Positions 1-64,000 of a stretch of 64,000 nt of DNA are shown here, piece by piece. Position 1 is the first letter of the stretch, and every line of letters begins with the position of its first letter. Position numbers and translations under genes: made by a program. The stretch spans positions 2,976,001 to 3,040,000 of the forward strand of contig CM102283.1 of assembly GCA_046563655.1 (NCBI GenBank), read 5' to 3'. The notes under the pieces are model-generated. The model had not been told where the DNA came from. It saw only the letters and a list, made by a program, of their open reading frames with translations, and made no database searches. This DNA comes from Yuukianura sp. NJ FZ-2021. Its lineage: Eukaryota.

Positions 1-569
1 TCCATTTGAGAAAAATGGCTACTTTTGAACCATGGGGGGAGATTTTGAAAGTAATCTCGTGGTCTATTGTTCTCCTGTCAAAATCAACTTCAACCTCCAT
101 TTCTTCTATTTCCAACAACTCAGAAGCCAAGTTTTGTTCAGAAGTCTTTCTAAATGTCTTTTCCAATCATTCAATCACACAAACTACACCAGAAAACAAT
201 CAACTCTAATGGAACAGGCATGTAAACCTACAGCATATCAACGCATGCACATGCGTCTTAGTGTTTAGAAACATTTGAATTTAAATGAAGCGCATAAAAA
301 CTCTTCCTTTTAGAAAAAGTACAAATTTTTCAAAGAAAAATGTGGACTTTTTTTGAACAAGCTAGGAGTTAGACTGGTGCACGCGTTGAGTTTTTTTTTT
401 AAAAAGTTCACTTTTTTATTATTTTGTTTTATGCATAAGATTTTTCCGCTTTGTTGCTCAGGTAGGCTTTAGCTGTGCTAATTACACAATCGAAGGTGTT
501 ACATGAGGTAACTAATTAGCTGAGTAATTAGTAATAAGTAATTAACGATAGTAAAATTTTGAGTTATAC

Positions 570-3500
570 CTGGCCAGTGGACTCATGCGCAGAGCCAGTG
601 CTCGACTGATGCAGAAACCTGCACCGCCAGTGGCAAACCAAAATGAAACTTCTTCCTGAAATAAAAAAACAAAAGAAATGTTTAGACACAAACAAAATGA
701 ATTATTGGACGTATGGAACAATCCACTTGTTAAAAAAAAAACAAAATTTTGAACCCTCATTCCCATTTATTATTAATCCCCACTTGTTCTGTACTACAAG
801 GTAGGAAAGGTATGATTTAGTTTCGGAAAAAATTTTTTGAAAAGAAACAAGTTGAACTTGGCGGCAAACAAAAAAAAAGTAGCGGCAAACGCTCCTTTTA
901 TTTAAAAAAAAAAAAGAAAACACGAAATTGTTTCTAGCGAATTTCCTCAACTAAACACTTTCCATCGCACAGATAAATCTTCAAGAGGAAAAAAATGTGA
1001 AAACAACGGAGAAAATTCTGCAAATTGCGTCTTATATGCTTCATTTCAATTTTCAGAAAACAATAAATAAATTCTTTCTAAGAAACAAAACAAATTTTCT
1101 CCGCATTTCTTTTGAGTTTGGTCCCGATCCATCCTTTTGGAAATCAATACCAATTTCCATCCATTTGACCTTTGGACTTTTGCTCTCTTTTCTTGGTACT
1201 TTCTCAACATTTTCTTATAAACTTTGTTCATAAAGTGGTTTTTCCGCTCACTTTCTCCTCTTTTGTTTTAATTTAAAAATAAATTGAACATTATTATCTC
1301 ATTTTTCTCTTAAATTTTTTTCTCTTCTAAATTTTCTAAAATTTTCTGCTAAAATGCACATTTTTGCAGTCACGTCACGCTCCGTATTTCTTGACTCATC
1401 TGCATTGACTAAAAGGAAAAAGAAGGAGATGCGAATGACGTCATTGTTCAAACACGCCAAGGATGTGTCTAACAGAACACTTCTGGAAGATCACTTTGAA
1501 CAAGAACTTTCTCCTGTCCCGCTGTACACAAAAGACTAAGAAGTGCTATAGTACTCCAGAACAGCTTAGGATTTAGAACAACTTTGTTCTAAACCTGTTC
1601 TAAACACAGAACTTTCCCCATTCTCTCCTTCTCCGTCACCGCACCTATTGATTTTCACGCTCACGATTTCATCCGAAGTCCAACTTCGACTTAAAACTGC
1701 CTTGGCACACGCCCAACCTCACTTTTCCCAGAATTACTTTCTCTTTACAATCTTCTGCTTCTGCTCAACAACAACTTTTTTTTGTGTCCAAAGAGCACCG
1801 TTTCCTCCCCACGGTGCACCGCGGCGGCGGCCGAAAACTTTTTAGTTCCAGGAGAAAAAAAATTCCGTCGGACTTTCTCCCCAGCGAAAGCAGCCATACT
1901 TTCCCTTTGCTCAAAAACTTTCCAACTCCCCTTCCGAACCAAACCTAAAGTGAGCAACTCTATCACTTGTTTACAAAATTAACCTAAAACAAGTTAGCCT
2001 AACTAACCTAACTTCAGTTAGCCTAACATTAACCTCTTGTGAGTGTCAGTGGGTGTCCACAAGGAAACTAACTTTAACTTTTAAGGTAAGTCGATAACTT
2101 TTGGATGTTCTGAATATGTTAGGGTGGTGGCATGCCTTGTATGGCATGGCATGTATTTGGCATGGGGTGACGCATCTGGTGGTGTGTAATGATTGGAGGG
2201 CGGTGGGAAACAATACTCGAAATGGCAGAAGTGCAGCTCCTTCTGCAGTTCTGCTGCTCAATTCTTGTACTTTTAAGCTCTAAACCAGTTTTTTTGAACA
2301 AATTTTCTGCCAAAACTTGACTTTGGTGTCTCTTTTTTTTCTCTCTCCAACTTAAAAGGAATGGGAGATGAGGATGCTGAGATGAGATGATCTTGGTATA
2401 TCCAAAAATAGACTTAGATGTTCAATCTCTGGTCTCTCTGCACACTTAAGTTTTCATTTCACAGTTATGTGCTCAATTGTGCAGGGGAAAAACGCAGAGC
2501 ATAGCAAAATATAGGTTTACGGCATAGCTTAAAAGTTGGAGTTTAAACAGTTTTTTAAAAGTGAAATGGGTGTGTCAAGGTTTTCGAAATTTAAGAAATT
2601 TGGGGTTTGAGAAACTTCAAAATGTTCATATTGTTTTTCTGGATAACACTGAAAATAATTTCAAGTCAGTTAAACATGGTGCGTAACCGGAAGTTGGACA
2701 GTGAGTGCAACAGTTGCAAGGAGTTGCATAGGATTCATGGTAAAACGAAATCAAAATTTTCAAAATTTCATATTTGAACAAAGTTTAAAAAAATTTAAAA
2801 CGGATTCAAAAACCAAAATGAGCTTGAAATTTCAGAGTGAGGTGTGTAAGCAATTCCGAACTCTTCCGAGTGAATTGTTCCGAATTTTTTTTTTCAAAAT
2901 GCAAACCACTTCTTGAAAAAAAAAAATAATCACAATTTTTTTTTTGACGATTTCTTTCTGAGTAATTTGATTGGATACAATTTTTGCGTGTATAGAATAT
3001 TGAAGGTTTGGTTAAGAAGAATGATATGAGTGGGTGGAAAGTTGCAAAATTTCTTTCCATCAGAGTTTCATCTTTCAAAAAACTTTTCTTTTGTATTTCT
3101 GAAAACGTCTTTCTGAAAAAAACTTTTTCTAAAAATTGATTTTTGTCTGAATGCAATGGATTTAGGCGGAGAAAGATCCAACAGCGGAGGATCGCCTTTG
3201 AGCCGCTCATTTCAAATTGAAATTCAGGATCGGGTGAGCCGTTGGCTCCGTCGCCTTCGAGTGGGGATGGAAAGTGGGGATTTGGGTGGGGATTTGGATG
3301 CGGGTGACCTGGATGGACTTATTCAACGATTTTTGCATCTCAAGGAAGTCACAAGTCCCGATTCGGAGGGAAGTTTTCAAGATGAGGACGAACTGTTCAA
3401 GGGAACGACGCAGAACACATCAGCATGTGACTACCAATGGTTCAACGACGAACTAGGGTCAGTCATTTGCTTAACTTAGACCTGAGACGTCACAGTTCAA

Positions 3501-6500
3501 AATTTAGTCCAAAATTTCAAAACATCTCAGATTCATAGTTCCCACGTTTTAACTTTTTGCTACAAATAAGTTGTATCGTTCTAAATGTGCCTACTAGAGA
3601 ATGCTTCAATCTTCTTGATTCTGTTTTTACTAAAATTAAAATTTGTGCAAATTTTGTACTGGCATTCAGTAACATTTTTGGCAAACACAAACCACAACAA
3701 ACTTCGAATTCAGTTTACTTACACGGGAGTTTTCAAAATAATTTTTGAAACCGACGAAATTTTTCTAAAACTTTTCAAAAACGTTTCTGCAATTTTCAAA
3801 AAGACACTCTACGTGACTTACAATTTGAGCGCTTTGGAAACAGAAAACCGGCAACGTTTTTCAAAAATTGTAAAACTTTTTCCAAATCAATTTCTAAAGC
3901 TCTTATTTCAACATGGAGCGTTTCAGCCATTGCTTTTTCAAGTAAAAGCATGTTTCAATTACTTTTTTTTTCAATTTTTTCAAACTGTTCAAAATTTCTA
4001 AATTGTTCTACTAAATTTGTTTGTCCTTGTTCTTTATAGTTTCGTAGATGAGAATGAGACGGGGTCTCCGCTGTGCATTGGGATTAACACAGACTGCGAC
4101 GTTGCAAATATTGACATGGAAGTGCCATTTAAAATTAGCGGGGACGAGGCAGAGGCTGCCCGCTGCGAAAGAATTGCCAGCATCACGGGCTCAATTCTGC
4201 AACAGTTGGAGGCCTACCCAGACTCAGTCACGAGTGGACAAGAATCCGCTGTAAGTCAAAAAATTTGCAAAGTTGCAAAAATACGTCAAGTTGCAAAAAC
4301 TACAAGCAACATTGCTTAAGCCTTCGGAGTTGACAGTTTGGCAAAAACTTGGCAACAGTACCAATTTTTTTACAAAGTAAAAAGTACAAAAACAAAACTG
4401 GCAACCTTGAAAATCAAAATCATCCAGAGCGACAGAAACTGGCAACACTGCGATATTTCTCAAAGATAGGAAAGTTGGCAACAACGCAAATTTTTTCAAA
4501 ATACAAAAACTGGCGACATTGAAATTTATTTAGAGCGAGAAAAACTAGCAACACTGTGATATTTCTCAAAACAAAAACGTGGCAACAATGCAAGCTGTCT
4601 CAGACGTATAAAATTGGCAACATTGAAAACTTTTCAAAAATTCTAAAAATGGAAATTTTTAAAAAGTCGATTTTTTTGCAGGATCTCAATAATTCGATGG
4701 AGATGTCGATCTGTAAGTCTGAGAATCTCTTTTCTCCGCTCGTGGACAATCAGCCGGAGATGCCGGTCTTGTCAACGTTCAGTACCGATTCACTGGACGT
4801 GCGCAGTGACATTTTGGCCAACTGCGCAGCCACTAACCACAACAACTACACAATTGCATTTAATGGAAACAACATTCTGGAGGAATCTTACAACACTCTG
4901 AGCAGTGCCTACCGAACTGCAAATGGAACGACTCCGAGCACTTCAGACAAGTTGAATGAAAATGACACAACTCATATGTGGAACCAGGTCAAAGGTCAAG
5001 AGGTCAAACCAATCAGCAACAACAATGGCAGCAGCAACTCATCATCTTCGCAATGGACAGTGGACAACACAAGTCATCTTTTCACCCAGAGTTGCCCAAA
5101 TGCAAAAATACTTTGGACAAAACGGAGACTGTTTGATCTAGGATCGGCTCGGCGAAACCGGATTTACGTTCGGAACAGTTCGGATTTTTCAGACAATCAG
5201 GCAACTACACGGTCGCGTGAAACTTCTTCGTCAGCCGGATCATCCAATCCTCTGAGTTCCGACGAATCGTCAACTCCGAATCACCATCAGCCGTACCGAC
5301 CTGTACCGAGTCGACTTGACAGAGCCAAACCGACAACGACGGCTCAAATGGCCGAAATCATTAAGAAAAGTATTCAAATCCAGACTTCTTACAGCGCATG
5401 CTCCAAAGTCGTTCCACCACCGCGATTGGGCATCTCAAGTTCCACTCCAGTGTACATTTGCTACCCAAATTACACTCTTCCTGACCTCAACTTTTTGTCA
5501 GACCAAGGTCAAGGTCATGATGGCAAAAAAGAAGTTTTCTTGATACCGCAGCAGTATCGTGGAGTGCATTTGCGTGAAAAACGACCAGCATCGGCCGGTT
5601 ACAGTCGTTCCAAACGCCCAATGTCGTGTAACGACATTGAGGAGTTGCGCAAACAAGATTTGAGTCACATCCGAGACTGGCCGAGTCTCCATTTTCTACT
5701 ACCCGACGAATATCGAACGATACTGAAAGACATGAACATGAAATATGAAGAGAACAATGAAGATGAAAAGTCAAGCGAAGCTGGACTCGGATTGGATCAA
5801 AATTATTCTCCAGTTGTCATGCGTAAAAAACTGAATTCAGCGCCACAGCAGCGTCCGAACGCTGAAAATAAGCGATACAGTTTAAATGCTGGAGCTGGAC
5901 ATGGGGGTGGAAAAGCAGCAGCATCACGACGCTACTCCAAAAGATTTTCACTGCAAGAACCAATCATTCCCGAGATTAATGAAATTACAAACGAAATCAA
6001 CAAGAATCTGAGAGTTTTGAATGAAATGGAGGCAGATTTGTTTGAAAATCCCGCCGGAATGGCTGAAAATCAGGAGACGAGTGGTTCAGATGGAGGGGGT
6101 GGTGGGGGGCCCGGTCCCCCACAAAACACCCCCAGAATCAGTTTTATTGAAAACAATGAGGGGGGAACAGGAGCGACATTGCGGACAATACAAAATTCGG
6201 CTACACGCATGAGCAGACTGGCTCCGCAGAGTTTGACTGAAAAGCAAGGTAAAATTTTTAAAATTCATAACTATGAGGGGATATTTGTTCGAAAAAAAAA
6301 TATGTTCTAAAAGATAATTTTGCTATTGTTTTAAACATTTCCTTATTGTCTTTAGATTTGACTGAAGCCATAATCTCATCGGTATCGGAAATCCAAACGA
6401 TGTCTAAAATACCTTCCCCTGGTCGCCCGAGTTTAGGAATTGCTTCAAAAAGTGCCGCGGGAAAATGCGTTTTGGACTCACTTTGCCCATCTCTGTACTC

Positions 6501-9500
6501 TCTGCTTAGTGACGGTTTGTGCCCATTTTTGGATACCATTTTCGGAAAAATTCCCAACACTGTATGGCGGGTCATTGAAGCTTCTATACAATATGGTACT
6601 AAACTTTAAAAAATTAAAACTTCTAGAAATTGCATTTTAATTTAAAATTTTGTTTTAAGGCCCCACTGCACAGCCCCTAAATGAACTCGTGATGAAGATT
6701 AACAGCGAGGAATGCTTGGCTGAAGGGCCGATGAAATTCAATGCATTTATTTGTGGTTTGCTCAAGTAAGTTTAATTTAATTGAAATCGTAACATTTCAC
6801 CCCTCATAATTTAAAATTTTAGTTTAAAACATTTTTTTAAACTTTATTATTGCTAAGTTCCAAATTCTGTCAGGTTGCTACTTTTCACCCCTCATAGTAT
6901 GCGAAAAGTTTAAATTCTTAGAAAATGGTGCTAATTTCACCACATTCATCTGGAATTGAATGAACTTTTGAATTTCACAACAATTTTTTGTTTCAGCCTT
7001 GGGAATTTATCGTCATGGCTACTATTTCTTCGCACAAAGGAACGTCTTCTACGAACCCACTACCACCCTTCCGGACTCATGTTTCTCTGTAACACTTCCA
7101 CACGTACACTTTACGACCGAATGGTCGAAAGTGTCAACTACCTCACCAAACTTCCGTTTCAACTTGACATTTTCCATGAGGTCAAAGTGCTTCACCAAAG
7201 CATCCAATCCAACAAAGCCAAGCATCTACGCAGCAGTGGTTCCTCGAGTGGTCGCTCTTCTTCCGCATCTCTCCCCACCCACCGTAAACACTCCCAAGTC
7301 GATTCCAACAAGTTAACGCATGAGCAGCACCTCAGCGGTGCAAAACTCGCTTACGTCACTTCCAAAAACTCAAAATACTACGTCAACCAGCTGAAGAAGA
7401 CCCAGATGAAGCGGAGTTACAGCGACGAGAGGCCGAACCCGTCAAAAGTTCCAATTGGAACTTCAATCCCGAAGTCCAAGACGAGTCAGAACATCAACAG
7501 TGAGAAATATGCAAGTGCACCCAAATTGACCCACCATAGTAAGCATTCCAAGCAGGGTCAATTGACCCGTCGTGGGTCAATCGACTATGAAGCACAAGCG
7601 AGAATTCTGCGGGTCAAAGATCAAGAAAAAGGCATGGAACCGACGAAACGCCCACCGAGGCCCAAGTCACTCGGAAATCCTGTGCAGTTGATTCAAATGG
7701 AAGATGAGTTTAGCAAGGAGACGTCAGGGGGAGGGGGTGGGTGCGGAATTATGGGTGAAAAAGATCCAGAAAAATTTCGAAATTTGAGACTTCAGTGGGA
7801 ACTGCTGACGAGTGACGAGGTCAAAGGTCGAGGTCACTCTGGGGGTCTCCCCTCCCCGGGGACAGCGGGGGGCGGAGCTCTAAATCACGTGGGTTCCAAA
7901 ATTCCAAGACCCATTTCCTCCCCGGTAAAAACCAATACACATTTCCCGCCTCCGAATTTCAAAGTGAACAAAAGGTAAAGAAAAAAAAAAGTTTTCAAAA
8001 ACACTGATCTCTTTTCAAAATTTTAATTTAACCTTAAGGACCCGAGCGCAGTAACTTTATGGGGGCAAGTGGGTGGGGTTTGATTAATTCATGAAAAAAA
8101 ATGAAAATTAAAAAAAAAGAACGGGAAAAATCGAACTTAATTTGGAAAAAGTGGGGGAATTTTTTATTTTGGTATTTCGAAAAAAAGTATGAGGGGTTTT
8201 CTGGTTCCCTTCACAAGGAATGCATTTACCTGTCTTTTTTGGTTCCTACGAAAAGCTAAAAATTGCACTGAAAAACTCTAGTCGCTAAAAGTAGAAAATT
8301 TTAAGCTTTTTGCAACTTATGCAAAAATTTTCGCAATTTGCAAACTTTTTTGCAGTTTACACATTTCTGCTACTACACAATTTGCTAATGGCTGATTGGT
8401 CGAGAAAATAGTGAGGGGTGCGGTAGTGGTGCGGCAAAAAAAATCAAAAGGAGGACAACCTGATATCGTGCTTTTTAAAACAATTCACATTTAATAAACG
8501 TATCCTTAATTAAAATATAATTAAAATATAATTTAAAATATAGTTAATAAAAGTTAGTTAAAAAAACTTAATTTAAATCAAATTCGCTTTTAGCAGTATT
8601 TCTCCCCCCATAATTGTTGACGTAATGCTAGTTAATCAAATATGATAACAGAAATGTTAGAAAACTCAAAAATTTTATGTTTCTTGGCGTTTCTTGTGTC
8701 TTTGTTTCTATTTCAAATAAAACCTTAACCAAAACCTTTCGAAAAATTTACTACAAATGACTTTCGAAAAGCTGTTTTTTTTAAATTTGAAAAAAAAATT
8801 TCCCGTCCTGCTAATCACCACAATCTCAATTCACCTGCTCCTGCTCTTGTCTCCGCTTGAACAAAGGAGATGCAATTACAAAATGGAAAGCCATTCCAAT
8901 AAACCTTCAATTTTCAGCCCAAAAAAAATTGAAAAGAAGCCTACAATTTTGAAAAATAAAAAATGATTGTTGAACAGAACAAAACAGAACAAGAAATGTA
9001 ATAATTTCAAAAAACGAAAAAAGTTTAAAAGTTGGCGGGCGTTCTGGAGTGGGTTGAACCAGGAAAAGGGATCAAAAAGCCACTTAAAAGCTCATGCAGC
9101 CCAGTAATTTCATCGTGTTTCAAAATTACATTTTTTGAGATCATCTTTTGAAGAAGATCGAATGCTTGCGTGACGCATGCGCAACCAAAAACACAAGGCT
9201 ATAAGCATCTTCATAAAAACAGATTGAACATTTTCAAAATTTTACTTTTTTGGAACCCCAGGGCGCTAATTTCAAAAAGTTTTGAATTATGTGTCAGTTC
9301 AAAGAAACTCCAGTGGTCATTCTGTTCTGGACAAAACCTTTGGAGGTCATTAGAGTCGTAAAGTGACAAAGTGCGAGAGAGGGAGGGCGGGAGAATTCAA
9401 AAAGTTCAAAATCCAAAATTCCCTCCTCTGATTCTTCTCCTTCCTCTGAAATTTAAAGATGAAGAGATAGACTTGTTTAGGTTTGGAAGTTTAAGACTAT

Positions 9501-12500
9501 TTTGGGAAAAAATTTGACACCTTTGGGTAAATAAATAATCTTTTCTGAAAATTTATGAAGGAAACTTGGAAATTTTAAAAACAGCAAGACATGACCTCCT
9601 CTTTACTTCATTTCCTTCGAAGCAGGTGACAAAAACCACACGTTTTGAAAACCAGGAAAACTTGACTTTTTTAATGCTGAACGCGTGACTTCATTTTTCT
9701 CTCGAAAAATCACCTGCCACTTTTACAAAAAAAATGTAAAAACGTTGCAGTTTTTATAAAAGTTTCTTTTCTTAAATGAAGCTCACAATGTCATTCGTTG
9801 ATCCAACTGTGAATGATAATGATTCAAATTTTTTTTTGTGTTGTTTTTTAAGCAAATTTCTGGAATTGAAATTTTTCTTCACTTTTTGAAGTTAATTTTG
9901 AAAATTATCCGTAATTATGTGATTAGCTAATACTTAGTTTCAGTTTTCCTTTCCGATTTAGGTCACTGTTAATTTGGGGTTTTGATGAAGATGTGAGAAC
10001 AGATTAGACACAAACGTACACAAAGACTGTTTCACTTGAAATTACAATGGAGAAAACGGCGGGAATTTTCAAAATTTGAAATCTTGATTTGTTGGAGGTA
10101 CCCCACACCTGCTTTTGTGTATTGTACAAAGAGAAGATCAAGATGATGGCAGCCACAAGAACTCTAATGGATCAAACCCCGTGCGTGTGTGGGTTCACCT
10201 CCTGCATTTCCTTTGTTCAATTTAAAAAAAAAAGTTAAAAAAAAGTTTTCCAAAATTTTCAAAAAAAAAAAAAACGTTTTCCAGCACCAAATAAAACCAC
10301 ATTCAAAATTCCCTCTCTCACTAGCAACGTTCTGCATTAGAAAGTGAGACAAAAATTATTTTAAAAATTTCTTTCAAAAAAAAAAAATTAAAAATTAAAG
10401 CCGACTAACAGAATCCAATGCTGTTGAATCTCAAAATGAAAAAAAAAACTCTCAAAAGTGAAACTTTTTTTCGAAACGTTCTTAATGACGTGTAAAGTAA
10501 AAAGTAATCAAAAATTTAAGTAATTAGGAAGCGGATAATTTGAAAACGAAAACTTCCGTTAAGCGAGCGGCATAATTTGATCTCCTAAGAGCTCAATCAA
10601 TTCAAATTTCAAAAAACGAATACCAAAATTTTACATTAGCTGTTCTCGCTCCATTATTTTCGTTTGACATGACTGATGGATCTAAATGGAGCCTCAAGCG
10701 CTGTTTAAAAAAAGCGCCTAAATTCAAATTTAAAAAAAATTTGAAATTGCCGCCTTAGCTTCATCAACACTCAACCACTCCCACACAAACTCAAAATAAT
10801 CCAAAACAGGATTGAGAATTACAGTAGCAATTGTCTTTTACGGTACTTATCTCTTGATTGGTCTTAATATACTTTTCTTATTATTATATATTATATATTT
10901 ATCGATTTATATTATATTTTTATATTATATAATTATATCATTAGTCCCTACTCCACTTTCAACCTCAGTTAGATTATAACCGGTTTAGTTTTTTAATCTT
11001 TAGACTGGATCTGACAGGAGCGTCATTTCTGAGCATGCGAGATGTCACTTTCCTTAACAAAACATAACAATTCCATTTTTCAACTGATGGTTACGGTGGT
11101 TACTGTTGAGGTTACGATGGTTACATGGTTACAGTTTCTAAATTGAAAATGAAAATGAAGAGCACGTTTTCTGGAGAACTACAATGGGTACAAAGGAAAC
11201 TAAATCCGAAAGGCAACCATAAATATTTTGACCTAATTGTCATTGTCACGCTTTGTGTTCTTGAAGCACGAAAACTCAATAAATTTTTAGTGCACACAAA
11301 AAAGTGCTTTTTGTGCACAAATTTTTTTTTGTGCTGTACTTCGACATAGGCGTGACTTTTTTGAAAAGTGACACACAGTAGGGACACGGATCATCAAAAG
11401 TGACATTTGTTCCACCCGTATTGACTTTGTTCCAAAAATTTGTTCTTGTTCAAACAGAAGCTACTTTTTTGGAAATCTTAGCAGGAAAGATAAATAGAAA
11501 CTTTTTTGAAAAGCTGTTCGAAGAAGTTTGTTTGAACATTCCAAAGGTCATGAAGATGACTTTAAATCTGAAGGACTTTGGGTTATGTACACAAGAAGGA
11601 GGTTTTCGAGTACTTTTAAGTCATCTTGTACATTTCTGAGTCACGATATATGTTTTTGAGACATACTGTACAATTTTTGTTGTGGTAAAGTTAAATATTT
11701 GAGAAGCGATTAACGTCTCAATATTATTTTGAATCTTGAATTTGTGACAGATGGGAGATAGTTGTGTTTTTTTAACTTTTCTTTTTTGAATTTTAATGGT
11801 GAAGAGTTTTTTTTTTAATTTTTTTGTGGTGTTATGTTAAGTTGTTGAGGATTGAAAAATATTCATGTTTGGAAGAAGATCATGTTGATGACTCTGCGAA
11901 AGATCATCAGCATCACCTTAAGACTTTTGAAAGGAATAATGCTGGAGGCGAAACAAGGAAAACTTCCAAGTACTTCTTATACTGCAAGTACTTCTAAGCA
12001 TAAATTTCAAAATGGCTTTTTAGGCGGGTGAATTCGAAATGAAAATAGTTGCGTGTAAAGTACACTTCTGAATGAAAAAACTTTAAGTTTACTAATTAGA
12101 ATTTCACACCTGGCTTACGTTTTAGTACTCCTTTGAAAAAAAAGTCTCACTGTGCAACTTTTTTGAATTGCTGCAGCTCCTCTGAATGTTGCAACTTTTC
12201 TGAAGGTTTCAACTTTTCTGAATGTTGCAACTTTTTTGAATTCTACAGCTTGTCTGAGATTTAGCAGTTTTCTAATGGCTAAAATTTTTCTGATTTGTGC
12301 TGCTTTTGTTTTTTGAAAAAAAAAAACATTTTTTTGAGTGTTCAGTTTTGTTTAAAAATTCTACAAATGGAAATTTTGAAATAATTGAGTAATTGTTTTG
12401 TAACAATTGTTAAGTTGTTAAGTTATTTCAAGAACATCCGAGTAGTGTTTCAATTTAGAAAATAATTGTGAAAATTGAAAAGAAATTGTATTCTTTTTTC

Positions 12501-15500
12501 TTTTTGGGACTTACAAAGAGAGGGCCCTTGAAGGGCTCCTATTTCCCTTGGAAATTTATGTCTCGACCCAATTATTCCAACAAGGTCTAACGTTTTCCAA
12601 GGGCCCATGACCATAAAGTATTTTCTAGAAAAGGGAGGTGCGCATGGAACAATAAATCCAATTGCGCATGCTCCGATCCCAACCAGATAAGAATTAAGGG
12701 CATTCTCCTCTTCTGTATATGAAGTAAGAATAGACCTCAATCAAAGTGTGTTTCTATTCACTTCCAATTCAATCTAAGGTTAGGTTAGTTAGGCTAAAAT
12801 CATCTTCTGGTTAGGCTATAAACCTAACAATATAAAATCTAACAATACATGAAGCTTCACAGACAGGAGACACATGTTTCTTTTCCACCTCCATTGTTAA
12901 GCTCATCCCAATTTTCAAAAGAAGAATCTTTCCCGCTGCTCCTGCAATAATCTTCTATTCAACTTTTTTTAAAACTTTTTTCCCCGCTCTTTTGATTTTT
13001 TTTTAAATGATGATGACTTTGTTTGATAATTCTCCTATTCGACACTCTAATGAAGAAATTCAACCAATCACATCAATTTTCCAGGCTCCAGAAGCTATAA
13101 TGACGTCTATCGCTTCTAAGTTTGTGAGTTTCTAGGTTTTTTAAATCATTTTTTGTCAGTTTTGTATTTGTGCTTGTGTAAGTTTTTAAAAAAGTTAAAT
13201 TTTAAAAAAAGTTTATTACGTTTGAATTTTGAAATTGAATGTGATTTGGGTTTGTTGCTCTTGCGTGCCCTTTGGTCTGCTTGAACTTTTGTAGCATAAA
13301 TTTTGTTGTCTGATCTGACTTTTGACTCATGCGCAGCAAAATAGTCACGCCTTCCCATTGATTTTTTGTTCTGCACATGCGCATAAATTTTTCCATTGTT
13401 ACTGTTTAACGGTTCATGAACTCCGTGATTTACAGTTATAGCTTTTGACAGGCTTCATAAACAATCAACCGAAACCATAATCATTAATTTTGAAACTGAG
13501 AGCCTTTTTTCAAATTTTGAAAAAGTTAGAAATTTCTAAATGACAAAACTTGCAAGTGAACAACAGTATTTCTGTCATCGCTGGGGCCCTTAAACCTCAG
13601 CCCTCCAGTAATTGAATCTCTGTTGGTGTTATGGGTTGATGGTCCTTGGAAATTGAAAAGCAACTGATCCTTAAAACTGAAGGCCCAAGGGACATTTAGG
13701 CTTAAGGGCCCCTCCAAGGGGCCATATGGATCTTCTCTGGAAATGTCATTAGACAGGACACGAGAGTCCCCCTCCCTTCAACCCAGACCCTTGGACATCT
13801 TCTTGATTTTTCAAAGTCCTTGGACTCAAACTAAAAGTGCCGTCGTGAAGGGGGCCCTTGAAGCAGAAGATAATACTTTGGCGTGGCATACCACCGACCT
13901 CAGCCCTTGAAGGGCTCAGGAGCCTTCAAGTCAACAAAGGCAACCTGTGTTCGAATGAACCAGTGTTCCTTAAAATTGCTTTTTAGGGCCCAAGGGCCCC
14001 CATTGTTCTCGAGAGATCAGAGTCGTGACCTATGCACTTTGTTCCAAGAGGGCCCTTAAGCCCAAACCGGGTTAAGGCAGGTATTCACTGCACTTAATTT
14101 AAACTGCATGCGTGTGCGCATCCAAAACATGGAATCATGACCCTGCACAGCATTTGACCCTTGAAGGGCCCCCCTCAAATCCATATTTGACATGAAAGTT
14201 AATCTAAAAAATTTATTCACATATGTTTAAATTTCATCATACTCCACTTCATTTCAAAACGGGGGTACTTAAGGGTACCGTTCGTGAAAAAAAATTAGGC
14301 ACGTGACTCCTTAAATCACTTTGAAATAATTTGGAACTTGAAATTTCAGAATCTTGAAATTTGAAAATTTGAAACGTAGTTACCATGACCAAATGGAGAT
14401 GTACTTTAAGTTAGGAGACAAGTGAAGGGGTCATGGGTACTTTATGTTAGTAATGGGGGGTACTTTGATGTATTTGACAGACGTATAATTTGAGTACGAA
14501 AGAATAAACTCCATTTGTTCAGGGAGTGGAGCAAAACAAGATGGAATAAATTCCAGACTAAACGTTGGTGGTGTTAAGGGCCCCCTTTCTCGCTTTTCTT
14601 AATTTCCCGCCTCCATCTGTAGCCTTCAACCCTTTAAGGGCTCCTCTTGCAAGTTTCCGTATTGGATTAACCCGGCTTTCCATCAGTTCAAATAACAAGA
14701 AAAGACAAGTGTTTACTCCCAGAAATTCCGAAGGGCCCTCTTTCTCTTTTAAAATTTTAAACATTTTCAAGGGTTCCCGCTTTTAGTAAAAATTCAAACA
14801 AAGAAAAAGAGTTGAAGGGGCCCTTAAAGGAACCATATATTTTGTTAAGCATTCCTCCACTGTTACTTTATAGTTTCTGTCCATGTTTAAACACTTTTAG
14901 ACAATACTGGAGATGGGTTTTAAGGGGGGCCCTTAAGGGGTCAAATGGGCCCTTAATGTATTCAAATCCACTTTTCCATTTTTCATGTCATCAAAATCTG
15001 ATAAGGGCCAAACATTGTGGCTTTTTAGAAAATCCAAACCTGTCCAGCGTCTGTGTCTGCGTCTGCGTCGGTGACATTGACACTGTCACCCTATCTCAAC
15101 CGAAAATGTAAATTTCGAAAAAAAAAAAAAAATGAGAAAAAATTTCAACAAAATTTAAAAAAAATTAGTTCTTTAGAAAAAACTTTTTTAGAAAAGAAAA
15201 GCTATCTCTTTTTTTCCCATTTTTAACTTTTTCTTGATGTTTAACATTTTTTTTTCTTAAAATTCAGAAAATCAGTTTCTGCCATTGCCGTTACTTTAAC
15301 TTTACAAGCATTTTCGAAATTTGGAAGAATGAAGTTCAAAATTTTAAAAATGAAAATGAAGTTGAAATTTCTTAAGCGTATCATTGATTTGGAGATGCAT
15401 AAATTTTGGTAAATGGACTTTTGAGTCTGTTCCTTGTTCGTTTTTAATCTCTGTAACTAATCAATACTGAAGATACTAAATCACTAAGATCTCTGACAGC

Positions 15501-18500
15501 CGGAAAAATTACATGGAGAACGTGGTGGGAATATTTAAAAAAAATTGAAAATTCCCTCCAGCATTTTTTGAATTGACTAATCTCTTAAAGACAAATTGCT
15601 CTTTCTACTTCTAAGGAAGAGCAAAAGGAACGCTAATTGTTTTTACATGTTGAAATGCAATGCACCCTCTTCACTTTTTAAATTTTAAATTCTGGCGCCA
15701 AAATTATTCAGCACCAAACTCTTCACATTTGAAATTATTCTGACAGCAGAATTAGATTTTCTGTTCCGCATTCCATGAACGGGATTTCAAGACGCCAAAA
15801 GCGAAGGTTTTTGAAGCAAAAATTTGAAATTTCTTTCCCATGAAGGAATTTTGGAAAAATTTTTTGAACTTTTCGAACTGTGGTTTGAATTTGTAACTGT
15901 AAAATTTTTTGCATGAGGAATTTTTTGCATATTCATATATGCTTTGAGCTTAGACGTTGTTTGGTTTGTGACCTTTGACCTTTAACTTAAAAAAAAAGCA
16001 TCGCCCTGTGCTCACTTGGAAGAATTATGGAGAGCCAGCGGGCATATTTTCGTTTTAAATTTTTTTTGTTTTGAAAATGAGCGCTAAATCTCTTTGTACC
16101 TTGTTTTTGTTTTGTCTAAGAAAGGAATTAGAAAATCTTAAAAGGATTTGATGAGTGAAGCACGCAAGGCCTCTTCGCACGACTACGAGCTCCAATGATC
16201 CATGCGCCCAAAACTTGTAAATTTTGTCAGTACCGTAAAACTTCTAATACTTCCCCATAGTTTCTACACTTTCTACTCAACCTAAACCAAATTTTGTATC
16301 TTACAACACCAAGTTCTGCTTTTTAAAAAGCTAGCGTTTGGCATTGCTGCTTCCAAACTTAGAAAATACACGAATTCGGAACTTTACGGTAACCAAAATA
16401 CTATGATTTAGGAATTGTGGTCGTCGAACGCTTCTGGACTGAGCTTTAAAAATGTACGGTAACAGAGAAGTTGTATAATTTTTTTTTAATTCCAACTGTA
16501 TTAATCGGGACCTAATTTTGGAGATTTACGGTACTGAAGAAGCCTGTTGGCTACTTCAGACACGTTTCTCGAGACAAGACGATGGTTTGGTTGTGTTTGA
16601 AATTTTCCATGTCGACTAACATGTTCAAATGATGAGGAGAAGATGAATTCCTTCACTTTTTTGTATTCAGCGCCACAACTTTTTACTCACTTACACGTAC
16701 AACTCTTGCACAACTCCAAACGCCCGGCCATTTTCAAGTTTCAGGTTAAAAAAAAGTGGACTTGCAAGTTCCAAACACAAGTCAGCGCCAATGATTTACA
16801 CTTTTAGAATTTAAAAAAACACGGTTTGGGTTGTGCATGTGTCCAAAAATTTATTATTTTGAGGTTTTCAAATAAAAGACAAAGGGTTTTTACAAAACTG
16901 AAAAGCAAAGCACCGTTTTTCACTAAAACTCAAAACTGAATGATAAGAAACGCGCAATGTCAATTGTTTTATGGCACCCAATTTAGTTTTCTGTTTTTTA
17001 AAAACAACAATTGAATTTCCCTGTTTTTCTAATCTTTCAAAAATCCAAGTTTTTATAACCCAAAGTTTAAAATTGTGTAAATGAATTACATGTCAGATGA
17101 AAAAAAAAATTTTCTAATGTGTTTTCCGTAATGAAAACACTCTTAGTTTTTTTTTCAAAATGCATCGGCGTCACAAAAAATGTCTCCGGAATAATAAATT
17201 ATGCATCAAAGAACTTTATGGCCGCGCAAATGCATTTGGAAGCCAAAGTGAAATGGAGAGGCACTTGTTTCAAAATGAGTTTCAGTAGAAGCAACATTTA
17301 AAAAAAATTTCAAAATTTCAAAAAAAGTTGAGGCGGCAAGTTTGTATCTCTCCTGTGTACCGGCGTGGTGGTCAGAAATTTGCTGTCAGTGGGCATTATG
17401 ATTGATGAAACATTGCCTCTAGAACACAATCAATTTCAACAAATGTCTGTCAGGCTTAAAGTCAAAAATTCAGAAAAAATCATTGTTTGTGAGATTTCGA
17501 ATCTTGGCGGGGTTGAAAATTCTTTTGGACAGGCGCATGCCCAGAAGGGTTACAAGTTATTGATGAGTCTGCGCAGTAGAACTTTATGGAAAATGACACT
17601 GCGCAGCTATCCATCATTCAAGAATACTCATGTCTCATGTCAAGTTGAATTTCATCCTCTGTTCTGTACATGATACCGTGATTGTTCAAAAAAAATTCAA
17701 AAAAAAAACGTTGCCGCTCAAATTTCAAATTCAAACGTTTTGAAAAATGTTGTTGAAGTAAATTGTGTTTTTCGGAGAAATCTTTTCATCCATCTCTAAA
17801 CCGAACCTTTGTCTTCTCAGTTTTAAGTTTTCAAAAGTTCAAATCTTGCCGCTCTTCGAAAAATCACGAACTTGTTTTTACGTTTTACAAACTAAAAAGT
17901 AAAAAACTGTTTTTATTTTTCTATTGTCACTGTGTGTTGTGTTTGTAGCTTTATTGGTTTTCATGGAATTGTCATATTATACCAAAAACTCGTTTTCAAA
18001 CGCCATTAAACTGACCTTAAAATACCCAAATCGTGTTTCAAACCATTTTTTTGAAAAGTTCTTGTTTGAAATTTTACAGTTCAACTTTTTTTCGCGCCAT
18101 TACTTTAAAAAAAACTTCACTCAACAGTATTAGAAACGAAACATGTTCAAACAAAACCGTAAAAACTACAATTTTCAAAAACATTTCTTTTTCTACCAAA
18201 GATTTTTTCAAACTTCGTACGGCTCCTGCCTATTACATTCTTGTTGTGTAGCTAATTTATTTGAACGATTTAGAAGTTGAATTAAATGGCACGTACGTGA
18301 TTCACATTTTAAGTTTTTTCAAAATTTCGAAGCCAAGCCCATCATCCAAAAAACCCGTTCATTGATAAATACTCACGATTTGTCTCGGACCCAACAACCT
18401 GCAGCGCGTAGCTTCAAAAATTTAAATTTTCTCAATTCGCCCCATCCCAAGTCCAAATTTTTTCCACCTCCGGACCCTCCCTGAACTCAAGTCCAATTTG

Positions 18501-21500
18501 GATTGAGAGGGAAAATTTGATTTTGACTTGGAGGGAAAATTTGAATTTATGAAGGCGTGTCCCTTAGGGTTATGTTAGCCTAACTTGGCATGACTTTAAC
18601 TATGATAATCAGGCGGAAAACAATGAAAATGCCACCAAGGATGATCTTTTTTTTTCCTTTCTCGGGTCATCAATCAGTTCTCAGTTTTTAACCATAAAAA
18701 GGTTGGGAGAAGGATGGCTATGGTGGTAATGTTAAATTGGACCAAGTTAATGTTAAGTTTAGGTAATGTTAAGTTATTCTTACGGTGTGATTGTCGGGGT
18801 CCTTGATGCGAATGGGACTCTTGAGGCTGGGTTTGCCCAAGTACCAGTACTCCCTCCAAGAATACTTCCCAAGTAGATCCAATAGTCCAGGCACATTCAA
18901 GTAGTTGTCGTCGTCTACGTGGCAAAACCACCTAGGAAGAAAGGCATAAAAAGAGGTCATTACTGCATCTTTCCATCTTCACATTACCCTAACAAATCCA
19001 CTTTACCCTAACATTTTACATTCACTCTAACATTTACATCTTTGAGATCATTACTAAACATTTGAGAGATGGGGAAGATGAGGCAGAACATTAACTGCAA
19101 ATTGCCCAACTATGGACAGGGAGGAGGCATTAGGCTTATGAGTGCGCCGCACGCAAACGAAAGGTCAGGCGGGAAAAAACAAAAGGTCAAGTGACCTCAC
19201 ACGAACATGTTAATGTTCATTAGAAATCAGTTGAAACATGGTGTACATTATGTACATGGTTGTACAATGATGATACGTCTTTAGTCTGTTTCTTTATACA
19301 TTCAATCTATGAAAAGCACTGTACAGATGAAATTGTGTAGGAATTGAAATGTACAGAATGTAGAAAAAGTTAGAGTGTAGTTAGGTGATGTGTGGTGTAT
19401 ATTTTGAAATGTACAGTATGTGTCAAAGTGTAAAATATTCGAAAATGTGTGAAGAAAACTTACGATTTATCGGTTTGAATAAAAGTGTCGAATTCGGTTC
19501 CCATTTTACAGCAGAGGGCTTGCCTGTAGGCAAAAAATTGAAAATTATGAAATTTGAAGTTTTAGTTTAGGGGGTAATATTTAAATTCTTGGAAATTTCG
19601 TGCGGAAGGTGCGAAATTGCTATAAGTGTATGGTTTTACCGGTAATGAGTTGATGGGCAGTGGGTGTTGATGATGTGGCCATCTGAAAGAAAATTTCAAA
19701 TTAGTTTTTTTTAAATTGTTCAAAATTTCACTTTTTCTAAATGTTTTCGAAAATTTGTTTGACCTTACTTGTGATTTCCTGGAGTTCAGGGTCATCGTCA
19801 TCAGTGAAAATCCAAGTCTATAAAAACAAAAAACAAAAAATTAAAAAATTTTGTAACAAAGGAAATGATTGGTACTTGCGCAATTAGGTTTGGAACAAAA
19901 ACGGTTTTTGTTTCAATGAAACATGAAATGAAGATTAATAAAAAAAAAGTCAAATTTTTTCAAAAGTGAAGATTATAAAAGAAATTTCATCAAAATCATG
20001 ATCATCCGCCATTATTTCCGCGAGATCATTCATTTCAATTTAAACTTTGGAGCCAATTTTTTTCAAAAAGAAGAACTAAGCATGCAATTGCAATTTCGTC
20101 AAACTTTTCGCCCTCAAATTCAAATTCTCCCGCGCCATTCAATTCCAAAAAACGAGTTTTTTCCGTTGTTGCTTACAAAGTTAACGATAACGGCTCCAAT
20201 TTTTATCAAACTCAAAAAATCGTAATCATCTGTCATAAACAAGTTCACACTATAAAAATTTTTTTGATGAAATTTTGATTTCTCTTCCTTTTCAATTTTC
20301 TTGTCCAAAGTTCACAAACCGCCAATTTCAAACATTCCGCTGCAGAAATCAAATTATTTGACTCAATCTTTTAAAAAACAAAAAATTTTTAAAGTTTCGC
20401 AAAAAAGCGAAAAAAAAAATCCAAATTTCTGAAATAATGAAAACAAGGCAACTGAACTTCCAACCTGTAAAATTTCGAATCCAAAATTTTTCTTGAAAAT
20501 TAAAAAAAAATTTTACCGCCGTTGAAGTTTTTAGCATTTAAAAAAAGTGCTTAATTTGAAAATTTTAATGCGGCTAAAGTACTAAACTGCGTGTGTAGTT
20601 GAGAAATCGTGATTTTGAATACAATTTTTCCTCTCTTTTTATGTCAACACTTTTCAAAATTTGAAATCCAGCTCATGCGCAGTACTGATAATCTTCCAAG
20701 TGTAACCTTAGAAGCGTTCTGAACGTCGTTACCTGTCACTAAGAGACTTCAAATTACTACCCTAATCTGATCTGGAGCAATAAATATATCGTGTGGGTAC
20801 TTAAGGACACTTTTCAAAAAAAAAAGTATGGAACTGCTGAGCCTTGAACCCACAACCCTTAAACTCTCAAACTCCAAATCCCGATAGATTTCAAATGATT
20901 TCCTGAAAGGATTCAGAAGAACAAAATGGATTTCACTTCTTTTTGAAATTTACCGCCACTCTCAAAATTTCAAAATCCTAAAGATGCAATTTGATTCCAA
21001 CACTTTTATAGCCCACAGTTTTTTAAGTCCCCCTGTCCCTTAAGGGTTCATTTCCTTCATTTCTTCTTGTTCTCCGTTATTGCTTCAAACCTTACTCGGT
21101 TTGTCAATGTTCCTTTTTGTAAAGGTGCCTTAAGGGCCCATTGTCACCTGAACTACAAATTGATAAATTAGAGTGATAGGGACCTCAAGTCTACCATAAT
21201 GGACTGGGAGCCCTTCAAAAAAAGTGGAGCCCTTAAAATTGAGGTATCATTCAGATCGAAGGTAATTCTCACCTTCCCTGGATTTCAAAAGTGCAGGGAC
21301 AACGAAAAGTAAAACAAATTTATAAAATTATTAAGCCAAAAGCTCTCCGATTCTCAATGTGTTTTAAAACAAGATTTTTTCAAAAAAAAAAAAAGGTTGA
21401 AATTTTTTTAGCTTTAGCTGTTGTTGCTCATTAAGCATTTGAACAAAGGCTGAAATTAAAAGCTATAAAATTATGATTATCTCAAACAAGGTTCTTGTGT

Positions 21501-24500
21501 CATCAACACAGTTTTTTTGCAAGTACAATTCCCACTTAAAGGGAAAAAAATTTAAGCAAATTAATTAGCACCAAATTGGTGCAGAAGCAAAAAATACTCA
21601 GTTTTTGCACATATGGTGACCACATTCAAACTAAAAAACGGAAGAAAAACTTTCCGGTTGTTCGAATTGACGTATCATATCTGTATGACATAATCGCATT
21701 TCATAACAATTGCAGGCATCTGTGCCAAAAACAACTTTTCATAAAAAAAAAAACTTTTTTTTGAATAATATACACAGATTAATATATTAACTTTCGCTAC
21801 TTAAGAACACACGGGAGTCGACCTACGAAAGATGAGTTGTTCCTGTTCGTTGTACTCATGTTCCCATGAAAATTTGTGTTAAAATATTTAAACAAAGTGA
21901 GTGGTGAACCAGAAATTTTAGCAAAGAATAGCATAAACCTAATGTACCGTAAAAATTTTAGCCAGATTAATTGAAATTTTCACACCTTTTCCTAAAATCT
22001 ACACTTTTTCAAATTTAGCGCTTTAGCAGTCAACCTCAAAGCATAACATTAATCTTTTCATCTAACAGAAAGCAACATATTGTTCATAGTTTCGTGAAAG
22101 TCATGCAACTTATTTCATGAAACTTTTGCCGTGAAAATCATGTTTATGATTGCTATGTTTATATGAATACAAATATATTATTCAAAAATATTCATATATT
22201 TAACCAAAACATAATCTTGTGCTATCAGCATATTCAAAATTTAGGATAATCAAGGTTGTTTCACGTTAGTCAAAAATTTCATGGTCATGATTAGACTATG
22301 TTTGGTTGCTGGAGGCGTCTGGATGTTTCTCATGATTTGAGTATGTGTGAATGAGGCTTAAGGGAGAAACGTTAATTAATGTTAATTACAGGTGAGATTG
22401 GAGAAGATGCAGAGATTCCATCTCTACTCTGACATGTAAATAATACGTTTCTCATCTCCTATTCTTCGCAGATACCAATTCCATTTCCAATCACACTCAA
22501 CACATTCCTAAAAAAACTACAACAGATCCAACTCTATACGCACATTTCTAAACAATTCCATTTTCAAACAGAAGTTTTTATCTGGTTTTCATCTCTGCAA
22601 GATTTCAAAACAGATCACATGCAGAGATGCACAAGAGGAGAAGGAGATGATCAAAATTTGAAAAAGCAAAAAAAAAATAGACTTTTGGTGCATTCTTAAT
22701 TTAGTGCAATGGAAAAGGAAGATGATTTGGCGCCGAGATCCCCCCATACTAAAATTTTTACCCCCCCCCCCCACTTCTCACCCTTCCTACTTAATTTTCT
22801 AACCACCCCCCCTCTCTTCTACCCCCCCCCCTTCTTAATTATTGTCGAATATTAAGAAACTATGTTTGAGAGTGGAAGTGGGAGATGAGATCTTCCAGAA
22901 GATCATCTTTGATCCAGAGATCTGGTTTCAATTATTAAACAAGAAGAGACATGAGAAAATTTATTAAACAAAAAATTAAAAATTTCAAACTGGAGAAACT
23001 TGAATTTCAACCCACACGAAATCCAGTGTTCAACTTTTCAAAAGATGACAAATTCTTTTTCGAAACAAAAAAAACTAATCAAGATGCTTAAGATCTCAAA
23101 TTTCTAGTTCAATTAGGCTGCTGGACTTTGATTTTTGAATAATTTAAAGGTTTGATGAGTTATGTATTTTTTCTTGAAACTCAACTTTTTAGGCAAATTG
23201 AAAAACATTTTTGTTTAAAAAAGTTGTTTTGAAAAAAAGCATCATTTCGAAACTTTTTTTGGGAATCTATTGACACTTGACACTGTCTTGGCATAGTTGC
23301 TTCCAGAACACAAAGTATTTGATTACAGTTATGAGGAAGAAGGAACAAGGGGGCCCTTAAGGGACTCCCCTCATTTCACAACTAGGCCCTTGAAGTACTC
23401 CTCTCATTCCACAACTAATCCACCGTGAAGAACCTGAGCACTTTTCACTTGTTTAGAACATGTTCAAATGGAGTTTTAGAACAAAATTTCCTTGTAATCT
23501 GACCCTGTTTTGAGCCTTTGAACTCATAAATACTCCCTCTCTCCTTCTCTGAACTTCGAAGGAGCCCTTGAAGTACCCCTAAGCTTAGGGGGTACTTCAA
23601 GGGCCCTTCTGAAATACCTCGGTATCTCATCGGTACCTACCCCCTCTCGCTCTGTAATTATCGCCCAATAAGGCCCTTGGTCAAATTACAGAGCAGAGAT
23701 AGATCACAATTTGAAATTTTTGTTTCGCGGGCGGTAGATTTCAAACTTACGATAAGGGCCTCACCAGCCCTTGGGGTCAAACTGCCTAAAAAGGCTTCAA
23801 ATCTCACTCAAAAAGTTTTAAAAAAAACTGAAAAGTTAAAAAAAAAGTTTTTTCTTGGCGCCAAAAAATAAGTGAAGCAAGACGCTGATTCATCGAATCC
23901 AGATCTTGACTAAACTCATCATTTCTGGGTAAGGGTTGGTCATCGTGACCTTTGACCTCGGGACCTTGAAAAGCATAAAAATTGGCCCTTAAGGCTCTTT
24001 TAGCACTGGAAGTATCAGGATACACATGTACCTGATGAGGTTCCATTTTTCATTGTTTCAAAAACCGGATTTTTTGAAAAACTTGTTTTTCGAGATTGTC
24101 ATTGTCAAAAGAATCAGTCGAAATGTAAAATCTTTGGAACATGCGCATGCACATTTTTTTTGCAAACAATAAAATAAGTCATCAAAAGTCAGCTGGAAGT
24201 GGTTTGGATTTTAAAAATTTTATGTTACTCGAAATTTTGAATTCTAAAGTTACTTTTTGTAACTTTTTGGGATTAGATTTGTTTACGGATGGCGGTTTTG
24301 AACTTTTGAAAAGTGGTGGTAATTTGCCGCGCTTTTGTCATGCATATTAGGTAAGAAAGTGTAGCAGTCATGCGTGTAATGTTGACATTGTCACGCTTTG
24401 GTGTGGCAAAGTCGCGCTTCATCTACCAATCGCTACTGTGCAAAATTCAAAAACATTTTTTTTTGAAACTTTTTATAAAATTCAAAATTTTGAAATTCAC

Positions 24501-25010
24501 CTGATCACGTGCTAGGTTAAACCACGTTTTGAGAATGGGGCGGAGCCTGGACGAATGAAAACGTTTTGTGGACTTGACACTGATAAAAACGTTTTCCAGT
24601 TTCTCTGCAGTACTGCTTGCTGCAGGCCACGTCGTCGCAGAAACGTTTTTGGTTAGATTCACTATTGCACTGGTGACCTTCAGCCCCTGATCGGGGTCAA
24701 GGTCAAGGTCACTGTCACTCACTACCAATCGTCTGCTTCGGATGACCTCCGGGTCAACTTCGCTAAAGCTGAGTTCTGATTGGCTCCCGCCGGGAGTTCC
24801 ACTCACTGTCACTTGATACATGGTTAAAGTAAACGTGATGATTAGCAGAGATAGGATTTGAAGGGCGTGGTAAAATTTCCGAGTCCTTCCGACTCCTGTG
24901 CCGAACGAACTCGGCGCAGTCGCAGTCCAAGGCAGCATCGTCGCTTGACCTCTTTTAGTCCGAAAACTCTCCGGCGTGACCTTGCTGCCCAAACTGCGTA
25001 GGATTTTCAT
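570..25010 (-). CDS. fng: Fringe beta-1,3-N-acetylglucosaminyltransferase (Notch modifier); 3' exons lie beyond the window start
   Basis: Phase-consistent GT-AG exons 25010-24501, 19817-19769, 19682-19640, 19523-19464, 18931-18784, 655-570. They give an N-terminal TM helix, an RSRR furin-type site, [48 protein letters not shown] (DDD catalytic motif) and [17 protein letters not shown]. Confidence 0.95.
3156..8054 (+). CDS. RUN-domain protein (RUSC1/RUSC2-iporin-like), about 1139 aa, nested antisense in the fringe intron
   Basis: Exons 3156-3457, 4040-4250, 4682-6248, 6356-6595, 6660-6765, 6997-7974, 8039-8054 splice in phase; an unspliced alternative stops at 7978. RUN-type motifs [46 protein letters not shown] lie within long S/P/G-rich disordered regions. 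Confidence 0.8.
4300..4630. repeat. Degenerate intronic repeat built on AA(C/G)TGGCAACA, including a ~106-bp duplication
   Basis: About 8 TGGCAAC-type units in RUN-gene intron 2; 4426-4524 resembles 4532-4629. Confidence 0.6.
12152..12295. repeat. Degenerate ~19-20 bp minisatellite (TGCAACTTTTCTGAA core)
   Basis: About 7 imperfect tandem copies visible. Confidence 0.6.
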
Positions 25011-27051
25011 TGTCAATACAAAGGTTATGCTAAACAGTAACCTGAGCTAACTGGCATAACTTTTGAAAAAATGGCGGCATTTTCAAAAAACTGAAAATGC
25101 TAAGTTTTAAAATCCCGCCTTTTCCATCACTTTGCCTTCCCATGGAGTGTTACAAATCCAACAGTTTTGGTTCAGAAGTTTCAGTTCCCGGGCTTTTCAA
25201 AATCAGTATTCACAACTTGAATTTTCAAAACTCCCCACTTCAAATTTTTCAGAACTTTGCAATACAATTCTGAATTTTTCGAAATTCTTCACCACGTGAC
25301 TTCGGATTTTGATGTTCCAAAAACTTGATCTCGTTCGCACTGAAACTCCCGCGTTTTTTCGAAATTCTTCATCACGTGACCTGAGATTGTGCATAGGTCA
25401 ACGACCCATGACCAACTATGGACACAGATTCTGATAACTTTTGGACAGTTTAAGCGTGGGATTGTTGACAAGTTTGGGTGTTGACGAAAAGTTGAAAGCG
25501 TCTTCTGATGCGTTTGTTTGTTTTCCAGTAGATATGGATTGAGAGGGTGTGAAAATGATTCAATAAGTGACACTTCTGACCACAAGAACTCAACTTAAAC
25601 GAGATAATGGCTTGGATGGGTCTATAATTAAAGTTAGTCTTAAGTTCTGTCTTTGATTGATTAGTTCTTGTGGGTCGTAATGAGTTGATTTAGACCACAA
25701 CTTCAGTTGAATACTTTGGTATATCCAGAGTACTTGTGAATTCAATTGATTCCTAAGCACCAATGGACCATGGACGCAGCTTCCTCTGCCCAAGTCCAAC
25801 TCAATACTAAAAGTTGAGGTTCCTGGGGGTAAGTTTTTGGGGGTGAGAAGTGAGAATCTTAAGAAACTTGAATCTTGTTGTGAAGAAAAGAAGAGGGAAG
25901 ATTCAAAAATGCTTGTTACAGGGTTGCTCCTTTGTTCAACACTCAAAAACTGCAATGGAGTGGAGACGATGATGTTAAGATAGTTGCTTGGTTCGGAATG
26001 GAGAGACACTGACACATTTTGGGCAAACAATAGTCAATTAGTCGGTGATTTTTAATTATGACCAACAAAGTACACCGTACGCCCAAAAGTAGGAACTTAC
26101 ACTTGTTACACTGTAGAAATGATTTTTTAAGAAACACGAAAAAAACAGAACTTGGTTTCAAAAAAAAATTCTTGAATTTGTGTTATGCAAGAGTTTTTAG
26201 GAAACACTTTTTAGTGATGATAGAATATATGCGAATGTACGAGTGTGTCAAAAATCTTGATTTGGAATTTTTGATTTTTTTTTTTTTACAAAATTTTTCT
26301 TCGGAGTGTGGTAGCCGATTTTTGATTTTCTTTTTTTTTTTAAATGTTGCTGGTTTGGTTAAGTTTTTGGGTTTTAGATTGGCTTAAATTTTGCTAAGAA
26401 TTTGTCGTTTTTTTGAAAGTTGAGAGTACAACGGTTTACTTTAGAATGCCAAAAATTTAAGTTAAAAATGTTGCTTACACTCACAGAGTTGTCAAGTTTT
26501 CTTGGTAAACCACATTTTGGCACAAGTTGCTTGTAGTATGACATTTTTGCGATTTTTTCTTTGTTTTTTTTTCTGTAAGTTGTAAGTGGATAACACTACC
26601 CAGGGTTTGAATTGAATAAAAGTTAAGTAAACCGTGAGAACGATTTGTTTTTTCTTGAGTAAAACTGAGAAGAATAAAACAGTAGGAGCTGGAAGATAAG
26701 AATTTCCGGTTTTCTGTGTAATTCAAACCATCAGGGATAAAAAAGTCAAAATTTTGCAAAAAATTTTCACACACTCTACTCCCAATATCACAATAGACGT
26801 TACGCATTCTAAAATTTGTGACACTTTCAACGCCATTTGAAAAATAAAAAGTATGTTTTCAAAGTTATAATCTATCCAGGAATTTAGATAGCTCGTGGAC
26901 ACGGCGTTGCACATATGTACGCATTACGTTTAGTGTGGATTTATTTACTATATTTTCAATTAATTATTTTTTATGTGTTTTATGAATAATAATATCATTA
27001 ATAATTTACTTTTCGGATTAAAGAGCCGATTATAAAATGACGCGTCTTAAG

Positions 27052-27067
27052 CAGCGCCATCTAGCAG
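27052..27067. promoter_or_regulatory. CTCF-like site
   Basis: CAGCGCCATCTAGCAG, reverse complement CTGCTAGATGGCGCTG, close to the CTCF core. It lies between the fringe 5' region and the housekeeping block. Confidence 0.4.
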
Positions 27068-27361
27068 CTGACTATTTACAATGAGAAACGGAGGTAAAAA
27101 TCACCGGGCCGGCAGTCAGCCGGTGAATCCGCATCTTTTCTGTTTTGATTTTTATAAGAGTGGGCGATTAATTAAGTTAGTCGTCTACAAATTAAGTGTT
27201 CATTAATAGTTAACTTTTAGAGGTAATTAATTAGTTTAGTAGTAAGTGTAGTACGAAAGAAATCGATACAGAGGAGAGCTGCTCCTTGTGAATGACTGGA
27301 TTCTGGAAGGATCTTTGGATTCCGGATCTTGAAATACAAATTAGTAATTAGATTAGTTAAG

Positions 27362-28499
27362 ATGGAAAACTACTTTAATTATTTTAAGAAATCGTTTCCT
27401 ATTGGTGGAGTTGATCCTCCGTTAAGAACACAATCATATCCAGCCTATTCTACACAAAAAGAAACTAATCAAGGAGGATTAAATGACTGGACAAACTTTT
27501 CCGGAAGTTCCGATTACTCAACCGATTTACAACAATTATGTCTTCCCACGGGGTCAATGGCTCGACGACGACGACATCGTGACATTGTCGAAAAATTCTC
27601 TGCTCTAACTTTGAATGATACTGGCCGTGAATCGGATGAAGACGACTACGAATACCGTGATTACCATCTACAGCGACAAAGGTACTTCTACGGAAGAACT
27701 TTGTAATGTTTGACGAATAATTACTAATTAGATTTGTGTTGATTTACAGAACAAGGATGGATCCAATTATGCCCCAGATAAACAACAATACGAATGCTGC
27801 ATGGTTCCTTTCAACCACTTCTAATCCAGTGCCAAAGAAGATGGCATACGAAAGTGAATCGTCATGGTTTTCTGGACAAGGGATGGGCATGGGACATGGA
27901 CAAGTGCCACAAATCCACCATAACATCTTCCAGACCAAAGTGACAACAAATTCCATCATGGCCAGATCACTCGCTCGTGTTGTTTCCGTCAATGAAGGCT
28001 GCTCAACCTCTTCCGCCCCAGAAGTAATCCATGTCAAGGTAAGTAACCTTCACGCTGTAACCATTCGATGGTTACCTTCTTGATAACCTCAATCTCTCAA
28101 TCAATTATAGCTTTGAATTTTGAATGCAGGATACACGCGAACTCCAACTGGAACGAAAACGAAGTCCGAAGTGGTATATCGGACTACTTCTGTGGATTCT
28201 AGCAATTTTGGGTCTAGTTGGTTTACTGAATGCTCCTGATAACAATGGCTCAATTTGTAAGTTAAACAAGGCATTAATCAACTAATTGATTAACAGAAGT
28301 TAAACTAATTAGTTTCGTTTTGGTAGGCTGGAACAAGGATGGTGCTGGATTATTAATGGTAACTGTTGCAGCTAACGTGTCCGAATGGGATGGAATCTGG
28401 AAGGCTTCCTTTACCGTCCGCAGTGATAATAATCTTACTCTTTATATTCTCCTGGTCGGAGCTATCGTAGGTTTCCTACGACAAATATTTGATAAGTAA
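27362..28499 (+). CDS. Uncharacterised 302-aa protein with a disordered N-terminus and two C-terminal TM helices
   Basis: Exons 27362-27681, 27750-28038, 28130-28256, 28327-28499 splice in phase. Hydrophobic segments WYIGLLLWILAILGLVGLL and LTLYILLVGAIVGFL; AATAAA at 28599. Confidence 0.7.
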
Positions 28500-28628
28500 G
28501 CAGAAGCACTCCAGTGGTTACCATTGTTTAGTTGACCTCTGCCATTTATTATAATTTAATGAAAAGAAGGTGGATTTTAGTTAAGGTAAAGTTTATGTAA
28601 TAAATTGTTTTCGACTTGTTGTATTTCC

Positions 28629-30487
<1,859 letters not shown>

Positions 30488-30951
30488 GTTAACAGCTACT
30501 TCTTATGATTCCTTATTGATAAGCAGATAAGAATACTTGAATCGAATCAACCAGTTAATTAACGATTAATTCCAGTCCACTCCAAGATGACAAACAGCAA
30601 ATGCTAAAATTTGCCGAACTAAAATAAAAAAAAAGAAAGAATGACACTCTATTTTGCAAAATTCGAAAACCCCGCTTTTCGCACAAATGTATTAAGTATG
30701 GGCTGGCCTTTGTATAAACAAGATCGTATGCAGTCATAAAATTACACAGTTTGAACACATCATAATTACTTAAGTAATTTATCTACAATAATCATTAGTT
30801 GAACACTTAAGCTTATAATTAATTAATTTATATTTTATATATTTGCGCAAGTGCCGTTTTGCTATAAAATGTTGCCCATCTATGGTGGGCTGCGTTGGTG
30901 TGATGTGAGAACTGTTTGTCGGACCCAAAAAAATAATTGAGTACGGTATTG

Positions 30952-31769
30952 GGTTGAAGTAAACTTGAGGGACTGAACTGTCCCCACCCGTTCAAATTTT
31001 CGCGCTGCTTCCATTGTCCCCACCCAGTGTCCCCACTTGGTGGGGACAAATGTGTCCCCACCAGCCTTAAACAGCGACTCCCCCTAGCGGTTGGTGTCGA
31101 ACTAACGAATTCGAGCTGGCAACGTTGTAGTGTTGCTTTAATGTAACGTAGTGTTGCTTTAATGTAAAAAAAAACGCTGTAAAAAAGGCAACTATGCACT
31201 AGGGCATATGTAATCAACATGGCGAGACTCATTCCGACAAACTTACACACTTTTAATCACTATTGCGAGACTTTTAGTCAGCCAAACCTACAGACGTAAT
31301 CACTATTGCATGCTTAACCAAACCTAACGCCCCGCCTTCGGCGCGGAAAATGCATTGTACCAAGAAGTTTTGGGCTGAAAGTAAACGAAGAAGTTTCTTT
31401 GCAGTTTCCGCGCCGAAGGCGCGGCGTTAGGTTTGGTTAAGCATGCAATAGTGACTGTGTCTGTAGATTTTGCTGATTGTCCTACAATAGTGATTTTTTC
31501 TGTAGGTTTTTCTGACTTAGTGTCACTATATTTATTACCTGTGCCCTGGGTGTAGGCAATGGAGCAACGGTACGACGTTGCCAGCTCGAATTCGCTAGTT
31601 CCACTTCAGCGGCTAGGGGGAGTCGGGGTAAGGCTGGTGGGTACACTTTTGTCCCCACCAAGTGGGGACAAATGTACCCACTTGGTGGGGACACTGGGTG
31701 GGGACAATGGAAGCAGCGCGAAAATTTGAACGGGTGGGGACAGTTCAGTCCCTCAAGTTTACTTCAACC
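30952..31769. mobile_element. 818-bp non-autonomous fold-back DNA transposon (MITE), GG...CC termini, 8-bp TSD; Merlin-like by termini
   Basis: About 80-bp perfect TIR beginning GGTTGAAGTAAACTTGAGGGACTGAAC. TSD CGGTATTG at 30944-30951 and 31770-31777. Repeated TGTCCCCAC motifs, and an inner inverted pair at ~31281-31354 / ~31400-31475. Confidence 0.9.
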
Positions 31770-31845
31770 CGGTATTGACATTTTGTTTACAATTAATTCT
31801 AGCAATTAGTGCTTGATTACCCGACTCACAGAAGAATTACGGACG

Positions 31846-34163
31846 ATGGACGTTGAGGCGGATGTTGTGAAGCAGAGGGTCAGTGAAACCGAGCCGAAAC
31901 TACCATTGATAGCATTGAAAGGTAATTAAAAAGCTAACCGTGATTTAATTTAAAAATAAGCATATGTTGCGTGGTTCAGTTAGCCTAAGCTTGTCTTTGC
32001 CTTTACTAATCAATCATACTTTTTTGTACAGTTTTACCGGTGCTGAAGGAACGACAACAACAACATGGTCTTCGTCACGGTGACTATCAACGCTATCACG
32101 GCTACTGCAGTAGGCGTCTGCGTCGTTTACGTGAAACTCTACGAATGCCGCAAGGAGATCGTAGACATTTTAAAAAGAAGGATGTAACTCTAGCTGAAAT
32201 TGATTCAGAGAAAGGAGATTCTCGTTTCTTGGAGATTCCGTTGACACTTACTGAACGGTAGAAGATCGAGTTACTAATAGCGTAGCGTAGACCTCTCAAC
32301 TAATTACTAATTGAATTTGTTTTAGAGCATGGGCATACGCTATGGCACTGAAGCAGGATTCCAACACGGAACCTCGGAAGAAGTTTCATTCAGTTTGTCG
32401 CATGCAGAAAGCTAGAAATCATGTCGCCGTGCTTCTACAACTGGCATCTGATAGTACTCGAGTAGATGCCCGGACAAAGTTAGAATGCGAAGCTTACGAT
32501 GCCTTTATCAATGCCACTTTCTTCTTCGAACTACAAAACTGGAGCGAGGCGATGGAAAACTTCAAACGAGCACAGTAAGAGTAACACTACTAGAAAACGT
32601 TATAGTACATCGAAATCATCGATTTATAACAATTTTCATCGGTGATTTTTATGTTTTGTTAGATCAATTTACAACCAAATCAGCCAAGCTCTCGGAGAAC
32701 ATCCAGACGCTGTCATCTACACTGATAAAATTACAGAGTTGATGCCTTCCATGAGATTCTGTGCATATCAAACAGGAGACAGTAAGTGTACTGAACTAAT
32801 TGACAAACTAATTAGTTTACTACACAATTACTTTAGTGTATCTTTAACATTTACTTGTATATTGGTATAAATCACAGAATTGGACATGTCTCAGCTATCA
32901 GCCGAGTTCAAATCAGCTGCTATCCAAGCCTTGATTGCCCAACGACCGAAGATGTCCGAGATTACTTTCCGGAACAACAAGATTTCAATTCCAGATGAAA
33001 AGATTGCTGGACTTTTGGCCAGAATCGAAGACATGGAGCAACAGGAAGATCGGAAGGTGGAAATGTATGAAGAAATCTTAGTTGAAGTTCGTGATGCGAT
33101 TCAAACTGTTCGTGATGCACTCAATGCTGAAAAGGAACAAGTAAGTCTCAACTCAATTAATTGATTAAATTATCCATTAACTAAACTTAACTAATCTTGT
33201 CTTTGAAAACTTAACTTTTTACAGCAATCAACTAAGATAAAACCATCTCTACTGCTCAACTACCTTTTGTATCTTCGTCTTCGCCTGACGAATGCCCGGA
33301 CGGAGCTTATGATTGAAGAGAAGACTCAGCCCAGAGATTGCATCCGTCTTCTTGAGTTGATTCTGCACAATTACCAGGAGATGTTGACCATTCCTGGACT
33401 GGACACGGACGACGACTTCCAGTCAGAAGTGGACCACTTGAACTACATCTTCAAGGCTAGACGATGTCAGTACTTGGCCAAGGCTTACATGGTGAGCAAG
33501 AACTGGGAAGGAGCCTTTGCTCTGTATGGACGTAGCATTGATTATGTTGAAAAAGGAGCCAAAGGTACGTAAATCAAAAAAAAATGAAGAAAAAAACTCC
33601 TTTTTCTTGAAAAATTTCTCATTTTTGTTTGAGTTTTCCATTTTTGTATTGATTTTTTGAATCTTTTTTCTGTTCCAGGTCTACCGTCCGACTCTCCGCA
33701 TCACAAAACCGTTGAGAAAGTGAAAGAAACCGCAGAGCAGTCACGGTTGGAGTGTCGGGCAAGAGCAGTAGTTGGAACCAGCAAGGAATTGGTTACGGAG
33801 TACACAAAACCAGAGGAACCTTTGATAGATCGACTGGACGAATTTGTACTAGACGAAAGTCTTACCACAAAACAACCCAATATCATCACATTTCCATGCG
33901 ATTTTGAGTAAGCATCGACTAGTCACTTCCATTTTTCATACTCTGAACTTTTTCCTTGAAATGAACTTTTTTTGTTTGTGAATTTTAGGCCTGTACCGAC
34001 CAAACCGTTGTTCTTTGACCTGGCCGGTCACGGTATAAAAATCGATGAAGCGAAGTTACAAGAACGTGCTCATGGAACTTCGCCTAAGAAAGGCACCGCT
34101 GCCAAGGGAGAGAGCGCTGGACTCAGCGGTTTCGTCAAAGGACTTTGGGGCTGGGGCAAGTAA
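31846..34163 (+). CDS. SRP68: Signal recognition particle subunit SRP68, 558 aa
   Basis: 8 exons: 31846-31921, 32032-32257, 32326-32574, 32663-32781, 32878-33140, 33225-33564, 33679-33907, 33989-34163. Motifs QQQHGLRHGDYQRYHGYCSRRLRRLR, ERAWAYAM, KPLFFDLA, GFVKGLWGW. Confidence 0.97.
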
Positions 34164-34333
34164 CGGGAAACTTTTAAAAAGAAATTATTGTTTAGGTTAG
34201 TTAACCTAACACTAACATTTAATTACATTATGTATTAAAAAAATCAATAGAGGAAAAGGAAATAAGTAACAGTTCTTAGCCTATTTTCATAAACTTTTGC
34301 TTCAGAAAACTTTAAAATACAAAACGTGTGTGT

Positions 34334-34561
34334 TTATGGCCGCCGCCGCCGCCTCAGCTGTTCCATCTCCACATGCAGCAGTTCATAATCCAACTCCAGC
34401 AGTTGACATTGCAGCTGATTGTTACTGAGGTCGAGTCGAGTTTTGAGAGCCGTAATCTCTTCCAGACGCAGCTCAAGTTTCGCAACTTCAAGTTTCCGAG
34501 CTTCATCTCTGCGTTGGGTCTTCTTGCGATTTCGCTCTTCCAGTCTTCGTTTCCTGCTCTC
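34334..34561 (-). CDS. Terminal exon encoding a degenerate bZIP-like basic region plus leucine zipper; upstream exons unresolved
   Basis: Acceptor TTTTTGATTTCAG is followed by 75 open codons: ESRKRRLEERNRKKTQRRDEARKLEVAKLELRLEEITALKTRLDLSNNQLQCQLLELDYELLHVEMEQLRRRRP*. Heptad L29/I36/L43/L50/L57/V64. Confidence 0.55.
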   Translation of the reverse strand, partial: ESRKRRLEERNRKKTQRRDEARKLEVAKLELRLEEITALKTRLDLSNNQLQCQLLELDYELLHVEMEQLRRRRRP

Positions 34562-36236
34562 CTGAAATCAAAAACGAAGTGGAATAAAATCGTAGTGTTG
34601 AAAAGTAGCGAGCGGTGAACGGCGGTGCACTGCGAGAAACCAAGGTGCCTTGACAACCGAATTATATTTCCTACAACAGGTTGTCCATTAACTCGGGGTT
34701 TGCAAAAATCTTCCTTCATGCAATTTTCCCCCTCCCCCAATTTCTATTAAATTACATACAATTATCATAGAAAGGCATTGCGACGCAAGTTTTGCAAATT
34801 ATTTGAGAAAATAGAACACGTCGAGTTATTGGACAACCTGGTGTAGAATAAACAATTTGTTTGTTTACGAATCTTGGTTTGATTACGGAAATGTTAAAAG
34901 TACTAATTTGAGGCATGTGACCTTTACATTTCCAGAACAGTGTAGGTGGCAGGTCACAATAATCTTCGTGTGACGTTAATAAGCCTTTGACCTTTGACCT
35001 CTTAAAGATTTTCAATGAAAATTTTGAAACAATTATTCAAATCTTAACTGAAGTAATTGGATTGTTTAGCCTAATTTTACCCCTGGACTCGTTACGCCAC
35101 CACCCGTCATGCCCAAATTTTTAGAAGATGTGACTTCTGAACGTAACGCACCGGATTTTCAAAAATTATGAATTCAAATAACTTCAAAATTTTGAAACTT
35201 TTGTACAACCTTTGGTATTGTTTACTTGAAAATGTTGTTCGGGTACAACAAAATCCTTCAGGATTCAAGGACAATGGGAACAAAGGTTTCAAAAAAAGAA
35301 ATCTAATTCCGTCCACTATGTTTTTGAAAAAGCGTTCGAGGACTAAACTTTGTTTTACTGCTTTTAAAAATTTGAAAAATGTTAAAAATCCGTAAAAGTA
35401 GAAATGGAGATTTAAGGAAATTGGAAAATGTTGGCGTTTCATTCATTTTTGTTTCAAACTGCATGCATAACTTATGAAACACGAGGTACTTTTTTATAGT
35501 TCTAGTGCTATAAGTTCTATAACTTGAAAATTGAAACTGCAATTTGCAACTGTGCAAAAATTATCAAAAGCACTTCAAATCAGTTGCCGATTGTGCTAAA
35601 TTTTTGCTGATTCGCAGAATTCGAAAATTTCACCGGCAGTTAAATGTTTTATTGGGTGCGGGTTCTCTCAATGTCAATAGAATGGAAAAAGTTAGGGTGG
35701 GTGGATATCTATCAAATCTTAAATAACTTAACAAAAAATTAACTTTAACTAACTTTCAACTTAACTAACTTCAATAGTCTTACTTTTTCTAAACAACTCC
35801 CTCATCAGTTAACTAACTTCTCTTCAATTAACTTCTCTCGTGCAGATTTTTGTCAAGGAAAACCAGTTTTTACAACATACACAAAAGCAGTAAGGTAAAT
35901 TGTTCTAAATTTTGAACATAATTAACACCTCTCTCTCAAATTTTCGAATTTTCAATTTTTCGAAGTTTTACCTTCCACTTAAACTAAACACGTTAGGTGA
36001 CACTTAAGTGTCAATTCACAAAATTGAAATCAGTTTTTTGACGACTTTTTCAAAAAAATTTTCATTTTTGTGAACAAACGACCGGGATTGAAGGAAAATT
36101 GATGAAGTTTTAACATTTTTTAAATACTTCGTCCAAAAAAAAATGTTCTGCAAAAAAACTTAAGTTTCTAAAGCTCCATATACTCCTGTTTTAAGTGGCA
36201 TGTCATGATCTAGCAAATAGTGAAAAATGAGTTCAG

Positions 36237-36310
36237 TGACCTTTAGAGGTCAATGACCTTTCGAGGTCAATGATCATTCAAGGTCAATGACATTTCGAGG
36301 TCAAAGGTCA
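36237..36310. repeat. 17-bp tandem array of nuclear-receptor half-sites (IR1/EcRE-type and DR1)
   Basis: TGACCTTTAGAGGTCAA TGACCTTTCGAGGTCAA TGATCATTCAAGGTCAA TGACATTTCGAGGTCAA AGGTCA. Confidence 0.75.
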
Positions 36311-36870
36311 CAATACTACTGAAACTAGCATAAAAAAATGCTAAACTAAATTAGTCACTGGTAAGGTTCATCAACTGGAATGAGATTTGAGTGACACGCG
36401 GTGGGTTGGATTTTTTAAAGTAAATTCTAAATTAATGAGATATTTGCATTGGACGTGAAGACAAAACTATGGAACAGACTTTGAATTAGTGAACAACTAA
36501 CTAAGCATTTAAGTAATTTAACTAATTAACTAAGCACTTGACTAAATTAACTCACAATTAACTACTTTTTATATACTTCTGAAAGAGACAACACTTGTAC
36601 TAAACACTTGACATTTTACAATTGACATTTTTACTTATTTTGACAACAATTTTTTAGACTTGAAAAGTTGTCGCTTACTTGGATACTTCAAGATGATTTT
36701 CCCGTTTTTACAACTTACCAGTTTTTTTCTCAAAATTCTATCCAATATTCGTTTTTTTCGGAATTCCTTTTTCAATTTTGTTTCGTTTCTTTGTGAACTC
36801 TTTCCATTTGGTTAGCTGCTATTTTTCTTGACAGTTGAGACATTTGTTGTGTATTTGGTGACGTAGTGTT

Positions 36871-39402
36871 TTAGTTGACACGAGATCCATCTCCACCGCG
36901 TCCACGGTTCGTGACAGCAGCAGTTCCGACACGTTGACCACGCCATTCTCCAATTCCTCCAGAAATCCCGTCCTGTCTGCCTTTGCGATGATCCGAACGA
37001 TGAAATTCAATGAACCGCAAGTCCCGCTCATCTTCTGGTTCGCTGTTCGTGTCCTTGTCACGGTCAATTTCGTCGCTGCGACGACGACGAATGATCGCAG
37101 GAGGTTGAGTGAAGAGACGCGGTGGAGAGGAGGGCTCGGCCATTAGCGGTTGAGGTGGTCCAGAGCGGGAACTGAAAAAAACGAAAACGTTTCAGAAACG
37201 AAAACGATTAGAAATAATATAAACGTTTTAGAAACGATTAGAAATACTAGAAACGTTTTGGAAACGTTTATAAAAAATAGAGACGTTTTAGAAACGTTTG
37301 CAAAAAACAGAAAAGTTTGAATTTTTTTTAGGTACCTCGAGTCCCGCCGAAATCGTTGTGACGTATCGGCCTTCTTTTGCACAATATCGATTGGTGGATT
37401 GACTTCCGGTTTCGGCCGTTGCAAAATTCTATTTGAACAAAAAGTTTTTCATCAAACTTTGATGACTGCTGCTTTATAAGTTTTTGTTTAGTTTTGGATG
37501 TAACTTACCGTAGTTTCTTCGTTTCCATTAGAGTCATTTCCGCCAGTTTCCGTTCGATTTCCCTCTCACGAGCAGCAGTGTCGACGGGTTTGGCTCCACC
37601 GAAAATGGCCGAGTTAGAAGCCGGAGTTGGTTCGGCTTCTGAAGTGGACTTTGTTCGTGGTTGCAAAACCAACTTCTTACGTTCACGCGGTGGAGATTTT
37701 GGCGAAGTGGGAGATTTCATACGACTGAAAATCATAAAGTTAGGAATTTTGAACTTTCACAAGTGGAAAGCAACTTTTTAAAAAGTTTTTTTTGTTACCT
37801 CGGCTCTGGCTCTCCAGCGTGGCCATGAACTTCTTCTTTATTCCCACCAGAGCGGGGCGGGGCAAAGGCCGACGGCGGTAGAGGTTGATCACGGTGCAGA
37901 ATTCTTGGCTGCACCGGAGGACGAACCAAGTCTTCACTGGACCGTGATTGGCTCCGGTAGTCCCCACGGTCACGGTCGTTTGAACTGTAGTAAGACCTGG
38001 AAGTTATGCACACAAGTTAAGTTAGAGTTAGTTTTAGTTAGATATCAATTAGTTTACCTAAGTTAACTAACACAAACTCACCCATTATTGCCACCGTGAC
38101 CATAATCTCGAGGTTGACGATTTTGATGATCAAAGTCTTGTCTGGTCGGGGCCACTCGGATCCGTGACGGTGGTGGCCCAATGTCGCCACGACCGTCGTA
38201 GAAGTCATTTGAGTAGCCACTGCTGCTGCCGCCACTCAGCTGTCTATCATAACCATACTGGTTGTTGTAGCCTCCGTGATTCTCAAATGACCTGCCACCG
38301 CCACCACTATGGTATTCCGATCGTCGGTTGTAGAAAAAGTTGTCTGGCTTGTTATTTCCATACTCACGTCTTCCTCCTCCTCCTCCCCCGCCATTGCCGT
38401 ATGTAGATCGCGAGGGGTAGAATGGCTGGTTACGTCCAAAGTCTGGCATTTTGTTATCCAGCGTAAGGTTGCCAGCGGCTCTCCAATCAGCTGGAGTCTC
38501 ATCAATTGGGCCCTTACGGCCTCCACCATCCCCATGTCCAGTTCCCAAACTGATTCGAATGGGCCGTCCTCTCAAAATTTTGTCGTTCATGATGAGAGCT
38601 TCAATCAAGTCCTCGCGATTACGGAACTCGACGTAACCGAATCCACGAAGTCTGTTGTTACTGTCACGCGGGAGACGTAACTCGTCGATTTCGAGTCCAC
38701 TGAAAAAGTGATACACTTCCTCATCATCAATTTCGTAGGAAATGTTGCCAAGGTGGGCTTTGTAGGGTGGAACACGGGGAATTTGGGAGTCGTCATAGGC
38801 AGGTCCACGACTGGCTCTTGGAGCACTGGGCAAAACAATCCGCTCCTTTTCGGTAATGAGTTCTGGAAGGACAAACGCAAAGATTAAACACTCAGATTGA
38901 TAGTTGATAGACATAGTGATACTGATAATGCTGTTAACTTCTGGAAGGACCGTACCATACTCTTCAACTTCGTCAGCCCATGAAGAAGTCATCGTATTAG
39001 TATTTTCCTTGGGTTTCTTTGGGGCGTATACAATATTTTGTCCAGCAGGCGGAGGTGTAGGTTCTAAAGACGCCGTAAATTCTTGCAACGAAACCGCTTT
39101 CTGTTTTGGTTTCTTGAGTTTTTCTGAAACGAAACAAATAAAACCACAAAGTTAGTATTTCATCGGCCTTGGCAAGGACTTCTTGTCACTGTGAGGACAA
39201 TGACATATGACATGTTCCATTCCTCAGTTTCTTGTCAACTTAACTACTCAATTAATCGATTACTAGCGCAGACTACTCCGGTTTTTACTTAGTATGTACT
39301 TAAACGATTAAATGACACCAAACTAATCATGAATCTACTGGAAAAGTACAGAAAGAAAGAGACAGAATATGAAGATACGAAATGTGACTTACTCGTTGAC
39401 AT
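36871..39402 (-). CDS. EIF4B: Eukaryotic translation initiation factor 4B, about 588 aa
   Basis: Exons 39402-39393, 39123-38956, 38862-38082, 37996-37799, 37724-37509, 37428-37336, 37171-36871. Motifs SWADEVE, LPSAPRASR, RRM (PYKAHLGNISY..RGFGYVEF), ERKKLVLQPRT, IFGGAKPVDTAAREREIE. Confidence 0.93.
37181..37318. repeat. Intronic ~30-bp minisatellite (AAACGTTTTAGAAACG core)
   Basis: 4-5 imperfect copies make up most of the last eIF4B intron. Confidence 0.65.
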
Positions 39403-40009
39403 ACTGTTGTTAACAGCTCTCTCTTGTAATATGTTTTAATTAAACTGGTGTCACCGGTTTAATTAAGACGTTAATGCGTTGATTAACGATTAATTCAATT
39501 AGTTCAACAGTCTTTTCACACACAGTACACAAAAGACTAACTTTTTATCTTGTTTTTCTCTTCAACAAAATGTCAATCCAAAAATTCCGTGTTTATATTT
39601 CTCTTGCTAACTTTTTTTTTTAGGGCGGAAGTCACGGGGGGTGCCAAAGCCCGGGAAATTCATAATTCAAATTTCTCAAATTCTTCAAACGGTTGAAGTA
39701 AGGTTTAGTGAGTATAATTGTAGAAGTATAGTGTAGCAATTTCGGCCATCTTATTGGTCTCGATGGCTGTATCCAGTGTTACTGGATATCCACTTTTTGG
39801 ATATTTCATCCCCTGCTGGGCATCTAGTGGAAGAAATGGAAGAAAGGGGGGGCGGTGCCATGTCTTTGGCGTTTAGATTATTTGAAAACAAAGCGGAAAA
39901 CGAGAATTAGTATTACACAAAACAACGACAAATCGCTTAAACTAACAACAAAAACATGCAAACAATTGCGGTTTAAGTATTTCAATAAATTATTTTGTAG
40001 TATTTAATA

Positions 40010-40616
40010 CAGTGGATTCTCTAAATAAGGGAAAAAATCACGATTTGAGGATTGGTAGTAGGCGCCTCCCCCAGTATCGTAAGATTTCTGGTAAACGGTC
40101 AGTTATATGGAATTTAAGGCTAGGAACACCATTCTAATGAAAATTTCCTGTTTCAAAGTTCAGAGTAGTATATAATTAATATTGATATACATAATATTCA
40201 AATATTAATGCTAATTATATGTGATATCTATATACTAATCAATATTATATGGTATATTATATGCAAATTACGCTGTGAATGTCACCCTTATTAAACAGGT
40301 TATATAATATAATATATTATATACAGTGCGCTGTTGCGCAGGTTGTGCGCTGTTGCGCAGGTTGTGCGCTGTTGCGCAGGTTGTGCGCTGTTGCGCAGTT
40401 TGTGCGCAGATATATATATATTAATATTAGTTAATTCCATTTAATTATCTAATTACTTTTGTTTCGCACCAAAAAAAAATTAACCAAAAAAAAACAATCG
40501 TAAAAAATAAGTCGATAAACTGAAACATACGTTCCCTCCAAAATTAAAACTTTACGGTACCGCGACTTCGAAAGTGAGAAAGAGGAGCTCCTGTCCCTTA
40601 TTTAGAGAATCCACTG
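40010..40616. mobile_element. 607-bp Tc1/mariner-superfamily (pogo-like) MITE
   Basis: Perfect 23-bp TIRs CAGTGGATTCTCTAAATAAGGGA (40010-40032 and 40594-40616) flanked by TA on both sides; AT-rich non-coding interior. Confidence 0.9.
40326..40409. repeat. 19-bp tandem repeat x4.4 (GTGCGCTGTTGCGCAGGTT) inside the MITE
   Basis: Near-perfect copies read directly from the sequence. Confidence 0.9.
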
Positions 40617-40972
40617 TACTTATTTATTTGAATTTCAGGCCGAATTTTTAATTCTTCCCATCCACCGTTCAATAGGACTTTATTTCTTCCAATGTCCAGC
40701 GGAAGTGGCAATTAAGCCACTGCACGTTTAAGCACCCAGCAACACAGGTGGCAACATTTGTATTGCAGGTAGCCGCAAGCCACATAGCGTAGCCACCCAT
40801 TATAGCCGCAAAGTTGGTACGTTGTGAGCATACGACGAAGCTCGCTCAACCTTACTTCAACGCTTCTATCACGTTGCTGTCATTAAAATCAGCTGATCTG
40901 GTCAACACTGCCATCAGCGTTGGTGGTGGTCAATCAATTGATTCGATTAATCCACTATTTGACCTCAAGGTC

Positions 40973-43911
40973 ATGATTGACCCTGACCCACCACCACTCG
41001 TCAGTATCAGGACAGACACAGGCGTGCCAGGATTTAGAAGAAGACATGGATTCATCAGTCGAAATGCTGAACGAAATGCATCGATTGTCAGTGGATTTGA
41101 ACTTCCAGAACAAAATGGAAATGGAGAAGATTTATTCAATTCTAGTACAGGTTTGGACGTGGGAACGGAAGACGACAATGAAACGGAGAAGAAACGAAGA
41201 TTTAGAGATTATGCGAGGTCAGATGAAAGGTCAAATGTTCCGTTGGAATTGGGCAGTGAAGGAAATTCGGCAGCGTTTCCTGGCGGAGTTGGATTACTAT
41301 TCTGCAAACGATTTCTTAAAATTAACTGGATCTTATTTACTTCTATCTGCTCTATGTCAGCACTCCTTCTCCTGTTTTTGATCTTCATCTGTCTTTTGAG
41401 TAAGTCGAAACCGATACATTCTTACTATAAGCCTAAAAAGTGTATTTTAGTTTTGACATTTTCTGTTTTGGTTAATTTTTAGATGAATTTGTGGTGTACC
41501 AAGTGGGACTTGTGCCGAGCCGATTCTATAAAGTCCTTGGAGAAAGAGATTTCGATGGATTTGTGAGGACAACCGTCGTATCACTGGGAATTATCGTGGC
41601 AGTAGCTCTGGTATTTGATCAATAGAAAGATTTTGTGGATTAAAAAAATTTATTGCATGTAGTTAATCTTCTGATTAACCTTTTTTAAGGTAAAAAGTAT
41701 GATGGATTACACTTCCAAATTATTAACAGTCAACTGGCGACAGACATTGAGTTTATCACTGCACAAGATGTATTTTACGCGGATGTATTACTACCAACTC
41801 AACGCCCTTGACAAAGTCATTGACAATCCGTACGTTACAGTCACTTAAGCTTTTAGTAGTTTGTTGCAGGCGAATGCTGGGACAAACGCAGTACTTTTTG
41901 TATTGTTTCAGCGATCAGCGCATTACACAAGACGTCGACAAGTTTACTAGTCTCTACGGCGAAGTCCTGCCAAAGTTTGTAGTAGCTCCGTTTGTCATCA
42001 CCTATTACTCGTACCAAGCATTTTCCACGTAAGAGTCACAGACATGACGTGATCGCTAAATTTTAGTAAAACATACATGACCTTTGACCTTTTCGCTTCT
42101 ATAGTGCCGGTTGGCCTGGTCCGTTGAGCTGTTTTGTATTTTTCGTACTTGGGTCATTGGTCAACCGATTGGCAATGCTGTCCATAGTCAAACTTACCGT
42201 CCAACAGGAGAAATGCGAGGGAGATTTTAGGTAATCGATCGATCGCTTGATAATCTTTGATTGTTATGAAAATTAGAAGTTGAGAAATTTTTGTGTTGTA
42301 GATTTATTCACATGCTGATTCGTGTCAACTCGGAATCAATCGCATTTCAAGATGGATCTAGATGTGAAGGAGCCAAAGCAAATGAATCTCTGAACCAACT
42401 GATTTCCACACAAAACAAACTCTACTTCCGTCAATTCATTTTAAACATTTGCGTCAACTTGTTTCAGTACCTTGGATCCATTCTGAGTTACTTGATCGTT
42501 GCCATTCCAATATTCACTGGAGTCTATGACTCCTTGACCCCAACTGACCTTTCGGTTGTCATCAGTCAGGTAAAACGAAACTGATCAACTGATGTTTGAA
42601 ACTGATTTTTGATTTTGAATTTTTGAGCTTTTTGAAACTCGATTGACAGATATTAATCTAAATTTTTTCGTTTTACAGAATTCGTTTGTGAACATGTATC
42701 TCATCTTCCAATTTTCACAACTGGTTGACCTTTCTACTAAAGTCGCTCAAGTCATTGGCCTCACTCATCGTCTTTCTCAATTGATTGAGCGTTTAGGAGA
42801 ATTCAATGAAATCTGGAAAGACTTGTTTCCATTTGATGGAGAAGATGAGGCAAAATGTGACTTTTCAAAATTTGAGTATTACCGCCGAGTCCAGGAGGAA
42901 GTATTGCACAACGCAGACATTGGAGCCTGCGTCCCTCAACCAATCATCGCTTGGGAACTATCACATGTGTTCTACTCTCCGCCCTTTCGAGACGACGTTC
43001 TAGTTGCTGGTAACATTTTTAAAGAAATTAATTTGTGGAAGTGGTCGGTGGTTTTGCAAGTGGTAGGTGGTCGGGAAAGTGGTAGGTGGTCGAGGAAATT
43101 GTTGTTTTTTTTTTTCAAAAACGTTTTTTTTTTTAACGTTTTGCGACAGATTTGACGATGAACATCTACGTGGGGCAGTCTCTGCTGATTGTTGGTAGCA
43201 GTTCGGCGGGGAAATCGAGTTTACTGCGCATCCTCCGTGGTCTTTGGCCTCCTACACACGGCAGAGTGAAGCGATTCCATCCACCGGGTCCAGCCGGAGC
43301 GTTCTACTGTCCGCAAAAACCGTTTCTTACTGTCGGAACTCTTCGGGAACAAGTAAAACGGAAAAAAAAATGTTTGAAAGTGAATGTATGAAAACTAACA
43401 TTGACATTCCCGCGTTTTTTCGTCTGTGCAGGTCTGTTTCCCGCTCAAACCAAGTGAAGACGACAGTCAAAGTCGAAGAGATGCCATGCGGATTGTCAAC
43501 TACTTGAAATTACTCAATTTAAAACATGTACTGGATCGAGTTGGTGGGATTGACGTTCCAGTGAGCTGGAGCACGTAAGTTCATGTTTCATTTCAAAATT
43601 CAGCTTAAGTTTCCAAAATTCTGTTTGATTTCAAAAATGAATTTTTTTAATTTTTCAGATACGAATCTCTTTCACCTGGAGAAATCCAGCGCCTGTGCTT
43701 CCTCCGTGTCTTTTTCCATAAGCCTCTTCTGGCCATCCTAGATGAGGCTACAAGTGCTCTTCCAGAGGTCATGGAGACCATTTTGTACAAGGAATGTCAA
43801 CGACTGGGCATAACCACCATTAGTGTAGCTCATCGTGAGTCGGTTAAAGCTTATCATCAACGATTACTCACCTTGGAGTCACATGGAAGATGGACACTAA
43901 CGAACCTTTGA
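40973..43911 (+). CDS. ABCD4: ABC transporter subfamily D member 4 (lysosomal cobalamin exporter homolog), about 711 aa
   Basis: 10 exons: 40973-41399, 41483-41610, 41690-41829, 41912-42028, 42105-42230, 42302-42569, 42679-43009, 43150-43352, 43432-43574, 43659-43911. Motifs IDNPDQRITQD, EGDFRFIH, Walker A GSSSAGKSSLLR, LSPGEIQRL, ILDEATSAL, SVAHR. Start codon less certain. Confidence 0.92.
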
Positions 43912-44100
43912 TTCGGAAATCTCAGCTGATTTTTAAAGAAACATTTTTAGTCATGCAGCTTTAACTGTAAGTTTTAAATTTTTAAATAAAGTTTTAAACT
44001 ACGTATTGTTTAACATTGCAATGTTTTGTAATTACCGCTAAAAGGTTTTCCAACATTTTCTAGTTTAGACTACTGCACACAACTCTACTAAAATGCTGAA

Positions 44101-45853
44101 TTACGTTTGGGATTCGTTTTTCGTTTGTTTTTTAGGTTTGGTTCGCTTTTTAGCCGAAAAACGACGTCGTGATGCGTTATTTTTTTGCAGGGCGGCCTTC
44201 AGCATTGCTGCGAGTTCCTGATTGGCCGGTTCCCAGTTGACCTTGAGCGATCGTTCTTGTATTCTGCGAGAAGCTTGTCCCAAAGTATAAGCGATTGAGT
44301 TAACTATCCGTTTTCTTTCAGCTGGACGCATTATTTCCCGCCAGTATCGGTCCACTTGACTGAAGTTATCGGAGTTCGGTGTGTCAACTGCTTCGATCAG
44401 GCCACCCTTAATCTTCGTCTTGGTCAGTTTTGCCTTGCGGTCAACATATGGACCATTGAACGAATTCGGAAACACGTTCGGTCCACCGTCTCCGTTTCCA
44501 TCGATATTCATGAAACCGTCTCTGAGGTACGAGTGACCTTTGACCCCTGGTGCAGGACCATTGATCGGAAGCTGGAAAAAGTTTGATCCAAGACGATGAA
44601 ACTGTGCATGAAGATAAGCAAACGGACGTCCTTGGAGTAGTCGATCTGGACTTAACTGGATACCGGGAACAAGATTTCCTGGATTGAATGCTGCTTGTTC
44701 AACGTCGTTAAAGAAGTCTCCTGGATTTTGATTCAAAACTAATCGCCCAACTTCTATAAGCGGGAATTCCTTTTCAAATAGTATCTTGGTAGGATCAAAC
44801 AAATCAAAGTCAGCTGGTTTGGAATCTGATAGGGTAAACTTCTGTACATAGAGAGTCCAACTGGGATACTTCTTTGATCCAATGGCGTTGTAGAGGTCAC
44901 GTGTCATATAATCCGGATCTTCTCCAGCCAATTTCACACAACTTGTGAACTTCGCTACTTTTATTTTTCGATTTGGACGAAGGTGATACCGAACAAAGAT
45001 GTGATCAGTTGTTCGTTTCGTTCCGCCGACCCATCTGAATGAATTAACTGAAAAGCCGTGCATGTGTCTAAAATTTCGCGGGAACCCGAAATCCGAATGT
45101 TTCAAAAGTACGTGCAATGTGGACTCGGGGCGAAGAGACACAAAGTCATACTCGGCATCGTAGTCTTTGAGATTCGTTACGGGATTGCGCTGGAAAGATC
45201 TCGTCATGGCCGGATCTAGAATCGGATCACGGCTAATCGATACCGGAACGCTCTGCATTAACAGATCGTAGTTCCCGTCTACTGTTTTGAATTTGACCGC
45301 GAAACCGCGTAAGTCCCCCAAAGTGCTCGGACCGCCCTGGTTCCCGGCGAACTTTGAAAATCGGACTACTACCGGCGTTTTGGTACCGGTTCGGTGAAAC
45401 ACTTTGGCTTTCGTGTACCGTGACATGTCCTGTGTCACTTCAAAGTATCCCTTGGCTCCGGTCCCTTTGGCGAAATGAAGCCGTTCCGGAATCCGTTCCC
45501 GGGTGAATGTGGCCAGTTGAACTTGTGAGTTCAGGTCTAGTAGAAGTATCGGACCCTTTCGGCCAATCCCGAGAGTCGCAAGGAGCGTTGGTACATGCGC
45601 GTAGTTGTTACCAGTGGCTGGATGCTTGCTACGATGACTGGCAGCCCACAGTGGCAGCTGATCTTCGGCAGGCCCTACAAAATCAAAATTTAAACTGAAA
45701 GTTTTGAAACAAAATTTTGAAAACGTGTTTATGTTCTTGTCGGTAATGTCAATTAATCCCGAAAAAAATGTGCTTTTTAAAAATAATTTTACCTGCCGGA
45801 ATAACTTCAAAACAAAACCCAATTAGGCCAACTAGAATCAAAATCGCCTTCAT
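44101..45853 (-). CDS. Secreted catalase-like protein 1 (544 aa); distal His and Asn substituted
   Basis: Exon 1 45853-45793 encodes MKAILILVGLIGFCFEVIPA (signal-peptide-like); exon 2 45674-44101. Motifs RERIPERLHFAKG, RGFAVKF, VEQAAFNPGN, LLQGRPFAY. Confidence 0.9.
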
Positions 45854-46158
45854 TTTCCTGCGCACCACAAAACGAAAGTATAACGTTATTTCTTTTTTTT
45901 TTTGGTTAAAAAGCAAATTTTGCTTTTGCTTCCAATTTTATTATGATTTTATTCATGAACTGTCACCTCACAAGTGTTTTAATTTTAATTAGTAACATTA
46001 AAATTAATTAGCCGATTATGGAAACAAGTTTTTGGGGTCAATGACTTCTGCAGTTTTCACGCAGAAAACAAATGCGTCCACAATCCTCTCAAATATGTTC
46101 TTTTATAACTTAAAATTACTTTAATAATTTAACTTCTTAATTTTTCAAATTTCCTGCC

Positions 46159-48044
46159 CTATAACATCTTAACTCCTCCTGAAAACTTTTTCTTTCGGCC
46201 GGCGAGATTGGCTGCCGGTTTGGCCATTTCTTCTCTGAGGCGTTTTCCAATCTCGTCGTTGATTGGATCCCAGTTGACCCGGAGTGACCTCTCCTGAATC
46301 TCCTTGGAAGCTCCGGCTAAGTGTTGGGCCAGGGCTACTATCGTGTCGGTTCTCTGTTTCGGACTCATGATTTCCCGGTAATACCGATCGATTTGGGAGT
46401 AGTGGTCGGCGTCTGGCAATCCGTTATTATCATAGGCGTCAATTTCTCCAGCGTCAACAGAGGTAGGTGACCCCCCGACTGACGGGTCAACGTATGGACC
46501 GTTGAATGAGTTAGGGTAGTACGCAGGGCCTCCATCCCCATTTCCATCTATGTTCATCGCTCCATCTCTAAAGTAGCTTTGACCTTTGACCTTTCCCAAA
46601 GGTCGGTTGATCGGAAGCTGAAAAAAGTTGGATCCGAGACGATGGATTTGCGTATGAAGGTATCCGAGGACTCGTCCTTGGAGAAGTCTGCAACATCCAA
46701 AAATCATGGGTCAATTTTTGAGTTAATCCGGATCTCAGAGTCAGGATTAACCCTTATGTTAACCCTCAGTCAGCTGGCTACGGTTCCCGTGTTCTACCCT
46801 TGTTCACTAACCTGTCAGGGCTAATTTCGATTCCTGGAATTAAATTTCCCGGGTCAAATGCTACTTGCTCCACGTCATTGAAGTAGTCTGTTGGATTTTC
46901 ATTTAAAATCAATTTTCCCACTTCGATAAACGGAAAATCGTCCGGAAACAGTATTTTGGTTGGGTTAAACATATGGAATTTTGCTGCCTCCACATCCTTC
47001 ATTGTAAACATTTGGACAAAAAGTGTATACGTCGGGTACTTCTTTTTTGCAATGGCATTGTACAGGTCACGCACCATATAATCCGGATCGACTCCAGCTC
47101 TTCGCTTATACGTCTTAATGGAAGACGTAACCGGTTTCAAGTCCGGTATCACGTGGTACCGGACGAATACCGGTTTTTCCTTCGTTTCGGTACCGCCAGT
47201 CCACTTGAATGCATTAAGCGCATGACCTTCCATGTGGCGGTAATTTTTAAAGTAACTCAAATTTGAATGGATCAGAAACACGTTGAAGGTTGCCTCAGGT
47301 CGGTAGGAGATAAAATCAAAATACATGTTCGGATCGTCGATAAACGTTGACGGATTCTTCCTGCGACTTCGAGAAAGTTGGGAAAACAGAATGACGTCAG
47401 AAATCGGAAAAACCGGAACATTGATCATTGTCAAATCATAAACTCCTTGTTCAGTTTTGAATTTGATTGAAAATCCGCGCTGATCCTGGACAGTGTCAGC
47501 TGATCCGAGACTACCAGCCACAGTAGAGAGTCTGACGACAACTGGAGTTTTCTTCCCAACGTGGGAAAATAGGGTTGCCCGAGTGAATCTTGACATTTCG
47601 TTTGTGACGACGAAGTACCCCTTGGCCCCTGCTGCTTTAGCATGCACTACTCGTTCTGGAATACGGGCATTTACGGTATTGGCGATGTATGATTGGTAGT
47701 TGAAGTCCTGCCACACGAGGGGGCCCTTAGCTCCAACACTTTGAGTGGCTGTAAGGGACGGAACTGGTTGATAGTTCCCTCCAATGGCACGAACTTTTTT
47801 GGGATTTGCACGTCTCCATTTTTCTAACTGCTTGTCAGCTGGATCCCGCCCTGGAGAAGTTCAAAATTCAAAATTTATAGAGAAAAAAATTTTTTTTTCA
47901 TAAAATTTTTTGAATTCGGGAGGTCTAGTCAGTCTAGTGTTAAATGTTGTTGAATGTGTTAATCGTACGGTAGGTAGAGGTGAACGTGACAAAAACCGCC
48001 AAAACTAAAATTTGAAAAAATAAAAAAAATGAAAAGCGAGTCAT
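46159..48044 (-). CDS. Secreted catalase-like protein 2 (547 aa)
   Basis: Exons 48044-47969 (MTRFSFFLFFQILVLAVFVTFTSTY), 47850-46812, 46687-46159. Motifs RIPERVVHAKA, RLSTVAG, VEQVAFDPGN, LLQGRVLGY. Confidence 0.92.
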
Positions 48045-48311
48045 TCTCTGTTTCAATGAAAAAAAAAGAACAAAGTACAGCGAAATGCAACTTTCTGTGA
48101 TTTCTATGCTGAAGTGTTTGAAAAGCAATAATTTACAGAAATTTTCTATTCATTGACAAACTGTCATCTCACAAGTGTTTTAATTACTTCATGTGACACT
48201 AAAATCAATTAACTTATTATGGAAACATTTGTTTGGGGGGTCAATGACCTCTCAAGTGCAAACGCAGATACAACGTGTCCAGAATTCCCTCAAATATGTT
48301 TTTAAGTAATT

Positions 48312-50400
48312 TTAACTTTTTGAATTTTTAAATCTCCCACTCCTTAACATCCTAACTCCTCCAGAAAACTTGTTTTTTCTTCTTCCAGCGACATTGCTTG
48401 TCTCTTTGGCTTCCAGTTTGGCGATTTCTTGCCTGAGGCGTTTTCCTATCTCGTCGTTGATTGGATCCCAGTTGACCCGGAGTGACCTCTCTTGGATCTC
48501 CTTGGAAACTCCGACTAAGTGTTGCGCCAGGGCTACTATCGTGTCGGTTCTCTGTTTCGGACTCATGATTTCCCGGTAATACCGATCAATTTGGGAGAAG
48601 TGGTCGGCGTCTGGCAGATTGTTATTATCATAGGCGTCAATTTCCCCAGCGTCAACAGGGGTAGTTGACCTCCCGGCTGATGGGTCAACGTATGGGCCGT
48701 TGAAGGAGTTAGGGTAATACGCAGGGCCTCCATCGCCGTTTCCATCTATGTTCATCGCTCCATCTCTAAAGTAGCTTTGACCTTTGACCTTTCCCAAAGG
48801 CCGGTTGATCGGAAGCTGAAAAAAGTTCGGTCCGAGACGATGGGTTTGTGTATGAATGTATGCGAGGATTCGTCCTTGGAGGAGCCTGCAAGTTTTAAAA
48901 AGTTTCATCGGTCAATTTCCGGTAACTATTCGACCATTGATTTGGATTTAGAGTTCCCGCCGCGCGTTCCGTTTCCGTTTTTTACCAAAAACGGAAACGA
49001 AACGACAGGTACCGTTTAAAAAAATACAAAAAACGAAAACGGAAAGTCGTAAAACGGGAAACGAAACGGACTTTCCGTTTTTTTTTAATTTTTTGAAACG
49101 GTACCTGTCGTTTCGTTTCACGTTTTACCCGGAAACGGCGGAAACCCTATTTGGATCTATATGAAACCAAACATTGACCCGGCTAACCTGTCAGGGCTGA
49201 TTTCTATCCCGGGAATGAGATTTCCCGGGTTATAGGCTACTTGCTCTACGTCATTGAAGTAATCGGTTGGATTTTCATTCAAAATCAATTTTCCCACTTC
49301 GATTAACGGGAAATCGGCGTGAAACAGCATTTTGGTTGGATCGAACATATCAAATTTTGCCGCCTTCACATCCTTCATTGTAAACATCTGCACAAACAGT
49401 GTATACTTTGGATACTTCTTTCTTGCAATAGCATTGTACAGGTCACGCAACATGTAGTCCGGATCAAGTCCCGCTCTTCGGTTATACATCTTAACCGAAC
49501 ACGTTACCGGTTTCAAGTCCGGTAGCATTTGGTATCGGACGAATACCGGCTCTTCCTTAGTTTCGGTACCTCCAGTCCACTTGAATGCCGTAATTGCATG
49601 ACCTTCCATGTGGCGGTAATTTTTAAAGTAACTCAAATTTGAATGTAGCAGAAACACGTTGAACGTACTTTCGGGTCGGAATGAGGTATAATCAAAATAC
49701 ATGTTGGAATCGCTAAGATACGTCGACGGATTTTTCGTGCGACTTCGGGAAACTTCGGGAAATAACATGACGTCACGAATCGGGAAAGCCGGGACATTGA
49801 CCATCAGCAAATCGTAAATTCCTTGTTCAGTTTTGAATTTGACACCAAATCCGCGCTGATCAGCGGCCGTATCAGCTGATCCGAGACTACCAGCCACCGT
49901 AGAGAGTCTGACGACAACTGGAGTTTTCTTCCCAACGTGGGAAAATAGGGTTGCCCGAGTGAATCTTGACATTTCGTTTGTGACGACGAAGTACCCCTTG
50001 GCCCCTGCTGCTTTGGCATGCACTACACGTTCTGGAATGCGGGCATTTACGGTATTGGCGATGTATGATTGGTAGTTGAAGTCCTGCCACACGAGGGGGC
50101 CCTTAGCCCCAACACTTTGAGTGGCTGTAAGGGACGGAACTGGTTGATAGTTCCCTCCAATGGCACGAACTTTTTTGCGATGTGCACGTCTCCATTTTTC
50201 TAACTGCTTGTCAGCTGGATCCCGCCCTGGAGAAGTTCAAAATTAAAAATTTATAGAGAAAGAAAAATTTCTTAGAAAATTTTTTAAATTGAGAATGTCT
50301 AGTGTTAAATGTTGTTGAATGTGTTAATCTCACGGTAGGTTGAGGCGAACGTCACTAAAACCGCCAAAACTAAAATTTGAAACATTGAAAAGCGAGCCAT
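48312..50400 (-). CDS. Secreted catalase-like protein 3 (559 aa), close paralog of protein 2
   Basis: Exons 50400-50334 (MARFSMFQILVLAVLVTFASTY), 50226-49188, 48885-48312. Same motifs as protein 2, with LLQGRILAY. Confidence 0.92.
48949..49149. mobile_element. 201-bp hAT-like MITE in intron 2 of catalase-like gene 3
   Basis: TIRs TAGAGTTCCCGCCG and TAGGGTTTCCGCCG (12/14). 8-bp TSD TTTGGATT / TTTGGATC. Multiple AAACGG motifs and an internal inverted repeat. Absent from the paralogous intron of gene 2. Confidence 0.8.
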
Positions 50401-50851
50401 TCTCTGTTTCAATAAAAAAAGAACAAAAGAACAAACAAAAAGCTCATCAATTTTCTGGGATTTCTAAGCTGAAGTGTTTCAAAAGCGATAATTTAGTCCA
50501 TTTTCACCTGTGGAATTAATTAGTTTAGTTAACTTAGTTAATTAGTGTTGAAAGTAACGTTATTACATTCTGTCAAACAGGCTTCCGCAGTTAGTTGAGG
50601 TAAATGTCCTTCGGTTTTTTTTATTCAACTTACTTTATGTTTTATTCATATTTTCAAGACCTAAAAATCTTTGAAACCTAAAATTCGAAATGTTTTAGAA
50701 GCTGTCAAGGCAACAGTTCCGTTCCGTATCGTTTGTTCCGTTTACAAACCAAATTGGAACTTTACGCGGATTTGAATGCATTACAATGAAATTTTAGGAT
50801 GTTCTTCAAATTAAAATTTTATTTCGAAAAATATGTTTCACTGATTATCAA

Positions 50852-52173
50852 ATGGACGGAATTCATGTAGTGGACGCTGTTGAGGACGCTGACGAAGAAG
50901 ATCACGAAGACGGGGACGAAGTTTTCGCAATTCCGGCAGTTCCGCCGCTTGTTCAAATTCAAAATGGCTGCTGTCCCAAACTCTGGAAACTTTTTTTCAT
51001 TGTGCAAACCTGTTTTGTTGTAAGCGCACTTACTGTCTTTCTGACTTCTATTTCTAGAATTCAATTTCCCAATGTTAAGCTCAACTTCTTAATGTTAAAA
51101 CTCAATTTCCCAATGTTAAACTCGAGTTCCCAATGCTAAAACGCTTAGAATCTTAATTTCCCAGTGTTAAAACCGAATTTCTCGTCTTCCAGCTGTTTTT
51201 CCTGGACATTGCCTTTGTACCCTTGAAGAAGCATGCGTGTAACCCCTTCAAGGGCCTCTCCTGGAACTACGAAAACAACACAACCTTCAGGGATCGGTCA
51301 TGTCACGGTCATGGATGCTGGGAAAAACAGGAACAGTGTTTACAGAACTGCTTAGCCTATGACCGTTGGCTGGCCGATTGGGAGGCGGATCCAAAATCAG
51401 CCAATCGCCATCGTCATCCAGACATCTACCCAAATCCACTCTGTTTCTACTGGGAAGAAGGCAATTGGACAACGGCCGAACAAGATTCAAATTTTTCCGC
51501 CAGAAAATTCCTTCTTATGAAAAAACGTGCGGAAACGACCGACTGGCGGCGCAGAACAGCTTCTTTCTGGAACGTCTCAAGCCTCATCATTCTCCTCGTC
51601 TGGTTCGTCATTTTCTGCAGTCAATGTACCCAGGACTACGTGAGTTCATTGACCTTTGACTTTGACTTTTGACCTTTGACCTTTGACCTTGACCTTAGAA
51701 GATGACCTCTGTCCTGCTCCTTGCTGCGTCACTGGCCATGTACTACGTTGGGAACTACTTGGGCCACGAAGCGATTGACATGCTGCGATGCTTCACGCGG
51801 TGGGTAGAGTTCAATGACACGACAGGACGCCCTCTGGGGTACAATTTTTTTGTGTTTTGCGGCGACGAGCGATCGATCACCGTCCACGATGAGCAAGGAT
51901 TGCAAGTTTTTTACCTCCCGCCAATGCCCCGGAGTTGGACCATTTCGTATTACTTGCTGGTAGGTCAATGACCGTTGACCTTTGTTTGACCTTGACCTTT
52001 GTAAGTGACCTTGACCTTTGACCTTTCAGGGAATTCGAGCTACGGTGCCGCTGATACTGATTTTCATCTGGGCATGCTGTGCCTTCCTGGGTCCAGATTT
52101 CTACCACCATCGAGCCACCACGTTTGTACATGTGATCATGCACAGAGTGTGGCAAAATGCTAGACGAGGATGA
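50852..52173 (+). CDS. Uncharacterised 339-aa four-TM protein with claudin/PMP22-like topology
   Basis: Exons 50852-51019, 51193-51639, 51699-51959, 52030-52173, all phase 0. TM1, a long Cys-rich loop, a TM2-TM3 hairpin, a second loop, then SWTISYYLLG leading into TM4. Confidence 0.75.
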
Positions 52174-55100
52174 CCTTTGACCTTTACTGGTTTCATGACC
52201 TTTGACCTCTACTTGCTCCATGACATTCGACCTTCAGTCTGCTACGTGACCTTTGACCTTTCTACATTTTGTGAAATAAAAGAGAAAGTACAGAACGTCA
52301 AAATTATTTAACTAACAATTTGGTTTACTATTTTCAATTTCAAGTTCCAAAGACTAAAACTTTTGCTTTCCCGGATTTCCTTTCTTATGCTCAAATGCCC
52401 AAATCTTTCACTCTTTCGAAAAAATGACATAAGAAAAAGTTTTTTTTTTTGCTAAACTTTTGTATCTATTTTTGAAAGTTGACAACTTCGCGGCAGACGA
52501 AGTGAAAAGTGAAAGTTCCAACCCATTCAACCCTTCTCAAAATGCACTTCTGAATTGTTTTTGGCTAACTTTCTCTTTAGCAAAATCTTTTCGAAAGAAC
52601 AACTTTAGCTTATATGCTTTCTTGGGTAAATAAACTTTCACTAAAATCAGAAAAGAATGAAACAAAATTTCGAAAATTGTTTCATCCACAGTTCCTTCCA
52701 ATTCAAGCACGAGATGTTTTTTTCTTTTTTTGGTAACAAAAAAAAAACAACAACAGAACGAAAGGCGAGAACTAAAAAAAAACTTTGTCTTCTTGAAGTT
52801 TGGGAAGATTCTGGTTTGAAAAAAAGGTTTCAGAAAGGCCATAACCAAAAATTGAAAATTTTCGAAATTTTTAACATCGGATTGTCAAAATTTAGTCATC
52901 TGTCATACTGTTTTCAGTTGGTTTGACTCTAGCTTCGCTTCAATGCATAGAGAACCCTTGTATCTGCGTCCTGATTACAAATTCGGTTGAATTTTAAAGT
53001 CTGCTTTCTTTTCTACTTTCACTTTCGGATGTAAATTTTTAGAATTTCAAAAAATAAAAAAAGCTTCCTCTTCATTCTTTTCTTTTGTGTCAATTTCAAC
53101 TTATTCTAAAAGCTTTATTAGCCTCCCTCCCCCTCATTACCATGTTAGTATTAAGTATAACGTAGGCATGGTTAATGTTATGTTAGGTTGGAGAAAGAAG
53201 ACAAAAGTGAAAGTGGAGGCTCCATTTGGTATTTGTTCCATTTTACTTAAAAATGCACCCTCCTTTTTCAATTTTTCATTATGGCTTTTAATGGATCTTC
53301 AAACTAACAAAAGGTTTTCATTTCTCCATTCACTCTTTTCGTTTTTCAAAAAAAAAACATAATGAAAAAACCGCCATTTCTAATTTTCAACACGACTTTC
53401 TCTCTCCCCTTGGTCTCAGCTTTTCATTAACATTTAATCACCCCCTTCCATTTTAAAAACCATATGGTTCCAAAAACAAAAAAAAAAAAAAATGAAAAGT
53501 GAAAAATTAAAAATGAAAAAAAAATTAAATATGAAAAGCTTTTTTTTTCTCGTTTTACCTTTACACTTCAAAATTTGGTTGCAAATTTTGCCCCTGTGGA
53601 AGAGAAATGTTAAAGAAAGCGGGACAAATTACTACGGAGCGAAAGATTTTCAATGAATTTTGCACCCAGTTTTAACTCCGCCTTTGCGGCGCGTAGATAA
53701 CAAAACTTTGACCAAAAATGTGAATGACCTTTGGTGACCTTTGTTCTTTTAAATGAAGTTTTGAAAAGCTTATCACTGTAGTCATAGCTTGCAATTGTGT
53801 GGTGAAATTGAAGACGCACAAAAGGCGCGAAAGAGTTTAAATCTTCGCGCTCTCTCTTCATCTGCTTGTCTCTTAATCCTATTGTCCTTTTCCTTCTGTC
53901 TCAATCTCCCCCCTTCCTTTGTTTACACCAAAGTTTGAAAAGCTGTGAAATGACATGGACTAGGAAAAGTTTTCGGAGTGGAGAAAATCAAGACAAAACA
54001 GAAACTGAAATGTTGCAAGTTAAGTGAAGTTGAGGAAAAGTTTAAACTTTGGTGCGCTTTCACCATTGTTTGAAATTAGGCAGAGTAAATAGAAACTAGA
54101 AGCTTCTCTGCATTCTTAATTAGTTAAGTAAATTGTCACAAAGAGACTCAGCGTCTGTCACAGAGATACTGTGACGGGGTGCCCGCGGTTTTCGTTTTTG
54201 GTGCTAATTTTCAAAATCTGGTTAAGCTTTGAATCCGGCATTACGGATTTGTGCCAATTGTGCCCTCAACTTGATTTGCGGTAAAACGTCTCTTTAAACA
54301 TAAAAAAAGTGGTCAATACAAGAGAAACAAAATGTTTCTGTTCAAAAAAAGCAAAATTCAAAATTTTCGTGCGAAAAATTTATCAAGATTTTCCTAATTT
54401 AATGTTTCCTGCTGATTTTGGAGGAATTGAAAGCCAACTATCAAAAAAAAAATTTCTGAATTTTATTTTTTCTGTCGTGCTTTTGCAGAGTTTAGAAAAA
54501 AAATCTTTCGCGCCAAGCCAAGTAATCCTTGGCTCTTTTCTTACCCATTACTTTTATAACCTATTTTGGTAGGAAATAGACTGAAATCGTTACGCGGGAT
54601 ATTTTTTTTTTTTTGAAAATTCGAACTTTTCCGCGCTTTCTGCTTGATGGTTGTTGATTGGACCAAAAGTAATTAAGATTGAAGTTGAGATGAATTAAAT
54701 GGAGGATGATGGGAGAGGCATTAGTTGAATTAAGAGCTTCCGCCTTCTCTGTTTTAAGTCCAATCCCATTTCCTTTTGGTCCAATAAAAGTGTCATTCTT
54801 CCTTGCCAAATTCTTTTTTGTGTGCCTAACTTAACAAAAGTTAGAGCCACCATGGTGGGGCCAAGCCACCATGAAACCCACCATGCTCGGTGGAGCCAAA
54901 AACTTCCAGCACAGATAAGCCCACTTGCTGAGCCGTCCATCTTGTTTTTGTTCATAAATCTTTTTGTGCAGGAAAAACCGAAAAACTAACCGCTTAATTT
55001 CCTGCTTCTGAATTTTTGGCTCCTGAAACTCTGTTTCATGTCACGAAGTTGCTGATTCTTATGCAAAAAGAGTTAAAAAACTAGCGAATCAGCGTGTTTT

Positions 55101-55496
55101 AGAAATCTTGTTCTAAAATTTAGAAAAACGATAAGAAAATGTATTGGAAGGATTTTGAAATGGAAGGATTTATGTTTTTAGAACAAGAGCGTTCTAGTGT
55201 CTAAAACTGCGAAATAAAGCGATTGACCTGCGACCTTTAGACAATATTTTGGTTCTAATGTGTTTTGGGAATTGGGGTTTTTAAAAAAACTAAATCTGTT
55301 TAGAAAATTTAGAATACCAAATTCAGTCAATTACGAAACTTGGCACAGAATTTCAAAAAACAAATCAAAGGAAAATCATTTTCAACTTTACGGACTTCGT
55401 CGTGTGGCCTCTGCATAAAGATTTATTTGAATTGAAAAGTTTTGTTTTAAATTTTAAAAAAGTTTGACCAAAATCAAAATTTTGAAATTTCTTGCA

Positions 55497-56182
55497 TCAG
55501 TTTCCAGCCGGCTCTACGAACCACCGCTGCATCGGATTTTGTTTGCCACAAACTCCCTCTGGGGTACTATAAAATCCAAAATTGATAACTTTTGAATTAT
55601 GGTGGGACGAGAAACATCGTTGCTTCAAATTTTGAAATTTTTTCAAAATTTTGAAACTTTTCAAAATTTACCCGCTTCCTTGCAGACACATTCCCGTTTT
55701 GACGTTTTTGAACTGGTATTTTCCATGGCCAACGTAGGAAACTTGAAATGAAGTTCCGCTCAACGGGGTTCCACTCGACAGACTTTCAAGCTTCCATATT
55801 TTGTTTCTTTCTAACAACCAAAATTTTGAAAATTCAGTAAAAAGTTTTTCAAAATTTTGAAAAAAGTTGGATTTTTTTTAGAACAAACCACTAGTATTGA
55901 TAAACGTGAACTTCTGACTAGGATTTTCCGTACTCCCTTGAGCCCTGGTAGGAACGCCACTACCTCCGTCGGTCAAATACTGAAAATTAGAGTTTCCAAA
56001 TTCAAAATTTTATTTTTTTTTTGAAAAGCGGGAGAATTCAAATTTGAAATTTATACCCTGCCGTCATGTTGACTAACGAGTCGGTAGACGTTGTTGTTGA
56101 TAAGCTTGGTCGGTTCGAGCGCTGCGTCGACTGGAATTAGACTAACTCCGAGACACAGGAGCAGAATGAGGTCAAAGGTCAT
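55497..56182 (-). CDS. Small secreted ricin-B-like (beta-trefoil) protein, 141 aa; not in the ORF track
   Basis: Exons 56182-56057, 55979-55889, 55810-55672, 55566-55497 splice in phase with GT-AG. Signal-peptide-like MTFDLILLLCLGVSLIPVDA; repeats VYRLVSQHDGRYL..NPSQKFTF and GKYQFKNVKTGMCL..NPMQRWFV; minus-strand AATAAA at 55422-55427. Confidence 0.8.
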
Positions 56183-59100
56183 CTTAATTTAAAAATTCAA
56201 ATTTCACCGCTCTGTAATTACTTGAATTAATTGAAGGTTGACTCAAGAGACCAATTCAGTTGACACACTCGTCCTCACTTCAATTACTCACTGTGGACTG
56301 TCTACTCTTCTCAAATTTGTGTCATGTCTCAACAAAAGTGACACAATTTCGACATAGGCAACAGTCAAAACACGTCCACTTTTGACTATTTTGCAATCTA
56401 TTTCAACTAAATACAAAGTGATCGACATGTATTTAGGTCAACATGTTTGTTACATCAAAACTTTTGGCTCCAACTTTCAAATTTTGAATTCCAATTTGTA
56501 TCCAATTTCAAATTTTTGCCTAATTTAAGTTTTCATTTTTTAGGTTTTGTGTGGGGTTCAGAAGATTTCAAACTGGAGAAAGTGCAAGCTCCAGTTTTTC
56601 GTCCATTTCTTGAATGCGCGCTTTTGGCGCGGAGCTGGAGAAAGGCGCTGAAAGGTTTAATGTGGCTGGAAGTGAGTTCCATTGCTGTCATGCACTGGAC
56701 TGGAAGTGGAATTCATTGCAATTGGATTCCATAAAACTTCAAGGGCCCCCTCTCCACTAGCTACTTTTCCCAGAAGGCTTGTTAAGGGCCCACGCACTTT
56801 CTCATGCGATTAGGTTAAAACCTAACCGTTAGGTTAAGGTTAGGCTACAACCTAACGCTGGTGACTTTTAGCTTGGATCCTCTTGGCCTTATGTTTATAT
56901 TTCTCTCACCTAAGGAGACTTAAGGGGTCCACATAAAACCATAAAACGAAACGATCCACATTAATAGACCTGAAAATTATGGGAAATTATGATTTTCCCG
57001 GGAAAACTCAAACACAGTAAAACATTGCCTCCTAAATTCAAAAATTCCCGCGCTTTTGAAATTTCTTCCCGCCAAAACAACTCTTGGGCTACAAAGTGCA
57101 GAGTTCATAAATTCAAAAATTCCCACACGGAAGTGAAAGCAACACTTTCACCCTGTGCTAAAAAGAGCGGGAAATTCAAAAAAGTTTCTCCTGGTGGGAA
57201 ATTTTGGAAAAACGGCTCGAGGCGGGAAATTCAAAAAGTGTCTCCAGGCGACCATTATGTCACTTTGGCTGGAAGGCTAACTTGAACTTATGCTGCCGAG
57301 GGGAACCGAAGTGGAAACATTCATTTTTAAAACTTCAGCGCTTCTTATTTTGAATTTCAAAAAGAAAAAGTGCCGCCAAAAATCTTTTTTTCTCTTCCAG
57401 CATTCCATACCGCTACATTCCATTCGATCTCCAGAGAATCTCGGCATATAATGTAAGTTATGTAAGTAATGTAAGTTTTGTAAGTGTGAGTCTGGAGATG
57501 ACTCTATCCCTTGACAAAAGGGAACTAACGAATGTCATAAATGTCATTGATGTTATCAGTTGTCCCTTCGGAATGTCTTTGTGCGGATAAGCACAGATCA
57601 AGATCCAAAAACTCCCGCTGAAATGCTTGATGCTTTCCCTGATTGACCTTTGACCTTTACCGCTGCACCGTTTGAACATCTTACTCATCACTGAGATGCG
57701 TTTTGTGCTGTGTTGTTTCTGTTGGTAAGAGAACTCTTGTTCCTGATTGATGAAATTCCCTTGGGGAGTGGACCCTCTCAACATTCCAGTTGACTGTCTA
57801 CTACTCCCCCCCCCTTACTCAACCCCCCCCCCTTCCGAATGTAAGGGGGAGGGGTATGTCGTGAGGAGAGCGGGGGAATTTGAATTGGCTGCTGACGGTA
57901 TCATAAAAGACGAAACAGTACCCTCGGTACAACTTAATTCCTAATCACAACAGAAACCAATTTTTCCGCACCCCCCTAACCCCCTCCCCTCCCCTTCTAC
58001 AAATTTTGAAAGTTACTTTGAAAATTTTCAAAATTTCTAAGAAGAAATGTTGAAAAAAAATTTCAGGAGGGACAGTCAAGTGTGTTTTCAGAAATGAATT
58101 TTGAATGATTTGAATTTTCAAAAACTCAAATGTCCTTTTGTGGTTTTGTTTGTTTTGAATTTGAGTCAACAAAAATGATAATTTTAGGAAGAGAAATTTA
58201 GATTGATTTTTTCTTTTTGAAAAATGAACTTTAGAAATTAAAGTTTGGAAAAATCCAAGTGTAAATTTTTAGCCAAAGGAGCTTAGCACTGCTGGTCTTA
58301 TTTTCGAGAAAACAAAAGTTGCAGAAGTGGAGTGAAGTGTGTGGACGTGTGGTGGGGTGAAAGTTAAGCTGTACTTTCACTTACTTTTTTTTTCAAACTT
58401 TTTTTCCCGCCACCGAATTTTCCTCCCTCGAGCTAAAGCTTCTTTTTTTTTCCTGCTCTTCATCCCTACTGCATTTATTGACAGCTCTGATTCAATTATC
58501 ATGCTTCACCCAAACCAAGATGCATTTTTGGCAGCCCAAATCCACTCCCTCTCTGTGTACAGCATAACCTAACGTTTTCAAATTCTGTTTTGGAAAAGAA
58601 AAGGCGGGAAAATTTTCATTCGGCCAAAACTTTTGAACCACCCTGTACATTTCTCCGTTCCTGACTCACACACACGAATAAGTCTCTAGAGCCCTTCTGC
58701 TTACAAGAATTGCCTCAAACGCTTTCGTCAATGAATTCAGTCCCACAAGACTCTTCCCGCCACTGGCTTGTTTTTGAACAAAATTCAAAAGAGAAAGTGA
58801 ACTTTCTCCTGTCGATACAACCACCATTACCTCACCCCACTTTTTGAATTCCCGCTTCTTTTTTGAATTCCCGCTTTTTTTGAAATGTTTAGTATTCCTT
58901 ACCATGTTGCTAAATAATGCAATGCAACACTCCTCTGCGCAGAAGCAGAGCACTGCCCCGGGAATCTCATTAATTTAAACGAACTAAAGTAATTTTTTTT
59001 TCTGTACGGGCGAAAGTAATTCCTAGAAGGCAAAGAGGGGGAGAAAATTCGAAAATTGGAAACGGCGGGAAAATTTGAACATTTGAAGACAGTGTAATTT

Positions 59101-60172
59101 AGTATGTATGTTGTTAGTTTTGGACTCGGTAAATTATGTCTTCTCAATTAGTGACACACCCTCATACTCATCTTTCAATGATGAACTGTTTCAAAATAAC
59201 AATGTTTTTTACGGAAGCCTAACGGAAGGTAAATTTTCAAAAAAAAAATTGTAGTTGGTTTTTCAAAATTCGGAATTTTGAAATAAATGGCTCATTTGAC
59301 TAAGAGGTGCCTTTTAAATTTCGCGTCTTGAAGTGACAGGTTTCAAAATTTGCGGGAATTTCAATTTTGGAAAACCCGAAATTCGTTTATACTTAATGAA
59401 ACCTTTGTAATTAAAACCTCGTTAGTTTTCTGTTTTAAAATGTTCAAAATGAAAAAGTGTTGAGAATGAACAAGGTATTTTAGATAATGAAAATTGGACA
59501 TTAGAATTTCGTAAAAAGCGGAAGGGAATGATGGAAAGTGAAGTTTTTGGTGAATCAATGATTAATGAACTTGTTTGCAAATCCATCGCAACACGCACAA
59601 CACGCTTTCACCAAAAGAACAAAAAAATTAATCAAAAGTTCGCCTGCGTCTTCATAATTTTCAAACGAAAAAAATTATTTTTTTTTTGCTTTTGTGCGTG
59701 ACAGAATTCATTTGGGAGATGAAACAGCTCGATTATCACAAAAACAAAAAAAAATCACCATTTAATTTTCTTTTCGTTTTCTAACTTATCGCATTTCAAT
59801 TTTTGTTAGGTTTATGATTTCTAACTTTGTAATGTTAAGGTTAGGATTAAGTTAGGTTAGTTAATTTAAGACAGAGGAAGTGTGTGAGTGACGTAATGAG
59901 GATATTTTGTGGAGAAAGCTGGTGTTAATTAAGGCAGAAGTTGGTCTGAGGATAAGTTCCAGAAAAGCTTCCAAGCCTGGACTGGAGGCGGTTGAATTTG
60001 AATGTGTGATGTGGTGGCCATGTGGATTGTGGTTTTTGTTTTGTGGAGGTCATGTGTCATCCAAACGAAGTCCTTCCGCCTCTCTTCTGTCAACTCACTG
60101 ACAGGGTCACAATAAATCTCAACCGCCCTATCCCTAGAACAAACAGTTCAATCCCTCCACAAGACCCTACGT

Positions 60173-60282
60173 TCAAACACTCTTGGATGCTGGCAGCATC
60201 ATGCTGCTTAAGGATGGTCCATGATCTGCTACTAAGCTATAGCTCCCGCTTCCTCGTCTCACTCCAGACACTTCCGCTGCAC
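60173..60282 (-). CDS. Possible terminal exon of an unidentified gene
   Basis: Strong acceptor TTTTTTTGTTTTAG followed by GC-richer AAEVSGVRRGSGSYSLVADHGPSLSSMMLPASKSV*. No partner exon found. Confidence 0.25.
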
Positions 60283-63200
60283 CTAAAACAAAAAAACGAA
60301 CCTTATTTTTTTTTTAAATTTGAGCAATTTCAAAATTTTTGGATCAATTTTTGTCTTGAAGGTGAGCCTGATTCAGAGGTTCTTGAAAATGAAACTTTAG
60401 TTTGTGATTTGGCACAGTTTTGGAGTTTAGTTTGAAATTGGCGGGAAATTGAAATTGGTTTTTGGAGAGTGGTCATAAACACGTGTTGGGGTCATTGGAG
60501 ACAAGCCTGGGTTGAGCATAAGGGCCCACCATAAGGGCCCACTTTGTAGGGTCGTTAAGGCGCCTGATGAATAGGCTATAGGGCCAAGGGGGCATAAATC
60601 GCTTTGCAATTTGGGCAGTGCCAAATCTCTGCCAAATGGCCGCCATTTATTAGCTTCACAAGAATTTTTGTTGCTGGACACTTGTCGCTTTTGGACGGAA
60701 ACTTATGAACAGCTAGTGTTTAAAAGCACACCATCAAAGATGGATTTTCTGGACATTTTTAGGTAAGGTTAAGCCAAATCTGTGAGGTTCAGAAAATTCC
60801 GTTCATGAACATAGCCGTCCGAAGGTTTCCGTACATGAGTGTCCCGGAATTGGATAAAAGGAGAAAGTCTTACTTTCTCCGTTGCAGTGAAGAACTCAAT
60901 TGGAAAGAGGGAACAAAAAGCCCGTCCTTTTCAAATTCGAAGCTTCTCCCGCCAAAAGTCTTTTGAATTTGGCGCTTCAAATCAACTGCCTCCCAATTCC
61001 CCATTATTCGCGTTCTTCACAACTGGAGGTGGATTAGGAGAGGAAGTTAATCGGAAATGACTTCATTTTTTACTCAAACTGAAGACTTGATTCTTGTTTT
61101 TCGTAAGGCTCAGTTTAGATTTGAGATTTTGAAAGAGCATGCCAAGTTTTTTGAAAAAATGTAACTTTTGGTACAGTTTCTGACCCATTTCGTCCATTTT
61201 GAGGATTTTGAGATGAAAGGATTTTCTTTGGTCCATTGCTGTTTGTAGCAAATGTAACAAAAAAGTTGCCGGAAATGGGCCCCTTAATGATCTTGTCAAC
61301 GTTCACTTTTCTCTAAACCTCAACTTAAGCCCTTCGCACACAAAACGCGAAAAAAATTCGCAACTACCATTACACACTGTGAAATTGCAAACGACTAGCA
61401 ACAAATTCTCTAAACATACACAATAGCAACAAACTTTGCACAAAGATTTTGTCCCACGTCCTTTCTTTTAATTTAAATCTTGACTAAACAGTACTTGAAC
61501 GGCGTGAATTTTTCAAATCCGCGTCTTTGTAAAACAAAGAAATTCTTTTGGTCTTTGACAAAGAAACTCGTAAAAACATTTTTTGAAACGCTCTTCTGTT
61601 GTAGAACAACATTACTTAAGTTTGGCTACGCGGAAAAAAATGTGGCGGGAGTGAAATCATAGAGTGAAAATCGCAAAAATCTAAAACTCGCGTCAGGAGT
61701 GTGAACGTGGCTTAAGACGAAAAAGAGAAAGTCATCTGCAGAAATATCCGTCATTTTCAATAGACCAAAAATGGAGCAAAAGTTTTCCCCTTCATTTAGC
61801 ATGTGACTGACCATTCAATAGGAAAAATGTCTGAGCTCATTAAGCTTCCCTCTCCTGCCCACTCCTCCTTCTGGATCCGATTTCTAAAAATTTAGAACAA
61901 AAAATCTTGTTTAGAAAATACGAGGCAGCTTGTTCTGAACAAAAGTTGTTCTGAACATGCACTTGCATGTGCATGGTCCTCCTCTTCGTGGTTGTCCGAC
62001 GTCTTCATTAGTTCAAATCAACGTCAAAAACAGAAAAAAATCATCCTGCCTTTTCAAATCCTACAATTCTGTTACTTATTTTATTATATTATTATTATAT
62101 TTTATTATGTTTATTATCATATCTATTTGTTGACTGTTCTAAAAGACCTGCATGTTCAATCACTACTAATTCTGTCACTTTTAAATGAAAAGTGACACAG
62201 TGAGGGATGATTCAAATTTGAATGTTCCCGCTTTGCCCAATCTCACTTTAGCCCAAATGAGTGTCGTTTCCCGCCTGTTTTAATTTGAATCGATCCATCA
62301 ACCTCATTTTCTCTTTTACATGACCCATGGCATGTTTAGATTTGAATTTTGAATTTTCCCTCCAACCCGAATTTTGGTAAATGGCTCCCGGGTGGTCTGG
62401 ATTTAAACTGGAAAAGGCGGGGGATTCAAATTTAAATGGGAATCGGACATGAATTTATATCAAAAAGTTGCTAGATGGACTGCATTGCCCTAGTGTACCC
62501 TTAGACTGTACCCTTAACGAGAGACACAATTCTCAGGTGAACGGAGCATAATTTATGGCGCCTAAATTCAAATCTCGGAATCTGCCATCGTTAATATAAA
62601 TTGTCTTTTGACTTTTAACTATTCACCACCTACTTTTAATTATCAAGGGCCCCCTACACCACTTGAGTACCGTAAGGGTACCGTAAAGTTGGAGGTACCC
62701 TTACTCAAAATTCAAATCGAGTGATGATTAAGAGAGTGTCCTTATTTGGAAAATTACGGTAAAACTTTATTCATGAGAAGGGTTGAGGAGGGCCCTTAAC
62801 AATTGTCATGTTTCAGAGGACACGAACATTTTTATGGACGAAGGTTGCATTTGAAGGGCCCTTGACTCTAATGCTGTCTTTTGTGGATTGCGGTATTTCT
62901 AGTATTTTTGATTAAAATCTCAAGTACCCCCTCCCCCCTTCGTGAGCAGTTAAGGGGTACGGACCCTTCAAGCCGCAAGGGCTCCTGCTTTGAATGTTTC
63001 AATTCTCGTGTTCTCCATTCATCTTAAATCTTTCCTCGAAGCTCATCTTGGATTCTGATCTAATCTTAAGGGCTCCTCACGTTTTCTCATCATTAACAAC
63101 AATGCTCCTGGATTTGAAGAGGGGAGCCCTTAAAAACGGTGACATCTTAAGGGTACCCTTACATCAAGAATTCTCAAACGAAAAAAGTCCTTTAAAAAAT

Positions 63201-64000
63201 TCGAAGGTAAAATTCTTTTTCAGAAAACGTTTTCACGATCGCGTGTAATAAAAGCTGCGTGTTCAGTTTTTCCACAATTTTCTTTCGGATTGGAAATGTT
63301 GGAAAATTTTGAAAACTTTGAAATTTCAAAATTTTGAAATTTTGAAAAAGTAGAGCACGTATTATTTTGAAGATTTAACGTTAATTGGTCCTTGAGCGGC
63401 AAGAAGATGAAATGAACTTTCGAAGTTCGAGAAGTTCCCAGGATCCTTTAATTTCAGCATCTGGTTTTGTGGATCCCTTAAGGTTGACAACAAAGTGACA
63501 TGATTTAAGGGTCCTCCTGTGGCATTAAACCAACTCAATTGAAAAGAGAGCCCTTAAGGGACGTTCTTCTGAAGAAGCCAAAGCAACTGGTAGTTTTCAG
63601 TTTGCCAGGTGACTCTTCTGTGGACACAAGGACAAGGAAATAAAAGCGGCTCAAAAGATTCTCAAATTCTATTCATAAGTACCCCCACATCTTCCAGAAA
63701 TTTTGAATTGAAGGGTCCCCTAAAAGAAATTTTCAATTGAAGGGTCCCCTCATCCTGTGAGAAGAGGACACTTTTTGTGTGTATTATTTTGAGTCATGCT
63801 ATTATTGTCTGAAATGACTTAAAACCAGAGAAGAAGCACCTTGGAGAGATTGTGAACATGCACTTCAGGGGAGGACTTTGGGGGCCCTTAGAAAAAAAAA
63901 ATGGAAAAGTGACAAAGAAAAAACGAAGTTAAAAAAAGACTCGAAATTGGGCGCCCTGTAATTTCCATTCTTGTCAAAAAATTCTTTTATAAAGATTTTT

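Follow-up and report, generated by a model that had tools for sequence, protein, structure and literature searches.

What do catalase-fold proteins do once the distal pocket of the fold has been rebuilt and the protein carries a putative leader for export? The question is raised by three neighbouring genes, here called A, B and C, in a 64,000-nucleotide stretch of contig CM102283.1 of Yuukianura sp. NJ FZ-2021 (the window). An earlier note, made from the letters of this DNA, had described them as a tandem array of secreted catalase-fold proteins with altered active sites.

Three intact catalase-fold genes in tandem

The array is real. The three genes are found in tandem where they had been described, on the minus strand and with open frames, see Table 1. 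They encode intact proteins of 544, 547 and 559 amino acids (A, B and C) with no internal stop codon, and they belong to the catalase superfamily (Pfam PF00199, E = 2.8e-131, 1.3e-105 and 1.3e-106). All five introns have GT-AG ends, and intron 1 follows a hydrophobic first exon in phase 1 in all three genes, as the earlier note had it; the additional phase-2 intron of genes B and C had however been overlooked. Likewise, the start RDPADKQLEKW that had been assigned to all three proteins is present in B and C, but gene A starts with PAEDQLPLW. The predicted structure of gene A reaches a pLDDT of 92.4 with an alignment of 122 rows (30.6 from the single sequence), and the predicted structure aligns to the Proteus catalase 1e93 with a Z-score of 46.6 and an rmsd of 1.8 over 433 residues, i.e., it has the catalase fold.

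Table 1. Features of the catalase array (positions in the window; residues in human catalase numbering).
Feature	Position	Strand	Remarks
Gene A exon 1	45793..45853	-	ATG and 20-residue hydrophobic leader; phase-1 GT donor, best of 2 candidates in the intergenic gap
Gene A exon 2	44101..45674	-	Entire catalase domain (PF00199 and PF06628) and basic tail; ends with stop codon
Gene A codons for His (Val74 position) and Phe (essential His75 position)	45472..45477	-	
Gene A Asn148Gln codon	45253..45255	-	
Gene A Phe161Asp	45214..45216	-	Acid on the distal haem face; the equivalent F139 of EasC is named distal
Gene A proximal R354-x3-Y358 motif	44614..44628	-	
Gene B exon 1	47969..48044	-	25-residue hydrophobic leader, phase-1 donor
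Gene B exon 2	46812..47850	-	His75 retained (47642-47644); Asn148Ile (47423-47425)
Gene B exon 3	46159..46687	-	R354 (46672-46674), Y358 (46660-46662); ends with stop codon
Gene C exon 1	50334..50400	-	22-residue hydrophobic leader, phase-1 donor
Gene C exon 2	49188..50226	-	His75 retained (50018-50020); Asn148Val (49799-49801)
Gene C exon 3	48312..48885	-	R354 (48870-48872), Y358 (48858-48860); basic tail, stop codon
Tandem duplication, origin of B and C	45958..50495	.	Unit of ~2.2 kb; 45958-48158 vs 48159-50495, 83-87% nucleotide identity

Hydrophobic first exons and basic tails

Exon 2 contains no methionine ahead of the His75 position, and therefore an upstream exon is needed. Candidates that run from an ATG to a phase-1 donor upstream of exon 2 number two in A, two in B and four in C. 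The hydrophobic ones are the modelled exon, while the remaining ones encode non-hydrophobic peptides of 3-22 residues or are the same exon shortened. The product of exon 1 has 20-25 residues, and its most hydrophobic 11-residue stretch averages 2.9-3.1 on the Kyte-Doolittle scale; a single one of the 115 canonical catalases reaches 2.4 within its first 40 residues. Hydrophobicity and splice geometry fit the proposal that exon 1 is signal-like.

At the other end, none of the three genes has a PTS1-like C-terminal tripeptide and the tails are rich in K/R, both as claimed before: the C-terminal 25 residues carry a net charge of +9 in A, +5 in B and +9 in C (canonical median +2, maximum +6). The isoelectric points of the proteins, 9.5-10.0, exceed the canonical maximum of 9.15 (n=115). 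Hydrophobic leaders are also seen in the annotated springtail relatives P0006, P0249 (O. cincta) and P0436 (F. candida), and the pI is 9.4-9.6 in four of the five full-length relatives checked and 6.8 in the Folsomia protein. The C-terminus of the Folsomia clade member is the PTS1-like CKL, so secretion is perhaps not uniform across the clade. Judged by sequence, the proteins of A-C appear to be exported.

If the leader exons were mis-modelled, the proteins would instead be intracellular divergent catalases, and the donor of gene B, GTACGA, is indeed of moderate strength. We consider this very improbable. Exon 2 offers no usable start, the relatives have hydrophobic starts of their own, and for A and B the hydrophobic exon is the sole long in-frame candidate within short gaps. 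Further, the leaders of A and of B/C are dissimilar, yet equally hydrophobic and modelled in an identical phase.

The distal site is rebuilt and the proximal site is kept

Asn148 is present in all 115 canonical catalase matches, but this position is Gln in A, Ile in B and Val in C. These exchanges had been read correctly; the replacement of the distal His75 by Phe in gene A had been left unreported. His75 is kept in B and C, and on the proximal side Arg354 and Tyr358 of the R-x3-Y ligand motif are seen in all three genes, in agreement with the earlier reading. In addition to His75 and Tyr358, genes B and C retain Ser114, Asp128, Phe153 and Phe161. However, their Gly147 is changed to Met and the main-channel residues Pro129, Phe154 and Gln168 are all replaced. 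The NADPH site of clade-3 catalases, H194/R203/K237, reads L/F/R in A, F/L/I in B and F/L/L in C. Between B and C dN/dS is 0.27, and the amino-acid differences concentrate at positions 121-200, around the channel and the pocket (these 80 of the 504 codons carry 30 of the 75.7 nonsynonymous differences).

The earlier note had considered that the adjacent Asn might take the catalytic place in genes B and C. At the level of the sequence a shift of Asn149 is rejected: the region aligns free of gaps, Asn149 is itself invariant in 115/115 canonical catalases, and the fungal enzyme EasC has the same x-Asn pair.

A springtail-type clade of divergent catalases

In the phylogeny, A-C fall in a springtail-type clade of nine sequences that includes a protein of Folsomia candida (SH-aLRT 99, 9 rows); in a second tree the same clade, reduced to eight rows, has a support of 100/100. 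Asn148, His194, Arg203, Pro129, Phe154 and Gln168 are lost in all nine rows, and the replacement of Asn148 is aliphatic in seven of them. In contrast, Arg354 and Tyr358 are kept in 9/9 rows, Arg72, Arg112, Ser114 and Arg365 in the 8/8 rows that cover them, and His75 in 7/8. Only 47 of 150 near-invariant catalase positions are kept clade-wide, and therefore the probability that all six haem residues survived by chance is ~0.0008, where the haem roles of these six are in part those commonly given for catalases. Roughly one third of the invariant positions are altered in each clade member, so drift may account for part of the losses. Of 138 divergent representatives, 30 have Arg203 but no Asn148 (odds ratio 2.6, phylogeny ignored), i.e., the changes at these two positions are just loosely coupled.

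The sequences suggest, as the best explanation, that the clade arose through duplication of an animal catalase. A constrained grouping with the canonical springtail catalases survives the test (p 0.21), which is no proof of that grouping. A common clade with the EasC relative P0320, or a horizontal transfer from a fungal EasC, is rejected (AU p 0.006), and therefore the likeness to EasC discussed below is one of convergence. P0320 was verified as an EasC relative by a PDB search (E 4e-186); in PDB searches with the fungal proteins P0328 and P0290, EasC was not among the matches listed.

Neither the secretion of an animal catalase nor the loss of Asn148 is new by itself, as Asn-less paralogs recur in many animals. 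In a set of 17 hand-picked divergent rows Asn148 is absent in 15 and a hydrophobic leader is frequent. By database names, Asn-less catalase-like paralogs are found in Folsomia, Orchesella, Lepidoptera (moths), mites, cockroach, spider, calyptrate flies and the túngara frog. Just the springtail paralogs group with A-C; the others are placed elsewhere in the trees or without resolution. Searching with a profile built from the alignment of the family gave no new member among the 120 matches listed, and a scan of metagenome contigs gave no clade member at 80 loci, where positions 148-149 are NN in 76 and ND in one, with three unparsed. The earlier note had allowed for the family being known already; no description of it was found in the literature searched. 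The available text of two genome papers treats catalase expansions as antioxidants, with no residue analysis there (PMC4987106, PMC5635620).

The retained residues of B and C would also fit slow extracellular catalases, in which His75 alone supports a reduced dismutation of H2O2 and which keep peroxide low in the gut or on the outside of the body, compare the nematode protein CATLe in plants. In E. coli HPII, variants of Asn201 are left with a small fraction of the activity. Active secreted animal catalases exist (PMC11386320), and the allene oxide synthase (cAOS) of Capnella retains measurable catalase activity with a kcat of 303 per s (PMC5617202). However, selection for peroxide removal should retain Asn148, which is universal in the canonical matches and found in none of the nine clade members, and the channel residues are gone as well. 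The explanation is also inapplicable to gene A. Overall we regard it as unlikely.

Gene A

In addition to His75Phe, gene A has a His at position 74, where B and C have Val, together with Asn148Gln and Asp161. His75Phe is the exchange in PDB 3hb6, titled 'Inactive mutant H54F of Proteus mirabilis catalase', and from its sequence gene A may be catalytically dead. With His75 gone it could be an inert haem-binding member of the array, or His74, Gln148 and Asp161 could form a second rebuilt site. A sequencing error is an unlikely origin of these changes, as 15 base changes would be required to restore 8 canonical residues. Contigs over the gene A stretch differ from it at 4/1025, 5/557 and 16/651 bases; some of the runs may be the source sample.

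The match to the inactive Proteus mutant and the loss of many invariant residues in the clade both favour an explanation in which the proteins, most of all gene A, are pseudo-enzymes, i.e., exported proteins with a haem-binding or structural role, which sequester haem or form part of an extracellular matrix. A cluster of calyptrate-fly catalase-like proteins shares His75Phe and Asn148Gln with gene A, a likeness by residues that does not imply orthology to CG9314. This latter protein, Drosophila Catalase B, is placed in the SDS-resistant paracrystalline fraction of sperm by PMC6388916 (name link PMC3510041), but PMC3510041 describes it as an enzyme that has catalase activity and is reported there to be protective. 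A structural role alone needs neither His75 nor Ser114, which are retained in 7/8 and 8/8 clade rows despite the deep divergence, and the divergence of B and C is greatest near the active-site channel. Thus, for the array as a whole we find this explanation rather doubtful.

A proposed function

We suggest, with a probability of roughly 0.45, that A-C are exported haem-binding enzymes of the catalase fold that act as matrix-bound oxidases or peroxidases on organic substrates and are no longer mainly H2O2 dismutases. The new exon 1 would direct the protein into the secretory route, and the haem would be held by Arg72, Arg112 and Arg365 and by the Tyr358-Arg354 pair, which are conserved. In B and C His75 is kept while Asn148, the channel and the NADPH residues are replaced, and therefore the haem most likely activates O2 or peroxide and would then oxidise a small hydrophobic organic substrate. 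This substrate could bind where NADPH sat before, which is the arrangement of EasC, or through an opened main channel in the manner of a peroxidase, the two being about equally likely. Any catalase that is exported would be expected to lose its NADPH residues, and their loss therefore gives no specific evidence for a new substrate pocket. The high pI and the basic tail could hold the enzyme on an acidic matrix outside the cell, e.g., cuticle, egg coat or gut lining. As the parts for dismutation are lost in a pattern partly shared with EasC, a different extracellular oxidation is probable. It counts against the suggestion that no biosynthetic partner gene was found beside the array, where the ten neighbouring ORFs scanned are housekeeping genes or have no Pfam match.

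The earlier claim that the proteins form an extracellular family of haem proteins whose chemistry has changed gains support from the selective retention of the haem residues, from the hydrophobic leaders of the relatives, and from the fact that the distal pocket, the main channel and the NADPH site are rebuilt throughout the clade; of the earlier interpretation, it is the coral analogy, discussed below, that fares less well. It can be speculated further that catalase has been turned more than once in animals, separately from the fungal cases, into exported EasC-type enzymes using O2 or superoxide with the substrate in the former NADPH pocket. The array would then be part of a springtail radiation serving defensive or surface chemicals or the cross-linking of coats, and His74 and Asp161 of gene A would stand in for the His-Asn pair in a peroxygenase-like manner. 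This joint picture we hold to be improbable as a whole.

If A-C are oxidases, the reading of many annotated arthropod catalases as antioxidant capacity would be wrong, and a signature (His75 and Tyr358 kept, an aliphatic residue at 148, hydrophobic residues at 203 and 237, and a leader peptide) would mark haem enzymes outside the cell that form a class overlooked so far. For a test of this idea the array offers a natural series, with the recent paralogs B and C differing mainly near the channel and the older A without His75, and the laboratory springtail Folsomia candida also has a clade member, OXA61823/XP_035705842.

Comparison with known catalase-fold proteins

Human erythrocyte catalase (1f4j; clade 3) resembles A-C in a fold of full length and in the animal type of N-terminus (E 1e-121), with 41-42% identity and the haem arginines and Tyr358/Arg354 shared. 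The predicted model matches human catalase with a TM-score of 0.81. A-C differ by the signal-like exon, the missing PTS1, the basic tail and the replaced Asn148, NADPH and main-channel residues, and A also by the loss of His75. CATLe of Meloidogyne incognita is likewise an animal catalase with a signal peptide, a gland-exported effector, but one described as an active H2O2 dismutase (~42,500 U/mg; PMC11386320).

In fungi (EasC, CnsD) and corals (cAOS, cHPL), catalases have been put to other uses for which the new chemistry is proven. The coral cAOS and hydroperoxide lyase (1u5u, 3dy5) share the animal catalase fold with A-C and keep His and Tyr, the His being shared with B and C. A-C might accordingly be converters of fatty-acid hydroperoxides that yield extracellular oxylipins: cAOS aligns to the model over ~300 residues (Z 25, rmsd 3.0-3.1), its N137 is not needed for catalysis (PMC5617202), and in A-C the distal pocket has gained hydrophobicity and the channel is altered. 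However, cAOS keeps this Asn, with Thr66 next to the His, and its distal T66-H67-N137 corresponds to V-H and I/V in B/C and to H-F and Q in A. It is also truncated and fused to a lipoxygenase, whereas A-C are full-length, stand-alone clade-3 catalases (Z 46.6 to Proteus catalase, 17% identity to cAOS), and no lipoxygenase is found among the ten neighbouring ORFs scanned. The coral analogy offered earlier is therefore less well supported, and we see little chance that it gives the function.

EasC, the chanoclavine synthase, is a proven O2-dependent oxidase of the catalase fold that keeps His53 and Tyr343 (PMC12003167; PDB 9jdb/9jdc). Its type of reaction is a radical oxidation with O2/superoxide, and the enzyme is a homodimer. 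It has Leu126-Asn127 at positions 148-149, and F181/A215/L283 replace R203/K237/H305 (PMC12003167; PDB 9jdb sequence). B and C, but not A, are alike in keeping His75 and Tyr358, in an aliphatic residue at 148 just ahead of Asn149, and in a hydrophobic former NADPH pocket; hydrophobic residues at 129, 150, 203 and 237 are common to B/C and EasC. Its structure aligns to the predicted model with a Z-score of 38.6 and an rmsd of 2.4 over 372 residues (30% identity). Two differences count against the function proposed here. The relay M130-F131-F132 of EasC (positions 152-154) is V/A-F-P in B/C, where Phe153 alone is kept, and V-S-I in A, with none kept, and its substrate-binding Tyr193 (position 215) is Phe or His in A-C. 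Further, EasC has no comparable leader exon and is a member of a biosynthetic pathway. By residues and fold, EasC is nevertheless a closer analogue of the array than the coral cAOS.

Gene array and leader exon

The catalase-fold genes A, B and C lie head to tail. All five introns have GT-AG splice sites, intron 1 is in phase 1 in all three genes, and the frames contain no internal stops. B and C are products of a tandem duplication of ~2.2 kb (83–87% nucleotide identity), and A is ~50% identical to each of them. The B–C dN/dS is 0.27 (dS 0.25, dN 0.069), while synonymous sites between A and B/C are saturated. From the intact frames and the B–C ratio, these are live genes under purifying selection.

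At the start of exon 2, B (47850–47500) and C (50226–49880) are near identical for ~115 codons, with a dS of 0.03–0.09 versus 0.3–0.5 beyond, which suggests recent gene conversion ending just short of the diverging channel region. In contigs from all four sequencing runs (two studies), 46139 is joined to 48325, skipping 2185 bases or about one duplication unit; either gene B is absent from a haplotype, or its 3' end has been converted to that of C.

Features of the array and its neighbourhood
Feature	Position	Strand	Remarks
Gene A	45853-45793, 45674-44101	minus	544 aa
Gene B	48044-47969, 47850-46812, 46687-46159	minus	547 aa
Gene C	50400-50334, 50226-49188, 48885-48312	minus	559 aa
Palindromic element	48988-49126		gene C intron 2; 80% inverted match; read-depth peak in every run; likely to be a small mobile repeat
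ABC-transporter gene	~41700-43911	plus	convergent with A, ends 190 bases from its stop; presumably ABCD4-like (Walker and signature motifs); no Pfam match in the one exon scanned
Gene	50851-52200	plus	divergent, upstream of C; acidic N-terminus, Cys/Trp-rich segment, hydrophobic helices; no Pfam match for product; TGACCTT-type repeats in introns
229-codon frame	40793-41482	plus	transmembrane-like segment at end; no Pfam match
Housekeeping neighbours	24447-39151		Fringe-like, SRP68, eIF4B-like RRM protein
Proteasome AAA-ATPase subunit	within 24447-39151		recognised by eye
Nested inverted repeats	30951-31770		111 bp at 94%; 200-bp palindrome 31278-31476; foldback/MITE-like

The hydrophobic first exon joined in phase 1 to a catalase, as proposed in the earlier note, fits the splice sites and phase of all three models. 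Exon 1 encodes 20–25 residues, among them a hydrophobic stretch averaging 2.9–3.1 over 11 residues; a mean of 2.4 is attained by only one of 115 canonical catalases (P0007–P0123 without the divergent P0059 and P0084, shifted to the comparison set). Upstream of exon 2, two (A), two (B) and four (C) options run from an ATG to a phase 1 donor, the hydrophobic ones being the modelled exon, and exon 2 has no Met ahead of the His75 position. We infer that exon 1 is spliced in and the leader cleaved; that the leader models are wrong seems very improbable. The lack of a PTS1 and the basic tails are likewise borne out: none of the three genes ends in a PTS1-like tripeptide, the tail net charges are +9, +5 and +9, and the pI is 9.5–10.0 versus a canonical maximum of 9.15 (n=115).

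Hydrophobic N-termini with intact His75/Asn148 are found in two other catalases, P0126 (Planococcus citri) and P0013, which are candidate secreted active catalases.

Active site and fold

The alignment to human catalase (E 1e-121) has no gaps across human residues 44–200 (mammalian numbers taken from bat catalase P0096). Position 148 is Gln in A, Ile in B and Val in C, and the proximal Arg354 and Tyr358 (R-x3-Y) are retained in all three, both as first read. The Asn following position 148 in B and C, which might have taken the catalytic place, is the ordinary Asn149, present in 115/115 canonical catalases; therefore, no register shift is visible at the sequence level. For Asn148, Ser114, His194 and the main-channel residues, the roles used here come in part from general catalase biochemistry. 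Those of His75, Tyr358, Arg354, Phe161, Arg203, Lys237 and His305 follow PMC12003167, directly or via equivalents in EasC, the fungal chanoclavine synthase.

His75 is retained in B and C and is Phe in A, which also has His74, Phe116, Ser153, Ile154, Asp161 and Phe168. The predicted structure of A (122-row alignment, pLDDT 92.4) matches Proteus catalase (Z 46.6), EasC (Z 38.6) and coral allene oxide synthase, AOS (Z 25). Its Foldseek matches include 3hb6, "Inactive mutant H54F of Proteus mirabilis catalase", an exchange identical to His75Phe in A. It is for A that a reading of all three as pseudo-enzymes is strongest; overall we consider it unlikely.

His75Phe also occurs in three other catalase paralogs: the P0084 cluster (calyptrate flies), P0256 and the second domain of P0004. 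The P0084 cluster has Asn148Gln as well, as in A, yet groups with Drosophila catalase.

A probable springtail clade

Closest to A, B and C are a set of environmental proteins (P0005, P0006, P0124, P0245, P0325; 44–53% identity) and a Folsomia candida 'catalase' (P0266/P0394). Together with the three genes they form a nine-row clade (SH-aLRT 99, quick tree), recovered at 100/100 in a careful tree (eight rows, partial P0325 left out) and joined there at 100/99 by two divergent springtail proteins (Orchesella cincta, F. candida). Canonical springtail catalases group apart. From this placement the host of the array is probably a springtail.

At position 148 the nine rows have, in order, Q, I, V, L, L, S, L, V, L. 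All nine have lost His194, Arg203, Pro129, Phe154, Ile165 and Gln168, and the Lys237 position is hydrophobic in 8/9. Arg72, Arg112, Ser114 and Arg365 are retained in all eight rows spanning them, Arg354 and Tyr358 in 9/9 and His75 in 7/8. As the clade as a whole preserves just 47 of 150 near-invariant positions, chance retention of all six haem residues is unlikely (~0.0008, the six picked by known role). The proteins could also be slow catalases, with this haem site kept and Asn148 lost, a reading slightly less probable than that of pseudo-enzymes.

For the F. candida protein, the sole named member, two gene models exist that disagree, and both seem to lack part of the N-terminus; the P0394 model closes with a PTS1-like CKL and has no basic tail.

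Asn148 is absent in 15 of 17 divergent animal or unnamed rows, a set chosen by eye from the matches and not a rate, with Trichoplusia/Chrysodeixis, Loxostege, Leguminivora, Tetranychus, Brevipalpus, Bradysia, Artemia, Periplaneta, Uloborus, calyptrate flies and the frog Engystomops among the names; several, among the matches listed, begin with a hydrophobic leader. It is likewise absent in 67 of the 138 representatives with anchors (138 of 154; Leu the top substitute, 29), a set enriched in unusual and wrongly predicted proteins. None of the rows from outside the springtails groups with A, B and C, although deep branches are poorly supported, and from this repeated loss of Asn148 appears likely. 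The frog paralog P0261 (Engystomops pustulosus) has Leu at 148, an altered NADPH site, His75/Tyr358 and no leader.

Published record

Earlier papers describe a secreted active catalase in a nematode (PMC11386320), extracellular catalase predictions in a metazoan survey (PMC9925728), lineage-specific catalase clusters in O. cincta, cited as antioxidants (PMC4987106), and a catalase expansion in the skipper Lerema, its relevance there unclear (PMC5635620). Drosophila CG9314/Catalase B is a component of sperm paracrystalline material (PMC6388916) and is named a catalase (PMC3510041); EasC is commented on in PMC12967829. No description of secreted Asn-less arthropod catalases was found in full-text searches of mostly non-subscription literature; an earlier mention is possible.

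Comparison with repurposed catalases

An extracellular haem family with altered chemistry agrees with the clade-wide site changes; the coral analogue of the earlier note fares worse. Coral AOS retains N137 and has T66 (PMC5617202) and is therefore a poorer analogue than supposed. That A, B and C share the altered chemistry of such enzymes, as allene oxide synthases or hydroperoxide lyases, is a distinctly unlikely reading.

EasC has a catalase fold and O2 and superoxide chemistry, with the substrate in the former NADPH pocket; His53 and Tyr343 are retained, F181, A215 and L283 replace R203, K237 and H305, and L126, N127 and I128 are among the residues lining the inter-pocket tunnel (PMC12003167). 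From the 9jdb sequence and the primers in that paper, L126 is the Asn148 position. B, C and their clade have this signature in common: retained His/Tyr, aliphatic 148 and hydrophobic ex-NADPH residues. Two points count against a literal EasC mechanism: its relay M130-F131-F132 and Tyr193 are not retained, and loss of NADPH residues is expected in any extracellular catalase. The Phe154 position, in contrast to EasC, holds Pro, Asn, Lys, Asp, Gly or Ile.

A single clade with the EasC relative P0320 is rejected (AU test, p 0.006) and grouping with canonical springtail catalases is not (p 0.21), so the likeness is convergent.

We favour, with a probability of roughly 0.45, the reading that A, B and C are exported, matrix-bound haem oxidases or peroxidases for an organic substrate. 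Replacement of Phe154 would open the main channel and could suit a peroxidase. The array would then add to the repurposed catalases, and its link to EasC-type chemistry can be tested.
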